A DNA stretch of 64,000 nt from a virus (IMGVR_UViG_3300032287_000839:45794-109793); one strand, 5' to 3'. Positions 1-64,000 are shown, counted from the first letter of the stretch. Translations and numbers: made by a program. The notes: generated from the letters alone by a model not told the origin.

Positions 1-45
1 TGGTAGTAACACTACAACTATAAGAGTTAATATAAACTGTTTCAT
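1..45 (-). CDS. 5' end of a gene running off the left edge; begins MKQFILTLIVVVLLP (signal peptide or TM-like)
   Basis: The reverse complement of 1..45 is ATG AAA CAG TTT ... The ATG overlaps the TAA stop of the upstream gene by 1 nt (TAATG), the same coupling pattern used elsewhere in this operon. Confidence 0.3.
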   Translation of the reverse strand, partial: MKQFILTLIVVVLLP

Positions 46-758
46 TATTTAGTGAAGATTCCTTTCTTCACCATTCTATCCAAAATTCTAGCACAAGCTA
101 TATCCAAAGCCTTCTTTGTAGCAATAGATATGGTTGATTGATTAAATTTCACAGGATCTAGACTTGCATCTGATAATCCTGAGGTTTCTTTTGTTGTCTT
201 AGCTTCACCAAGACCACTAGCAGATATCACAGTGGCTGTTTCAGCATCTGTAAATCTCACCTGAAGACCTATTCTAGTTACCATCAATTGACTAGTTGCA
301 AGCTTAGAGCTCACAGTTTCATCTTCTGATACACTATAGTCATAGCATTCTATACTAACAAAATACTTAGCTAGTCTAATCTTTCCTCTTCCGTCCAGCT
401 TATCTTCAGAGATTCCAGACTGCGAAGCTTGGAATTGCTTGACCATTCTGTTCTTGATTTCTGTCTTATCTTCTGTAAACTTGAACCTATTGAGGTTTTC
501 AAGATATTCCATAGAGATATTGGCAACACCAAGACCCACTCTTTTTTCCTTAAGCTCTGGATACATTTCATACATTTCATCACTGATACCACATTTTAAT
601 ATTTGTATAGGGATTTGAGGTCCTTCATAATCTAAGAATTGACTGATATCAATAGCCTTCTCAAAGCTAGCTGTATATTTCTCAGTCTTTGTAGAAGCTA
701 ATTGGCTGTTTACTACTCCTGAGAATAGTAAACAACCTATAACAATTAAATATTTCAT
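45..758 (-). CDS. secreted protein or lipoprotein with an N-terminal signal peptide, function unknown
   Basis: 237-aa ORF. N-terminus MKYLIVIGCLLFSGVVNSQ is a typical Bacteroidota signal peptide. Its start is coupled to the upstream stop through a TAATG overlap. Confidence 0.6.
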   Translation of the reverse strand: MKYLIVIGCLLFSGVVNSQLASTKTEKYTASFEKAIDISQFLDYEGPQIPIQILKCGISDEMYEMYPELKEKRVGLGVANISMEYLENLNRFKFTEDKTEIKNRMVKQFQASQSGISEDKLDGRGKIRLAKYFVSIECYDYSVSEDETVSSKLATSQLMVTRIGLQVRFTDAETATVISASGLGEAKTTKETSGLSDASLDPVKFNQSTISIATKKALDIACARILDRMVKKGIFTK

Positions 759-1351
759 TAGTGTGTGTCTTTAATCTTACCACAATGGATACACTCATAG
801 TCACCATCATGATCCACATCAGCAAATACATGCTCACATTGTCTGTGTTCTTGATGTTCGAATTCTAACTTCTTAAGTTCGATTTCATGGTGATGTTGTT
901 CAGCTACCTTATCAGCTTCTGCTTTAACAGCATGATCCACCTTTGTTTGTTCAGCTGTTTTAATTGCAGCGTTAACAAATGCATCAGGGATAGTTGGACC
1001 AAACGGTTTATTAGTCTCTTTCATATCATTGGTGTGAGACATAGTTGTACCATCTTCTTCATCCATCTTCTGTACAAGCATCTTGTCTTTGTCTGTATCA
1101 GAGAACCAGTAGTCAATAATTTTACCATAGCTACCAATGAAGGCACCTAATAATAATAGTAATAACTCCTTCCATTCTCCTGCCATAACTAATCCATAGT
1201 TCATTGACATGAAGATTCCTGCTATGATAAAAATGAATCCTCCTAAAACTGCAGCTGTGATGTACCATCTTCTGGTCATCATTGATGCTAAGAGATCTCT
1301 AAAGCCTGCTGGTTTTGGTTCCTCAGTTGGTTTTGATTTAAATAAGTCCAT
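758..1351 (-). CDS. membrane protein with two predicted TM helices and a His/Cys-rich C-terminal metal-binding tail
   Basis: 197-aa ORF. Two hydrophobic segments. C-terminus is EQHHHEIE...HQEHRQCEHVFADVDHDGDYECIHCGKIKDTH. The start may instead be the internal MMTRRW at about 1282. Confidence 0.55.
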   Translation of the reverse strand: MDLFKSKPTEEPKPAGFRDLLASMMTRRWYITAAVLGGFIFIIAGIFMSMNYGLVMAGEWKELLLLLLGAFIGSYGKIIDYWFSDTDKDKMLVQKMDEEDGTTMSHTNDMKETNKPFGPTIPDAFVNAAIKTAEQTKVDHAVKAEADKVAEQHHHEIELKKLEFEHQEHRQCEHVFADVDHDGDYECIHCGKIKDTH

Positions 1352-1453
1352 ACGTTTGCGATTGTTTCTTGATTTGATTTTATTAGCTCAGCTTTCTTTA
1401 CACCAGATCTTCTAGATCTCTGAGCTTTTGGTTTTTTAGCTGCTGTTCCCATA

Positions 1454-1768
1454 TTACCACTGTGCTGGTTTTTCTTTAAACTCATCAGCTTCCTTCTTAG
1501 GTTTTGGGGCTGGTGCAGGTTTAGCTGGTTCTGTAGATTTCTCTTTAATAATAACTGTTTTACCACCACCTGCAGCTTGTTGCTGTTGTTGCTGTTGAGA
1601 GTTATTAATGATGATAGATGGTTGAGCAGCTGCAGGTTTTTCTTCCTCACTGCCACCTGTTAATTTGTTTGTAACAAATCCACCTACACCTAGTGTAACT
1701 GTGCTTACTAATGTAATGATAATTCCTTTGAAGGATTTACCAGTTGATTCTTCTTGCTCTTCTGCCAT
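1454..1768 (-). CDS. small single-pass membrane protein with a poly-Q stretch and a Pro/Lys-rich tail
   Basis: 104-aa ORF with one hydrophobic segment (IIITLVSTVTLGVGGFV), then QQQQQQQ and PAKPAPAPKPKK. Confidence 0.5.
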   Translation of the reverse strand: MAEEQEESTGKSFKGIIITLVSTVTLGVGGFVTNKLTGGSEEEKPAAAQPSIIINNSQQQQQQQAAGGGKTVIIKEKSTEPAKPAPAPKPKKEADEFKEKPAQW

Positions 1769-1773
1769 GATTA

Positions 1774-2145
1774 TTATTTTTTAATGGTTATATTACGTTT
1801 GTATTCTGTACCAAAAATATCAATAAGCACTACAGTGTAGTCACCATTGATATGATCTGAGTAGTCTAACTCCTTGATAACTAATTCTTTATCTGCCAAG
1901 ATTCCTGTAGATTCTACAACATCTCCTTTTAAGTTAATTAGTTGTAAAGAGTATTTAGATCCTACAGTAACTGATAGATTAGCTATCACCTTACCTGAAG
2001 ATACAGGAGGTTCTACACTATTTATTTTTGTTGAGGTTGATTGTTTACCTAGTTCAATAGTTGGTGTAGATACCACCTTTGAACAAGCAATCACTAATAT
2101 TATAATTAGTAAATATATTCCTATTAGGGTCTTTAATTCTTTCAT
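1774..2145 (-). CDS. small secreted protein made of a signal peptide plus a T9SS (Por secretion) C-terminal sorting domain, with almost no cargo
   Basis: 123-aa ORF. Signal peptide MKELKTLIGIYLLIIILVIACS. The C-terminal ~75 aa (NLSVTVGSKYSLQLINLKGDVV...LDYSDHINGDYTVVLIDIFGTEYKRNITIKK) match the T9SS CTD pattern v.vyd..G..v....ld.s....G.Y.v.v......kk.ikk. The stop/start overlaps the next gene (ATGA). Confidence 0.5.
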   Translation of the reverse strand: MKELKTLIGIYLLIIILVIACSKVVSTPTIELGKQSTSTKINSVEPPVSSGKVIANLSVTVGSKYSLQLINLKGDVVESTGILADKELVIKELDYSDHINGDYTVVLIDIFGTEYKRNITIKK

Positions 2146-3839
2146 TAGAAGTTATTATATCCTGTTAATTTAATTGTTGTTGTGTTTAAGTTGATTCCCA
2201 TCTGGTTACCAGACATATCTGATGCATCCATGTTAGCAGTCACCTTAATATATGAATTGATATCCAATCCACTTTGTAATGTAGAAAACACTAACTTGAA
2301 TGGTGTACCACCAAGATAAGGTGTCTTTACATCTTTGTCTACAGCTCCAAACTTCACTCTCCCTGGTGTAGCATTTGCAAACACTAACCATGTAGGTACG
2401 TCCACTGTAACAGATTCAAACTTCACTTTAGTTGCATCATATACAAACTCAAACTGTAGTCCTGATAAGCTGTCTTTTGTACTAACGTTAACTGGAACTG
2501 TAAACTGATCTCCTAGTACAGTGATGTTGTTTAAACTTACATCAACCACTGGATTAGGTTTACTTGTATTTACAGCTGCAGCTTTTACACTGTAAGACTG
2601 AATTGTTCCATCAGGTTTAACCACCTGTGAGCTGTGTGATCTATTAATGTCTCCAGGGATTAAGTATTTAAGTTTTAAATCCTGAGCAATAGTAGATGTC
2701 TTAAACAACACACCATATAAGTTAGCCTTCTTCCAATGCTCTGGAGTAAGTGTATCATATACACTAGCTTCTAACATAGGAATATTATATAGAGTTTGAC
2801 CAGCCATTGGTTTTACCACCGTGTCAATGTTAGTCACCTGAGCAAACAATGCTGTTACATCATTACCATCAAACACTTTGTTTTGTATAATGTCAGAAGC
2901 AATCCAGCTAGCACCAGACTTCATATTTACATTTATGTATGTTCTGTCTAAGTTCTGCTTAATGAATTCATTCTGAGCTGCAGTGTAATCACTTACAGTT
3001 ACAGCTTTATTTAAGTAGCTAGGAATACTATCACTAGGAATTGCAGCGTAAGCATAATACCATGTGTTAGGACTTAGCTCAGGGCCTAAGAAGAATGTAC
3101 CATCATTTGCTGGTACCACTTGAGCTTTTACAACCTTTGTAATTGTATCCACAATTATAATCTTAGGAACAATACTACTAACAGCAACCTGTCCATTAAT
3201 CAATGCATTAGCACTAGGAATAGGTGTAATCCAAGAGCTGTGAGGCTTAGGCATATGTACAGTGCGATATCCTGTATAGCTAGATCCATAAGATTCTGCA
3301 GCATTAAAATATACAGAGTCATATGCAAATCCTGCATCAACATTAACCACCTTAAATCTTAGATAAGCTAATTCACCATCTACAAGATCAGTAGCAGAAG
3401 CTGTGTTAATCCATATGCGATTGATAGCTTTAATACCTCCTTGTGAATAGTTATAATAAGCATTATTAAAGTTGGTTATACCATCTGTAGTTGTATTACT
3501 TGAGTTCTTTACAAATGTATATCCAGGATAATATTGATTCTGGAATGTAGCACTAGCCCCTTGTGGAAGAGCTGAGCCTTGAGATCCTGCTGTAGGGAAT
3601 ACAATATCAATAAGATTGATAGCTGTAATCTGGTGTTCAAAATCTAAATAAAAAGATCTTGCACTGGAATTATTATTCCTATATGCAAGAGCTAATTGTA
3701 CTGTGTCTCCTTTTGTAATCTTTCCACCACGAATGTTTACACTTTGTTCTGTTGGTACAAGTCTTAGTCCTGGTGTTTGAGCATAAGAAAATGTCACAAT
3801 ACTTTGAAAAATTGTGACAAGTAATAATAGTTTTTTCAT
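2145..3839 (-). CDS. large secreted protein with a signal peptide, function unknown
   Basis: 564-aa ORF. N-terminus MKKLLLLVTIFQSIVTFSYAQ. Contiguous with and translationally coupled to its neighbours. Confidence 0.65.
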   Translation of the reverse strand: MKKLLLLVTIFQSIVTFSYAQTPGLRLVPTEQSVNIRGGKITKGDTVQLALAYRNNNSSARSFYLDFEHQITAINLIDIVFPTAGSQGSALPQGASATFQNQYYPGYTFVKNSSNTTTDGITNFNNAYYNYSQGGIKAINRIWINTASATDLVDGELAYLRFKVVNVDAGFAYDSVYFNAAESYGSSYTGYRTVHMPKPHSSWITPIPSANALINGQVAVSSIVPKIIIVDTITKVVKAQVVPANDGTFFLGPELSPNTWYYAYAAIPSDSIPSYLNKAVTVSDYTAAQNEFIKQNLDRTYINVNMKSGASWIASDIIQNKVFDGNDVTALFAQVTNIDTVVKPMAGQTLYNIPMLEASVYDTLTPEHWKKANLYGVLFKTSTIAQDLKLKYLIPGDINRSHSSQVVKPDGTIQSYSVKAAAVNTSKPNPVVDVSLNNITVLGDQFTVPVNVSTKDSLSGLQFEFVYDATKVKFESVTVDVPTWLVFANATPGRVKFGAVDKDVKTPYLGGTPFKLVFSTLQSGLDINSYIKVTANMDASDMSGNQMGINLNTTTIKLTGYNNF

Positions 3840-4301
3840 TTACAATAGTTTGTTAACCAATGAGTTACATGCTTTCTTTAAAGCTGTGGATAGATTCTGT
3901 TGGTTAAACTTGCCCCCTTCATCTATCAATAAAGTGGACATACTTGTTTCATCTGCAGACTCTTCAACAAGAGCCTTTTTAATAACTTTCCCATCTTTTG
4001 TAATTGTTCCGTATAGTCTTATTACAACTGATTCTTTATTAGAATGTATCACTGAGAAACTGGATTCTGTCTTTAGAACATCTAAGTATACAATATCTAC
4101 ATCTAGTCTTCTATCAGAAGCATGATCAATATCAATATTCTTATCTTGAATAATCTCTTCTAGAACATTCTTAACACCAAATTCAATTTTACGATTACCA
4201 GCAACTGCCCCAATCTTCACCTTGTTTGTAACATTACCTATTGATATAGAAGGTGGTACCTGGAACCAAATTGTTAGTATTAAAAATAGAGGTGCTATCA
4301 T
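3840..4301 (-). CDS. hypothetical exported or membrane-anchored protein
   Basis: 153-aa ORF with a hydrophobic N-terminus (MIAPLFLILTIWF). Its ATG overlaps the TGA stop of the upstream mini-ORF (ATGA). Confidence 0.55.
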   Translation of the reverse strand: MIAPLFLILTIWFQVPPSISIGNVTNKVKIGAVAGNRKIEFGVKNVLEEIIQDKNIDIDHASDRRLDVDIVYLDVLKTESSFSVIHSNKESVVIRLYGTITKDGKVIKKALVEESADETSMSTLLIDEGGKFNQQNLSTALKKACNSLVNKLL

Positions 4302-4423
4302 CGTCCTTGTCTATTGTATGATTTAGTTGCTTTATCTTTAGGACCTTTTCTCTTTTGAGCTTTGCCTCCTTTGCGTTTTCCAAAAGAGATCTTTTTACTA
4401 TCTCCACCTTTAGCTTTTGCCAT
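4298..4423 (-). CDS. 41-aa polybasic mini-protein (MAKAKGGDSKKISFGKRKGGKAQKRKGPKDKATKSYNRQGR) directly downstream of the endolysin
   Basis: Translated by hand from the reverse strand. The ATG lies 7 nt after the endolysin stop and the TGA overlaps the ATG of the next gene. It falls below the ORF-track length cutoff. Confidence 0.35.
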   Translation of the reverse strand: MAKAKGGDSKKISFGKRKGGKAQKRKGPKDKATKSYNRQGR

Positions 4424-4429
4424 GTTGGT

Positions 4430-5029
4430 TTATTTTAATAATGAATAGAATTCCTTAAAATGTTTAAGTCTATCTGCTAAGCCAATGGTACCACCATTAA
4501 CTCTCTTTGTAATCTTTGTAACCACATCATCTCCAGAACCTGTATCAGCTATTTCATTAAGTTTGTTCTTTTGCCAGAACCAAGCAGCTGATGCAAGAGC
4601 ATATTGAGATGCTACTAAATCAGGAGTAGCTGGGATATCTACACCAATTGATTTACCAAATGCTGTGTAGTTATCACGTCCAGTTAATTGAATATATCCT
4701 CTACCTCTAAATGCATAACCATCACCAGAAGCTTCAGGGCCATTACCCATTCTACTTGCATAAACTTTGTTAGCAATCTTCTGTGGTTTCTTAGCATAAG
4801 CAGTAGCTAACTCATCAGTAGGGAAGTACTTCTTAAAAATACCTCTCAATCCTTTCACTGAATAATTAAGATTTTCATTAGTAACTCTAAATCCACCACT
4901 CTCATGTCCAGCTTGAGCTAGGAAATGAGCAAGCCTTAGTCCAGTGTTAATACCAAACTTCTCTTGTATATTAGGGATTTGATCTATTACAGTGTCAGGA
5001 ATATGTCCTTTTAAATTACTTAGGTTCAT
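4430..5029 (-). CDS. endolysin, GH19-like (COG3179 'predicted chitinase') peptidoglycan hydrolase
   Basis: Carries the motifs LRLAHFLAQAGHESGGF and YAFRGRGYIQLTGRDNY (GH19 signature). The likely start is the internal MNLSNLKG Met at 5029; the ORF track's longer form (..5089) overlaps the upstream 67-aa ORF. Confidence 0.8.
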   Translation of the reverse strand: MNLSNLKGHIPDTVIDQIPNIQEKFGINTGLRLAHFLAQAGHESGGFRVTNENLNYSVKGLRGIFKKYFPTDELATAYAKKPQKIANKVYASRMGNGPEASGDGYAFRGRGYIQLTGRDNYTAFGKSIGVDIPATPDLVASQYALASAAWFWQKNKLNEIADTGSGDDVVTKITKRVNGGTIGLADRLKHFKEFYSLLK

Positions 5030-5219
5030 TTGTTTTCTTTTTAGCTGGTTTCTTTTTCTTAGGTTTAGCCTTCTTAGGCTTCTCCTCAACCACTATTGCT
5101 GTTCCTTTTGGTTCTACTTTATATAGCGTGTCAGCTATTTCTTTGTCTATTTTTTCAACACTTTTAACGTGCTCATTGCGTTTAGCAAACAATGATTTGA
5201 TGAATTTAATAATACTCAT
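5016..5219 (-). CDS. 67-aa protein with an amphipathic N-terminus and a polylysine C-terminus (KPKKAKPKKKKPAKKK)
   Basis: ORF-track entry. Its last codons overlap the endolysin ATG (AAATGAACCTAAGTAA). Composition suggests a membrane-active cationic peptide. Confidence 0.45.
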   Translation of the reverse strand: MSIIKFIKSLFAKRNEHVKSVEKIDKEIADTLYKVEPKGTAIVVEEKPKKAKPKKKKPAKKKTNEPK

Positions 5220-5220
5220 A

Positions 5221-5832
5221 TTATTTTAGTTTGATTTTCCAATATGATGAGAATCCATAATTGATTCCCCCATTGATACCTGTACCTATTTGTAAACCTA
5301 TCAACTGATCTCTCTTAGTCTTAAGAATTAATCCACCGTGAGCACCTGTAGGAGCAAAGGTTGGATTTAAGTCTAGACCAAATCCATAATAAAGCTGAGC
5401 TTTAGGAGGATCGTAGTGAGTGATAGTCTTAGTGACAGTCACTGTAGGTATTTTATAATTACTTCTTACAGATCTACCCTTGATAGCATTCTGGTTAACT
5501 GTATCTAGAATAGCTACATAACCCAATGTGTCAAGTCTAACAGTGTCTCTAAACTCTACAAGAGCCATATACTTACTTAATAAATCATTGTACTGAGCCA
5601 ATAATCTAGGATAGTTTGTATCAGCTATGTATTGAGGAGGAGTTTTAATAGTGTCATGTAACACCTTACCTTTCAATGTCTTATAGATAGTAGTATCATG
5701 TACAGACCATGTAGTGTCATGTTTAACAACTGTGTCAGACTTTTTAACACCATTACCACGACAGCCTCTACCATTTCCAGTGGCCATAAAAATAACAAGT
5801 ACTATTATAATAGCTGCTAACATTTTATTCAT
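5221..5832 (-). CDS. membrane-anchored (signal-anchor) protein of the lysis cluster; possible spanin component
   Basis: ORF 5221..5874, trimmed here to the MNKM start. The ATGAATAA sequence overlaps the stop of the upstream holin-like gene. Hydrophobic stretch LAAIIIVLVIFMATG. Confidence 0.5.
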   Translation of the reverse strand: MNKMLAAIIIVLVIFMATGNGRGCRGNGVKKSDTVVKHDTTWSVHDTTIYKTLKGKVLHDTIKTPPQYIADTNYPRLLAQYNDLLSKYMALVEFRDTVRLDTLGYVAILDTVNQNAIKGRSVRSNYKIPTVTVTKTITHYDPPKAQLYYGFGLDLNPTFAPTGAHGGLILKTKRDQLIGLQIGTGINGGINYGFSSYWKIKLK

Positions 5833-6067
5833 TTGTTTTCTTTTTTTGTGAGAATTTATCCCATGTATCAGCACCCATTCCTACAATTGTCATAATCATA
5901 ACAGCCTCTACAAGCTTGTCAGAAGGTTTAATATCTCCATGAGAGAAGCTGTTAGCTGTTAGTGTAAAACATAAAAATATAGAACCTAGTAATGATACTA
6001 CAGGTTTAATAGAGATTGAGCCACGCTCATCTTTAAATAGTTCTAATACCCATTCTTTAAAAGTCAT
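5825..6067 (-). CDS. holin-like small membrane protein with two TM helices
   Basis: 80-aa ORF with two hydrophobic helices (VVSLLGSIFLCFTLTA and LVEAVMIMTIVGMG) and a charged C-terminus. Sits next to the endolysin. Confidence 0.5.
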   Translation of the reverse strand: MTFKEWVLELFKDERGSISIKPVVSLLGSIFLCFTLTANSFSHGDIKPSDKLVEAVMIMTIVGMGADTWDKFSQKKKTNE

Positions 6068-6365
6068 GATTGCTTAGTTTATTTTTTGTTAAAATAGCAT
6101 AGTGATTTGCCTTAGGTGCCTCATCTTTAGCTGGGGCTGCAGGTAAATTAGTTGTGCTAGGTTTATATAGTTGTCTTTCAATATTGTCAATTCTAGTTTT
6201 ATCTACATTTGACTGGGCCATTAATAGCTTAATATCAGCTTTAACATCTGCTATATCAGACTTAATGTCATTAATCATAGACCAGATCAGTAAGGATACA
6301 AGACTCATCACTGATGGGAATATCCATGTTCTAAGAGCGTTTACAGGAGCACTTTCATTTGCCAT
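6057..6365 (-). CDS. N-terminal TM plus coiled-coil protein, i-spanin-like (or a second holin)
   Basis: 102-aa ORF. TM segment IFPSVMSLVSLLIWSMI followed by a heptad-like stretch DIKSDIADVKADIKLLMAQSNVDKTRIDNIERQL. Confidence 0.45.
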   Translation of the reverse strand: MANESAPVNALRTWIFPSVMSLVSLLIWSMINDIKSDIADVKADIKLLMAQSNVDKTRIDNIERQLYKPSTTNLPAAPAKDEAPKANHYAILTKNKLSNHDF

Positions 6366-6389
6366 TTCAAATAAGTTATAAAAGTAAAA

Positions 6390-6408
6390 ACACCTAGGGC
6401 ATAGGTGT
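6390..6408 (-). promoter_or_regulatory. hairpin ACACCTA-GGGCA-TAGGTGT followed by a U-tract on the minus strand, about 25 nt upstream of the lysis-operon ATG
   Basis: A 7-bp perfect stem with a 5-nt loop. The minus strand continues UUUUUACUUUUAU. It lies between the promoter at 6446..6477 and the start codon at 6365, so it could be an attenuator or terminator-like element. Confidence 0.3.
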
Positions 6409-6445
6409 ACAATGTGGTCAGGATGACCTATTTAGATTAAATATA

Positions 6446-6477
6446 GAATTCCTCGCAAAACTAAGGTAAAAAAACCA
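6446..6477 (-). promoter_or_regulatory. Bacteroidetes-type sigma-A promoter (TTTG, 20 nt, TAGTTTTG)
   Basis: The minus strand reads ATATTTGGTAGTTTGGTTTTTTTACCTTAGTTTTG. This matches the -33 TTTG and -7 TAnnTTTG consensus with a 20-nt spacer. Confidence 0.45.
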
Positions 6478-6494
6478 AACTACCAAATATTTTT

Positions 6495-6863
6495 TTAGTA
6501 GGGTTGATAGGACTTTTCCTCTATAAACTCAGACCCATACTTTATATTAATTTCTTTTTTAATATGTGCTCTTTTATCATTCAGTAAGTAAACACTTCTG
6601 GCTAGCTGAACAAAGTGATCATCAAATATCTTGTTTCTTTCACATTCTCTTAGTCTATCTTCTACACCCCAAAGCTTTTTATTTACCCAAAGCAACTCAT
6701 CTGTCATAGGATCGTGTAATATCTCAGGTTCAATCACTGTATTTAAATAGTTCTTCTCAGTAAAAACATTCTTAAGCTTATCTTTATCTGTTATATTTAA
6801 AGCTTTGATAGAAAGGATGGTCCATTTGTCCACCACTTCTCCAACACTAACCTCTATCTTCAT
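6495..6863 (-). CDS. hypothetical protein
   Basis: 122-aa ORF, transcribed divergently from the glycosyltransferase gene. No recognisable motif. Confidence 0.5.
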   Translation of the reverse strand: MKIEVSVGEVVDKWTILSIKALNITDKDKLKNVFTEKNYLNTVIEPEILHDPMTDELLWVNKKLWGVEDRLRECERNKIFDDHFVQLARSVYLLNDKRAHIKKEINIKYGSEFIEEKSYQPY

Positions 6864-6872
6864 AAAAATTTA

Positions 6873-6903
6873 TTGTATATTATCCACAAATATACTAACT
6901 TTG
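6873..6903 (+). promoter_or_regulatory. Bacteroidetes-type promoter for the glycosyltransferase gene (TTG, 20 nt, TAACTTTG)
   Basis: The plus strand reads TTATTGTATATTATCCACAAATATACTAACTTTG. The -7 element lies 18 nt upstream of the ATG at 6922. Confidence 0.4.
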
Positions 6904-6921
6904 TTTAAAATAATCAACACA

Positions 6922-8985
6922 ATGAACCAATTAAATATGAAAACTAAGGTGATGTACATAGCTCCTCACTTATCAACAGGAGGAATGCCTGCATTTTTAT
7001 TAAAGACTATTCAGGAATTAAAGGATAGTTTAGACATCTATGTAGTTGAGTATCAATGTCATAGCTTAGATTTTGTAGTTCAGCGTAATGCAATTATGGA
7101 GATTGTTGGAAACAACTTCACCACTCTGTATGAAAATAAGATGGAGCTATTTAATGTAATCAATGAATGGAAACCAGACATAATCCACATACAAGAACCT
7201 GCTGATAGATTTGATCAAGAGATGATGAGAGAGTTATATAAGGATGATAGAACATATAAACTTGTAGAAACCTTCCATGATGTAGCATTCAAACCTGAAG
7301 AGAAGATATTGTTGTCAGAAGCATATGCTTTCTGTACACCATATCATGTTGACATATTTGTTAATGATACATATAAACAGGTGATTGAATTTCCTATAGA
7401 GAATAAGCAACCAGGACTTATAGCTAAGATGGATGCTAAAGATAAGCTAGGGTTCAATAAGTTTAGAGCTAATGTACTTAATGTAGGGCTGTGGACTAAA
7501 GGTAAGAACCAGGGAGAAGGACTTGAGATAGCTAGAAAGCATCCTGATATGGATTTCCATTTTGTTGGTAACCAAGCTGGGAACTTCCAAGACTATTGGG
7601 AACCATTAATGAAAGACCTACCAGAGAATGTAAAGATATGGGGAGAGAGAAATGATGTAGATGAGTTTATGAAAGCTGCAGACATATTCATGTTTAACAG
7701 CACGTGGGAATGTAATCCATTAGTTCTTAGAGAAGCAATTGGATATGGGTTGCCTGTTGTAGCTAGAAACCTACCACAGTATGGAGACATGTTCACCAAC
7801 TATCTATTACCTATTGATACTGATCTAGAGCTGATTGACTACAGCAGTTACAATAGAAAGATGTATGACCTACCAGAGAATACATTTACTAAAGACTACA
7901 TAGAGTTCTACAGCCTTGTAACTAAGTTATCTACAAGAAAACAAGGAGTGGTGATAGCTCAGCACTTTGTAGACAATCCATTCCTAGAGATTAAAGGTGT
8001 GTCAGATAGCAACTTCAGAGTGGCATTCTTTGATGAGCAAGATAGATGTCATTATGAAAATACAGTTAGAGCTAATAGCTGGGTGAGATTGAATAGACAG
8101 TATTATACTAAGTGGACAGCTAAGGTGTGGAAAGATGATTTGCTTTTGTACACTAACACTTTAAACTTTGTAGATAAAACTGTGTTCATTGTAATCGATA
8201 GCAAAAGCTTAGGTGATACAATTGCTTGGGTTCCATATGCTCTAGAGTTCCAAAAGAAACATAATTGTAAGGTGGTTGTGTCCACTTTTTGGAATAAAAT
8301 ACTGGACTATCCTGAGCTAGAACTGGTAGAACCAGGAGCTACAGTGGAGTGTTATGCTTTATATAGAATAGGATGGTTTTGGAATGAGGCTAAAGAACCT
8401 GAGTTATGTAACACAATACCTTTACAAAAAGCAGCTAGTAATATACTAGGTCTTGAGTATACAGAAATAAAACCTCAACTTAAATATGAGTATAACTATC
8501 CTGCATCAAACGATCATCCTTACATAGCAATTGCTACCAACTCAACTATGGAATGTAAGTTCTGGACTAGAGAAGGATGGCAGGAAGTAATTAACTGGTT
8601 AAATAGTTTAGGATACTCAGTTATAAATGTATCTAAAGAGGATAATCCGTTTGCCAATTGTATAAAGATAGCTGATACATCTATAGAGAATACAATGAAT
8701 GTGATAGCAGGTGCTAAGCTGTTTATAGGATTGTCCAGTGGATTAAGCTGGTTAGCATGGGCTTTACATCAAAGAGTGGTGATGATTGCAAACTTCACAG
8801 AAGCTAATCATGAATTTAAATGTTACAGAGTGACTGATACAACTTCATGTAATAGCTGTTGGAACGATCCAACTATTAAGTTAGATCCACATTGGAACTG
8901 GTGTCCTAGGAATAAGGACTTTGAATGTCAGAGATTAATACCAGCAAGTATGGTAATGGATAAAATAAAAGAAGCAGGCATTTAG
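6922..8985 (+). CDS. two-domain glycosyltransferase: N-terminal GT4/GT1-like domain fused to a C-terminal GT9 heptosyltransferase-like (TibC/AAH 'BAHT'-like) domain
   Basis: N-domain motif FNSTWECNPLVLREAIGYGLPVVARN, matching the GT4 E..G..LEA.A.G.PVV pattern. C-domain motifs IGLSSGLSWLAWALHQRVVMIANFTE (GT9 nucleotide-sugar pocket-like) and the Cys cluster CYRVTDTTSCNSCWNDP...WNWCPRNKDFECQ, which resembles the iron-finger of autotransporter heptosyltransferases. It is the only plus-strand gene in the window. The true start is ATG 6922 (MNQLNMKTK), not 6805. Confidence 0.8.
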   Translation: MNQLNMKTKVMYIAPHLSTGGMPAFLLKTIQELKDSLDIYVVEYQCHSLDFVVQRNAIMEIVGNNFTTLYENKMELFNVINEWKPDIIHIQEPADRFDQEMMRELYKDDRTYKLVETFHDVAFKPEEKILLSEAYAFCTPYHVDIFVNDTYKQVIEFPIENKQPGLIAKMDAKDKLGFNKFRANVLNVGLWTKGKNQGEGLEIARKHPDMDFHFVGNQAGNFQDYWEPLMKDLPENVKIWGERNDVDEFMKAADIFMFNSTWECNPLVLREAIGYGLPVVARNLPQYGDMFTNYLLPIDTDLELIDYSSYNRKMYDLPENTFTKDYIEFYSLVTKLSTRKQGVVIAQHFVDNPFLEIKGVSDSNFRVAFFDEQDRCHYENTVRANSWVRLNRQYYTKWTAKVWKDDLLLYTNTLNFVDKTVFIVIDSKSLGDTIAWVPYALEFQKKHNCKVVVSTFWNKILDYPELELVEPGATVECYALYRIGWFWNEAKEPELCNTIPLQKAASNILGLEYTEIKPQLKYEYNYPASNDHPYIAIATNSTMECKFWTREGWQEVINWLNSLGYSVINVSKEDNPFANCIKIADTSIENTMNVIAGAKLFIGLSSGLSWLAWALHQRVVMIANFTEANHEFKCYRVTDTTSCNSCWNDPTIKLDPHWNWCPRNKDFECQRLIPASMVMDKIKEAGI

Positions 8986-9000
8986 CCTGCTTTCTTTTTA
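8971..9000. terminator. bidirectional rho-independent terminator between convergent genes
   Basis: GAAGCAGGC-ATTTA-GCCTGCTTC makes a 9-bp stem. A TTTCTTTTTAT run follows and an A-rich run precedes. The glycosyltransferase stop lies in the loop, and the minus-strand gene stop is at 8998. Confidence 0.6.
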
Positions 9001-9429
9001 TGGGTTATTAGAAACTTCTTTTTTTAGGAACTTCTCCAGTAGAACAGGATAATAATCTTCTGTTTCTATATTAAACAACTCCTCAATATCCAATTCAGGG
9101 ACTTCAATATTCTTTTCAATCTTTTCTAATTCAGACAATTTAACTCTCAATTCAGGAACATGTTCTTCTCTAATAAAGTATTGCCCATCTTTTTCTTCCC
9201 CTTTCCCTTCAGCAATCATTTCTTTAAATATTTCTAAACTACTTTCATCAAAAGCTTTCTTTTCATCAACAAGATTTTTATTAACTTGATTGTTTAAAAT
9301 GTATTTAACTTTAATAGATAACTTTTGTGAAAGTAACCCAGTATTACTTCTTTCTCCTGTTTGTTTGTTTATAACTCTTCCATTTAACTCATCAAACATT
9401 GTAGCAATTTCTGCCAGTGTTAGTTTCAT
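8998..9429 (-). CDS. hypothetical acidic protein (possible fiber assembly or chaperone role, from position only)
   Basis: 143-aa ORF with its own Bacteroidetes-type promoter upstream. Sits downstream of the fiber genes. Confidence 0.55.
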   Translation of the reverse strand: MKLTLAEIATMFDELNGRVINKQTGERSNTGLLSQKLSIKVKYILNNQVNKNLVDEKKAFDESSLEIFKEMIAEGKGEEKDGQYFIREEHVPELRVKLSELEKIEKNIEVPELDIEELFNIETEDYYPVLLEKFLKKEVSNNP

Positions 9430-9445
9430 ATAATTATATTTTGTT

Positions 9446-9477
9446 CAAAATTAGTTTACTTAATCTAATTTACCAAA
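9446..9477 (-). promoter_or_regulatory. Bacteroidetes-type promoter (TTTG, 20 nt, TAATTTTG)
   Basis: The minus strand reads ACATTTGGTAAATTAGATTAAGTAAACTAATTTTG. The -7 element lies 16 nt upstream of the ATG at 9429. Confidence 0.45.
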
Positions 9478-9480
9478 TGT

Positions 9481-9822
9481 TTATGGAACTAATGTTGTAG
9501 TTTCAGTTGTGGTAGTACTACTAGTTGTAGTGCTTGTGGTAACATCTCCTACGATAGTTAAGTTAAGCTGTGCTGCTATCCAATCCCAAGCATATTGATT
9601 TGTTTGGTAATCTTCATAAGCTTGACCTGTCATTGTAAGTTTACCTGAAGCTAATACATTTACTGATGGTAATGCTGGATATAAATTATAAACTATAGTT
9701 CCAATACCGTAATAAAAAACAGCTTGATTTAATAAGTTATCACTTATAACATAAGCGTTTAATCCATCTACTTGCACCTCTTGACCATCAGACCACACTG
9801 TTACTGGTTCAATTTGTTTCAT
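9481..9822 (-). CDS. small protein with a poly-Thr/Ser C-terminus, immediately downstream of the collagen-like fiber
   Basis: 113-aa ORF whose start overlaps the fiber stop. C-terminus VTTSTTTSSTTTTETTTLVP. Confidence 0.5.
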   Translation of the reverse strand: MKQIEPVTVWSDGQEVQVDGLNAYVISDNLLNQAVFYYGIGTIVYNLYPALPSVNVLASGKLTMTGQAYEDYQTNQYAWDWIAAQLNLTIVGDVTTSTTTSSTTTTETTTLVP

Positions 9823-9824
9823 TA

Positions 9825-12800
9825 TTAATTATTTATTAATTGTTTTATATTATTGATTTCTAATTGTTGATTTTTAATAATCTCCTGTTGTTCTTTCATT
9901 CCATTAACAACTACAGCCAATAATTCTGTTTGTGTAATAGCCAACATGTTGAAATTTTTATCTTCAATTATTAACTCTGGTATCAAATCTTGTAACTGCT
10001 GTGCAGAAAAACCTAAGTGAAAAGTTTTATCACCCTTTGATACATGATTATCTGGCAAATCATACTTAAACTTAATTGTATCCATTTGCAATAACTCATT
10101 AAGTCCATAAGTTAATTTAGATACTTCCTTCTTATATCTCATATCTGAAACAGAACCGTAAGTAGCATATAGTGTGTCCATGTAAAACAAGCTACCACCA
10201 CCTATACCGCCATAAATATCTAACCACTGACTCCAATACCCATACCACAAATACTTATATCTACCTTGAAAATATTCTTGCCCAGCCCATTGTAAATTAC
10301 CAGGCGAGTAAATAGATCCAAATGTTACACCATCTGTTGTTCTTACATACTGATCCATATTAGCTGCATAAGGATATGCGTTAGTATTCATGTAATAAAC
10401 CCATCCTCCAAAAGAACCACCTGAAACATTTCTTGTAGCTAATCTATTTGCATTATCTTCCCATCCCCAGGCTACTTGTGTTCCCCAAAAACTTCCACCA
10501 TTAGTGTGCCTAAAGTTTTGTTGAATCCACCAAGATCCTCCTGGTCCATTTGTTCCATTTGCACCAACGTCACCACTATATCTCGCAGTTCCTGCAGGTG
10601 TGTTTGTAAAATCATTGTTCCAAGATCCTGTAGAGCCTGTTTGCTGAATATAATTATTACTATTTAAATATGTAGCACTAGATGCAGCACTCACAGTTTG
10701 AGAACCAATGTTAGCAGTTGTAATAAATTGGAACCAACTATTCCAGCTTCCCACATCGCCATTTCTTGTTCTATAAGAAATTGCAACCCCGCCACCACTA
10801 TATGCAGCATTTAATTGTAAATCATAACTACCACCTGCACTAAATCTAGCTATAGGGCCTGTCCAAGGAGCATTTACAGAATAAGTAAATCCTGTACTGT
10901 TAGTGTCCATAGTATTAGCATCAAGTGTAAAACCTTGATAATACATAATATTAGCTGGCTTACTAGAAACATTACCCCATGCTACACTACCAGCACTACC
11001 TGTAATACTTATACCCCATGTACCAGAAGCAGCTCCTCCAGTTAATGTAGGAGAATAAGAGTTATAATTTGCTGCATTTAAAACTGTATTACCACCGTAT
11101 GCTAATGTTGAACCATTATCAGTTAATGCACTATTACCTATGGTAGTTGCACTTGTAAATTTAGTCATTGTGTTTGTGGTACCTGATACAGCTACAGATG
11201 TACCACTTGTACCTGTTGTTCCGCTAGAACCACTTGTTCCGCTAACTCCAGAAGTACCATTCACTCCTGATGTGCCATTAATTCCAGAGGTACCGTTTAC
11301 TCCTGATGTACCAGAGGTTCCATTAGCTCCTGATGTTCCATTGATTCCTGACGTACCACTAGACCCTGATGTACCAGTTGTTCCTGAAGTTCCATTTATT
11401 CCACTAGTTCCAGCAGTTCCACTTGTACCTGTAGTACCTGATGTTCCTCCTGTAGAAGATGTTCCTCCTGTTCCGTCTGTTCCACTACTACCAGATGTGC
11501 CACCAGTCCCATCAGTTCCAGATGAGCCACTAGTTCCACCAGTGCCTGAAGTTCCTGTAGTACCACTTGTTCCTGGGGTACCACTTGTCCCAGCAGATCC
11601 TGAGGTTCCAGGTGTACCACTAGTACCAGATGTACCTGATTGAGATACAATAGCTATAAATAAAGGATGGTTGTTAGCAAAGTTGGTTGTACCAGTTCCT
11701 GCTGAAGATATCAATGTTACAGGAATAGTCCAATAGTTAGTGCTATTGGTTGGTGTACCTGTTATATCCCAAATTTGATTATTGGCAGAATCATTTTGAT
11801 CTTGTATAGTGATTTGTTGAGTCTCTTGTAATAATGCTAAGAAAATGTCAATATCAATATCATTATCAGTTGTATGATTGATGTTTATTGATGTAGAACT
11901 TATTTGTGTAGCATTATCCCAAATAATATATCCAATACCAGGATCTCCTGATTGTGATGTAGTTTTAGCTTGATAGAAGAATAAGTTGTTTGATATACCA
12001 TTTACACCTGACGTACCACCAGTTCCACTTGTACCTGTGGTTCCAGAAGTGCCATCAGTACCTGAAGTTCCAGTGGTTCCACTTGTTCCTCCTGTGCTAC
12101 TAGTTCCTGATGTACCTGTGGTTCCTGATGTACCATCTGTCCCACTTGTACCACTTGTTCCTCCTGTACCATCAGTGCCTGATGTACCATTAGAACCATC
12201 TGTTCCTGAGGTTCCTGAGGTGCCTGTTGTACCACTGGTGCCACTAGTACCGTCTATACCTGATGTTCCACTAGTTCCATCTATACCACTAGTTCCATTA
12301 CTACCATTAGTTCCACTCGTTCCAGCAGAACCAGTAGTTCCACTTGTACTTGATGTTCCTGAAGATCCTGAACTACCGTTAGAACCTGATGTTCCAGTTG
12401 TGCCTGATGTTCCACTTGTTCCATTAGAACCGCTTATACCAGAGCTACCGCTTGTACCTCTAGTTCCACTAGTTCCGCTTGTCCCACCTGAACCACTAGT
12501 ACCACGAGTCCCACTAGATCCAGATGTGCCTGCAGAGCCTGTTGATCCTGAGGTACCATTTGATCCATGAGTTCCACGTACACCAGAAGAGCCTGAAGAA
12601 CCACTAGTGCCAGAGCTACCAGTTAATCCAGAACTTCCTGAGCTACCACTAGTTCCATTAATTCCAGATGTCCCAGAGGTGCCAGATGTTCCTGAAGTAC
12701 CGTTCACCACAGCAAGTCTAGCATCAATTTTTTCTAATGCTGTCTGTATGCTATCATTAGTATTGATACCTGTATATATAAGGTCAGCACCTTCGTAAAA

Positions 12801-12857
12801 TACGCAAGTGCTATTAAGTATAATTGGACAAGGTTCTGCAGAACAAGTGATGTTCAT
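9825..12857 (-). CDS. collagen-like tail fiber with a C-terminal S74-type intramolecular chaperone (self-cleaving) domain
   Basis: Two long G-X-Y blocks (GTSGTSGTSG...). The C-terminus has the SVSDMRYKKEV motif (Ser/Lys dyad pattern SD.R.K) followed by a coiled-coil tail. The N-terminus carries the conserved fiber-anchor motif GINTNDSIQTALEKIDARL. Confidence 0.85.
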   Translation of the reverse strand: MNITCSAEPCPIILNSTCVFYEGADLIYTGINTNDSIQTALEKIDARLAVVNGTSGTSGTSGTSGINGTSGSSGSSGLTGSSGTSGSSGSSGVRGTHGSNGTSGSTGSAGTSGSSGTRGTSGSGGTSGTSGTRGTSGSSGISGSNGTSGTSGTTGTSGSNGSSGSSGTSSTSGTTGSAGTSGTNGSNGTSGIDGTSGTSGIDGTSGTSGTTGTSGTSGTDGSNGTSGTDGTGGTSGTSGTDGTSGTTGTSGTSSTGGTSGTTGTSGTDGTSGTTGTSGTGGTSGVNGISNNLFFYQAKTTSQSGDPGIGYIIWDNATQISSTSININHTTDNDIDIDIFLALLQETQQITIQDQNDSANNQIWDITGTPTNSTNYWTIPVTLISSAGTGTTNFANNHPLFIAIVSQSGTSGTSGTPGTSGSAGTSGTPGTSGTTGTSGTGGTSGSSGTDGTGGTSGSSGTDGTGGTSSTGGTSGTTGTSGTAGTSGINGTSGTTGTSGSSGTSGINGTSGANGTSGTSGVNGTSGINGTSGVNGTSGVSGTSGSSGTTGTSGTSVAVSGTTNTMTKFTSATTIGNSALTDNGSTLAYGGNTVLNAANYNSYSPTLTGGAASGTWGISITGSAGSVAWGNVSSKPANIMYYQGFTLDANTMDTNSTGFTYSVNAPWTGPIARFSAGGSYDLQLNAAYSGGGVAISYRTRNGDVGSWNSWFQFITTANIGSQTVSAASSATYLNSNNYIQQTGSTGSWNNDFTNTPAGTARYSGDVGANGTNGPGGSWWIQQNFRHTNGGSFWGTQVAWGWEDNANRLATRNVSGGSFGGWVYYMNTNAYPYAANMDQYVRTTDGVTFGSIYSPGNLQWAGQEYFQGRYKYLWYGYWSQWLDIYGGIGGGSLFYMDTLYATYGSVSDMRYKKEVSKLTYGLNELLQMDTIKFKYDLPDNHVSKGDKTFHLGFSAQQLQDLIPELIIEDKNFNMLAITQTELLAVVVNGMKEQQEIIKNQQLEINNIKQLINN
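11195..11660. repeat. collagen-like coding tandem repeat, block 2 (9-nt G-T/S-S units)
   Basis: Encodes (GTS/GSS/GTT)n. Its antisense reads as PV-rich pseudo-ORFs. Confidence 0.8.
12005..12695. repeat. collagen-like coding tandem repeat, block 1
   Basis: Encodes about 230 aa of G-X-Y triplets. Antisense ORFs 11986..12570 and 12607..12798 are artefacts of the repeat. Confidence 0.8.
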
Positions 12858-12892
12858 AATAAATATATGTTATGTGTAATCTATTAATATGC

Positions 12893-12927
12893 AATAGACA
12901 CATAGCCTTAAATAGCTTGTGTCTATA
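12893..12927 (-). promoter_or_regulatory. leader hairpin upstream of the fiber gene (ATAGACACA ... TGTGTCTAT)
   Basis: A 9-bp perfect inverted repeat with a 15-nt loop. A TATTTTTG -7-like element lies upstream on the minus strand, but the -33 element is weak. Confidence 0.3.
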
Positions 12928-12960
12928 TTTACAAAAATAGTTAAAATTATTTAATTTAAA

Positions 12961-12996
12961 TGTTTTATAAAAACTATTGCTATATAATATAGCAAT
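12961..12996 (-). terminator. perfect 21-nt palindrome (ATTGCTATAT-A-ATATAGCAAT) followed by a U-run on the minus strand, 4 nt after the 1642-aa gene stop
   Basis: 10-bp arms. The minus strand continues AGUUUUUAUAAAACA. Candidate intrinsic terminator. Confidence 0.4.
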
Positions 12997-12999
12997 GTT

Positions 13000-15900
13000 T
13001 TACTTACCATATCCAGCTTGAGATTGTGCTTTAATTCCTAATTCTTTAGCCATCTCTGGAAAGAACATTGGTAAATATGCTCCTATTTGAGATCCTATAG
13101 GGAAAGACTTCATTGCATATTTAAGTACGAAGTTTTTCTTAAGAGCTTTCTCATCACCTTCGTATAAATAGAACAGTTCTTTACCACCGTTCACAACTAC
13201 CTTTCTCATATTTTCTATTAGTCCTACAGCAGGGAATATACCTTTTGATGTAAGACTTAGTATACTAGTTGGATCATAGAAGTAGGTAATCTCATCTTTA
13301 AACTTATCTACAGCTTTCATTAAATACTTATACTTATTTCTAACTGCTGGATCTTCTTTATCATCAGGAGCAAATGCTTTAAGTCCCATGGCAAGAGCCC
13401 ACATACTAGCAAAGAACATTACGTCTAACAACTGAGATTTGACGTTTTGATTAACCAAGTTTAAGAATTCTCCCTCAGTCATCTCAAGATCTTTTCCTGT
13501 ATCAGCTTTATAATCTGCTGCTTTTTTCTCGTGTAAAGTTCTCATTTGAGCAACCCACTTATCACCATTACCTCTAATAGCACTTTGTAAACTATCTAAT
13601 GATCCTAAGAAGTCACTTGAAACCACTCTATACATCATACGCATTCTTCCCCACTCATAAGCATCAGAAGCTGAGTTGTATTTTAAGTTACCTAAACGTA
13701 CATCCACAAGTCCAGGAATCCAGTTCTTAAATAACATCATCGATGCACCATATATAGTTTGGTTAATAGGACGTATATCATCTGGTCCTAAAGATCCTAA
13801 CGCATTCTTAGTTAATGCTTGTACGTTTCTTCTTAATTTAACTACTGATTCTGATTTTCTTTCTACACCAGGTATAACTAATTTACCATCAACTAGTTCT
13901 GCTGATTTCATTACACTCTTCTCTTCTATAAGATCTTTAACGTCTTTTTCAAACTTCTCATTTCTAGCTTTTCTTTCTTCATTCGTACCAGCAAACATAT
14001 TACTATATTCATCTGTATTCCTTAAATACTCTCTAGCATTTACCACTTCTCCATTCTGAACAATAGAGTTATCTAAGAAGCTATAGAAGTTAGTTGTCTG
14101 TACATTCAAATCAGAACTTCTCATAAGAATCATCAAGAAGTCTTGAATTCTTTCTTGAGTTAACTTATTGACAGACAATAGTTTAGCTATTTCTGCATTA
14201 TAGTTTTCGTTAAGAGGAAGGAAATATTCTAATGCAGCAATGTATTTCTTTTTATCTCCACCAATCATCTTACCTGGAAGTATCCAAGCTTGATTGCGTA
14301 AGTAGTCTGCTTTAGTAAAATACTTACCAGAGTTAATAATTGATTGAGCATTACCACCAAAGTAGTTAGATGCTGCAGATAAGAAGTTTAATCCTAAAGC
14401 AGTGATTTGAAATTGTGTATTTAAATTACTAACTACCTTATTGAAACTAATTTGTTTTCCTTCTAAGTTTTCTGGGAATATATTACGTCCAATCTTTTTA
14501 TTAATTTTCTCTCCATAGTTACCAAACTTACCTAATATCTGGTCAAAACTATCACTAGTTACATATTTCTGTCCATAGATGATAGCTTTCATCATGTCTT
14601 CATAAAGCTTAGTGTTCTCACTATTGTCTGGTGTATATACTAAATCACCTGCTGCATCTCTTTGAGTTTTACCAAAAACAGACGTAGCAATAGCTTTCTT
14701 GTTTCTTTCTGTATTTAATATACCTATAGCTTGTTCTTCTAACTCACTTAAGTATTTATACTTAATAGCCATCTCATTGTACAAAGACATGGTTCTAAAC
14801 AAATCAGTGCTCACCTCTCCATCAATCTCTCTTGTAAAGTATCTAGGGATGGTATTTATAGGTTGTCCTGTAATAGGATTAAATTTACCAAATCCTATAT
14901 CACCCTCATCAACAGTGATGCTTCTAATAAATTGCTCACCTACAGATATTTTTCCACCAAATACAATCTTCTCCATTATTCCTTTTCTAACAAAAGGAAG
15001 GAATGTTCTAACATCTCCTTTATTAATATATCCAATCTCAGCATACTCTTTATTCTTTTCTTGAATGTATTCATAAAAAGCTTTAGCAGCTGGAACACTT
15101 TGTAATTTCTTCCATTCAGCAGTTTCCAAATCAGCTTTAGGATGTTTATTGATTAAAATATATTGGAACCAACCAGCACCTGTTTTATTAGAAATGTCAT
15201 ATTTTCTTCTCATTTGAGAAATCTCATCAGCTTCTGCTTCTAAATTCTCTACATCAGTTCCCACTCTACTAGACATCTTGTTCTCAATTCTTAATTGCTC
15301 TTCTGCAATCTTTTCTTCAAGAGCAGCCTTGTAAGCTTCAACATCTACATTATCTCTAATCCAATCTACATCCTTCTCATTAATTTTTTGTTTTAATGTA
15401 CTGAAGAATTTAGGATCGTATTGATCAATAAGTTCGTTACTATCTTTTTTCTTTAATATATCAAAGTAGTTTTTACCTGACAAGTTTTGACTTTTAGCCC
15501 ATACATCAAAGTCTTTCTTAAGTTTTTCTAGTCTTCTTGTCTCATCAAGAGTATCAAATCCAGCATAAGCAAAAGCCTTATTAGCCTTTCTATATAATGT
15601 TTGAATAGCTGCAGTTTGAAATACACGAGTGGAACCAAACCATTTACCTATACCTTTAATAACCTTCTCAGGAGAAAGTAAATTTTTAATGTCTACACTA
15701 GCAGAAGTTACTGTTTCGTTAAACTCATCAGATAACTTTCTTAATTGTGACTGTAGCTTTCTAGCCTCTTTTGCAGTGCGTGTTAACTCTGTTTCAAGCT
15801 TTTTATCTTCCTCAGATAAATCTCCACCAAACAAGAAATCAAGTTCTGTATCTAAGTTTGTATAGATGGTGATAGTTTCTTCAGCATTATTAATCTCTTC

Positions 15901-17928
15901 AATCAATTCAGTTATCTCTGCTTCTGAGAAAGACTTAGGATCTTTTCCTTTAAACTTATCGTTATACTTATTTATTAAATTAGACAATTGTCTATTTAAC
16001 ACCTTAGCCTGAGTCAACAAAGGAGCAATGTTACCTCTCATTTGTAACTGTCTAATACTTGTAAATAGAATATCTAATTGTTCATTCTTGTTAAGTTTTT
16101 CAGAAGGAGTTACACCTTTTTCAGAAAGTCTTTTAAATTCATCATTAAGTTTAACTAATAGATCGTCAATTTCTTTATTTCCTGTAGTTTCTGTTTCTAA
16201 ACCTAATGGGATTAAATAATCCTGCTTAATGTTCTCAGTATAAACATCTCCTATTTCAATACCTTTAATTTTAGGAATCTCTTTAGTTGTAAGATTCATT
16301 TGTGTGTATTCAGCCCTAATAGGAATCATTCTTGTTTGATCAAAGTCTTTTAGATTAACCCCATAGTTATTCTGAAGAATAAGCTTATATTGATTCATTT
16401 GGTTTCTCCAAGAATTAATATAATACCAAGGCAATTTACCCTTGTTTCTTTTTATATCAACATCAATAAACTTCCAGTCAAGGATGTTCACCTTTCCATC
16501 AGGAGTGATTGCTAAGAAATCTATTGTACCAGCTACACCTCTTTTAGCATCATAAACAACAACCTCAGATAAAAATCTAGTTCCTCTAGGGAATGTATTT
16601 AATCTCTGTTTTAAGTTATCTCTAAGAAGCTCATAGTAGTCTCTATTGTTAGGGTCTAATTGAGATGTATATCCTAAATCATCTAATGGATCTTCTCTTA
16701 AATTACCATCCTTGTCTACAAATAGACCAAGTGCATATTCAATATCAGAGTGACCTTTGGTACCATTAAGTGCTTTATCTTCATCTACTAATTGCTTGTA
16801 TTCAGACTTAGTTAATTGGTTAGCATCTAATAAATCTTTATTCCAACCTTTGATAATCTCAGTAACTCTAAAAGGTACCTTCTTATTATCTATATAATAA
16901 CCATCTTCTCTTTTCTCAATCTTATCTCTAATCGAATTGATGTTATCGATTATCTGTTGTTGAGAAGTTTTCTGTAAGTAAACATCTCCTTCCTCAGCTC
17001 TAATATCTTCAGCTGTACCAATTGCTTCTCCAGACATCACCTTAATAGCAGCCTCATCAAAACCTGTTTTAACAAACAAGTTCTTGATAGCATTGATTAT
17101 CTTCTCCCACCAGCTCTCCACCTTAGCTAAGTTCTCAGGATTCTCTAATGTTCCTTCAGCTTTATTAATAATAGTTTCAGATAGCACCTTAGCAATAGCC
17201 TCTTTCTTTAACTTGATGATATCAGGTTTACCTTCTTTAGTTTGATAGTTCTTATCATTACCATAGGTTTTAAACACCTCATTAAGGATAGCATAGTTAT
17301 TAATCTCCTTTAACAGTTGATTAAATAACTTAGGATCATTCTGTTGTATAATCTCTACAGCAAAGTGCATAGCTTCCTCAGGAAGTGCTACAGCTTCTTT
17401 ACCTTCTACAACCTGTACAAGCTTCTGCATGATGTTAGCAACACCATTAGCATCTTGTGTTATACCATCTATATTAATAGACTTAAGTGTCTGAATATCA
17501 ACACCTATTCTATTTAAGAAATCTTTAACAATAGCTATACTAGCAGGAGATGCAGCAGATGCAGGGATTCCTTCTTTCTGAAAGAACTCACCTCTATCTT
17601 CTTCTGTATATCCACCTCTCTCTTTTTCATCTTCTGTTAATGCACCAGCTTCTTCTTCTAATGCTTTCTTATAGTCATCAAAGTATTGTTGAGTCAAGTT
17701 ATCTGATGGACTAATATAGTAATGATTTCTACTAGTAAAACTAGGAGTGATTACATCCTCTTTGAATTGTTGATTAACTTGTCTAGCAGCCTCTGCAGCT
17801 TTAGGAGCATCAGTTATTTCAAGCATATCGTTTTGATCAAGCGATTGCTTAAAACCTTCATAACCTAAAGCTTTTTCTCTAGCTTCATCAATGATGTCAT
17901 ATTTGATATCTAATAAACATTTGCCCAT
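13000..17928 (-). CDS. giant virion or cargo protein (1642 aa) with a PD-(D/E)xK-like motif and C-terminal hydrophobic segments
   Basis: Single uninterrupted ORF. Motif GTIDFLAITPDGKVNILDWKF (D...D.K spacing typical of PD-(D/E)xK). Hydrophobic helices near the C-terminus. Confidence 0.6.
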   Translation of the reverse strand: MGKCLLDIKYDIIDEAREKALGYEGFKQSLDQNDMLEITDAPKAAEAARQVNQQFKEDVITPSFTSRNHYYISPSDNLTQQYFDDYKKALEEEAGALTEDEKERGGYTEEDRGEFFQKEGIPASAASPASIAIVKDFLNRIGVDIQTLKSINIDGITQDANGVANIMQKLVQVVEGKEAVALPEEAMHFAVEIIQQNDPKLFNQLLKEINNYAILNEVFKTYGNDKNYQTKEGKPDIIKLKKEAIAKVLSETIINKAEGTLENPENLAKVESWWEKIINAIKNLFVKTGFDEAAIKVMSGEAIGTAEDIRAEEGDVYLQKTSQQQIIDNINSIRDKIEKREDGYYIDNKKVPFRVTEIIKGWNKDLLDANQLTKSEYKQLVDEDKALNGTKGHSDIEYALGLFVDKDGNLREDPLDDLGYTSQLDPNNRDYYELLRDNLKQRLNTFPRGTRFLSEVVVYDAKRGVAGTIDFLAITPDGKVNILDWKFIDVDIKRNKGKLPWYYINSWRNQMNQYKLILQNNYGVNLKDFDQTRMIPIRAEYTQMNLTTKEIPKIKGIEIGDVYTENIKQDYLIPLGLETETTGNKEIDDLLVKLNDEFKRLSEKGVTPSEKLNKNEQLDILFTSIRQLQMRGNIAPLLTQAKVLNRQLSNLINKYNDKFKGKDPKSFSEAEITELIEEINNAEETITIYTNLDTELDFLFGGDLSEEDKKLETELTRTAKEARKLQSQLRKLSDEFNETVTSASVDIKNLLSPEKVIKGIGKWFGSTRVFQTAAIQTLYRKANKAFAYAGFDTLDETRRLEKLKKDFDVWAKSQNLSGKNYFDILKKKDSNELIDQYDPKFFSTLKQKINEKDVDWIRDNVDVEAYKAALEEKIAEEQLRIENKMSSRVGTDVENLEAEADEISQMRRKYDISNKTGAGWFQYILINKHPKADLETAEWKKLQSVPAAKAFYEYIQEKNKEYAEIGYINKGDVRTFLPFVRKGIMEKIVFGGKISVGEQFIRSITVDEGDIGFGKFNPITGQPINTIPRYFTREIDGEVSTDLFRTMSLYNEMAIKYKYLSELEEQAIGILNTERNKKAIATSVFGKTQRDAAGDLVYTPDNSENTKLYEDMMKAIIYGQKYVTSDSFDQILGKFGNYGEKINKKIGRNIFPENLEGKQISFNKVVSNLNTQFQITALGLNFLSAASNYFGGNAQSIINSGKYFTKADYLRNQAWILPGKMIGGDKKKYIAALEYFLPLNENYNAEIAKLLSVNKLTQERIQDFLMILMRSSDLNVQTTNFYSFLDNSIVQNGEVVNAREYLRNTDEYSNMFAGTNEERKARNEKFEKDVKDLIEEKSVMKSAELVDGKLVIPGVERKSESVVKLRRNVQALTKNALGSLGPDDIRPINQTIYGASMMLFKNWIPGLVDVRLGNLKYNSASDAYEWGRMRMMYRVVSSDFLGSLDSLQSAIRGNGDKWVAQMRTLHEKKAADYKADTGKDLEMTEGEFLNLVNQNVKSQLLDVMFFASMWALAMGLKAFAPDDKEDPAVRNKYKYLMKAVDKFKDEITYFYDPTSILSLTSKGIFPAVGLIENMRKVVVNGGKELFYLYEGDEKALKKNFVLKYAMKSFPIGSQIGAYLPMFFPEMAKELGIKAQSQAGYGK

Positions 17929-20900
17929 TATCCGCAGTTATTTTGGTTGTTATCTTTAATTGGAGGTAATCCTTCTGGCTTAATCTCTTTAGCTTCGTTT
18001 TGTAAAGGTACAGTTTCTTCTTTTGTTTCTGTAAAATAATCAATAATTTTTTGACTAAGAATCTCATTTTCTACCTTCACTGTACCATTATTAAATACAG
18101 ACTTTCTAGTGTCATTGTACATTTCTGTAGCAAATTGACCATCTCCCCAAAGGTTGATAGCTTTATAGTATACATTAGAACCTCTACTAAACTCTGTTCC
18201 ATCCTCATATTTAACTTTCTGGAAGCCCATTACATCATTTAAAGATGTATCACCTGCAGCTTTTCTTTTAGCATAGTCAGCTCTTGTTACAGGCTTATTG
18301 TCAATAATATCAATCATTTGACTACCGTTGTTTACCACTCTAGGAATCAATATGTAATCAGAACCAACATCAGCAAAGTTATCAAATCTGTCAAGAACCA
18401 ATATATTCTTAACTCCTTCTTCAGACAAATCTTCTAATGTAGGGAATTGTTCAAACTGAACATCTACAATAAGCTCTCCTTTATCATTAAATCCTTCATT
18501 ATATAAGCTTGGGACAACATTAGTTAATTTCTTAAATATGTTTTCATCTTTCCAGTTGTTTCTTTCAAATGCACCAAACTTACTGAAGTTAGTTAAGTTT
18601 AAATCAGACGCTACTGAGTTAACAGCATTTTCCACTCTCTTAGCATAATCCTCAATAGGAATGATGTTCTTAATAGATATAGCTGATTGGTATGTTCCTT
18701 GAAGGATAGCCAAGTCTACTATCTTATTATATAAAGCATTTGTAGCTGGATTATCTCTAAGCTCTCTCATCATGCCAGTGTATAAGTTCTCATCAAAAGA
18801 ATCCTTAAGATTAGCTTTCAACTTAATACTCTTAGCACCACCAACTCTATTAGAAGCAGCTTGAGTTAATTGCTGTAAGATTTCCATATCTGGATTTTCC
18901 TTTCTAGCTTTAACTATTTCTCCTGCAACTGCTGTATATGGATCAATTAATAATTCTCTTGTTCTATCAGATAAGTCAGTCTTAGTCTGGAAAATATAGT
19001 CAATAAATGATGCCTTGATCTTAGCAGCAATTGTATCAAAATTCTCAGCACTTAAATATTCATTAGCTGTATATGGTTCTAACACCTTACTAGTAATAAC
19101 TGAATACTGAAGTTGATCAAGTTTTAATATAGCTCCTAGTGCATTCATAGACTTTTCAGCTAAGTTAGCTTGTCCACCTATAAATGAATTATCTAATATG
19201 TCTTTAGCAGATGTAAATATATTTGACTCTTCAGCTGTTTCTGTTCTCATTCTTTTCTTATCCATAGCCTCTGCACTTCTAAACTTAGTAGTGTCATAGT
19301 TAGTAGCCTGTGTAAGTTTAAATGCATATTGAGCCATCTTATGATACTTCAAGAACTCAGCTAATATTCTTTGTTGTTCAGCATTATTAATAGCCTTACC
19401 AGCATAATAGTTCTCAATATTAGGAGCAAGATTCTTCATCTCAATCTTTGCAGCAGCAGCTGATTTTCTATCAGTTGGAAACTTAGCTCTAATTGCATCT
19501 AAGTTCTTTTTGCTATACACAGATTTAGAATCAATACTATCTAAGTAGTTCAAGTACTCCTTAATAATAGGTTGGTTCAAGAATAATGCTGTAGTTTTTA
19601 CAGGGCTTCCTATTCTTGTTAAGAACATTGCTGTACCAATAACATTATTACTACTAACCACCTTAAGGATATATGGGTTCTTAGCCACATCAACAAATGA
19701 TGTAATGAATCCAGATAAGTTATCAGATATGTATTTACCTGCTTTATCCTTTGTTCCAGATAAAGATACTACCTCTTTACCATTGATTGTCACTGTGTTA
19801 TGAGGAAGAGCTATTTGACCATTGCCTAATATCTTTCTTTCATAATCATTTAATTCAGCAACCTTAACAGGATCAATATACACTTCTCCTTTCTGAGCTA
19901 ATGAATGGTTTGTAATGTTTACAGCACCAATACCTACCCACCTCTTAGCAGTAACAAATGCATGTCTTAATGATGTCATATAGTTACCATCAAGAATTCT
20001 GTTCTTAACTTTACTTTCATCTACCCCTCTAAGCTTATCTAATTCACTAGCCATATTTTCTAATCCACCATCAGATACAGGATTAATCAATCTTTCATAG
20101 TTCTCAGGAAGAGTTAATAATTTCTCAAGACTGTCAAAGTATTGATTCTCAAGGGATTGTTTATATAATTTATCTGCTAATGTACCATAATCATCTTCTG
20201 TAGCTACTACAGTTCTTTCATTAATATCAAAGATACTTTCTAAGTCTTCTTTCAATATAAACTTCTTAATAGCTGCTTTAGCTTCTTCACCATATCCAAA
20301 GAATGGAACTTCTTTTAATTGACCTTTGGAGTTAACATATGTATTCTTTAAATAGATATTAAGCTTATCTATATCAAAGTCAGATCCTGCTTTGCTAGTA
20401 ATCTCAGAAGGTACAACAACTGTATCTCCCATAGATTGTGGTAAGAAACCTTTGATTTTAAATACCTCTGCAGAACTTAATGCCTGTGTAGGAATACGGA
20501 AACCAATACCTCTAAGAATTGATTCATTCTCAGGCTTGTTTAAATATGTTAATAATTCTTCATCAGACTTAAATCCAGCTTTCTTAAACTGATCTTTGAA
20601 TGAATGAGGAATTAATATTTCTATGTATGGTTTATCTTTAGTGTAGAACTTCAATACAGGGTTAGCTTGTTTAGCATCTCTCTTTCCAGACTCCCATAGA
20701 GTTGAAGGAACTTGCACCTTAGCACCACCATTCATCTTAGGAGAGATAAGAGCCTTATCCACCATAGAGTAAAGAATGTTTCTAATTTGTGCGTATGCAG
20801 GAGATGATTCAAATGGAATTGGAAACTCTCCATTCTCATCAATTTTGATTGTATCTCTAATATTATCAGCCAACTCTCTTCTTGCCATTTCATACTCAAG

Positions 20901-23900
20901 AGCTTGAGACACACTTACAGGATCAACTAAATTATATCCATCACCAAGATCTTCAATACCTAACTTATCTAATAGTTGATTGTAAGCTTCTAAATGTAAT
21001 GCATCTAATATCTTTTTGTTACGTGCATATTCTGCAGCAGCTTCAGGACTTGTAGCAACACCATTATCAAATATGTCTAAGCTAGATAACTTAGTAAGCT
21101 GAGAACCACGTGTTTGTGCTTTAGCTCCTGCATAACTATTCTCCACTTGAATACCATAAGTCTTCCAAGCTACAGGGATAATATTATCAAATGCTTCAGT
21201 ATTAACTTCACCATCTTTATATAAGTCATATAACTTCTCAGCACCTACTTTTCTACCAGATTCAAATACAGCATAACCAACCCCTTGCTTCCACATGTTA
21301 GTATACAAAGTCTCTAAGTTAGTTCCTTCTACAGTTTTGTAGTAAAGAGGCATTTGAGAGAACTTATCTAATACCAAATCAAACTGATTCTTACCATATT
21401 TATTACCAGATACAATAGGTTTCATTACCTCTGTAACATATTCAGGTTCAGGAGTTTTAAGTAATGCAACATCCTGCTTTTGAAGAGCTTTATTTGTATA
21501 AGCGTACAATCCTTTATTAGCAAATGCATCTCTTGTGTAAGCCATTTGCCATTGATGCCAAGCTTCAGCAGGACTGTTTAAATCCCACTCACCATTTCTA
21601 AGCTTAACTTCTCTGTATGTACCATCCATAATCATAGAAGCAGCATCTGCCTCATTAGTACCATTCTCAAGAACTATATCTTTAAGAGTAACAGTATTTA
21701 TATATGGTTTGAATGTATGATATCCAGGATCAAAAGAATTCAACGCTATTCCATTAGCCTTGTTATATTCTACATTATGAAATGAGTTAAATTCAGGGCT
21801 ATCAAATGTAGTTCTTCTAGGAGATAAGAATGATTTGATACGCTTAGTCTCATCTAGATTACCTTTCTTAATAGCAAACTGATACGGATCACCAAACAAT
21901 GCTTTGTGCATTTCTATGTTATTGATAACATAGTTAATCCTAGCAAAGGTTAAAATATCATTTATATCATCTTCTGTCAATGATTCCTTATTCAATTTCT
22001 CAGCTGTAGTAAACTTACCATCTAAAGAATCATACTTAAACGTACCATTAGGATTGTTAACAATCTTATTGTTGTACATTAGTATGTTCTTAGTTTCAAC
22101 CACATTGTTTTCAATAAACGCTTTTACATCAGCATTGATCTTCTCAATATTTTCATTAATATATGTATCAATTTCTTCTTGTGTAGCACCATTGATAATC
22201 AAGTTGTTAACACCAGATAATGTCTTACCTGTAAGAATATCCTTAAAGAAACGTAACTCTTTAGCTTTATTTAAATTTTTAAAATTATCAGTAACGTTTG
22301 CTAAATAATCTCTATCACTTTGAGCCAAAGCAATGTCATCTTTTAAATATCCTTTGAATATTGTATATGTTTTATTCCAAGCTAATCCACCACTCACCTC
22401 AGCAAACTTAACATTGTTACCTAAGTTAATCATCCATTCTGTAGATGAATCTGCTGGGTTTAATATATAGTAGTTACCATTAAGGTTTTGGTTAAGCTCT
22501 TGTGTAAATCTGTTACCAAGAGTCAATCCTGTAGTAGATACACTTGTATCATTATCTTGATTCTTTGTACCATCAATGTAAGAAACTATTAATGATTTAA
22601 TTCTCTTACCTGCAGCATTAAAGAACAATCCTCCCTTCTTAAGGAATTGAGAATGTGTAGAGAATACATCATTAAGCTCAGGTCTAGCTGCCATCACTTC
22701 TTCTAATGTATTAGCCTCATTCACCTCATTTGCAAATACTGAAGGAGCGTTATTCTCAGAATAAGCTTGTCTCTTTTCACCTTCAACATTAGGGAATGTA
22801 CTATCCTGAACAGGATTTTCCACCTTAACATATAATTCAGCTAATGTATCTAATGGACCATTAATACCTAATGTCTCACCAGTCACTGTAGCTATCTCTT
22901 TTGTTGTTCCAAAATATGTATGAATAGAAGCTACAGCTTTAACAAACTCATCTCTTTGTTCAGGTTTCAACTTTAAATAAGTATCTAATGTATACGCAAC
23001 ACCAATCTTATTTAAGAAGTCTACCATCTTTTGTGGTGTGCTAATATCTACACCTTCTGTAGACATCACTTTATAAGTCTTTTGACCTTTATTATATCTA
23101 ACAAAAGAATTAGGATCTGTAGATAAGTCCTTAAGATTATTTACCCAATCCTCCTTAGTTTGTTTAGTTACAGTGAATTGATTAGCAGGAGCTGTATATA
23201 CATCTCCACCACTAACATATTGCACTAGTGCCTGAGGATTTTGTTTTGTAAAGGTCTGATAGAACTGTACAAACAATCTCCAATCATGTGGTTCAAACTT
23301 GCTAAAGTCTATCTCCATTGAGTTTCTATCACCCTTCATACGAGTGAATAATCTAACATAATTAGAGTCATACTTAGCTAAGTCTGTCAACTTATCTACC
23401 ATCTTACTCACCTTAGTAGTGTTAGCTAACTTATCTATCACTGTAGCAAATGATCTACTGAAAGATAAAAGCTTCAAGAAACCTTTTGTAGCACCTTCAG
23501 TTACAGCCGCTTTAGGCAAAGATAATGTAGAACTATTCACTTGGTTAGTAGGAGCAGTTTCCACCAATGTACCTACTAATAACTTAACAGGGAATGGTGA
23601 GTTTTTCTTCCAGTCTGTAGTGAATGCTTCTGGAGCATATAATTTATTATTTACATTCTCTGCATTGATATCTAATAAGTTATCCTCATCAAACTCAATT
23701 TTAAATGTACGTAAGAATTCTTTTGTTTTAATCACAAGATCAGACCAAGTCTCATCTCCAACCACTTTATTCTCTTCTGCATACTCAGCTTTAATGCCAT
23801 TGAATATATCAGAAGCAGTTAAGTTAGAGATATCATATAATGACTTATTTGTACCAAAGACATTTCTAAACACTCTAGCAGTCATGTCTTTAACAATATC

Positions 23901-26900
23901 ATTAGTTTGACCTTCTGTTAATCCTTCAGCAGCTCTATATTCAGGAGCTGCAGATTTAACAGCTTCAGATAATCTAGCACCCTTATATTTACCTGTATCA
24001 ATAGCTTTGAACAACTCTTCTTTTCTAGAAGGCTTGTTTACAAATGATTTAACAAAGTCAATAATACTTCTAAAGAAGTTTAATATTCTTTCACCAATGT
24101 TTCTAGCTGGTAGCTTACCAAGTCTAAAATCAGCAAAGTCATCTGCTATTCTTTCCTTAGCTTGTTGGTCTGTAGCCTCTTCATAGAATAACATCTTACC
24201 AGACTCTCTATCTTTGAACTTACCAGCTTTAGCTTTAAATTCATCAAGGATAGCTTGTTGCTCTTCTTGAGACAAGAACCCTTTCCATATACCCTCAAAT
24301 ATCTCATGATATTCTGTACCTCTCTGACCACCTTTGTAGAACTTAGCCACACCATTCTCAAATACACCCCAAGCCTTTTGACCATCATTTATAGTGATAA
24401 TACGATTTAATATCTCAAAAGGAATATTAGGAACATTCTTAGCATGCCATTCTTTGAACAATTCAATCTCAGCATCTGTCATTCCTTCAACATCCTCTTG
24501 ACCTAACATTCTATATTCAGAATCCTTAGGTGCTTTAGAGTTGCTTAAGTCTGTTTTAGTTTCAGTTAGTTTAACTTCTTCTTCTTCAACAACTGTTTCA
24601 ACTACAGGAGCAACTTGTGTTTCTTTCTGAATCTCAGCAGCAATTCTAAGTTTAAGATAGTCTTTAACTATACCAAGGTCATCTTTACTAGCATCAAAAC
24701 TATCATTACCTTTTAATGCTTCTACAATTGTACCAACCTTAGCTTCATCTTTAGCTATGTCTGTAACTGTTTTATTATCATTGATTTTTACAAATGTATT
24801 ACCATTTGCATCTCTTGTAGCTGTAAACAATACAGGACCAGTTGATAAGTCAAACACGTTCTCTGTAGCACCATCTAAAGTGTACCCACCAATAACATTG
24901 GTTGCTTCTTGTGCTTGAACAGTAGGTTTAACTACTATCTCAGGAAGTTCCATTCCTTCTAGGATAGCATATCTTTGTTTGAAGTTGTAAGGAACAGCAT
25001 CTGTAACCTTTGCTACGTTTGTAGACAAAGGAGTTTCACTAATAGATCTAGAAGACCCATCAGGAAACTTATCTGCTAATAAATATGTTTGATAATTATC
25101 CCACTCACTAACTACTAAATTACCATCAGGACCAATGTGTGGTTCTAAGAATTTATCATGGAATTTCTTGGTAAGTGTATCTCTATTAAGGTTTTGATAC
25201 ACACCTTTTAATTGATTAACTATTGCATCTTCTGCTTCAGCAATCTTAGTTAGGTCATACTTTTCCTTACCTAACTCAAGATTCATTGTATTACTGTTAA
25301 TAAAGATTTGATTAGCACTGATAGCTCCCTTACTTCTCCAATACAATACATTCTGCAAATATGTAGAATATAACCTATTGATTTTGATTGGTTTACCAGC
25401 AGCTAATTGATTATTAACTTCTTCAGAGATTTTCTTTAAAACTTCAAATACACCTTTAGCTTCTTTAGCTGTAAAGGTTCTACCTCTTACACCTTGTAGT
25501 GTATCATTATATTGAATGTAAGGATGTCCAACAGGAACCTTAACTTGCTTTCCTTTATGGAATATAAATCCATTGCTAGATACTTGAATCAATCCTTCTT
25601 GTGTAGATACTACATCTTGAGGAACTAATGTACCAGCAATGTTATTTCTTTCATTCTGAACAGTGATAGGAATACCATTAGACACTGTAAAATTGTACAC
25701 CTTATATCCAGGTGCAGCAAATAACTCAGCTCTTTTAACTCTCCATCCAGCAGCCTTAGCTTCAGCTAAATCTTTTTGATCAGCTCTATATCTAGGAGAC
25801 TTATCAGCATATCTTAAACTTGTGGTAGGCATGGTATTAAATACCACCTTATTCATATCCATCTTCTCACCCACCTTAGCAACACGCTTACCTTCTTTAT
25901 CTACAAAGTAAACATTATCACCATCTTGTTCTACATAAACAGCAACTACTAATCCTGTATCCACATTTGTAGCATCAGCTACATCAGCTAAAGGTTTACC
26001 ATATTGCATCTCAGCAAGACCACTTAACCCAAGAGCATCCTCTTGATTAGGAGTAACTAAAATAGTTTTAATTCTAGCTTTATTAGCAAATCCACCAACA
26101 TTATTTAAGAACTCAATAGCACGTGCCTGATGAGGTTTAGCTACAAAGTTATCTCCTTCGTACTCAGAGATTGTACGTTCATACAATATATTAGCATCTA
26201 CTAATCTACCTTCCTCTAAATTTATAACAACAGATGAATCAACTGTAGCAACATCACCAGAGTTAAGTTCAATCTCAGCTTGTTCTTTGTTTATATCATC
26301 AGAAAACTTCTGTAACTTCTCTTGTTCAGTTTGAACCTTTTCATATCCAGTTAACTTATCAGTACTAATGTTTTGAATATCTCCATTGATATCTTCCACC
26401 TTAACAGTACCATCAGGATTTACAGCAAGTATCTTAACTCTACGGAAATCTGATAAGTCATCATTAATATCAGTAGCTGCGTTATTTGCAGCTGTTTCTG
26501 TTTTATAGAATGTAACTTCTCCACTAGGAGCAGTCACTTGATATCTGTCCTCATCAATTTTATCTACCTTAGCCTTATCAAGACTAATGTTTACATATTC
26601 TCTTCCCTGTTGTACATCTTCTCTTTGACCCCCCTTATTAACAAAACTATAAAGTCGTTCAGCTTTTGGTTGTTCTACACCCTTTTCTTCTTTTTCTTGC
26701 TTCTTCTCATCAGCTTTTTCATCTTCTTCAACTTGATCAGCAAGATCATTAGCTACTTCATCAGCTTGATCAAAGTACTTTTGAAAACCTTCTTTGGTAT
26801 TTAGTTCATCAAAAGCTTTAGATGCATCTCTTCTTCTCTTGTTTAAATTATTAATATCAACACCATATTGTATTAACTTATCAGCACTACCAACAGGAAC

Positions 26901-29354
26901 TAAATTATCTCTAGTTGCATCCTGACCATTTAATTCAAAGTTCAACAATTCCTCAAATGTCTTATCATATATCTTATCATCTGCCAATAAAGAATTAATT
27001 CTTTCAGAGTTTGTACGTAGGGCTTTAACTTGATCCTTAATTAATCTTCTATCAGCAGGAGTAGTGTACTCAGTAATTGTTTTGTTTAAGTTACTAGCTT
27101 TTTGCTCATAAAAATCACGTAGTTCTTTTAATCTTTCAGCATTAGTAAGTTGACTAAGTGTATTATTACTAATTAAAGGATTAATTCCATTTACAGAATT
27201 TTGAATTGCATTCAGTCTACCAGCTACATTTTTAGTTGTAACAGCATAATAAGCTAGATCGTTTTTATAATCTTCAAACTTATTATAGTTATTTGCCTCA
27301 AATATTGAATTTAACTCCTCTTCACTAGGATTGTTTATATCTTTAACTTTAGGATTATTCTTAAACGGATTAACTAAGTTGTTGCTAATCATATCCGCTG
27401 TAGACTTAATCTCATTTGCTTTAGCAATTAAATTATCTACATATTCACCTACAGTTGTTTTATTTGTAGAGTTCCAATCTAATTGGAATAATCTTTCAAA
27501 ATCTTCTTTCTTAAGATCTTTAAGCATTTTCAATTGCTCAATTGTTACATCATGCATTCCACCAGGAATACGTGATTGTACAAAGTTGAAGAATTGATCA
27601 TCTTGTAAATTCTTAAATTTAAATACATCACCAGATCTATTTGCTGCTTCCATTTCTTTAGCAATAGCAGCTGATGTTAATGTACTGTCGTACATTTGTT
27701 TCAATGTATTAGTAAGTCCTACATTATTAACAATATTAATAGCATTAGCTAATCTAGCATTTGCACCTTTTCCTTTATAATTATCATACACACGTTGACC
27801 ACCACCTACAACTAATCCTGTAAGAGCACCAATCAACATGTTCTCAATACCCTCTTGACTACCAAACTGTTGGTTCATACCATACACAGTAGACTTGATA
27901 ACCTCATTTAACTCATCTCTACCTTCTTTATAGTTACGATTTTTATACTTTCTTGTATAGTAATCATATGTTCCTTTTTCTGCAGCAAACTGTCCACCTT
28001 CTTCAAATACACCTTCTGAAAACATTGTAGAAACAGTTGGTCTAATGTTATCCCAAACTCTTCCAGCAAATGTGCTTGCAGCTTTCTTTTCAAATACATC
28101 AAGACTACCTTCTTGTAATCCTATTTTACCTGCTCCTTCTATACCTTGTTGTAAACCACCAGCAACAGGACCAGCACCTCCAGCAATCATTGACTTATAA
28201 AGGTTACCAAACATCAATGTATTAGATGCTGTTAAGAGAGCCATGTTTATACCAAATCTAGTATTCATACCAGCATTAGCATAATTCTCTATTTCTTGCA
28301 TTGCTTTAGCATCAGGCTCTTGATTAAAGTTGTCAAACTTATATTGATTGATTAACTCATCTTTAATCTTTCTATAGCCCTCTCTAGCCTCAACAGCTGC
28401 TTCTGTTAAAGAAGAACCGTATATAGCCATACCATATCTAAAACCATTATTCACTCTAGCTGCTGCAGCTAATTGAGCTGCTTTATTCATATTAAGAATA
28501 AACTTCTCACTCTTATTTAAGTCTGTTGCTAAATTTTCAAGTCTAGTTAATTGTGAAAGATTTTTTGCACCAAGCACTCTACCCATTGCAGTTTCAGCAC
28601 TAAATAGCTTATTTAAATATAAACTAGCTTTACCAACTTGAGCAGCCACTAATGGAATTTCTCCAATACCTTCTGTCACAAGACCTATAGCAACATCTTG
28701 TGCAGCAGCACCAAGAACACTACCTGCCATGAAACCTAAATTAGGTATAAATTTTTCACCCCAGAAGTAAGAACTTCCTTCTGCACCTGGAATAATACCA
28801 AGATATGGATGAGCTTTAGCATATGCACTTTGATAAGTAGGCATCCACTTATCTAAGTTATTCATCCAACCATCAATAACTCCTTCATATCCATCAGGAT
28901 CTCCTGATAGTTTACTTATATCACGATTCTTAATTGCAGAAATTGTATTAGGAATGTTTGTTAAGCTTTGAGCAAATGTACCAGCAGTTTTACCAACACC
29001 TTTAATTACACCTCTTGCAAGGTTACCATACCAAGATTGTGTTTGTGCATTAATGTCTTCTAGGTCACCAAGGTCTCTACCATATACAGGATAGCGTTGG
29101 TTAGCAAGAAGTTCACTTTGTGGAATATATCCAAAAGTTTGACCAAATCCCCCAGGACCAGGCATTTGACCTAATTGTTCTAATTCTGCAATACTATAAC
29201 CTCTTCTACTTACAGGAATATTCATAGGACCACCACCCTCACGTATGTCTAGAGGTAATGTTTTAGGAGATCCTATAGGCACAACAGGACTCCCTAAATT
29301 AGGGTCCATTGATAGACGTTCATCATTCATCAGTTCATCTGTTAAACTCGCCAT
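17928..29354 (-). CDS. giant virion protein (3808 aa); candidate crAss-like virion-packaged RNA polymerase
   Basis: Uninterrupted 11.4-kb ORF. Motif AGSDFDIDKLNIY at 20366..20380, a DxDxD metal-binding-like triad as in DPBB RNAP catalytic sites. Its N-terminus MASLTDE resembles that of the preceding 886-aa protein. Confidence 0.55.
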   Translation of the reverse strand: MASLTDELMNDERLSMDPNLGSPVVPIGSPKTLPLDIREGGGPMNIPVSRRGYSIAELEQLGQMPGPGGFGQTFGYIPQSELLANQRYPVYGRDLGDLEDINAQTQSWYGNLARGVIKGVGKTAGTFAQSLTNIPNTISAIKNRDISKLSGDPDGYEGVIDGWMNNLDKWMPTYQSAYAKAHPYLGIIPGAEGSSYFWGEKFIPNLGFMAGSVLGAAAQDVAIGLVTEGIGEIPLVAAQVGKASLYLNKLFSAETAMGRVLGAKNLSQLTRLENLATDLNKSEKFILNMNKAAQLAAAARVNNGFRYGMAIYGSSLTEAAVEAREGYRKIKDELINQYKFDNFNQEPDAKAMQEIENYANAGMNTRFGINMALLTASNTLMFGNLYKSMIAGGAGPVAGGLQQGIEGAGKIGLQEGSLDVFEKKAASTFAGRVWDNIRPTVSTMFSEGVFEEGGQFAAEKGTYDYYTRKYKNRNYKEGRDELNEVIKSTVYGMNQQFGSQEGIENMLIGALTGLVVGGGQRVYDNYKGKGANARLANAINIVNNVGLTNTLKQMYDSTLTSAAIAKEMEAANRSGDVFKFKNLQDDQFFNFVQSRIPGGMHDVTIEQLKMLKDLKKEDFERLFQLDWNSTNKTTVGEYVDNLIAKANEIKSTADMISNNLVNPFKNNPKVKDINNPSEEELNSIFEANNYNKFEDYKNDLAYYAVTTKNVAGRLNAIQNSVNGINPLISNNTLSQLTNAERLKELRDFYEQKASNLNKTITEYTTPADRRLIKDQVKALRTNSERINSLLADDKIYDKTFEELLNFELNGQDATRDNLVPVGSADKLIQYGVDINNLNKRRRDASKAFDELNTKEGFQKYFDQADEVANDLADQVEEDEKADEKKQEKEEKGVEQPKAERLYSFVNKGGQREDVQQGREYVNISLDKAKVDKIDEDRYQVTAPSGEVTFYKTETAANNAATDINDDLSDFRRVKILAVNPDGTVKVEDINGDIQNISTDKLTGYEKVQTEQEKLQKFSDDINKEQAEIELNSGDVATVDSSVVINLEEGRLVDANILYERTISEYEGDNFVAKPHQARAIEFLNNVGGFANKARIKTILVTPNQEDALGLSGLAEMQYGKPLADVADATNVDTGLVVAVYVEQDGDNVYFVDKEGKRVAKVGEKMDMNKVVFNTMPTTSLRYADKSPRYRADQKDLAEAKAAGWRVKRAELFAAPGYKVYNFTVSNGIPITVQNERNNIAGTLVPQDVVSTQEGLIQVSSNGFIFHKGKQVKVPVGHPYIQYNDTLQGVRGRTFTAKEAKGVFEVLKKISEEVNNQLAAGKPIKINRLYSTYLQNVLYWRSKGAISANQIFINSNTMNLELGKEKYDLTKIAEAEDAIVNQLKGVYQNLNRDTLTKKFHDKFLEPHIGPDGNLVVSEWDNYQTYLLADKFPDGSSRSISETPLSTNVAKVTDAVPYNFKQRYAILEGMELPEIVVKPTVQAQEATNVIGGYTLDGATENVFDLSTGPVLFTATRDANGNTFVKINDNKTVTDIAKDEAKVGTIVEALKGNDSFDASKDDLGIVKDYLKLRIAAEIQKETQVAPVVETVVEEEEVKLTETKTDLSNSKAPKDSEYRMLGQEDVEGMTDAEIELFKEWHAKNVPNIPFEILNRIITINDGQKAWGVFENGVAKFYKGGQRGTEYHEIFEGIWKGFLSQEEQQAILDEFKAKAGKFKDRESGKMLFYEEATDQQAKERIADDFADFRLGKLPARNIGERILNFFRSIIDFVKSFVNKPSRKEELFKAIDTGKYKGARLSEAVKSAAPEYRAAEGLTEGQTNDIVKDMTARVFRNVFGTNKSLYDISNLTASDIFNGIKAEYAEENKVVGDETWSDLVIKTKEFLRTFKIEFDEDNLLDINAENVNNKLYAPEAFTTDWKKNSPFPVKLLVGTLVETAPTNQVNSSTLSLPKAAVTEGATKGFLKLLSFSRSFATVIDKLANTTKVSKMVDKLTDLAKYDSNYVRLFTRMKGDRNSMEIDFSKFEPHDWRLFVQFYQTFTKQNPQALVQYVSGGDVYTAPANQFTVTKQTKEDWVNNLKDLSTDPNSFVRYNKGQKTYKVMSTEGVDISTPQKMVDFLNKIGVAYTLDTYLKLKPEQRDEFVKAVASIHTYFGTTKEIATVTGETLGINGPLDTLAELYVKVENPVQDSTFPNVEGEKRQAYSENNAPSVFANEVNEANTLEEVMAARPELNDVFSTHSQFLKKGGLFFNAAGKRIKSLIVSYIDGTKNQDNDTSVSTTGLTLGNRFTQELNQNLNGNYYILNPADSSTEWMINLGNNVKFAEVSGGLAWNKTYTIFKGYLKDDIALAQSDRDYLANVTDNFKNLNKAKELRFFKDILTGKTLSGVNNLIINGATQEEIDTYINENIEKINADVKAFIENNVVETKNILMYNNKIVNNPNGTFKYDSLDGKFTTAEKLNKESLTEDDINDILTFARINYVINNIEMHKALFGDPYQFAIKKGNLDETKRIKSFLSPRRTTFDSPEFNSFHNVEYNKANGIALNSFDPGYHTFKPYINTVTLKDIVLENGTNEADAASMIMDGTYREVKLRNGEWDLNSPAEAWHQWQMAYTRDAFANKGLYAYTNKALQKQDVALLKTPEPEYVTEVMKPIVSGNKYGKNQFDLVLDKFSQMPLYYKTVEGTNLETLYTNMWKQGVGYAVFESGRKVGAEKLYDLYKDGEVNTEAFDNIIPVAWKTYGIQVENSYAGAKAQTRGSQLTKLSSLDIFDNGVATSPEAAAEYARNKKILDALHLEAYNQLLDKLGIEDLGDGYNLVDPVSVSQALEYEMARRELADNIRDTIKIDENGEFPIPFESSPAYAQIRNILYSMVDKALISPKMNGGAKVQVPSTLWESGKRDAKQANPVLKFYTKDKPYIEILIPHSFKDQFKKAGFKSDEELLTYLNKPENESILRGIGFRIPTQALSSAEVFKIKGFLPQSMGDTVVVPSEITSKAGSDFDIDKLNIYLKNTYVNSKGQLKEVPFFGYGEEAKAAIKKFILKEDLESIFDINERTVVATEDDYGTLADKLYKQSLENQYFDSLEKLLTLPENYERLINPVSDGGLENMASELDKLRGVDESKVKNRILDGNYMTSLRHAFVTAKRWVGIGAVNITNHSLAQKGEVYIDPVKVAELNDYERKILGNGQIALPHNTVTINGKEVVSLSGTKDKAGKYISDNLSGFITSFVDVAKNPYILKVVSSNNVIGTAMFLTRIGSPVKTTALFLNQPIIKEYLNYLDSIDSKSVYSKKNLDAIRAKFPTDRKSAAAAKIEMKNLAPNIENYYAGKAINNAEQQRILAEFLKYHKMAQYAFKLTQATNYDTTKFRSAEAMDKKRMRTETAEESNIFTSAKDILDNSFIGGQANLAEKSMNALGAILKLDQLQYSVITSKVLEPYTANEYLSAENFDTIAAKIKASFIDYIFQTKTDLSDRTRELLIDPYTAVAGEIVKARKENPDMEILQQLTQAASNRVGGAKSIKLKANLKDSFDENLYTGMMRELRDNPATNALYNKIVDLAILQGTYQSAISIKNIIPIEDYAKRVENAVNSVASDLNLTNFSKFGAFERNNWKDENIFKKLTNVVPSLYNEGFNDKGELIVDVQFEQFPTLEDLSEEGVKNILVLDRFDNFADVGSDYILIPRVVNNGSQMIDIIDNKPVTRADYAKRKAAGDTSLNDVMGFQKVKYEDGTEFSRGSNVYYKAINLWGDGQFATEMYNDTRKSVFNNGTVKVENEILSQKIIDYFTETKEETVPLQNEAKEIKPEGLPPIKDNNQNNCG

Positions 29355-29355
29355 A

Positions 29356-32016
29356 CTATTTCCAGGTTTTTATTGCTTCATTATAAGTATCTTCAGATAT
29401 TGCACTTAATACATTTACTACCCCACCTTCTTGAATATATCTATTACCAATTCTTTTAGCTTTCCAAATGTTTTTACTTGGGTCAAAAGCATACATGATA
29501 ACACTATATCCATCAGTTTTTAATTGTCCACTATTGTCTTTATCTCCTTCAACATCAACTCTAACAAATTGAGCAATTTTTGAACTCTTTAAACCAGGAA
29601 GATCAAACCCTGTTATTTTTGCTGTTACAGCATAACTATTATCCACTTGAGGAGATCTTGCACCTATTGTATTTGTAGTGAAATTAGGAGAAGTTGAAAT
29701 TAAATCTTTATATGAATTAAATGAACTAGTTTCTAATATTTGAGGGAATAAAGGTCTTGAGTCTGCTCCCATAGGAATACTAACGTGACTTTTTCCAGTA
29801 GGATCAATAACAACCATTTGTGTAGTACCGTCTTTAGATTTCTCTAATCCAAATCTTGTTTTAGCACCATCTTCACCTGTCATCCATCCTAATGCTGTCT
29901 GTGCTATCTTTCCACCAGCAGTTAATTCATTTTTAGCTGCAATAGTAAGAAACTTAGTAATAGCATCACCAGTAGCTGCATCTGCTGGATTAAGACCTTC
30001 AAACTGAACAAGAGACTTTGGATTATATTTAGCTAAATAATCGCTTGTAAATTTCTGTACTTTTGGAGCTATATCAGTTGTAACTTTTCTAGCTTCATCA
30101 ATAGCACTTACCAATTTCTTTTGTTCAGGAGTTTGAGAAAACTTAAATTTTCCAAGATTAGCTTCTAACAATGGTAAATATCTACCTCCTTTATAATTTT
30201 TAAAAAAAGCAATTGCAGCATCTGTACGATATCCATAACCTGCACCAGGACCCACAATGTTTGTTTTAAACTTGTCCATTTCAATGGTTGCATCTGCAAT
30301 ATCAAAACCTGAATAGTTACCTACTCCTTTTACTTTAGTTGCTAGTTCTTTATTTTTAAATTCCTCAGTTTTTTGTTGAGCTGTAGTTACTAAATTAGCT
30401 TGTGCAGTGTATTCATCAACCGCTGCTCTATGTTGCTCTAGATATTTTATTTCATCAGGGCTGTAATTTTTTCTAGGATTTGTCTCATACTCTTTTATCA
30501 ATTTAGCAAATGCTGCTTGTTTTTGTTTAACGTTCAAATTAGGAAATAATCTATCTGCAAAAGTGTTATCTAATGCAGTGATTTGATTTGCTTTATCTAC
30601 AAGAACTTGTGTTTGACTTTCTAAAGTTGGAGGATCTCCACCTGTAGGAAGTTGACCAGGTACTACTACCGTTCCAGGTTTTTTCTTCTCTTCTTCTTCT
30701 TTTTTATAATTTATGAAAAATGATTCTTTGTCCCAAAGAAGTCTTTGTTTAGCAAGATCAATATTAGCCCAACCTCTAGCACTAGCATCAGCAAATTCTC
30801 TATTAGCAAGATTGAATTTTTGCTTCTCCATAAACATTTGAGTGTATGGATTAGATGAAAGTTCTTGTTTATAGCTTTTATAAGCTAAGTCAGTAGCCAT
30901 GTTCATCAAATGTTTTTGAGTGTACATGTCTGCTTTATATTTTTCTAATGTTGCAGGATCTTGCAATGCTTCTAATGTAGAATTTAAATCTTTATCTAGT
31001 TGTCCAGACTTCTCTTGTTCTTGAAGGTCTGTTAATCTAGCTTTAAGTGCACCTTGTTGTACAGCAGTTAAATCTGAATTTGTTAAAGCCACAGATAAGT
31101 TTACTATCTCTTGAGATAGGAAATCTTTTTTATTCTTATAGATATTAATAACATCTTTGGTAAATGCTTCAGGTTTAACACCTTTATATTTATACCGAGC
31201 ATCAATTCTTAATTGTTGAGCATCTTTACTATCTAAGCTATCTAAGAAGTTATTATATAATTTTTCAGAAGATGTACCTTTTGTTGACATCTTAAGCATA
31301 GCATCATCTATTTGTCTCTCTCCTTTAGAAGGATCTATAGAAACAATTTGACGAGTTACAGGCTTTCCATCTTTACCTTTTACTACATTACCCTTAGGAT
31401 CTTTAACCACCTCTGTTCCAAAGTATAATGTATTACCTTTATCATCTCTTTTCCAAGGATTATCTGCAACATATTCATCAGGATGCTCCATTATAAGTTT
31501 AGCTTTATCTAAAAGCTTTTTATCCACATCCCAATGTTCTATATATTTACCAGAAAAAGGAGAGGTAAGACTCTTGTCATTTAACCATGTAGCTTTTTGT
31601 TCATTCCAATAATCATCATTACTAGGACTAGATTTACCTTCTTTAGCAGCCAGCTCTCTATCAGCATCTCCTTTTCTAACTACCTGGGTAGAATAAATAG
31701 CAGTTTGAACAATAGGATCTTTAACTATCTGAGTAGCCATACCCCCTACAGAGTTAACTAATTGTTGATTAGAAAAGTCTCCAGCAGCCACAGTTCTCAA
31801 TTTTCCACCTAATTCATTAAGTTTAGATTGTAAATATTGCTTGTGTTCATTCTTGTACACATCCATCCCAGCTATATTATCCATATAGCTTTGAATCTTT
31901 TGCACACCTTGGTCATACTGTTGTTGCTTGTACATGCCCACTTGGACCATAGCATCAACAGGTAACTGTTGTACGTAAGGATTAAATTGTGATATCTGAT
32001 CGGTAAATGAAGCCAT
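29356..32016 (-). CDS. large structural protein (886 aa), function unknown
   Basis: ORF with the N-terminus MASFTDQ. It has its own promoter upstream. Confidence 0.6.
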   Translation of the reverse strand: MASFTDQISQFNPYVQQLPVDAMVQVGMYKQQQYDQGVQKIQSYMDNIAGMDVYKNEHKQYLQSKLNELGGKLRTVAAGDFSNQQLVNSVGGMATQIVKDPIVQTAIYSTQVVRKGDADRELAAKEGKSSPSNDDYWNEQKATWLNDKSLTSPFSGKYIEHWDVDKKLLDKAKLIMEHPDEYVADNPWKRDDKGNTLYFGTEVVKDPKGNVVKGKDGKPVTRQIVSIDPSKGERQIDDAMLKMSTKGTSSEKLYNNFLDSLDSKDAQQLRIDARYKYKGVKPEAFTKDVINIYKNKKDFLSQEIVNLSVALTNSDLTAVQQGALKARLTDLQEQEKSGQLDKDLNSTLEALQDPATLEKYKADMYTQKHLMNMATDLAYKSYKQELSSNPYTQMFMEKQKFNLANREFADASARGWANIDLAKQRLLWDKESFFINYKKEEEEKKKPGTVVVPGQLPTGGDPPTLESQTQVLVDKANQITALDNTFADRLFPNLNVKQKQAAFAKLIKEYETNPRKNYSPDEIKYLEQHRAAVDEYTAQANLVTTAQQKTEEFKNKELATKVKGVGNYSGFDIADATIEMDKFKTNIVGPGAGYGYRTDAAIAFFKNYKGGRYLPLLEANLGKFKFSQTPEQKKLVSAIDEARKVTTDIAPKVQKFTSDYLAKYNPKSLVQFEGLNPADAATGDAITKFLTIAAKNELTAGGKIAQTALGWMTGEDGAKTRFGLEKSKDGTTQMVVIDPTGKSHVSIPMGADSRPLFPQILETSSFNSYKDLISTSPNFTTNTIGARSPQVDNSYAVTAKITGFDLPGLKSSKIAQFVRVDVEGDKDNSGQLKTDGYSVIMYAFDPSKNIWKAKRIGNRYIQEGGVVNVLSAISEDTYNEAIKTWK

Positions 32017-32030
32017 AATATAAGAATTAG

Positions 32031-32061
32031 CAAATGTAAATTAAAATATTAGAAATACCAA
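32031..32061 (-). promoter_or_regulatory. Bacteroidetes-type promoter (TTG, 20 nt, TACATTTG) for the 886-aa gene
   Basis: The minus strand reads GTTCTTGGTATTTCTAATATTTTAATTTACATTTG. The ATG lies 14 nt downstream. Confidence 0.4.
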
Positions 32062-32102
32062 GAACAATAATGAATTTTGTTAATTTGGTATAACTAGTTT
32101 GG

Positions 32103-35100
32103 TTATAGGTTTTTAATAGCTTTAACAATAGATCCGTTTCTCTTTTTAGCAGTCTTAGGTGCTTTAGTAGGTTGAATCACTTTATATGATATAATATTTC
32201 CTTTATTGTCATATACAGGAACTGTTCCATCTTTAAGACCGTTATCTGTTAAATCAGGATCTGTTGGAGATACAGTAGGAGTATACCATTGATAAGGATT
32301 ATTAATGTTATAAGCTCTGCCTTGAGGATCATATCTATAGTTATACATATTCTCCATAACACCTAACGTTCTGTTTTCCAACTTGTTTTTAGCAATCTTG
32401 TCAGCAATAGAATTAAGAGCAGCAGCTGCTTCAGCCTTAGTTTTAGACCTAGCTGTTTCTTGTCTAACGTATTGAGTATCAAGGATTCCTAAGTTTTGTA
32501 ACTGAGCTTGGTTAAGAGCCTGTCTGTTAGCTTGGTAAACTGCAGCTTTATTCATTTGGTTCATTCTAAATTGCTCTCCTAAAACTCTATTTTTAAGGTC
32601 AGCTACCTGAGCCAATATAACAGATTGAGCAGAAGGATCTTCCCCACTAGCTAAAATGGCAGCTCTACCTTGAGCATCAATAGCATTTAATTGGTCTTGT
32701 AAAGATATGTCATATGGTTGATCTAATAGCGGTTGGTATGTTTGAGCCTGTACTGGTTGCAATTGGTTATTACCTAATGCATACATTTCACCCATTAATT
32801 GATCAGGATCAAGAGGCATTTGGTTTGTAGGTCTAAAGAAAGGATACATACTTAATGCTGTATCTGCAAGATTTCCCCAATCAGTACTTCCTTCACCCTT
32901 AGTAGGTGTTAATGCTTCTAAGTTAGCTATATTTTTATTTGCTTCAGCTATATCGATTTTTGCTGGAATAGCTGGAATTCTAGGACGTTCTGCTTTTGCA
33001 ATATCTATATAATTTGGAGAATAAGGAATGTTTGTTCTTTGTTTTGGTGCACTAAAGTTAGGCAATCTTAAACCTGTAAAAGGAGCAGCTGGAGCATTTG
33101 CAGCATCTGAGAATGGAGGAACTCCACCTGTGATAGGAGCAGGATAATTAGGAAGAGAAGGAAAATCGTAAGGTATTTTTATTTTTGCCCCTAATTCAGG
33201 AACAGTATACCCAGGAGTGTTTGCAGCACTTAATAAAGGTATACCTTTTCCAGCTTGAGCTTTCTTTAACTTCTTACCATCTCTACCAATAGCAGGGTCT
33301 TTAATAGCTCTTAACTTGCCTTTAGCCAAACCATCACTCTCTACACCAAATTCCTCTGCTGTATCAAGAATAGCATTTTGTACCATAGCTGCTTTTTGTT
33401 TCTTATCAGCTATATCCTTTAATTTAAGATTTGCTCCCATAATCATTGCTTTACCAGCATTTAGAGATAGTTGATCAAATGGATCATTAGGATTTGCATT
33501 GTTCACTAACTCTGTAGCCTTTTCAATAGTTTTGTTTTGTTTAACTTCTTGCTTACTTAAGTCAGCAACATAGTGTTTAAACTTCTTACCTTTAGCTTTC
33601 TTATCACCAATTTCATTTACACCATAAGAAGGAATTATCATATTACCAGCAACATTTAAAACTTTCTCTCCTGTTGATGGATCTATTAATTCCATAGCTG
33701 GTTCACCTCTTTCCACTTCAACATCAGCAGCACCTTCACTAGCACCATTTTGAGCATAGTCTGTCATTCCACCACTACCATATTTAACACCAATACCACT
33801 TCTTCCATTACCATCTGTGTCATCATGAGATTGACCTCTAAACATTACAGTTTCTCCTGTACCTGGTAAATAAGGGTTATAAGACATTGGTTCAGCGTCA
33901 CCACCCCATGTAGTTTGTAAATCACCACCCATAGCAAAACTTGGTCTTTCTGTAGACAAAGCTCTTGCACTAGGAGGAGTATAGTAATCATCTCCAACTG
34001 TACCACCAGCTCTTAACATATCAGCATCATGTGGAGGTTGTAATAAATCTTTCATGCTGTATTCACCAAACTTAGTAATCGTTTGAGGTTGCCAGCTATT
34101 GCTCACCCATGCATGTTCATCATCTACATATCCACCATCTTTCATAAATGCTGAATTCTGTGATTGTAAAGCTCTTGCTCCTTGTGCCCATGCAGCTCTT
34201 TCTGTATTTTGTCTACCAACATCTTGATAGTTTTTTAGTTGTCTAGCATCCTTAACACCACCAAATAAGTTACCAGCAACACCACCTAAGAATCCACCCA
34301 CCTTACCACCTAATGGTCCAAACACACTACCAATTGCTGTTCCCACTCCTTTACCAATAGAAGCTTGACCAGAGCTTTGGAAGTATTCTCCAAACTCTGC
34401 TGTAGGAATATTACCACCACGAGCATATTGTTTAAGATTACTTTCATTCAAAGGCTCATATCCAAGACCAATGTATATATCTTCAGGAGCATATGTATTT
34501 TGAATCTCTGTAGGATTACCACTAATCATTGCACCATCTTCAGCAGATAAATAATTTGTACCTGTTCCTTGAGGATTACCCATTTGTCCAGGTTGTACTA
34601 ATGCATCTTCAGGTCTAACATATCTACGTTTTTGCATTTCAGGTTGTGATTCAGCAGCTTGAGCTGTTACACCACTAATTTGTGCAAATTGATTAGCTTT
34701 TCTAATATTAGCTTTTTGCTCATTAAGTTGTCCAACTCCTTGTAATATCTGAGGAGCAGCATTTAATAAACCAACACCTGCAGCTTTACCAATAGTTCCT
34801 AAATTACCTGAATCACCAAGAGTTTTTAATCCAGCTTTAAATCCAATTCCTTTTCCAGTTGTTGGATCTTTAAATAGATTTGTACTAGCATCTAACATAC
34901 CTTGACCAGTTCCTTTCTTCTTACTAAATGCATCCACTAGTCCAGTACCAACACCACCTTTTGGTTCAAATGCTTTTCCTAACATTTGTCCAATACCAAA
35001 AGCATCTAACCCGCTTTGTCCTTTCTTTAACTTGCGTCCACCACTTTTTAATTCTTTAATAATTCCAGGAAGCTCTGCCAATATTCCAGGATCACCCCCA

Positions 35101-35447
35101 CGTTGAGGAGCTGCTTGTGGATTAACTTTAGCTACAGCCTCTTGCCTTGCTTGATCTTCTCTACTAATCCCAGAGTTAATAGCATTTACATTGGCTAATA
35201 TATCATTAAACTGTATAGGACTAAAAGACTTATCTGGTTGACCACCTATATATGCACCAACTTGTGCTACAGGAGGATTACCAAAATCAGTTAATTGGTG
35301 CAACTGGTCATTTACCATTTTAGCTCCCATAGCAGCTTTTTTAAATGCTTTACCATGAGCTTTCATAAACGCTTCTTCTGTAGGATATTTCTTATAGAAT
35401 TCCTTTTCAGACTTTACTTTAGCGATCTTTAAGATTTGATCTTTCAT
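32103..35447 (-). CDS. large Gly-rich structural or ejection protein (1114 aa)
   Basis: ORF. Gly-rich and low-complexity, with repeated GG-aromatic short motifs (KDGGYVDDEHAW, RAGGTVGDDYY). Confidence 0.6.
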   Translation of the reverse strand: MKDQILKIAKVKSEKEFYKKYPTEEAFMKAHGKAFKKAAMGAKMVNDQLHQLTDFGNPPVAQVGAYIGGQPDKSFSPIQFNDILANVNAINSGISREDQARQEAVAKVNPQAAPQRGGDPGILAELPGIIKELKSGGRKLKKGQSGLDAFGIGQMLGKAFEPKGGVGTGLVDAFSKKKGTGQGMLDASTNLFKDPTTGKGIGFKAGLKTLGDSGNLGTIGKAAGVGLLNAAPQILQGVGQLNEQKANIRKANQFAQISGVTAQAAESQPEMQKRRYVRPEDALVQPGQMGNPQGTGTNYLSAEDGAMISGNPTEIQNTYAPEDIYIGLGYEPLNESNLKQYARGGNIPTAEFGEYFQSSGQASIGKGVGTAIGSVFGPLGGKVGGFLGGVAGNLFGGVKDARQLKNYQDVGRQNTERAAWAQGARALQSQNSAFMKDGGYVDDEHAWVSNSWQPQTITKFGEYSMKDLLQPPHDADMLRAGGTVGDDYYTPPSARALSTERPSFAMGGDLQTTWGGDAEPMSYNPYLPGTGETVMFRGQSHDDTDGNGRSGIGVKYGSGGMTDYAQNGASEGAADVEVERGEPAMELIDPSTGEKVLNVAGNMIIPSYGVNEIGDKKAKGKKFKHYVADLSKQEVKQNKTIEKATELVNNANPNDPFDQLSLNAGKAMIMGANLKLKDIADKKQKAAMVQNAILDTAEEFGVESDGLAKGKLRAIKDPAIGRDGKKLKKAQAGKGIPLLSAANTPGYTVPELGAKIKIPYDFPSLPNYPAPITGGVPPFSDAANAPAAPFTGLRLPNFSAPKQRTNIPYSPNYIDIAKAERPRIPAIPAKIDIAEANKNIANLEALTPTKGEGSTDWGNLADTALSMYPFFRPTNQMPLDPDQLMGEMYALGNNQLQPVQAQTYQPLLDQPYDISLQDQLNAIDAQGRAAILASGEDPSAQSVILAQVADLKNRVLGEQFRMNQMNKAAVYQANRQALNQAQLQNLGILDTQYVRQETARSKTKAEAAAALNSIADKIAKNKLENRTLGVMENMYNYRYDPQGRAYNINNPYQWYTPTVSPTDPDLTDNGLKDGTVPVYDNKGNIISYKVIQPTKAPKTAKKRNGSIVKAIKNL

Positions 35448-35465
35448 ATTGAACTTTTGTATGAT

Positions 35466-38400
35466 TTATTTATATTTGTTTAACCAGCCACCACTTTTAA
35501 ATGCTTTGATTTCTCCTTTACCTCCTTTGAAATTATTAGGTATATCAAACTCATACCAACTGTTTCCCTTACCATCTGTTACTATTTTAGGTTCTTTCCC
35601 AAATAGTTTCTTTATAAGTTTAGGTTGTTCTGTATATTTTTTAAGAATGGTCTGAGCTTCTGGATCAAATACACTACCTTTTATTTTTCCATCTAATATT
35701 GATTGTATAAACTTTCTTTCACTTTCAGGTAAGTTATTAATTTTTTCTGCAAATGCAGCAGGGTCTTTTGCTAATGCTTCTCTATACATTGATACAAACT
35801 CTTCAGAATCAACATTTTTATAATTTTGTACCTTAGCTGCAGTTTCTGATGTTGGTACTCTTATTTTACTTACATCACCTCGTTTACCAGCATAGTCTAC
35901 AAGTTCTTGAAGAAATCTATCTTGATGTTTTTTATCTAACAATGACTTTTGTGTATAGTTCTCTACCTCTGCTTTAGAAAGTTTGTTTATAGCTTGTTGT
36001 TCTTCTATAAGTTTTGCATATCTATTAATCTGTTCATCTAATTTATGAAGATTTTCTTTTGTAGCAAGAGTGTTTGAAGCTTCATCTCTAGCTAACTTCT
36101 TCTCTGCTTTTAAACTTTCAAGAAGTTTATTACGCTCATTTACTATACTTTCTAAACGGTTTAAAGAAAACTCTGCATTTTCTAAACTACTAGGCATTAC
36201 TCTATGTGTTCCTTGAAAAGCATCAGATTGAATTTGTGTCACTGTAAGAATATCTGGTGTATCCGCATCTCTTAAAAAGTGAATATGACCAAGAGTTTCT
36301 TCAGGATTACTATGAGCATCAGACCCTCTACCAAACTTTTCTTTATTACTTAATAAAAGAGTTTGATTTTCTAAAGGAAGATTATTGTAATCTTTTATAT
36401 CTCTATCTAATATTTTTTTCAATTGTTCAACTCTTTCTTCCTCTCCTAACACTCCTTCTTCTGTACGAATAATTTCTTTAATTCTTTCTATCTCAGCACC
36501 AGCAGCTTCTCTAGTAGTATTTCCCAACATTCCTACTTTTTTATTAAATCCTAAGTTATCTATACCAAAGTTAGAACGCTGCATTGTAAAGTTTCTTTCT
36601 AAAGGAATAAGTTGATCCTGTACTGTTTTTCTAAAATCATTATAATCCATCTTCTTAGGAAGTTCATCTCCCAATGCCTTTTTTATAAGATCCACTTTAC
36701 TAGCACCACCTGATTCTTTTCCTATAATACCTAATGCTTGTTCTACATTTACAAGACCTGTTTTAGGTTCTACTATTTTACTAATAGGACCTCCTTCCAT
36801 TGTAGATGATAAATGTAATCCTGGAAGTTCTTGTTGTTGCCAAGATGGTTTTGGAGTATCATCTATTGATAAGTATGGTTCCATTCCTTCTGGTGGAGGA
36901 GGGGTGTATCCTGGATGTTGAATACCCCTCATCTCTCTATTGTGTTTTATTATTTCTGCTTTTGTTAGTTTTTTACTACTACTTATTATATTTCCACTTG
37001 CATCATATTGTAAAGTTTGACCAGTAACTGGATTATATAAATGTTTTGATGCAGACTCTTCTATTGGAGCTGCATTAATTATTTCACCCATGTCATTGAT
37101 AACAGGTGTTTCTTTAGAAATATTAGCAGCATTATTTAATTTCTTAAGATATTTTGCTCCTTTAGTAACTTCAGATGCAAATGGCAACACATCAAGAGTT
37201 GTTAACCCTGTGTTTAAAAGTGCATTTCCTATACTTCCAAAACTAGGATCATTAACAGCAGTTTTCCAATCTTCTGCTACACCAGGAATTCTATTAAGTC
37301 CTTCATATGCAAATCCAGCACTAAGAAGATTAGAACCTGTAAGTCCTGCCACTCCTGCCATAGGAGCATTAAGACCTGCTACTATTGATGGCATAGCTGT
37401 TGCACCTACACCACCTGCAAGAATCAATGGTGTTGTTTTAACGAATTGATTAGCAGCCACAGCACCTGCTCCTGGATTATATCCACTTGGAGTTAATGAA
37501 CCAAACGTTTGAGCAAGTGGGGAGTTTCTTTGAGCCTCAGCCATATATGCATCAGTTAACATTTGTTGATCTGCTGCTCTACTTGCAGGGGTACTTTTAT
37601 CTTTAGATACATAGCTTCTGTTTGCTTTTTCACGATTAGCAGCAGCTTGAAATGCTTCTTGTTTCTCTTTATCTTTTTGTTTTTTGATTTCTTCTTGTGT
37701 AACAACTTTAGAAGTGGGTTGATATGTTCCAGAACCAACACCTATTTCAATACCAGTCTGAGCTTTAGGAGTGTAATTATCTAACCATCCACCATTCTTC
37801 ATCATTGGAAACTCTGTAACCTTCTCACCATCAAACTTATAATCTTGATCAGGATACATCATTTTTGTATCACCTGTATCAGATACACCAAGTACAGGAT
37901 AGTCCACACCTTCCATGGTGATATCATTAGAGTTAATCTCTGTTATCTCACCTGGGTGTGCCCATTGTCCCATATCATCCTTTATCACAGAACCATTCTT
38001 ACTTATATTCTTAGGAGTGAAGTCTAATCCTTGTTGATAGAATCTCATCTCCTTACCGTTTTGAGCTTGAGTTAGAGGAGCTGTATTGTTAAGTTGAGCC
38101 ACCTCGTTGTTCATCTTGATAATATCCTCATCCTTGAACTTAAGTCTCATTCTCTGCATACCAGGCTGATTGTTAATCTTTGGATTCTTTAAAGCTTTCT
38201 GAAACATTTCAGGAGTTAACTCTTGTCCAAACTCAGTGGTTATTCCATTATCAAGTAGGAGCTGTCTCATTCCAGTTAAGTCTCCATAAGTTTCATTAGC
38301 TGCAGTTTTTGCTGAAGCTCTACTTCCTTGTGGTTTGTAATGTTCTTCTTGAATAGCTTTTTGATAAGCCTCATTTGGAGCAGTAACTCTACCACTTAAA

Positions 38401-39659
38401 GGTATGTTTATTTTCTCTAATTCACTTTTACTAAATTGTTCAAATGGTTGGAATAAGTCTCCTACAACATTAGCCGCTCTAGAAAGCAAGTTTTGTTTTC
38501 CATAACTGAGGGTACGGTTTGGAATTATTCCATGTGCAACTTCATGAGCTATTGATGGATTATCAACAAAATCACTAGCACCAAGATTAACACGATTTGT
38601 AATCATGTTGTAGTCTGTACCTCTATCTACAGTATTAGGATTAAGTTTAATACTCAATAAGTTATCAAGTCTTTGTTGTTGTACATCTTTAGCTAACTCT
38701 TGATCAGGTATACTTAAAGAAAGTCTTTTTGAATATAGAGGAGATTTCATATATCCTGCTATATTTTGTTTTATACCTTCAAAGTTTTTTGTATCAAATG
38801 GAACAAAGGAATTTGCTCTAACATATTGAAATGCTGGGTCAGGGTTATTAAAATCTAATGTTGCACGATCGTCTGCATTTGGATCTAGAACCTTACCATC
38901 CTGAGCACTAGCTTTAGTCTTCTTAGCATACTTACCATTACTAGGAGCAGCTCCAGCTGTACGTGCGTACGTGAATCCTACAGCACCTGGAATAGATCCA
39001 CCCATATCATGCTTTCTATACATGTTATCTTTATCTCTATATCCATCAGGAAGCATATTTTTATCAGATAGATATTTAATAATTTTATCTTTTTGATCTT
39101 TACTAATGAATGGAGTAGAGCCTATAGCAGCACCAATCATGTTATTGAACTGATCTTCAGCTCCTTCTTTAAATGTATCATACAAACTATATGGACGAGT
39201 TACTGCTCCTCTGTTAGGGTCAACTAACTCATGACCAAGACCTGCAGCACTAGCTCCTAAGAACCCAGCTATTTGAGATATCCCTGGAATATTGTATAGT
39301 TTATTTTGAATAGCTTCAGATACATATCTACCAGCCATAGGATGTCTAATATTGTCTACTTGATCTTCTCCTGGTTTTGTATATTTATCAGCAGTTATTT
39401 CAGCTTTTTGCATAGGATTACCTAACCAGTCTTCTACTTTATCTTGTATGTCCTTTTTCTTTTTCTTTCCACCATTCTGAAACTGTCCTCCCCATGCAGG
39501 AGAATAGTTTCTACCCTTGGTGTTATTACCCATACCTACAAAATCAGGACCTACAGATGCTTGCACATTGTTAGGATTAGGTTTTTTACCATAGTTATCC
39601 TTAGTCTTTTGTTTTAAGACCAAACCCCCTTGTTCGTATTTGTCTAACCACTTAGCCAT
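35466..39659 (-). CDS. large virion protein (1397 aa) with an HExxH zinc-metallopeptidase motif and GGWL[DN]xY motifs at both termini and mid-protein
   Basis: HEVAH at 38532..38546 (SIAHEVAHGI). N-terminus MAKWLDKYEQGG, mid-protein MMKNGGWLDNY, C-terminus FKSGGWLNKYK. Confidence 0.6.
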   Translation of the reverse strand: MAKWLDKYEQGGLVLKQKTKDNYGKKPNPNNVQASVGPDFVGMGNNTKGRNYSPAWGGQFQNGGKKKKKDIQDKVEDWLGNPMQKAEITADKYTKPGEDQVDNIRHPMAGRYVSEAIQNKLYNIPGISQIAGFLGASAAGLGHELVDPNRGAVTRPYSLYDTFKEGAEDQFNNMIGAAIGSTPFISKDQKDKIIKYLSDKNMLPDGYRDKDNMYRKHDMGGSIPGAVGFTYARTAGAAPSNGKYAKKTKASAQDGKVLDPNADDRATLDFNNPDPAFQYVRANSFVPFDTKNFEGIKQNIAGYMKSPLYSKRLSLSIPDQELAKDVQQQRLDNLLSIKLNPNTVDRGTDYNMITNRVNLGASDFVDNPSIAHEVAHGIIPNRTLSYGKQNLLSRAANVVGDLFQPFEQFSKSELEKINIPLSGRVTAPNEAYQKAIQEEHYKPQGSRASAKTAANETYGDLTGMRQLLLDNGITTEFGQELTPEMFQKALKNPKINNQPGMQRMRLKFKDEDIIKMNNEVAQLNNTAPLTQAQNGKEMRFYQQGLDFTPKNISKNGSVIKDDMGQWAHPGEITEINSNDITMEGVDYPVLGVSDTGDTKMMYPDQDYKFDGEKVTEFPMMKNGGWLDNYTPKAQTGIEIGVGSGTYQPTSKVVTQEEIKKQKDKEKQEAFQAAANREKANRSYVSKDKSTPASRAADQQMLTDAYMAEAQRNSPLAQTFGSLTPSGYNPGAGAVAANQFVKTTPLILAGGVGATAMPSIVAGLNAPMAGVAGLTGSNLLSAGFAYEGLNRIPGVAEDWKTAVNDPSFGSIGNALLNTGLTTLDVLPFASEVTKGAKYLKKLNNAANISKETPVINDMGEIINAAPIEESASKHLYNPVTGQTLQYDASGNIISSSKKLTKAEIIKHNREMRGIQHPGYTPPPPEGMEPYLSIDDTPKPSWQQQELPGLHLSSTMEGGPISKIVEPKTGLVNVEQALGIIGKESGGASKVDLIKKALGDELPKKMDYNDFRKTVQDQLIPLERNFTMQRSNFGIDNLGFNKKVGMLGNTTREAAGAEIERIKEIIRTEEGVLGEEERVEQLKKILDRDIKDYNNLPLENQTLLLSNKEKFGRGSDAHSNPEETLGHIHFLRDADTPDILTVTQIQSDAFQGTHRVMPSSLENAEFSLNRLESIVNERNKLLESLKAEKKLARDEASNTLATKENLHKLDEQINRYAKLIEEQQAINKLSKAEVENYTQKSLLDKKHQDRFLQELVDYAGKRGDVSKIRVPTSETAAKVQNYKNVDSEEFVSMYREALAKDPAAFAEKINNLPESERKFIQSILDGKIKGSVFDPEAQTILKKYTEQPKLIKKLFGKEPKIVTDGKGNSWYEFDIPNNFKGGKGEIKAFKSGGWLNKYK

Positions 39660-40522
39660 TACTTGTAAGATATTTGAGCAGGTGTAACAATAAATCCACT
39701 AATTAGATGCAAATCAGATCTGTCATCTAGTATATGTCTAACCTTTAAGAACTTAGCTCTTAGAGGTTCTTTCTTATATGATCTTTTTCCATAATCCATA
39801 TTAGCTTGATTTAGAACCTTATCTACAGATAATGACTCACAAGTAGTATTAAACAAAGGTAAGGTTTTATCTTTAACTAATCCCCAGAAAGTATTATATT
39901 GATAGAAATTATCTGACTTGCTATAAATAATAGTTTTACTATCAATATTATATATTGGGTATGTTAGATATTGTTGCAAGTTACGTAAAGGTTTTGGAAC
40001 TAACAATAGCAATCCAGAAGTTTGTTGACCATTATATAAAATAGCCTTATTGAAATAACCATTCACTTCTACAGTAGCATTATCATTATCAAACCCAGTT
40101 GTGCTAGGAAGATAGGTAACTGCTCTGGTGTAATCCTTAACATTCTGAAGGATTTCATCATATGACTGATAGGCAAATGGATATTCTATTACATAAGGCT
40201 CTATATTATCATAATACCTATTATAAATAGTTGAGTCTTTTAAATGTGCCCATATACTACCTGTATCAACAGGTGTATAAGTTATCATAGCTATCTCTGA
40301 TTTGGTAGCTTCTACTATAGGTATTTCTATTTCTGTATGACATCTTCCAGTAGATCGCAATACAACCATAGTGGAACCATTGTCCACATTTAATGAATAT
40401 CCAGCAATAAGTTCTTCCTTAGTTACACCTGTAACCAATGTTTCACCGTATTGATCGATAATATCAAATGGACCTGTTCTAGTTCCAGCTTTTGTTAATT
40501 TTATAAGTATTGCTTTAGCCAT
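39659..40522 (-). CDS. fiber or tail protein (287 aa) sharing its N-terminal domain with the 219-aa protein at 49641..50300
   Basis: Aligned N-termini: L.L.KAG..TGPFDI...V.GV....L.AGY.L.V......VLRSTG.C. Confidence 0.55.
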   Translation of the reverse strand: MAKAILIKLTKAGTRTGPFDIIDQYGETLVTGVTKEELIAGYSLNVDNGSTMVVLRSTGRCHTEIEIPIVEATKSEIAMITYTPVDTGSIWAHLKDSTIYNRYYDNIEPYVIEYPFAYQSYDEILQNVKDYTRAVTYLPSTTGFDNDNATVEVNGYFNKAILYNGQQTSGLLLLVPKPLRNLQQYLTYPIYNIDSKTIIYSKSDNFYQYNTFWGLVKDKTLPLFNTTCESLSVDKVLNQANMDYGKRSYKKEPLRAKFLKVRHILDDRSDLHLISGFIVTPAQISYK

Positions 40523-40534
40523 TTATTTTATATT

Positions 40535-43500
40535 TTATGAAACGCACGAAGGATCAAAACAAGAAGTTACATTAACTAATACATCTAAATCAACACCTGA
40601 AGGCAATGTTCCACTACCCACTTGTGAAACAATTGAATAACAATCAGCAGGACCAGCTATAACTACACCACTTAGACTGCTATAAATACTATAACCATTT
40701 GCAGTTTCTGAAGTGGTACATGATTGTAATTCATAATAATAATAGTCTGTTATAACAGTAGTAGTTGTTGTGGTTGTGCTAGTAGATGTTGATGTTGTAG
40801 TAGATGTTGATGTAGAAGTAGTGGTAGTTGTATTACATTCAGTTGTTATACTCTTAGTTTTTAAAGTTCCCACTGAATCTTTTACTACAATCCAGAACGT
40901 ATTATCTTCTGTACCAGCACCATAAGAAATTGAAAGAGCTGAAACCCAACTTGTATTAGCTAATGCTGCTGCTTCTAAATAGAAGAAAGTAGTTCCAAAT
41001 TCATAAGGACCCACTCCACCAATTATATCACTACCAAAAATAGTTATATTACCATCAGTACAAACGTAACTTATAGTGAAATCAAGTGGAGCTGCAGTTG
41101 TTGTTGTAGTAGTGGTAGTTGGTTCACAATCAGGACAAGTACCAGATATTAAACAAGTTGTATTACAGTTATATTCTCCCAATAATCCACCTATTGGACT
41201 GTTAACCGTAATCACAGAACCAGCTTGAATACAATGGTTGAATTTACTTCCAGGTAATATGTTTGGAGATATAGTACTTCCATCACAATTCGTTACAGTA
41301 TAATTAACAGTTACCACATCTTCGTTCACTACAGTCCAACATTCACAAGGTAAAGTTGTAGTAGTGGTGGTAGTTGTAGTAATGTTTTCTGCTGTACCTT
41401 CTGTAGCACAAGGATCTACATACACCACTGTTCCATCATAATCACATGGTCCAGGAACATAAGCTGCTGTACCACTTAAGTTACAATTTGGTGCTGCTGT
41501 TGTTGATGTACTAGTAGTAGTTGTAGTGGTAATCTCAAGTAAAGCCACTGCTTCTAAGTCACAACCTTCATTTAATCCAGAATAGAAGAAGTTATTCTCA
41601 GCTATGTAGAAGTTAGGAATGTAGCTATGGAAGCTCACCCAACTTTTAGTATTTACATTAAAAGATAAAGTCCAAGATTTATTACAGAAATATTTAATAT
41701 CTGAAAGATCTACATATGTTATTGTTACTGTTTCTAATGGTTCTGTTCCTATGATGTTCTCTATATAATACTTATTAGTAGAGGCTTCATATTTAATAAC
41801 ATCTATATATTCAGGTTGAGGAATGTAATCTAACTTACTGATAATCACTCTATCATACTTACTATCATACACACCATGTAAACCAATACCATTGAAATGG
41901 TTATCTGTATCAGCATTAGGATAGTAGTTAAGAATCTCAAACGCTAAGTGGTCTGTCATAAATCTGTTTACACCAGATCCAAATGAAGATATATCAATTG
42001 CTTGATTACCAGTAACTAAAAAGATTTGTCCTCTTTTAGCATCTGCTGTTATTTGCCCTTGAGGAATCTTTAATAAGAATTTATTCTGACTTCCTGCATA
42101 TCCAAGATCTGTTTCAGCAAAATCTATTGGAGGAGAAGATCTAAATAATGAAGGATTACCTAAGTAAGCTGCTTGAGGATTACTTGTATTAATTGTTAAT
42201 AACGTATTGTATAACAATGACTTATTCTCAAATCTAGCTAATACAGCTTTATTCTGAATACCATCCAATGAAGTTAAGTTACCAAAGTTTTGAGGAAAAT
42301 CAAAGAATGCTACAGGAGTATAAGTTAACCAACTGTTAACTCTTGTACTAGGATTAGATGATTGTTGCTCAGAATAGATAGCTCTAAATGGATAGTTTGT
42401 ATAACATAAATCAGGTTTCCAATCTACAGGTAAATGAGAGATCACATTCTCTGTATTCTGTTTAGAATAAGTTACATTATAAGTGTACGTATTATCAAGA
42501 GCAATAGGAACAAAGGTTTGTTGTAACCAGTTGTCAGGAATACCTGAGCTCACGTGTGGGTAGAAGTCACCTTCTAAGTTATTGAATGCTTGACGTAAGT
42601 CTACATTAATAGAACTTTCTACATAGAAATAAGGAATACCATAAGCAAATAAGTACATCTTACCGCTATAAGAATAAGTGGTAGGACTTGGTGTTGTGCT
42701 TCCTGAAGGATTTATAGTACTTGTACTAGTGGTAGTTGTATTTGTTACATACGTATTATCATTAGGACAATCAAAATAGTGAGCCTTCTCAGATATAATG
42801 TTCTTTAAAGTTCTAGCACTACTTCCTGTACCCACATTAAAGTTACTTAATATAGATCTAGAAGAATACCAATATTGAGGATATGCTACGTTTCCTATCT
42901 CATCATAGAATATATCACTATCATCATTAGCACCAACTCTATTATCAATAAAGAAAGGAAGCTTTGTTTTAAATGAGAATCTACCAATGAATGTATCTCC
43001 ACCAAATGCAACATCTGGTTGAGATGGTGATAAGTTATCAAAATTTATTTGATATCCTGTATCAATAGTTTGATAAGAATACATTTGTCCCCATTGGTTA
43101 GGGAATATGTTTTTAATAGATCCATAATAGGAAACTACACTAATATCTTCTTGTGTCTCTGGGGCCCCACAGTTATCTCTTCCAGATAATGTAAATCTTG
43201 AATTATCAATAACTTGACTTTGTCCAGCAACAACTAATGATGGAGTTTCTTCAGCAAAAGGTAATGAAATTGCATCAACTGATGTTCTTAAATAAACAGA
43301 AGATTCTCTTTGAAAATTGTTAACATTATATACATCTCCTACTGATTGTACACCAGGAATAAGATATTGAGATATATCAAGTTCTCTTTGCTTAACTCCT
43401 ACAATACCGTATATACCAACTTGTTCATTTAAGATGTCTGCATTATAGTCATACTGAGCTACGGAGTTAAATGAGTATGCGAAGTTTTGTCTACTTATAC

Positions 43501-46027
43501 CATTAATGTAGATTTGTAAATAAGCTTGGTAACAAGTAAACATTGCTGTTGCATCAAGTGTACCTGTAATGTTAGCAATATTATAACTTGAGTTTAATGC
43601 ATCTACTTGAGCTTGTTTACTAATAAGTTTGTATAATGCATGGTTTTTAACTTGTACAAAATGAGCCCTACCAGCACCATAAAATGCACTTTCTAACTTA
43701 AGAACATTACCCAATATAGGTTGTCCAAAAGAAGTTTCTGGTGAATTAAACACCATTCTGGATTTAGAACCCTCACCTAGTCCAATTAAATTATCTGGAT
43801 AAGCTGCCACATTTTCATTATCAGTAGTTGCTAGTATTGAATATAATTGAGAACCTGAAACACGTTGAGGTATTGATATAGAATTTATTGTAACAGGAGA
43901 TCCAATAATTACAGTTTCAGTTTTAAGTTCAGATAGGTCATTTAAATAACTAAAGGTTGTAAAAGTTTGTGCTCCAGCATATACAGTTAATGTATAAGAA
44001 TTAAGTGTTACATTTGTAAATGTAGCCGCACCACTAATTACTATAGGAACAGTCAATGAGTATACTGGAGTAGTCATATCTATAGTCACTGATTCATTAG
44101 TATAGCAGTCTGTAATCTGCATTGTACCAGGAATAGTTACAGTAACTCGATATGTTTGACATTGAGAATTATATGCATTATTTCTTTGAAGTAAGAATGG
44201 ATCTTCCTTAATATCATTATATGGATAGTTAGGATAGAAATAGTAAGTAGGGTTTACACTATAAGGATTATCTCTTGTATATTTACCTACGTTTCTAATA
44301 ATACCCTTAGCAACAATAGATTGATTTGTACCTCTATTTCCTCTAACAATCTTATATGCAGCTATTTCAGATTTTTGCTCAGCTGTTAAATCAGAAGTGT
44401 TAATTAATGAAATAATCTGCTGTGTATTAACTTTAACACCAATAGGATAAATAGCATTAGCTTTTTGCATTATTGGAAGAATACTATTTCCAACATATGT
44501 GATTTCTGGATTCTCAAAAATAGGACTTACAAGAACATCTGGAAATTTATGATGTCTAATCTTTTGACCAGCTAAATCTCCCCACACATTTGTATTACAG
44601 GGATACTCTTCTAAAGATTCCCAATATGCAAACTGACCATACTTGTATGGTGTAGCAGTTCCAATATTAGGTCCTAAAGCATCTCCAATTACTGATGCTG
44701 TATTATATATCTTCCAATAAGGAGCTGATGTTCCTTCTCCAATATAGTCAGCATTATCAGCTTTATTTATTATTACTAAATCATTTAAATTAGCAATCCT
44801 ACCAGGAATATGGAAACCATCTGTTTGTTTACCATTTTTAAGGATGAATACAATTTCAAATGCATACACCTCATCACGCAAGTACCCACGCAAGTTAGTA
44901 GCATTTACTGAATCTGCATAGGTTTCTCCAGAAGGAATTTTGTATGTTTCCCAGAAAAGGTCAATTTGATTAGCAATCTTCTGATAGTTAGTTCTATCTA
45001 TAGAAGTTAGGTTATCCCATACTAATATATCTTGTACAGTGGTTAAATCTTCAGCAACCTCATAATAAGGATTCTTAAAAAGAATATCTGCAGTTGATAA
45101 AGATATCTCTGTTTTATATTGTCCTGAGTAAGTTATTTGATTTGTTGTTCCATCAATAAAATATGTACCCACTAAATTTACAGTGGAAGCACCATTGATA
45201 GTTTTAATTACAGCTATGTTATAATATTCAAAATAGCCTGTTATATCTATATTGCTAATATCTATAACAATAGATTTACCTACAGCATAATCAAAATTAG
45301 CTGTGGTAAGTTGAGTATTAGCAATAGGAGTAGGGTTAGTAACAGAATAGTAAGATGTATAAGCATCACCCACTGCACTAGAATATTGAATAGCAAATTG
45401 GTATGTACCAGCTACTAAATCTCCTACATTAATAACACTATTGATTGTTAATTCTGGTATATTAAAATTAGGCTGTACCTTTATCTTATTACAATCAAGT
45501 AAAGGAAAAGTTTCTGCATCACAAATAACGTCATTTGTAAATAGAGTAAGATAGGGAGGATTCTCTAAATCTATGAATCTTCTAGGATTAAATCCATCAG
45601 TCCAATACACCTCAGTTGTACAATTACTAATCTTGTGTACAGCCTTATGAATAGGATGTTCTATTTTAAAGTTAAGGCAAAAGCCATTGATCCACGTATG
45701 GTATACGCAATCATTATTGTCCATATATCCTATTTCAGAACCTCCTGTCAAAGGATCAGTTAAAAAGAATATGTGTTTATTTTTTTCTTGAATGAAGTGT
45801 TCGCCAATAAGTTGGTACCCATCAGGAAAGTTTAGACAAAGTTTGTTCCCTTGCTCATTCTGATAGTTAACAGAACTAGCATCAAAGTTTTCTAAATTGG
45901 CATTTAAGGCATAAGTTAATTTACCTTTATCAATCTGATTAACAGTTAAGTCCATGTTTAAACCAACTCTACCAAGATTGAATTCTTGCCTTACATTTCC
46001 CTGTTGTCCTTGTTGTTCTTCAGCCAT
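40535..46027 (-). CDS. giant tail fiber or host-recognition protein (1830 aa) with several poly-Thr/Ser linkers and Cys-rich C-terminal modules
   Basis: Uninterrupted ORF. Linkers TTTTTSTSTTAAP, TTTTTTTTLPCEC, EPTTTTTTTTAAP and TTTTTSTSTSTTTSTSTSTTTTTTT separate the modules. Confidence 0.6.
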   Translation of the reverse strand: MAEEQQGQQGNVRQEFNLGRVGLNMDLTVNQIDKGKLTYALNANLENFDASSVNYQNEQGNKLCLNFPDGYQLIGEHFIQEKNKHIFFLTDPLTGGSEIGYMDNNDCVYHTWINGFCLNFKIEHPIHKAVHKISNCTTEVYWTDGFNPRRFIDLENPPYLTLFTNDVICDAETFPLLDCNKIKVQPNFNIPELTINSVINVGDLVAGTYQFAIQYSSAVGDAYTSYYSVTNPTPIANTQLTTANFDYAVGKSIVIDISNIDITGYFEYYNIAVIKTINGASTVNLVGTYFIDGTTNQITYSGQYKTEISLSTADILFKNPYYEVAEDLTTVQDILVWDNLTSIDRTNYQKIANQIDLFWETYKIPSGETYADSVNATNLRGYLRDEVYAFEIVFILKNGKQTDGFHIPGRIANLNDLVIINKADNADYIGEGTSAPYWKIYNTASVIGDALGPNIGTATPYKYGQFAYWESLEEYPCNTNVWGDLAGQKIRHHKFPDVLVSPIFENPEITYVGNSILPIMQKANAIYPIGVKVNTQQIISLINTSDLTAEQKSEIAAYKIVRGNRGTNQSIVAKGIIRNVGKYTRDNPYSVNPTYYFYPNYPYNDIKEDPFLLQRNNAYNSQCQTYRVTVTIPGTMQITDCYTNESVTIDMTTPVYSLTVPIVISGAATFTNVTLNSYTLTVYAGAQTFTTFSYLNDLSELKTETVIIGSPVTINSISIPQRVSGSQLYSILATTDNENVAAYPDNLIGLGEGSKSRMVFNSPETSFGQPILGNVLKLESAFYGAGRAHFVQVKNHALYKLISKQAQVDALNSSYNIANITGTLDATAMFTCYQAYLQIYINGISRQNFAYSFNSVAQYDYNADILNEQVGIYGIVGVKQRELDISQYLIPGVQSVGDVYNVNNFQRESSVYLRTSVDAISLPFAEETPSLVVAGQSQVIDNSRFTLSGRDNCGAPETQEDISVVSYYGSIKNIFPNQWGQMYSYQTIDTGYQINFDNLSPSQPDVAFGGDTFIGRFSFKTKLPFFIDNRVGANDDSDIFYDEIGNVAYPQYWYSSRSILSNFNVGTGSSARTLKNIISEKAHYFDCPNDNTYVTNTTTTSTSTINPSGSTTPSPTTYSYSGKMYLFAYGIPYFYVESSINVDLRQAFNNLEGDFYPHVSSGIPDNWLQQTFVPIALDNTYTYNVTYSKQNTENVISHLPVDWKPDLCYTNYPFRAIYSEQQSSNPSTRVNSWLTYTPVAFFDFPQNFGNLTSLDGIQNKAVLARFENKSLLYNTLLTINTSNPQAAYLGNPSLFRSSPPIDFAETDLGYAGSQNKFLLKIPQGQITADAKRGQIFLVTGNQAIDISSFGSGVNRFMTDHLAFEILNYYPNADTDNHFNGIGLHGVYDSKYDRVIISKLDYIPQPEYIDVIKYEASTNKYYIENIIGTEPLETVTITYVDLSDIKYFCNKSWTLSFNVNTKSWVSFHSYIPNFYIAENNFFYSGLNEGCDLEAVALLEITTTTTTSTSTTAAPNCNLSGTAAYVPGPCDYDGTVVYVDPCATEGTAENITTTTTTTTTLPCECWTVVNEDVVTVNYTVTNCDGSTISPNILPGSKFNHCIQAGSVITVNSPIGGLLGEYNCNTTCLISGTCPDCEPTTTTTTTTAAPLDFTISYVCTDGNITIFGSDIIGGVGPYEFGTTFFYLEAAALANTSWVSALSISYGAGTEDNTFWIVVKDSVGTLKTKSITTECNTTTTTSTSTSTTTSTSTSTTTTTTTVITDYYYYELQSCTTSETANGYSIYSSLSGVVIAGPADCYSIVSQVGSGTLPSGVDLDVLVNVTSCFDPSCVS

Positions 46028-46036
46028 AATTATTTA

Positions 46037-47011
46037 TTAATTTCTTGTCCAACCAGATCTACGAGCTCTATTTGGTAATTCGTACATGTTAAATCTATTA
46101 AGATCATTTTTGATCCTTCTTTGTTTAGTCCAAGGATCTTGTTTCTTAATCTCAATATCAGCCATGATAAACGCTTCTTCAGATAACTGTTTATAATAAG
46201 CAAGCTTTGATTGTATTTGTTGGAATGTTTCATCAGTTAACTGATTAGATAACATCTCAAACACCTTATATTTGATGAAGTGTTCTACATACTCTCTAAT
46301 ACGGTAATTATCAGGAATAAGTTGATTTCCAATAGTATCATATTCTGTAGCATAGAATATCAAATGAACTGTACCATTTCTAAAGTTGGTAACAAATTTG
46401 TTATCTCTAATATCAAATGAATCATAACTAGCTGAGCCAGGAGTGAATTCATGAATTGAAGGTGGTGGAGTGTAAAACTCCCAAGCATTAGTATATTCCA
46501 CATCACAGTTCTTTCTTACAGAGATGTTACCTGGTTTAAGCAAGTATTCATTTTTATAAGATCTAGCTACTGATTGGTTAGTTTTATATACAGCTTGTAT
46601 GATTTCAGGCATACATTGTCCTGAGCAATTATTATCATTGCATACAGGATTAACACAAGGACCTGTTCCTGTAGTAATAGGGCTCACTTGTATTGTTGTT
46701 TGACTAGATGCTTGAGAATAAAAAGAATTAGCTGTTTGAACAGGATAATTAGATGGGATCTCTGTACACATCCAAGCTTCTCTTACAGCATAGAAATTAT
46801 CTGGAAGTCTAGCTTCAAAATCATTTATATGCAAAATCTGTTCAGAGATGACATAAGTTGCTCTACCTAACTTCTTTAAACACTTGTCTAAATAAGTAGG
46901 GAACAATAGATCATCTACTGCACCTGTATCAAAATAACTTTTTAACTCTTCTTTAACAGTTGAATAAACTGGTTGAGGAGAAACAAAGTTGTACTTGTAA
47001 TAATATGACAT
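46037..47011 (-). CDS. hypothetical structural protein (324 aa)
   Basis: ORF contiguous with the tail cluster. Internal Cys cluster GPCVNPVCNDNNCSGQC. Confidence 0.55.
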   Translation of the reverse strand: MSYYYKYNFVSPQPVYSTVKEELKSYFDTGAVDDLLFPTYLDKCLKKLGRATYVISEQILHINDFEARLPDNFYAVREAWMCTEIPSNYPVQTANSFYSQASSQTTIQVSPITTGTGPCVNPVCNDNNCSGQCMPEIIQAVYKTNQSVARSYKNEYLLKPGNISVRKNCDVEYTNAWEFYTPPPSIHEFTPGSASYDSFDIRDNKFVTNFRNGTVHLIFYATEYDTIGNQLIPDNYRIREYVEHFIKYKVFEMLSNQLTDETFQQIQSKLAYYKQLSEEAFIMADIEIKKQDPWTKQRRIKNDLNRFNMYELPNRARRSGWTRN

Positions 47012-47017
47012 TTCTTT

Positions 47018-47494
47018 TTAATTTTTCCATTCCCTATAAAGGTGCTGGTATTTATCGTTAGTCTTTATGTAGTGTGAAAGTAACCTAGATGTTACACGTG
47101 AGGGTTTAAAGTACCAGAGATTTATATTTCTCAATCTAGCAGAATCTTTAAACCACATCCATCCAAAGAAGTAGCCTTCTGTATGGTAATTAAAATTGTA
47201 TATAATCTTACCTTTCTCTTTAGACTTTTTCCAGTCTACTGGTAAGTTAACATACTCTTTACCGTTAATATCTTTTAGTTTCTTTCTTTTCTTCTTGTTA
47301 ATTGAAAACTCTCCAAATCCAAAAGGCAATCTAGCTTTCTCTCCAGTTTCTAGAATATAGTTTTTGAAAGATTCATTATATTGATATATAATGTTTCTCC
47401 ACTCATCAAATGAAAGTTTGATTGCAGGATTCTTTTTACAGAAGTTATTGTAGTTTTCTTTGCTGGAGCTTCTCCAATCTATTTTTGTTCTCAT
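47018..47494 (-). CDS. hypothetical basic protein (158 aa)
   Basis: ORF, tightly packed with its neighbours. Confidence 0.5.
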   Translation of the reverse strand: MRTKIDWRSSSKENYNNFCKKNPAIKLSFDEWRNIIYQYNESFKNYILETGEKARLPFGFGEFSINKKKRKKLKDINGKEYVNLPVDWKKSKEKGKIIYNFNYHTEGYFFGWMWFKDSARLRNINLWYFKPSRVTSRLLSHYIKTNDKYQHLYREWKN

Positions 47495-47495
47495 T

Positions 47496-48215
47496 TTACA
47501 CTTTACTTACTTGATCATCTTTAGCATCTGTTGTTTTATCATCATTAATTCTAAAGTATGTCTGTAGTAACTTTTGTGTCGTTAGTGCTAGCACTTGTTG
47601 TTCTAAATACCCAGGGCAAGCATATTCTTTATCTAATGGGTTTTTGCAATAGTCTTCATCAACAACTACTGGTACTGGTCCACATCCACATTCTGGATAC
47701 ATGATTTCATTTGGTACATCCTCCTCAAAGAAAGCAGCAATTCTCACCGCTTTTAACATTGGATTGCTTACATATAGATATTCATTAGCTATCCAATAGT
47801 AAGTCTGATTTTTGATAATAGGAAGCTGTAATAAGTTTAAATATCTGTTAATTGTAACTTCCTTAAATTTAGTTCCTTGTCCACCCATTGCATTAATAGA
47901 CCAAACACCTTGAATAAGATATTGGTAATTGCCTTCAGAGATACGTGGAATCTTGAACTTAGTTCTTGCCACTTGACAAGGATCTGTATATCCACAACAT
48001 TCAGAGATAGGAACTTCAATAAGTTCTAAGCAAGGAATGGTGGTGAATACAGTATCTGTAGCCCAAAGCTTTCTGAGGTTTGCCTCACGTTTTACTAATA
48101 ATTGTGTGTTGTTTCTGATCTCAGACGCTATCACTCTGTCTGTAATAAGATTATCCGAAGATATGAGTTTAGTCGTACCACGAATATCTGAGACCATTTT
48201 TCTTAATGTTGCCAT
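47496..48215 (-). CDS. hypothetical protein (239 aa)
   Basis: ORF whose stop/start overlaps the upstream gene. Confidence 0.5.
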   Translation of the reverse strand: MATLRKMVSDIRGTTKLISSDNLITDRVIASEIRNNTQLLVKREANLRKLWATDTVFTTIPCLELIEVPISECCGYTDPCQVARTKFKIPRISEGNYQYLIQGVWSINAMGGQGTKFKEVTINRYLNLLQLPIIKNQTYYWIANEYLYVSNPMLKAVRIAAFFEEDVPNEIMYPECGCGPVPVVVDEDYCKNPLDKEYACPGYLEQQVLALTTQKLLQTYFRINDDKTTDAKDDQVSKV

Positions 48216-49465
48216 TATAAATACTGTTTGAATATATTTGTCATTCCTGAGCCTTGCTCTATTAAGAATCCTGTCACCTCAGCTTTAGACATTGTGTGAC
48301 CATTCTTATCATCCCAAGTACTCTTAGCATTAGAGAATGCTGGAATTTGGTAAAATTTAATACCATTGAAGTCATGACTCACTTCATGGTGTTTGTCTCC
48401 TGTGAAGATGTAAAAGTTGTTATGAAAAGACCAACCATCTTTAAACTCCATTGGAAACAATGCTGCTAACTTAGCAGGCTTAATAGCATCTCCGTGGTTA
48501 AACATTAATGCTGAAGATCCATAACTTATGTACTTTCTATACTTAGGAGAGCAATCAAATTGTAATCTACTGATGTTTCTAAAATAAGCTTGTAACCAAG
48601 TGATCATATGCCATCCAGCAAACTCATCATGATTACCTGCTACATATACAACATTTACATTCTCTGCATGCTGTAATAACATTGTAATTACTAAAATCTC
48701 ATGCTCACAGATAAACTTAAATGAATCATGATATGTGTGAGTGTTGGTCTGAGGAGTGCCCTTAGTAGTCATACCAGAGTATTCACTATTAAACTCATCA
48801 GAACCAATGATATAAGTAATATGTTCTAAATTGTTGGAAAGCTTTGCTTGATTAACAATAGTTTCCACCTTATAGATAATGTTACCCAATCTAGCAGAAA
48901 TATCATTATTACCATCTATATCATATTTGTTTAAGTGAGAGTCTTGTTTGTTAATAACTAACATTGCATTTTCCTTACCACTTACAAACGTAGGACTCAT
49001 AATGTCTTGACTTACAGGCTCATATGAAGCTAGAAAGTCTACAAAGCTATCTTGAAATACTTGCTCTGTGGACTTCTTTCCTAACCAAGCTTTTACTTGC
49101 CAGTGTGGATTTCCACCATTTCCCCAGTAGTTCTGTACATATTTAGTTATCTCCCATTTATCTGTATCTATCTTACATTTCTCAATAAGATCATCTAAGC
49201 TCTTTACTTCCTCAGATAAGTTAGCTACTATCTCTCCTGTACCCTTAACTATATCTTCTGTAAATCTAACTATTGTATCTTCCAAATCTGCTATATAATT
49301 CCCTAATTCTGCTTCAATTTCAGCAACCTCTCTCTCTCTAATATCTGCAAGAAGTTCATCAACTTCTGTTTCTGTAATTCCTAGCTTTTCAGCGTAATAC
49401 TTCTTTGATTTCTTCCAGTGTAGCATTTGTTGAAGTTGGTCTAATAGACTTTGGTTTTCAGACAT
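48215..49465 (-). CDS. calcineurin-like metallophosphoesterase with an N-terminal coiled-coil extension
   Basis: Motifs IIGSDEFNS, VAGNHDE (GNH[DE]), FNHGDAIK and FTGDKHHEVSH. The start is set to MSENQ at 49465; the track's upstream extension reads into the intergenic region. Confidence 0.65.
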   Translation of the reverse strand: MSENQSLLDQLQQMLHWKKSKKYYAEKLGITETEVDELLADIREREVAEIEAELGNYIADLEDTIVRFTEDIVKGTGEIVANLSEEVKSLDDLIEKCKIDTDKWEITKYVQNYWGNGGNPHWQVKAWLGKKSTEQVFQDSFVDFLASYEPVSQDIMSPTFVSGKENAMLVINKQDSHLNKYDIDGNNDISARLGNIIYKVETIVNQAKLSNNLEHITYIIGSDEFNSEYSGMTTKGTPQTNTHTYHDSFKFICEHEILVITMLLQHAENVNVVYVAGNHDEFAGWHMITWLQAYFRNISRLQFDCSPKYRKYISYGSSALMFNHGDAIKPAKLAALFPMEFKDGWSFHNNFYIFTGDKHHEVSHDFNGIKFYQIPAFSNAKSTWDDKNGHTMSKAEVTGFLIEQGSGMTNIFKQYL

Positions 49466-49573
49466 ATAGTTAAATTTGGTTAAAATTACTGTAAAGGTAA
49501 GAACTATTTTTGATATTCCCAAAAATATATTAACTAATTTAGTTAATGAAAATAATCAATTTGATTATAAGTT

Positions 49574-49606
49574 AAACAAAAACCCCCAGCCTAGAAAGGC
49601 CAGGGG
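49574..49606 (-). terminator. rho-independent terminator downstream of the 219-aa fiber gene
   Basis: Minus-strand CCCCTGGCC-TTTCTA-GGCTGGGGG forms a 9-bp stem with two G-U pairs, followed by UUUUUGUUU. Confidence 0.45.
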
Positions 49607-49640
49607 ATGCCCTGTAAACCAACAAACAGGGTTTTTAAGA

Positions 49641-50300
49641 TTATATACAGTTAGATACAACGTACACTATGTAACCATAGCCACCTATTGTAACAATATC
49701 TCCACTATTGAATGATCCTGCAGGCACACCATTAACTGTTAAAGCAACAGGTGAGTTCAAACGAGAAGTTAAGCTCGTAGACCATGTACCTGAGATAAAC
49801 GAAGGTGTACTAGAGTTTGCAGATTGTCCAATAGATAATCCAAGAATACCTCCAGATAATGCAGCTCCTGCTACAGCACTTGTTGTACAAGTGTTAGTAG
49901 GATAACCGTCTGCACTGATAGAACCAACTGTAACTGACTCTAATGGAGCCATGCTAGCTACAATTGTGAAGGATGATGAAAACACATTATAAGCTAAAGT
50001 TAACGTCCTTAATACAGTTGTAGTAGTTGTAGTAGTTGATGTGGATGTAGATGATGTAGATGTAGTTGTTGTTGTTGGAGCACCAGATATATCTAAATAC
50101 AAAGATCTATCACACACTCCTGTAGATCTAACTAATATTTGTGTAGCATCGTCAGGTACAGGTGTAAGATAATATCCAGCCACTAATGCAGCTCTAGATA
50201 CACCAGTTACTATAGGTGTTGTAAAGCCATCTGAATTTGAGTAAATATCAAAAGGACCTACATCAATCCCTGCTAAGGTTAAGGTTATTAATACTGTCAT
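49641..50300 (-). CDS. fiber protein (219 aa): N-domain shared with the 287-aa protein, then a poly-Thr/Ser linker and a C-terminal domain
   Basis: N-terminus MTVLITLTLAGIDVGPFDI...LVRSTGVC. Linker TTTTTSTSSTSTSTTTTTTT. Confidence 0.6.
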   Translation of the reverse strand: MTVLITLTLAGIDVGPFDIYSNSDGFTTPIVTGVSRAALVAGYYLTPVPDDATQILVRSTGVCDRSLYLDISGAPTTTTTSTSSTSTSTTTTTTTVLRTLTLAYNVFSSSFTIVASMAPLESVTVGSISADGYPTNTCTTSAVAGAALSGGILGLSIGQSANSSTPSFISGTWSTSLTSRLNSPVALTVNGVPAGSFNSGDIVTIGGYGYIVYVVSNCI

Positions 50301-50311
50301 TTAATTTTGAT

Positions 50312-50554
50312 TTAACATTGATTTATAATAGCACATAATTGTGCTGTTAACGTAGGATTAGCTGCAATAGCGTCTAATATAGATTCAGCATTTAGTTTGT
50401 TGTCAATCTTTTCAAGAGCGACAGTTAAGCTATTGTTTGTGTTAATTCCTGAGTTAGGAAGATTTGGTCCAACGTAACATATGGTGTTTGAGTTAGTGAC
50501 ACCAGGGGGATGATAATAAGCATCCCAACATTGCATTCCAGGTAAACAAGACAT
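50312..50554 (-). CDS. 80-aa Cys-containing mini-protein consisting only of the conserved fiber N-terminal anchor motif
   Basis: ICYVGPNLPNSGINTNNSLTVALEKIDNKL matches the N-termini of the collagen-like fiber and the tail-collar fiber. Confidence 0.5.
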   Translation of the reverse strand: MSCLPGMQCWDAYYHPPGVTNSNTICYVGPNLPNSGINTNNSLTVALEKIDNKLNAESILDAIAANPTLTAQLCAIINQC

Positions 50555-50573
50555 TTATTGTTGATTTAAAATA

Positions 50574-51725
50574 TTAAGGAATATACATAATGTAATAAGC
50601 AGCAAGTACAGGTTGGATGTTAGGATGTCCTTGTCCATTACCAGTAGTAGCGTTACTTACACCTGTTGTTACAGTGATGCCTGTTACAGCACTTGCTGTA
50701 GTAAGTGTTGCTAATGAACCAGCTCTAGAAGCATCTCCAGCACCTCCAGGTTGCACAACTCCTTCAAAAGCATGACTGTGTCCTGGATCATTTACAGTGG
50801 ATAATGCTGTAGCAGTGTGTGTATGACTAGGAAGTTGAGGAATAGTTAATCCTACTAAGTTTGTACCAGTGGTGTCTCCTATAGAATAATTAGGATTACC
50901 TGTGTACGCAGGATCTACATTAAAGTTCAATGCTCCACCAGGAACACCTTGAATAGCTCCTACACCCACTCTTCCTCTCTTATCAGGAGTGCCATTAGCA
51001 CCATTGCATAAATACACTTTATCCCATCCTAAGCTTTGTATACCAGCTCCTGTACCATCAAAGTTAGTCAATGGACCATAGTATTCTACAACTGTATAAG
51101 GAACCATTTTGGTGTACTGTTGTGTACTACCGCTTGATTGTTCATCTAAATAAGCTTGAATAAGACCATTTAACTCATCAAGACTAACATAGTTATCTTG
51201 TACATTTAATGTTAAACTGGTTAAGTTAGCTGAGGTTTGACAAAGCCTATTGATTGTAGCTTGTAAAATTGCAACAGTTCCACTATCAGGTAAAACTCCT
51301 ACAAGACAGTTTACATTATATGTTCCTTGTAATCTACCTAATTCAAATTGAAGAACACTCACCTCATCCTGTACATAACAGATACTTCTTGTAAGAGCAG
51401 TTAGGTACTCAGGAACAGTGTATATACAATCTGGGGTTACTGGTAAAAATAGTTCAACAACTGGACAAATAATCCCTGGATTGATAGCAACATTAATTCC
51501 TGTACCATCTAAACATGAGGTTAAGTAATCTATTAATCTTTCCTCAACAATAGCTAATGAATCTCCTGTTTGAATTTCTAAAGCTAGTGAATCTGGACCT
51601 GTATATCTAACACATTGGTCAGATACCGTCTCAACACATCCATTAAAACAAGCATCACAAGATCTTGTTGGTGTAATGTTAGAAGTTGTACTTGTAGTAG
51701 TGGTAGTTGTAATATCTCCTGCCAT
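50574..51725 (-). CDS. tail fiber with a C-terminal phage tail-collar domain
   Basis: C-terminal motifs LPSHTHTATALS...GHSHAFEG...GNGQGHPNIQPVLAAYYIMY (tail-collar signature HTHT...H.H...H.N.QP...YI). N-terminal poly-Thr, then the anchor motif CVRYTGPDSLALEIQTGDSLAIVEERL. Confidence 0.75.
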   Translation of the reverse strand: MAGDITTTTTTSTTSNITPTRSCDACFNGCVETVSDQCVRYTGPDSLALEIQTGDSLAIVEERLIDYLTSCLDGTGINVAINPGIICPVVELFLPVTPDCIYTVPEYLTALTRSICYVQDEVSVLQFELGRLQGTYNVNCLVGVLPDSGTVAILQATINRLCQTSANLTSLTLNVQDNYVSLDELNGLIQAYLDEQSSGSTQQYTKMVPYTVVEYYGPLTNFDGTGAGIQSLGWDKVYLCNGANGTPDKRGRVGVGAIQGVPGGALNFNVDPAYTGNPNYSIGDTTGTNLVGLTIPQLPSHTHTATALSTVNDPGHSHAFEGVVQPGGAGDASRAGSLATLTTASAVTGITVTTGVSNATTGNGQGHPNIQPVLAAYYIMYIP

Positions 51726-51733
51726 TTTATAAT

Positions 51734-52000
51734 TTATTTATGAATTAACAACTTCACTCTACTAGCAATCATTGATATTGTGAAATGTTCACAATAGTTA
51801 ATGTTACAAGCTTTGTATGTTAATATTTGTTTGTAATTTATTAAGTCACCTACTACTTGTGTTGGTATATAATAGTTCACAGAGAATACAATATTATTAT
51901 ACTGGATAACTGCCCAGTAGGTTAATCTATTATCTATATCAGTTAGTAATGCAGGTATACTAGCACACTCGATACAATTCGTTAATCTTGGATATAACAT
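51734..52000 (-). CDS. hypothetical Cys-containing small protein (88 aa)
   Basis: ORF-track entry. Its 5' end overlaps the small Cys-rich ORF at 51960..52112. Confidence 0.35.
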   Translation of the reverse strand: MLYPRLTNCIECASIPALLTDIDNRLTYWAVIQYNNIVFSVNYYIPTQVVGDLINYKQILTYKACNINYCEHFTISMIASRVKLLIHK

Positions 52001-52112
52001 TTTTAATTCTTTGAGTTGCTTGTTTTAACTTGTTATTACAAGCTGAACATAAGCCATTAATTAATTGACATCCGCAGCCTACCCTTAGGCCACAATCTCT
52101 ACAGTTTGCCAT
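51960..52112 (-). CDS. 50-aa Cys-rich, zinc-ribbon-like mini-ORF (MANCRDCGLRVGCGCQLINGLCSACNN...)
   Basis: Hand-translated. The ATG lies 1 nt after the stop of the upstream gene. The CxxC...CGC...CxxC pattern is the only basis for the call. Confidence 0.3.
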   Translation of the reverse strand: MANCRDCGLRVGCGCQLINGLCSACNNKLKQATQRIKNVISKINELYRVC

Positions 52113-52113
52113 A

Positions 52114-52671
52114 CTAATGAAAATTATTTATGTAGTTGTTACCAGAACAACCACAGTTGTTGGTTAAGAAATAATCTAATTGTCTGTCTGCCTGAATATA
52201 TAATGTATTAGCTGTGTCTATAGCACAGTTATTAGCTGCTGCAATAGATCCTTGTATCATAAAATTGATACTGCTTAATACTACCTTTGATTGTGTTCTG
52301 ATAGCCAAATCACATTCCATCATATCTAACTTCATGAATGCATTGTCAAACTTCTCTTGTATTCTAGCAGTACGCATTATGTTTTTTTCTACATAATTTG
52401 TTAATGCTGGGTCCACTGTATATTTTAAAAAATACACACCATCTGGAAGAGGTTGATAAACTCCAAATGGACTAAGTCCTAATATTACAGAGTTATATAC
52501 ATTAAAGTCGTTAGGAGCGAAAGGAATAAGAACAGGATCTACAAAACCAGGAATAGTAATAGACATAGTTGGTGATGTTACTACTGGTGGATCTGTATCA
52601 TAAACTGATGTATCAGCCACACCTAATGTATTAACATCAAAAGTATTAATTACTAAAAAATCTAAAGTCAT
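52114..52671 (-). CDS. hypothetical structural protein (185 aa)
   Basis: ORF. Confidence 0.5.
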   Translation of the reverse strand: MTLDFLVINTFDVNTLGVADTSVYDTDPPVVTSPTMSITIPGFVDPVLIPFAPNDFNVYNSVILGLSPFGVYQPLPDGVYFLKYTVDPALTNYVEKNIMRTARIQEKFDNAFMKLDMMECDLAIRTQSKVVLSSINFMIQGSIAAANNCAIDTANTLYIQADRQLDYFLTNNCGCSGNNYINNFH

Positions 52672-52690
52672 GGTTATTTAAAATAATAAT

Positions 52691-52727
52691 GCCAGAGGAT
52701 TTGAGAAATATCCTCTCACCCTCTGGC
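52691..52727 (-). terminator. hairpin (GCCAGAGG ... CCTCTGGC, with a nested GAGGAT/ATCCTC) followed by AUUAUUAUUUU on the minus strand
   Basis: An 8-bp perfect inverted repeat downstream of the 379-aa gene. Confidence 0.35.
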
Positions 52728-52757
52728 ATAGGTTATATGATAACTACCTTCTTTCTA

Positions 52758-53897
52758 TTAAGGAATCAAAGTAGTTGTTGTTGAAGTACTAGGCCAAACA
52801 GTAGTTGTAGTACTAGTTGTGCTTGTGATAGGACCGCTATCATCAGTTACTAAACCTAACGCTGGCTCTAAGATATCCAAGAAATCTTGAGTATCTGCTT
52901 GAGGGATAGCTAAGATAACTGTAGAATCTTCTTTGATATAGTCACCCCAATTGTACGCTGATCTGTCATACTCGTTAAACTTGATGTACAAAGTATCGTA
53001 GGTAGTACCATCAGATACCCAGCTTTCAAAGTTTTCGTTGTATCCAACCATTCTGTACAAGTGCTTCAAATAACCAGCTTGGTAGCTATAGAAGTTCTTC
53101 TCTAATTGGATGATCTCTGCAGATGTACCTGATACATAAGAACTACGTTGAGTAATTACTACATCAGCAACATTGTTACAAGGATCAGCAACGATAAAGT
53201 CAGCAGTTGTAGCTGGACCAGAGAAAATGAATGTACGGAACCACATACGGTCGTACTCCCAAGGGAATGCAGCCACATCACATGGTTGTCCATAAACAGT
53301 CAAAGGCTTACCACTAATAACTAATTTAGCATTCTGATCGTTACCAATTCTTTGGAACTGATAGAAAGTGTCAAAGCTAATGTTGTCTGGGTTGTTACCT
53401 GGAGCTTTTTGACGTAACTTTAAGATCAATTCATCGATCAAAGCAGGAACATTAACATCAGTACAAGGGTCTTCACCACATTCTAAACATGGAGCATTCA
53501 CAGTTACACTACGAGTGAAACCGTTGAAATACAATGTGTTAATGTAGCTAGAGAAAGCACGTAAAGTTAAAGTGATAACTTCACCTGGTTTTACAGAGAA
53601 ATTACCAACTTCAGTTACTTGGTTAGCAGCAACAGGATTTCCTGTAACTTTATACCATTCAGTAACACGCTCTGAAGCAATTTTGTCAGAACGTTTAGTA
53701 CCTTGTAAGTACGTATTTGTTCTACCTTGTGCAACGTAGAAATAAGGAGCAGCAGCGATATTACCTGCTGTAGCAACAGCGTAAGTGTTCAAATAGATAC
53801 CTACTTGACCAGCTGTTAAATTCTGTGTTGATCCAGAGCTAGGGATTGTATTTCCTACTGGTACAACAAAGAGGGTGGTTAATGAAAAATCCGCCAT
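52758..53897 (-). CDS. structural protein (379 aa) with a Thr-rich C-terminus; possible major tail or ring component
   Basis: ORF followed by a hairpin terminator. C-terminus ITSTTSTTTTVWPSTSTTTTLIP. Confidence 0.5.
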   Translation of the reverse strand: MADFSLTTLFVVPVGNTIPSSGSTQNLTAGQVGIYLNTYAVATAGNIAAAPYFYVAQGRTNTYLQGTKRSDKIASERVTEWYKVTGNPVAANQVTEVGNFSVKPGEVITLTLRAFSSYINTLYFNGFTRSVTVNAPCLECGEDPCTDVNVPALIDELILKLRQKAPGNNPDNISFDTFYQFQRIGNDQNAKLVISGKPLTVYGQPCDVAAFPWEYDRMWFRTFIFSGPATTADFIVADPCNNVADVVITQRSSYVSGTSAEIIQLEKNFYSYQAGYLKHLYRMVGYNENFESWVSDGTTYDTLYIKFNEYDRSAYNWGDYIKEDSTVILAIPQADTQDFLDILEPALGLVTDDSGPITSTTSTTTTVWPSTSTTTTLIP

Positions 53898-53924
53898 TTT
53901 GTTTTATATTTAAATTATGAAAAA

Positions 53925-54656
53925 TTACTCGTTTGTTTTTATTCTAAAATCTGCAGATTGTACGGCAGACATATTCTCTGTATACATTGCTAAGTTTTCA
54001 ACTGTTAAGTCTACTAACTCATCTTCTAGATATAAGGCAAGTTCACAGTTTGAATCTATAGAATTTGTTCCATCAAAATGAACATATCCAACTTTATCAA
54101 TATACACAGGATATCTTAAATAGGATAGATATAATGTTTTTGGAGTGAAAGTACCATCTGAGTAAACCATTATCTGGTTTGTATTGATGTTACTGAATGT
54201 CTCCTGATATTCAAATGATGGTTTATAATGAGTGTTGTTAATCAACACAGGAATATCCCCATGCTTTACTAACTCTTTATTAATCCATATTGTTCTATCT
54301 GTACATCTACCTTTATCTGCCAAAACATATGCATCAATGTAGAACATATATGCTGGTGAGATATCTATTAAATCAGCAGTGTATTGATTTAGTTGAAAAT
54401 TACTAAGGGTTAAAGGTAAAGGATGATCCTCATAACCCTCAATCAACTTCTGAAGATCTTCATATCGCTTTCTGAAAGCATCTAGACCAAGAGTACTTGG
54501 AGTGGATGGACCATCAAGCTTTTGTTTAATAAGCTTAATTTGGGCCTCATTCAGAGCTAAAATCTTATCTTCTAATTGAATCTGCTGATGTTCGTTAGTC
54601 GATAGTTTATTTAGTTTCTGATCAATCTTATATAATAAACTATCTACTGGGATCAT
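53925..54656 (-). CDS. hypothetical structural protein (243 aa)
   Basis: ORF. Confidence 0.5.
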   Translation of the reverse strand: MIPVDSLLYKIDQKLNKLSTNEHQQIQLEDKILALNEAQIKLIKQKLDGPSTPSTLGLDAFRKRYEDLQKLIEGYEDHPLPLTLSNFQLNQYTADLIDISPAYMFYIDAYVLADKGRCTDRTIWINKELVKHGDIPVLINNTHYKPSFEYQETFSNINTNQIMVYSDGTFTPKTLYLSYLRYPVYIDKVGYVHFDGTNSIDSNCELALYLEDELVDLTVENLAMYTENMSAVQSADFRIKTNE

Positions 54657-55621
54657 ACTGATGCTAATTTTTTGCTTTTCAATTTACCTTCTAATGTTAA
54701 TAACTCATCTTGGTTATCTTCATCTGCTAAGAACTTAACTAAATCATCTTCATCCTTAGCTATTTCAAATTCACCTTCATAAACTTTACCATTAGGTTTC
54801 AATCTATAAACTGAATGTGTAATTGCTTGTTTTACTAAGTCTTTAATATGGAGCAAGTTTTCCTTCATGTCTGCATATCTGCCAAACACCTCTACAGGGT
54901 TTAATCCAGCATATTTGCCATTCTTGAATTCTGTTTGTTTTAATAGGTTGTCCACTTGGTTGTATACAGATTCTTCTTTAGAGTCTTCTGATACTGGAAG
55001 TCCTAGCAATCTAGCCACCTTACGCTTCTTCTCAGGAGTCATTTGATCAAACTTGATAATAGCCTTGTTAATCAATTGTTTTTTCTTGAACAACACTGCA
55101 TTCTCAATTTCATCATCTGCTACATAGAATTGAATGTCTGCTGGATATTCACCACGCTCCCAAGCTTGATAGCTAGAAGCAATTGTTGGATGAACTCTTA
55201 ACCAAGCAAAGGCTAATTCTTGAGATGGATTACTAAAATCAAAGAAGTTATCACCATCCATTAACTTAACTGCTTGTACGTGTAATGAATCATCAGCAGA
55301 AGTTGATAAGCCATAGTTCCAGAAACTAGAACGAGGACCTAAATCAATGTCACCTAATTGAGCTTCAAGTTTCTTACGTAACTCAGTAACTCTTTCGATT
55401 TCCATTTCTCTTTCTAAGTTATCACTGATTCTTCTGATGTAAGCAGCATTAGCATCTAAGCCTGTTCTGTACTGTCCATCAAGTTCTTTGTAAGGATACT
55501 TGAATACACCTGTACCAGGGATTCTTGTCATACCTTTTTGTGCTAAACCACCTTGCATGGTTTGCAACTGAGAGTTGTTGTAATCTTTCTTTAAGGTAGA
55601 GATTTTTCCTATCTTGCCCAT
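54653..55621 (-). CDS. hypothetical head-associated protein (322 aa)
   Basis: ORF downstream of the HNH gene. Confidence 0.5.
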   Translation of the reverse strand: MGKIGKISTLKKDYNNSQLQTMQGGLAQKGMTRIPGTGVFKYPYKELDGQYRTGLDANAAYIRRISDNLEREMEIERVTELRKKLEAQLGDIDLGPRSSFWNYGLSTSADDSLHVQAVKLMDGDNFFDFSNPSQELAFAWLRVHPTIASSYQAWERGEYPADIQFYVADDEIENAVLFKKKQLINKAIIKFDQMTPEKKRKVARLLGLPVSEDSKEESVYNQVDNLLKQTEFKNGKYAGLNPVEVFGRYADMKENLLHIKDLVKQAITHSVYRLKPNGKVYEGEFEIAKDEDDLVKFLADEDNQDELLTLEGKLKSKKLASV

Positions 55622-55622
55622 T

Positions 55623-55961
55623 TTATGTAGTTTTTGTTTGGTTTATAAAAAGTTGGTTTCTTCTTTGTATTGTTATTATTCTATGACAATTTGCACATCT
55701 TACTTCACATTTATTCATTTCATTTGTTAATCTTTTTAAAGACCATGCACAATTTACAGCATGTGAAATATTTCCTTCTTTATTATCATTTATATGATCA
55801 AATTCTAGAACTCTAATATCTGTGTTTCCACAATCTACACAAGGATGATTATTTAAATAAGTTGTTACAAACTCTCTATTTCTTTTTTTACAAACCTCCC
55901 TAGAACTTTTTCTAGTGAGCCTTATAGTTTCTTCCCTATTCAAACTTTTATGTTTGCCCAT
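55623..55961 (-). CDS. free-standing HNH homing endonuclease
   Basis: CVDCGNTDIRVLEFDHINDNKEGN...CANCH (C..C...H..N...C..CH, the HNH core). The probable start is MGKHKS at 55961; the longer ORF to 56027 reads into a structured GC-rich island. Confidence 0.75.
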   Translation of the reverse strand: MGKHKSLNREETIRLTRKSSREVCKKRNREFVTTYLNNHPCVDCGNTDIRVLEFDHINDNKEGNISHAVNCAWSLKRLTNEMNKCEVRCANCHRIITIQRRNQLFINQTKTT

Positions 55962-56040
55962 ATGTAGTTTTAATATTTGCAGATGGTTCCCATCGAAGGG
56001 CATGCTGCTGGGAATTCCCCAACACATCCATCTGTAGTTT

Positions 56041-56089
56041 AGAAGATTCCCCCACTGGGATGTGGGGGGAATATCTTCTTATTTTTTTG
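56041..56089 (+). terminator. strong imperfect 15-bp stem-loop (AGAAGATTCCCCCAC / GTGGGGGGAATATCTTCT) followed by a T7 run on the plus strand
   Basis: Terminator-shaped on the plus strand. On the minus strand it lies 60 nt downstream of the major capsid gene stop, preceded by an A-tract. Confidence 0.4.
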
Positions 56090-56140
56090 CGAAACACCAG
56101 TGGTGTCAGTCTAAGAATACTATCCTTAGAGGGGCATTTA

Positions 56141-57694
56141 TTAGAATTGAGGAATTTCTTCAATCAATACTGTACGAGATAAATCCTCGATGAATACATC
56201 ACAACGATCTTTCATCCAGATTTCATATCCAGGGAATTTGTTCGCAGAACTCATACCTTGAGACTTAGCAAAACCTAAGTGGTGACGAGTACCATCGATA
56301 TAACCCCAAGTCATAGAAGGTGCACCCTTCATACGTACTTCACGGATATTGTTAACCATAGAACCATCAGACATTGGAGATACGTCAAACACCATAAATA
56401 CTGGAGTTGATTTCTTGTTTTGTCCAAATTCTAAGTTAGTTTGAGGTAAGTCTAATTCTTTCAAGTGAATTAATTCAACACGACCAGTCTCACGAGTAAC
56501 CATTGCATCGAATGCAAAGTTGTAAGTGATGTGTTGACCTTCTCCTTGTAAATAACGATTACCAGAATCAGCCATGAAAGTTAAACCTGAGTTTAATGCA
56601 TCATTCTTTAAAGCTTGTTGGAACACGTCAAAACCAGCTTCATTAGTGTACATTTTAACTCTACGATCCTTAACATCCACACGACGGTAGAATAAGTCAC
56701 CAAACACTGAACGAATCAAGTTTGCAGTGAACTCACCACGGTTGTATTGAACTAAGTTACCGTTATTTCTCATTCTGTGGTATACACCAGCAGAAGTTCT
56801 CTTTAATTCTTGCTTAGAACCATTAGTCTTCACGGTACCAGGCTTAGCCCAGATCATACGCTTAACTTTTAATTCTAACATTGATTTACGCATCCAGAAC
56901 TCAATAAATGGTTCCCACTTAACATCATTACGAGTTAAAGGTAATTGGTTACGTCTTTGAGGAGCATATACCAAGATATCTAAAGGTTTGCCAGAAGCAT
57001 CTCTCATCATCTTATCATCAGCCCACTCAGTGATTTTGTGCTCATAACCATATGCAGAACCTAAAGATTCAAACATTGTGATTTGCTCACCTAAACGAGG
57101 AAGACCTAATAAGTCTTGATCAAATTCACCGATAGCAGCATCAACCAATTCTAATTCAATACCTATTCTTAAGAAAGTAGGGCTTACGAAATCTACAACT
57201 GGATTGTCTGTAACTAAAGTGAAAGTATACAAATAACCAACGTTCCATGGTTGAGGATCTTTCACAACATAGAAACGAGGACCATATTGACGTGTACCAA
57301 CAGAAACGATAGCGTTCTTAGAGAACTCGTTTGTGTCAATAATCAATTGGAACTCTTGACCATCAATACCTGGCTTAGATAACTCTAAGGTTGTAGTAGG
57401 GATGTCAATGATTTTAGGGAATTTGTACGGAACTTGTACTTGCCACTTCCAAGCATCACTATTGTTATCGATATAGTAAGGAGTGCTCTTGTTAATCATG
57501 TCCAAGAAGTCATTACTGTAAAGAGAGCTCTGAGTATACAAGCTAATGATTTTCTTATCATAGTCTGCTGGCTCTGTAGAGTGAAAGCTTTCCAAGTGGT
57601 TCGAATCTGTTAATTTACCTACAGCACGCTTGTCCATAGAAGCTACTCTTGCGTAAGTAAAGCCAGTTAAACCTGGAATTGTTTGAATTGCCAT
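56141..57694 (-). CDS. candidate major capsid protein (517 aa)
   Basis: Call rests on position (after the scaffold-like gene, before the terminator) and size. No motif-level proof. Confidence 0.45.
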   Translation of the reverse strand: MAIQTIPGLTGFTYARVASMDKRAVGKLTDSNHLESFHSTEPADYDKKIISLYTQSSLYSNDFLDMINKSTPYYIDNNSDAWKWQVQVPYKFPKIIDIPTTTLELSKPGIDGQEFQLIIDTNEFSKNAIVSVGTRQYGPRFYVVKDPQPWNVGYLYTFTLVTDNPVVDFVSPTFLRIGIELELVDAAIGEFDQDLLGLPRLGEQITMFESLGSAYGYEHKITEWADDKMMRDASGKPLDILVYAPQRRNQLPLTRNDVKWEPFIEFWMRKSMLELKVKRMIWAKPGTVKTNGSKQELKRTSAGVYHRMRNNGNLVQYNRGEFTANLIRSVFGDLFYRRVDVKDRRVKMYTNEAGFDVFQQALKNDALNSGLTFMADSGNRYLQGEGQHITYNFAFDAMVTRETGRVELIHLKELDLPQTNLEFGQNKKSTPVFMVFDVSPMSDGSMVNNIREVRMKGAPSMTWGYIDGTRHHLGFAKSQGMSSANKFPGYEIWMKDRCDVFIEDLSRTVLIEEIPQF

Positions 57695-57731
57695 TTTTTT
57701 ATTGTTTTAAAATTTTTAATTTATATTTGTT

Positions 57732-59009
57732 TTATACAAACCAAGAAGTAGGTCTCGCTTGTGTTTTTCCTGATTTGACTGAACTCTTCTGAGCTTGTCT
57801 AGCTACCTCACCAAATAACTCGTTGGACTTTTTGGTAAGACCTGTCTTTTGAATGGTAGATAATGTAGGATCTTTTTCTAATATCTTTAGTAAAAGTCCC
57901 ACCTTAACTTTCTTCTCATGATTCTCAGGTCTCTTAAGGTCTAAGATAGTACGATCAAACTCTGTAAGCATTTCGCCTGTAGGGGTTTTGTATCTATCTG
58001 TAACCAGGAAATCTTGTAGTTCACCAGCAAGTTTTGGGTTCAAAGGAATACCATCAAACTCTTTAGCCTTCAATTTATCTTGAAGAACGTTATTAATATT
58101 AGCAACATATTGTTGTTTATATTGAGCTTGAGCTTGTAATTGTTGTTCCTTTTGTTGTTCTAATTGTTGAAGCTTAGCAGCTTCTTTCTTAACTAACACT
58201 TTGTGATGTTTAGTAGCAACCGATTCTAAATCACCGTAGTTTTTAAGTCTTTCAATCTCTGTTGTAACATCTTCAGGTTCAAATCCTTGATCAAGTAATG
58301 CTTGTTTAAGTATTGATACTTGATTAGTTTCATCTGCAAGATCCATCTCAGAGAAAGACTGTATTTTATTGAATGTGCCAAAATAGTCTTCAGGATGTAC
58401 TCCCTTTACAAATATGGCATCAAATGCTTGTTGATATTCTTCTCCAAATTGACCAATGAAGTTGTTTACCACTTCAATAGCTCCTTTCTTCTTCTCAGCA
58501 TTAAAACGCTCAAGGAATTGTTCAGGAGTGCTAATTGGTTCTTCTTCATCATCTTCATCTTGTGAAAATACACCTAGTTTAAATAAGTCTTTGGATAAAG
58601 AAGCAAATGTAGACTCAGGGGCATCCTCCTCATCATCACCATCTTCTTCCGTGGTTTCCTCGGTAGGTGCTTCAGCTTTTGGAGTTTTAGTTTTTGTAGG
58701 AGCAGGAGCTTCTTCTTCCTCTTCTTCAGCATCATCTCCTCCTAAAAGGAAATCCTGAAGGGATTTAGTAGACTCTTCTTTTTCTACACTATCAGTTTCT
58801 GTTTTAGCAGCTGCTGTTTTTTTAACAGGAGCAGAAGCAGGTTCAGTAGTTTTATCAGGAGCATTAATATCCTGAATATCATCTGGGTTAGTTGTAGAAG
58901 TTTCAGGACCCATTAAATCGTTTAATAGTTCTTGATTTCCCATTCCCATATCCATAGTATCTTGAATACTAAAGTTACCAAATGATTGGTTATCTAAATT
59001 CTCAGCCAT
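57732..59009 (-). CDS. candidate scaffolding protein, highly acidic with a C-terminal Q-rich coiled coil
   Basis: EEEEEEAPAPTKT...EEDGDDEEDAPE, then QQLEQQKEQQLQAQAQ. Located between the portal and capsid candidates. Confidence 0.45.
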   Translation of the reverse strand: MAENLDNQSFGNFSIQDTMDMGMGNQELLNDLMGPETSTTNPDDIQDINAPDKTTEPASAPVKKTAAAKTETDSVEKEESTKSLQDFLLGGDDAEEEEEEAPAPTKTKTPKAEAPTEETTEEDGDDEEDAPESTFASLSKDLFKLGVFSQDEDDEEEPISTPEQFLERFNAEKKKGAIEVVNNFIGQFGEEYQQAFDAIFVKGVHPEDYFGTFNKIQSFSEMDLADETNQVSILKQALLDQGFEPEDVTTEIERLKNYGDLESVATKHHKVLVKKEAAKLQQLEQQKEQQLQAQAQYKQQYVANINNVLQDKLKAKEFDGIPLNPKLAGELQDFLVTDRYKTPTGEMLTEFDRTILDLKRPENHEKKVKVGLLLKILEKDPTLSTIQKTGLTKKSNELFGEVARQAQKSSVKSGKTQARPTSWFV

Positions 59010-59129
59010 ATGTAGTTGTATTTATTTGGTTTTCAAGTTGTAAAAGTATAGTAAGTTAAATTAATAGCAAAGAGATAGAACACTATATGCCTTGATATTC
59101 AATATAATATAGCATTAATATTTTTTACT

Positions 59130-59660
59130 CTAATCTAATTTGTTAAGGAATGAATCATTTATGAACCTAAAACTTCTAATTGGAGCTAAGTCAGTCAGTG
59201 TAACTTGTTGAACTTCAACACCCCACTTTCTAGCTTCAACTCTAACTTTCTTAGTAAGAGTGTTATCTAGTTCACTATCTGTACACTCATCCATAGTCAT
59301 AGACATAATGACATTTTTTATAATACTTTGAGACATATCTGACAGGGCATCCTGAGCATCATACACCTCTAATAAGAATGTCTTCACGTCTGATATCTTG
59401 TATTTAATAACCCCCTTGACAACTATGTTCTGTTTATCAAGAGTGTATAAAGATTGAGCATTTAGACTTAATGTAGTTATTACTACATGTTGGTCTATCA
59501 CCTCATCAAAAAGAGGAATTTTTAAATGCATTCCAGGTTTGAGCACTGCTGAGAATCTACCAAACCTTAATAGTACAGCTTCTTCATAATGTCTGATAAT
59601 AATAACTGGGGTTAGTTGCAACCACCAGTTAGTTATTATCTCAATCAGTTTATCAAACAT
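59130..59660 (-). CDS. SPFH/band-7 (stomatin/prohibitin/HflK-like) domain protein lacking the C-terminal coiled coil
   Basis: Residues LLRFGRFSAVLKPGMHLKIPLFDEV...TMDECTDSELDNTLTKKVRVEARKWGVEVQQVTLTDLAP align by eye with bacterial QmcA/HflK SPFH cores (ERFGRY..L.PGL....PF.D...MELDE.L..R......L......WG..V....I.D..PP). Confidence 0.7.
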   Translation of the reverse strand: MFDKLIEIITNWWLQLTPVIIIRHYEEAVLLRFGRFSAVLKPGMHLKIPLFDEVIDQHVVITTLSLNAQSLYTLDKQNIVVKGVIKYKISDVKTFLLEVYDAQDALSDMSQSIIKNVIMSMTMDECTDSELDNTLTKKVRVEARKWGVEVQQVTLTDLAPIRSFRFINDSFLNKLD

Positions 59661-59662
59661 AT

Positions 59663-62242
59663 TTATTTGTTTTTGTTAGCTCTGCCCTTTGCATTCTCTT
59701 TAGCAACAGCAAGATCGTTCGCTTGGTTTTCTCTTTCCACCTGTAGCTTCTCTCTTTCTAATGCCATCTTTTCAGCTTCCTTTCTATTCTTATTTTGAAT
59801 ATCAGTCATTTTAAGTTGATAGTCTTTAGCAGCACTATCCTGATCATATTGTAACTTGCTGATTTCCAATGCATCTGGAACATCATTCATGTCTATATCT
59901 GGAAGACCTCCTTTAGATTCAGCCATGATTGTAGCAATCTCAACCTTATTAATTCTATCTAATTCTTTTTGGTAATCATCATTAGCAATTTTCTCTTGAT
60001 GCATTTGTTGAGCTTGTTGTAATGCAGCTTCAGCTTGTTGTTGCTGTTGTTCCAATTGTTGCTGTTGTTGTTGTATCTTTTGATCCTCCATCTGCTGTTG
60101 TCTATCTTTAAGTGTTTTGAACACCTTCTTCATTTGACGTACAGAGTTAGTGCTGTAAAGCTCAATGATATCATGTAAGCTTCCACCATTCTGAAGAACA
60201 GCTTGAGATAATCCTCTAATTTCGTTAAACATTTTCTGATCTTCTGGTCTGTTAGTCAAGAACACTTTAAGATCACGGAACTTAAGATCAGAACCATTAA
60301 CAGAAACAAATGCAGATTCTCCCTCAGATGTAATATAAGAAATAGTAGATTGTGGTTTAGAACTTTCTACATATAAAGCTGCATCAATAATAGATTGGTA
60401 TAATTGACCAAGAACATATTCATGAGCAGCAAATAAAGGCTCAGTTTGAGAGTAGGATTGTTGTATAGCAGTGTTTGTACCTGTAGCAGATTCACTGGCT
60501 GAAATAGATCCTAAACGCTGTTTAGACATACCTACTAACTCCCAACACTCTTGTTTCAATTGCATAGCTAGATTATATCTAGATTGAATCTCTTGCGTAC
60601 GTGTAAGGTCAATATCTCTAAACTGGTTAAATGATGATGGGCTCTTTAAGTTCTCAGGAGAGTCATCAATAAACATCACCCCTCTGTTACGTGCTTCCAT
60701 TTCCCATATATCAAGAGCATCTTGTGCATCTCCATCTTTAGGAATAGGAATGTGTCTAATAGATGTTAAATACACCTTACCCACCTCTTTCTCAAGAAGC
60801 TTATAAAGCTGATTCATACATACATTATATAACACCTGGAAAGGCTTCATTAAATCTACTAAAGACTTAGCCTCTGTATTCTTCACCTCATGAACTAATC
60901 CTATAATAGGACAATAGTTCAATAATTTAAACGGCTTGATATTATAAATATCTGGACCAATCTTGTATCCTTGATACCATTGGTTAATCCATCCCCACTC
61001 TAATGATTGCTGTGTAGGAACAGTTCCTGATTTATAGTTTTCATCAACAAGCATAGATTGCTCATTGCCCATCTCATCTAAATAGATTAATTTGCCAATC
61101 TTCTTCTTAGAGATCCAATAGGTTCTAACCACAACATATTTGTAACCAAAACTACTAACGTTTGACGTTAGCCCTAAGAAATCCTGAAGACCATCGTTAT
61201 TCTCCTTCATTTCAGATTCAATGATCATTCTAGTTTGTAGAACAAGAGGATCAAATGTATCATATTGAACTGAGTCTTGACCTGGAACAGCATTAGGATT
61301 GCCTAAGTTAGACTCACGCACATTGATCAAACCATAGTCTTGTAATGAACTACGTAAGTGATCTATTTCTTCTTTCTCTAAATCAGGGAATGTTTCAATA
61401 ATTTCAGATAATTCCATCACCTGTACAATACCAGCAGCATAAGCTCCTTGTGCTCTACCTGTAGTGTCTGAAATATATTTTCTATCTGGAGTGGTTAAAA
61501 AGAATGTATTTTTTGGGTTAGCCACCTCAACATTAAATCCAAGCTTAGAGTTATCCTCATATATATGATAGAACTCTCTAGCTGAAATCAATAAGTCTCT
61601 GAAGGCATCTTCTGATTTCTCCTTAAGAACAAACTCAGCTTTCTGTGATGTAAGAACGTGGTTAGCCCACTTCTCAGCTACAGATGTATAGCTATCAAGC
61701 TCATCTCTCACTTCCTCAAGAGTCATTTGTTGTAATTCCTCAGGCTCCATTTCTTGTCCATGCATAGCTGCATTTTCTTGAATCTTCTGTTTAGCTTGAG
61801 ATATTACATAGTCTTGAAGAAGTTGAGTTTTAAACTCAAGCTCTGCAGATTGACTATCATCATCAAAAGCCTTCACACGGAAAGCATCTGGTCTTTTAGA
61901 AATCTCTCCCACTAATTCGTTAAGAGGAGTGGTAATAATAGAATACATTTTTACATATGCTGGAAGCTGTAAGTCTGCTGTAAGTACATCAGTAAAGCTT
62001 CTCACCTGTGGTTCTTGGTAAAAGTCTTCCATGCGTAGGATTCCCTTAACCAAGTCATAGTTTTTAACAAATGTATCTCTGTTCTTCACATACTCAGCAT
62101 AAGCCTTGTTTGCAAAGTAGTCCATTGTGTTTTTAATCCAACTCTCATCTTGCTTCTCCTTCTCAGTCTTGAACTGATCAGGGAAGATGTTTAAATATGC
62201 ATACCTTATGGTAGCGTCTTTTGTATACCTTATAATTGCCAT
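59663..62242 (-). CDS. candidate portal protein (859 aa) with a C-terminal Q-rich coiled coil
   Basis: Sits immediately downstream of the large terminase. Size is typical of crAss-like or large podovirus portals. Confidence 0.5.
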   Translation of the reverse strand: MAIIRYTKDATIRYAYLNIFPDQFKTEKEKQDESWIKNTMDYFANKAYAEYVKNRDTFVKNYDLVKGILRMEDFYQEPQVRSFTDVLTADLQLPAYVKMYSIITTPLNELVGEISKRPDAFRVKAFDDDSQSAELEFKTQLLQDYVISQAKQKIQENAAMHGQEMEPEELQQMTLEEVRDELDSYTSVAEKWANHVLTSQKAEFVLKEKSEDAFRDLLISAREFYHIYEDNSKLGFNVEVANPKNTFFLTTPDRKYISDTTGRAQGAYAAGIVQVMELSEIIETFPDLEKEEIDHLRSSLQDYGLINVRESNLGNPNAVPGQDSVQYDTFDPLVLQTRMIIESEMKENNDGLQDFLGLTSNVSSFGYKYVVVRTYWISKKKIGKLIYLDEMGNEQSMLVDENYKSGTVPTQQSLEWGWINQWYQGYKIGPDIYNIKPFKLLNYCPIIGLVHEVKNTEAKSLVDLMKPFQVLYNVCMNQLYKLLEKEVGKVYLTSIRHIPIPKDGDAQDALDIWEMEARNRGVMFIDDSPENLKSPSSFNQFRDIDLTRTQEIQSRYNLAMQLKQECWELVGMSKQRLGSISASESATGTNTAIQQSYSQTEPLFAAHEYVLGQLYQSIIDAALYVESSKPQSTISYITSEGESAFVSVNGSDLKFRDLKVFLTNRPEDQKMFNEIRGLSQAVLQNGGSLHDIIELYSTNSVRQMKKVFKTLKDRQQQMEDQKIQQQQQQLEQQQQQAEAALQQAQQMHQEKIANDDYQKELDRINKVEIATIMAESKGGLPDIDMNDVPDALEISKLQYDQDSAAKDYQLKMTDIQNKNRKEAEKMALEREKLQVERENQANDLAVAKENAKGRANKNK

Positions 62243-64000
62243 TATGTAAACAATTTATTTCTTTTATATCTATTAGGGGATTTGCCAAACATCCCTGCTC
62301 TTGAATCTGTAAATAATATATTCCCTTGTTTCTTAGAGAACATTGACTTCACTCTCTCATCTCCTGATCCTCCCACCTTACCAATGATTGGGTCCATTTT
62401 CACTGCTTGAGCTATTGCAAGCTCAGCTGCAATGATACGGTCAAAGTTTCCTTGATCATTATATTGTATAATTTCCTCAAGGAGAACAGGATCAAATATC
62501 TTATTCACTCCTAGTGTTTCCCTTATCACCACACCATTTTCATCCTTCTCAATATATATTGCTTCTTCCATATAATGCTTTAAGCAGGTGTGAAGATAGT
62601 CAATTATTTTCTGACTTGAACGATGAATTCCATAATCTCTTCTTACAGTGGTTGCTGGAACTATTTCTTTAAGCCAATCTGGTTGTCTTTCTAGGTAGTG
62701 AGCATCTCCTTTACTCTTCATATATTCAATAAAGGATATATCATCATTTTCACAGAGCGTTCGTGCATTGTAGTATTTAATAAGGAATCTGGCTTGTTCA
62801 TTCCAGTGGTCCTTACTATCTGGTCTTGCACAATACGAAGCTACGAACATATCTTGATATTTCTCACCATTAATATCATGCATTCTTTTATAAATATACA
62901 CAGCTCCTAATGAGCTTGAATATGCTGATTGTCCTTGTCTATAAGGATCGACTCCTGCTACATATAATCCATATGCAGGATTTTCTACAGGGAACTCATA
63001 TATAACAATAGGTGCATCTTTGTTATCACTGTTCTTTAATGGAAAGTTTGTAATAGGAAGCTTATCTGTAAATTCATGAGCTATATTACTATTTTCATCC
63101 ATATATAATATGACAGGGGTTCCTGTTCTCTCCACCTGTTGTAGTCTAAACTTCTGTCTTTTAGCTGATTCAATATCAAAGATGTTAGTATCCTCATTCA
63201 AGAATATGTCATCCACTTCCATAGGATAGTACATCTTCTCCTTCAAATAAGCCACACGATCACCAGCTTTCTTAAGTCTTTCTAAGTTCTTATTAGTTAT
63301 CTCAAGAGCTTTTTCTTCATTACTTACAAGCATTTTAATCTGGTGTAAGTCTGATGTAGTAGGTTCATTTAGATATTCTCCAAGACTAGATTCCTCCTTT
63401 GCCTCCATTCTATATTTAGCAGGAATGAACAACCCATGTATACGTTGGTCATCTTTAGCATTATTATATGTAAGGAAATTGAAGTTGTCTACATCAAACA
63501 TTAAGCTCTTTGCATCCATGAATTTCTTCATGTCACCACCAGTACCAGTAAGAATTGGAGAGCATCCCCATCCATAGGGAGTTGTGAAACCTGGAATAGC
63601 AGCTTGTAAGCCTCTAAGGAAATTACCTTTACCAATCTCATCTATAATTAATTTACGTGGTTTTGTACCTGCAATTGCCTCTTCATTATTACCTTCATCA
63701 AGGTTACGTATTAGAATGGAAGAGAATGGGATACGTTCACCAGACTTGGTCTTTATACCTAGAGTCACTTGGTTCTTCCAGTTGTCCTCAATTCTCTGCC
63801 ATCTCCAATACTCAGGAATGAAATTCAATCCTTTGTCAATCTTATCAGTGATCAGTTTAATATCTGGGGCATTTAAGCCTGCAATAATATTCTGACTGTT
63901 CTCATCAAAGGTTGCACCCCATGCAATATAGGATGCTTCAAGAACAGACTTGGCAAAACGTCTAATACCTAGAATGACTAAGCCCCTCTTTTCTTGTTGA
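62242..64000 (-). CDS. terL: terminase large subunit, 5' end beyond the window
   Basis: Walker B LIIDEIGK. Nuclease motif VAGVDPYRQG. The frame stays open upstream of the reported 'M' (which is a TTG) and reads ...KRGLVILGIRRFAKS..., Walker-A-like, to the window edge. Confidence 0.8.
   Translation of the reverse strand, partial: QQEKRGLVILGIRRFAKSVLEASYIAWGATFDENSQNIIAGLNAPDIKLITDKIDKGLNFIPEYWRWQRIEDNWKNQVTLGIKTKSGERIPFSSILIRNLDEGNNEEAIAGTKPRKLIIDEIGKGNFLRGLQAAIPGFTTPYGWGCSPILTGTGGDMKKFMDAKSLMFDVDNFNFLTYNNAKDDQRIHGLFIPAKYRMEAKEESSLGEYLNEPTTSDLHQIKMLVSNEEKALEITNKNLERLKKAGDRVAYLKEKMYYPMEVDDIFLNEDTNIFDIESAKRQKFRLQQVERTGTPVILYMDENSNIAHEFTDKLPITNFPLKNSDNKDAPIVIYEFPVENPAYGLYVAGVDPYRQGQSAYSSSLGAVYIYKRMHDINGEKYQDMFVASYCARPDSKDHWNEQARFLIKYYNARTLCENDDISFIEYMKSKGDAHYLERQPDWLKEIVPATTVRRDYGIHRSSQKIIDYLHTCLKHYMEEAIYIEKDENGVVIRETLGVNKIFDPVLLEEIIQYNDQGNFDRIIAAELAIAQAVKMDPIIGKVGGSGDERVKSMFSKKQGNILFTDSRAGMFGKSPNRYKRNKLFT

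Follow-up and report, generated by a model that had tools for sequence, protein, structure and literature searches.

A minimal SPFH (Band_7) protein encoded between the portal and scaffold-position genes of a crAss-like phage lineage

Background

SPFH proteins are universal membrane organisers, the cage structures of which have been solved only recently. The CII/CIII biology of phage lambda indicates that FtsH matters to phages, CIII being a small FtsH inhibitor with an amphipathic helix at the membrane, and gp40 of phage T4, likewise a small protein, acts at the inner membrane on the portal gp20, helping prohead assembly to start. Both CIII and gp40 are functional analogies only for the phage protein described here, with which they have no sequence or fold kinship.

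The closest described systems are cellular. HflK and HflC of Escherichia coli (PDB 7vhp, 7wi3 and 9cz2) have the SPFH1/2 fold and the motifs RxG, PGxHxKxP, Q..T.D and WG in common with the phage protein; the latter, however, lacks the transmembrane (TM) anchor, the coiled-coil wall and the cap, and is encoded by a single gene instead of a K/C pair. Stomatin and QmcA (PDB 9z7u, 9oh9 and 8z5g) are its best structural and sequence matches and can be superposed on it over about 165 columns, covering the N-terminal helix and the SPFH core, but are themselves 250-305 aa long, possess a membrane hairpin or TM segment and, towards the C-terminus, a long helical region, and assemble into cages of 16 or 26 subunits. 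Furthermore, QmcA has an NfeD partner (YbbJ), whereas for the 176-aa phage protein no NfeD was retrieved among the 33 window proteins scanned, its direct neighbours being the portal and the scaffold-position gene.

In phages, SPFH genes have been listed since 2006 (PMC1524935), Band 7 ORFs occurring in the T4-like phages 44RR, Aeh1 and RB43 (PMC1524935, PMC10892097 and PMC13239085), and they are still regarded as unexplained (PMC13239085). In virion mass spectrometry, three peptides represented a longer SPFH protein, of the lipoprotein type, from a Vi01-like phage (PMC10892097), and a 2026 preprint reports a cd03408 SPFH domain in a Segatella gut crassvirus, as a BACPHLIP feature accompanied by speculation (10.64898/2026.08.21.746148). 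The literature yielded neither a functional study of a phage SPFH protein nor a link with defence. The proteins of PHROG_200 (Vi01-like phages and Schitoviridae GIB1) are annotated as lipoproteins; the phage protein described here matched this family (phrog_200; 9e-10, profile positions 108-258 of 379) but carries neither a signal peptide nor a lipobox, and does not belong to the PHROG_200 type of lipoproteins. One protein of the short family to which it does belong is A0A6J7WFI0 (UniProt), a 173-aa protein of an uncultured Caudovirales phage, labelled 'HflK protein' (TM-score 0.86/0.87, 26% identity), which was the sole full-length structural match in BFVD, the other viral SPFH proteins in that database measuring 258-800 aa. 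Its name is automatic only; other homologs likewise bear automatic names in JGI and UniProt, such as 'regulator of protease activity HflC' and 'HflK'.

New here are the minimal, mostly phage-borne SPFH architecture, its breadth and its slot polymorphism; the domain call as such is routine. A distinct minimal SPFH form is carried by an abundant crAss-like lineage and by hundreds of other phage lineages, and represents a small, tractable protein for probing the isolated SPFH core at the membrane and the targeting of host SPFH/protease complexes by phages. In addition, the portal-scaffold junction is an accessory-gene slot worth mining. If the SPFH protein were an ordinary membrane moron, its interest would be local only.

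Results and discussion

Genomic context of the SPFH gene

The window, i.e. the whole stretch of DNA analysed (64,000 nt; IMGVR_UViG_3300032287_000839:45794-109793), has a G+C content of about 34% and represents the structural half of a crAss-like phage. The crAss-like assignment follows from the joint presence of a Crass-type major capsid protein (MCP), a portal protein, a large terminase (TerL) and tail ring proteins, profile matches to CrAss_Ring_1 and CrAss_Ring_2 being found further along the window. On the minus strand, the order is TerL, portal, SPFH, a 425-aa acidic protein and MCP, as follows.

62242-64000, minus strand: large terminase, extending past the window end (phrog_6681, 5e-76)
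59663-62242, minus strand: portal protein of 859 aa (phrog_6547, 3.3e-104; PF16510 P22_portal, 1.2e-14)
59661-59662, minus strand: spacer of 2 nt separating the SPFH ATG from the portal stop codon (sequence reading)
59130-59660, minus strand: minimal SPFH (Band_7) gene, a 176-aa ORF with an ATG start and its stop codon at 59130-59132
59010-59129, minus strand: AT-rich spacer of 120 nt, 3' of the SPFH gene, with conserved blocks and a promoter-like motif
57732-59009, minus strand: acidic, Q-rich protein of 425 aa in scaffold position, its gene immediately preceding that of the MCP (phrog_16294, 1.5e-6)
56141-57694, minus strand: crAss-type MCP (PF23898 Crass_capsid, 1.6e-26; phrog_11589, 2.9e-32)

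The portal protein matched 133 GenBank records, mostly Crassvirales, at 24-28% identity. A near-identity DNA search with the head block returned no matches among GenBank phages. The sole family match of the 425-aa protein, phrog_16294, is annotated as of unknown function, and the protein is weakly similar to the products of the same-position genes of the Leptolyngbya phage Lbo-JY46 (3e-5) and of cr10_1 (4e-12). From its position, its composition and this weak homology, it is a putative scaffold protein. An earlier note on this DNA had placed the SPFH gene between portal and scaffold; the position is correct, the term scaffold being a positional and compositional assignment.

Identification of the SPFH protein

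A Pfam search (hmmscan) matched the ORF with Band_7 (PF01145) at E 5e-26, over ORF residues 21-160 and profile positions 2-147 of 176. With 92.2 bits versus a gathering cut-off of 23.6, this match is far above chance. Sequence matches in the PDB were QmcA (phmmer, 5e-11), stomatin and HflK/HflC. An AlphaFold2 (AF2) model, for which 53 family sequences served as input, reached a mean pLDDT of 87.6, and its top Foldseek matches were human stomatin (E 4e-14), HflK, HflC, QmcA, prohibitin, erlin and flotillin; these matches, as well as one to the shoulder of MVP, had a probability of 1.00. This combined support from Pfam, the PDB, AF2 and Foldseek indicates that the clear SPFH/Band_7 core reported by the earlier note at 59130-59660 and its coordinates are correct, and that the ORF encodes an SPFH protein by sequence and fold is virtually certain. 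The ATG start is supported by the N-terminus MF(D/E)(K/R)L(I/L), which is conserved across the whole family of short SPFH proteins. In NCBIfam, the top matches were HflK (TIGR01933; 7e-21) and HflC (TIGR01932; 1.9e-14), both remaining under the equivalog cut-offs (74.8 versus 159.4 for HflK and 53.2 versus 134.4 for HflC).

Protein architecture

Three parts were distinguished along the SPFH chain.

59613-59657, minus strand: N-terminal amphipathic helix FDKLIEIITNWWLQL (codons 2-16; AF2 helix 2-16)
59181-59606, minus strand: SPFH1/SPFH2 alpha/beta core (codons 19-160; Pfam residues 21-160, AF2 and Foldseek)
59133-59180, minus strand: short C-terminal tail (codons 161-176; low AF2 confidence)

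The hydrophobic moment of helix 2-16 amounted to 0.56, versus 0.24 ± 0.12 for shuffles (p = 0.005), the family mean being 0.60. This helix is a candidate in-plane membrane anchor or docking helix; its amphipathic character suggests that it may bind the membrane, but it could equally well dock on a protein. A TM segment was absent, the maximal Kyte-Doolittle mean over 19 residues being 1.23 (family mean 1.24); the corresponding value is 3.36 for what we take to be the N-terminus of HflC. Similarly, reading of the SPFH N-terminus (MFDKLIEIITNWW) revealed neither a signal peptide nor a lipobox cysteine.

Residues 19-160 were modelled as strands and helices with a pLDDT of about 87-95, which dropped to 69 and then 54 over the final two blocks of 10 residues in the tail. 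The tail contains the motif (I/V)RSxR(L/F), which is specific to the short SPFH family and in which S163 and R165 are invariant or near-invariant; most other near-invariant residues of this family correspond with general SPFH core motifs. These 16 residues stand in place of the canonical SPFH coiled coil. Indeed, the coiled coil (CC1/CC2) and the C-terminal cap are missing, as the chain ends 16 residues past SPFH2, and alignments to solved chains of 256-419 aa end at SPFH2 as well. The ORF is thus truncated compared with cellular SPFH proteins, as had been noticed earlier, and the phage protein fails the tested hallmarks of both cage-forming SPFH scaffolds and HflK/HflC equivalogs.

Constraint and coupling within the lineage

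Homologs of the SPFH protein fell into over 600 protein clusters at 86-96% identity, almost all with a length of 176 aa, and at least 599 MCP matches were present for this lineage in IMG/VR, on contigs of up to about 115 kb. The lineage is one of very abundant environmental crAss-like phages, and the SPFH gene is probably a functional late gene in it, the last of the TerL-portal-SPFH string. The spacing of portal and SPFH genes was tight in 101 of the 111 loci with both genes, and so in almost all loci of this gene order, the SPFH ATG lying 2 nt past the portal stop codon in 69 and overlapping it by 1 nt in 32. From this spacing, the SPFH gene is predicted to be transcriptionally tied to TerL and portal.

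Within the lineage, the median dN/dS of the SPFH gene was 0.08, and it is under strong purifying selection where present. Its median identity (83.5%) was close to that of the portal (83.6%), the values for the scaffold-position gene and the MCP being 71.6% and 96.7%, respectively. Pairwise distances of SPFH and head genes were correlated (Mantel rho 0.52-0.61, p = 0.002), at a level similar to that between the head genes themselves; where present, the SPFH gene is co-inherited with the head genes. An apparent behaviour as a decoupled cassette, seen when identities to the window were compared (uncorrelated, rho 0.03-0.08), was a single-reference artefact that vanished with the full matrices.

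A family of short SPFH-only proteins

When 1.84 billion cluster representatives (50% identity clusters) were searched exhaustively with HMMER, 4454 clusters were retrieved at E ≤ 1e-3, 790 of them at E ≤ 1e-10. Among the best 150 representatives, nearly all were 168-190 aa long, mostly about 170-185 aa, and aligned over approximately query residues 1-170, with conservation across the short family of the N-terminal MF(D/E)(K/R)L and the C-terminal RSxR(L/F) motifs. Since the best 150 align end to end, they indicate a distinct short SPFH-only family rather than a one-off truncation. This family is large, mostly phage-borne and characterised by lengths of about 170-185 aa; among the PHROGs, none of its own was found.

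The gene order portal-SPFH-(scaffold-position gene)-MCP was also found in distant crAss-like loci (L162, L114 and L117, as well as L160, with an extra 89-aa ORF). In other loci the SPFH gene adjoins TerL, namely upstream of it in the crAss-like loci L110, L151 and L163 (the TerL of the latter carrying an intein) and likewise beside it in L174, whereas it directly follows TerL in a 45-kb spring-water podovirus (MW202733). It lies at the head of the late region in a T7-like contig (L167), and in the crAss-like contigs L086 and L095 it follows tail ring protein 1 and adjoins a giant virion protein on its other side. In larger phage contigs, it occurs amid small ORFs near genes for RNR/QueE, primase, glycosyltransferase, RNA ligase or 5'-nucleotidase. 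Finally, a small, tight clade is chromosomal in Gammaproteobacteria, including one complete Thiotrichales chromosome, and there the SPFH gene is always followed by that of a signal-peptide protein of about 280 aa with no above-threshold Pfam match. No partner gene conserved across the phage lineages was found. In a neighbour-joining tree, which carries no support values, the contexts were interleaved and the bacterial clade was nested inside the phage diversity. Searches of IMG/VR with the distant member P0173 and with the MCPs of L160 and L162 returned nothing. The position next to the portal, called unusual for this family by the earlier note, is indeed one among several, given the members near primase, RNR/QueE, RNA ligase or tail ring protein 1 and those on chromosomes, but adjacency to TerL or portal recurs in L160, L162, L110, L151, L163 and L174.

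The portal-scaffold junction as an accessory-gene slot

The first loci were ascertained through SPFH itself, so an MCP-based search was added for presence and absence. In this MCP-ascertained sample, which consists of the best-80 lists of two MCP queries and is not random, and in which the MCPs of the relatives were 88-99% identical to the query MCP of each scan, a full-length SPFH gene was found in 80 of the 107 loci with the portal-scaffold junction in view. The junction was empty in 16 loci, with the portal followed by a spacer and the scaffold-position gene, contained other small ORFs in 8, and contained SPFH fragments in 3 (L214, L259 and L270; only the last 68 codons are left in L214). 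An intact SPFH gene was thus missing in 27 of the 107 loci and any copy in 24, absence being judged within 13.5 kb of each SPFH-lacking contig, so that a copy elsewhere in the genome is possible. Examples are IMGVR_UViG_3300044950_000141 for variants with the gene, and 3300020159_001521, 3300032315_000647 and 3300044730_000313 for those lacking it. The alternative occupants in L220, L224 and L230 were an acidic ORF of 79-83 aa and an 89-aa ORF, with an HEHFH motif and without a Pfam match; a homing Endonuclease_7 gene and other small ORFs were inserted at this junction too. The absences were scattered over a neighbour-joining tree of portal and MCP, built without support values, and required nine changes by Fitch parsimony, pointing to at least nine gains or losses. 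The junction behaves as an accessory-gene slot, of which the SPFH gene is the commonest occupant.

Outside the lineage, no SPFH homolog was found in any of the 133 GenBank phages sharing the portal, including Lbo-JY46 and cr10_1, which are the closest portal relatives and have no SPFH gene between portal and MCP. The GenBank phages yielded a handful of weak SPFH matches, none of them among these 133 records. The SPFH gene is very probably a dispensable accessory gene and not a head component, and an obligatory role in capsid assembly is very unlikely, given the relatives with MCPs 88-99% identical that lack an intact copy. The suggestion that the protein might act in capsid assembly finds no support, in view of these absences, the approximately nine independent changes and the 133 portal-sharing phages.

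Proposed function

The overall reading favoured here, tentatively, is that of an accessory protein that acts near the membrane and is useful under certain conditions; it might mimic or poison SPFH/protease assemblies of the host. Action close to the membrane is the likelier element, being probable; interference with host SPFH/protease assemblies in particular is a more doubtful one. A role in tuning host proteolysis, proposed in the earlier note, is conceivable, but the protein lacks the TM anchor, the location in the periplasm that HflK/C topology implies and the coiled coils from which the HflK/C cage around FtsH is built. Given the lack of a signal peptide and of a TM segment, the protein would stay in the cytoplasm, where its amphipathic helix may dock it on the inner leaflet of the host membrane. 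SPFH cores self-associate, and the core and the RSxRL tail might then form small membrane patches. Two reports on stomatin describe dimers, trimers and fibril-like assemblies of its isolated SPFH domains (PMC9663324 and PMC9157467). Alternatively, the protein might intercalate into cytoplasm-facing SPFH assemblies of the host, as a wall-less, cage-incompetent subunit. Either route may alter gated membrane clients late in infection, such as FtsH-type proteases, channels, and membrane-repair or lysis-related factors. A bolder form of this reading, which we consider rather unlikely, is a phage-invented, cage-less SPFH class that docks on the inner membrane and poisons or re-programmes host SPFH assemblies and, by way of these, FtsH-type proteases or other gated clients, and hence a new and widespread strategy of host takeover or counter-defence; in what is among the most abundant of the environmental crAss-like lineages, this class would be the major allele of a hypervariable slot. 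In a still bolder variant, short SPFH proteins would, in some hosts, build the membrane platform where the portal starts procapsid assembly.

Several other explanations were weighed against this accessory, membrane-proximal role. A self-contained membrane effector, involved for instance in superinfection exclusion, stabilisation of the membrane until lysis or lysis timing and making no contact with host SPFH proteins or proteases, is unlikely, though the likeliest of these alternatives: the architecture and the accessory-slot behaviour fit it equally well, a conserved phage partner gene is lacking, and in the bacterial clade an envelope-type protein with a signal peptide accompanies the SPFH protein. 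Variable slots of phage genomes often hold exclusion-type genes. Against such an effector plead the absence of a TM segment and of any pore-like feature and the lack of matches to the PADLOC models, a library of host defence systems and not of phage exclusion genes; computationally, it is indistinguishable from an accessory protein that mimics host SPFH proteins. A genuine HflK/HflC-type regulator, forming or joining a periplasm-facing cage around FtsH, is suggested by the top NCBIfam matches, by the automatic names and by the importance of FtsH in lambda CII/CIII biology, but scores far under the equivalog cut-offs, no TM helix or signal peptide for periplasmic placement, and neither CC1/CC2 nor a cap to build a cage make it highly improbable. 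The likelihood of a functionless, decaying remnant of a captured cellular SPFH gene is negligible: the truncation relative to cellular SPFH proteins and the fragments in L214, L259 and L270 might point that way, but the dN/dS of 0.08, the essentially constant length of 176 aa over hundreds of variants, and a family of about 170-185 aa with conserved N- and C-termini in hundreds of 50%-identity clusters do not.

Two further explanations start from the position of the gene among structural genes. A head-assembly helper would serve the portal, or the nucleation of procapsids, as a membrane tether or chaperone, by analogy with the action of T4 gp40 on gp20, and its synthesis would keep pace with that of the portal. 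A head-related role would also predict the tight coupling with the portal (101 of 111 loci) and the recurrence beside TerL or portal in podovirus-type lineages, and the co-inheritance with head genes, the divergence at portal rate, the portal-SPFH-(scaffold)-MCP order in the distant loci L160 and L162, and the TerL adjacency in L110, L151, L163 and L174 are in line with it. Nevertheless, it is quite improbable, as about 25% of the close relatives, with MCPs 88-99% identical, are without an intact copy, with about nine independent changes, a homolog of the gene is missing in every one of the 133 GenBank phages that matched the portal, and family members reside in replication and nucleotide-metabolism regions and on bacterial chromosomes. 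A virion-packaged protein, ejected together with the DNA and acting on the membrane of the host infected next, would agree with a gene inside the structural block, with the position flanked by tail ring protein 1 and a giant virion protein in L086/L095, and with the virion peptides of the Vi01-like SPFH lipoprotein (PMC10892097). That peptide count is very low, however, and concerns a different SPFH subfamily, while the gene is dispensable in close relatives and many family members occur in non-structural regions, so that there is little to recommend this explanation.

Sequences bordering the head genes

The TerL ORF of the window measures 528 aa, versus 680 aa in relatives. A split or intron-containing TerL was excluded, as the 680-aa TerL of L001 aligned by tblastn from residue 96 to 680 in a single, uninterrupted frame up to base 64000, i.e. 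the end of the window. A sigma-70 scan of this region gave fewer sites than shuffled sequence did, and nothing useful at the junction. The alignment of 57 distinct spacers following the SPFH gene revealed the conserved blocks, and the spacer of the window contains TTTG-N19-TActTTTA at 59041-59071, 32 nt upstream of the next ATG. A regex scan for TTTG-N18-21-TAnnTTT[GA] found five occurrences on the minus strand, three of them within 150 nt upstream of gene starts, such zones making up 8% of the window. This type of motif and the lack of a Shine-Dalgarno sequence make a member of the Bacteroidota a candidate host. The spacer motif resembles what we take to be the published Bacteroides promoter consensus, and looks like a candidate Bacteroidota-type promoter for the scaffold-position and capsid genes.

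Variable content of the head-gene block

The junction between the portal gene and the scaffold-position gene (window 59010-59662), which holds the SPFH gene, is a hot spot of variable content, as seen from the window and the related loci L207, L226, L250, L254, L220, L224, L230, L214, L106, L100, L116, and L117. In some close relatives it is empty, the two genes having no other gene between them; others contain a pair of small ORFs, encoding an acidic protein of 79-83 aa and one of 89 aa with an HEHFH motif, or only a fragment of the SPFH gene. Furthermore, an Endonuclease_7 homing gene (PF02945, 8e-26) is inserted between the portal and SPFH genes of a relative, and some relatives have additional ORFs of 68 aa or 99 aa at this junction.

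An endonuclease gene also occurs between the MCP gene and the gene for a 322-aa protein:

55623-56027 (-), HNH endonuclease gene (phrog_2255, 3e-22)

It is lacking in the close relative L001, and the same junction in L104 contains a different, HNH-like ORF of 166 aa. It is probably a homing endonuclease insertion.

A distant crAss-like contig encodes the following TerL homologue:

L163 9456-12890, TerL homologue of 1144 aa with Hom_end_hint and LAGLIDADG_3 domains

These two domains mark an intein within the terminase.

Relatives and host

The nearest GenBank relative of the window portal and TerL (tblastn, E 1e-72) was the 125-kb cyanophage Leptolyngbya phage Lbo-JY46 (PP438436.1). Its gene order, TerL-portal-407 aa-MCP, is crAss-like and is preceded upstream by a series of tRNA genes; all its head-block genes are labelled hypothetical in GenBank.

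The Bacteroidota-type promoter-like motif TTTG-N18-21-TAnnTTT[GA] occurred only five times on the minus strand of the window, three times at most 150 nt upstream of a gene start. Sequence matches included:

59041-59071 (-), promoter-like motif
9446-9477 (-), promoter-like motif
6456-6487 (-), promoter-like motif

Together with start regions that are A-rich and without Shine-Dalgarno sequence, this motif hints at a Bacteroidota host.

One clade of the short SPFH family is chromosomal in Gammaproteobacteria (L164 8001-9370; L165/L166 8001-9388; L168-L171), including the Thiotrichales chromosome CP070838. The SPFH gene is always followed by a gene for a ~280-aa protein (37% identity between the two copies compared) whose N-terminus is signal-like and whose sequence ends in ...AFG(Y/F)(S/T); for this protein, a Pfam search gave nothing above threshold. 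Both genes may constitute a phage-derived envelope module.

Other large genes and domains

Very large ORFs lie within 13000-46027 (-):

17928-29354 (-), ORF of 3808 aa
40535-46027 (-), ORF of 1830 aa
13000-17928 (-), ORF of 1642 aa
35466-39659 (-), ORF of 1397 aa

Outside these, the window gave collagen-repeat, cohesin, GH19, Peptidase_S74, and several glycosyltransferase matches.
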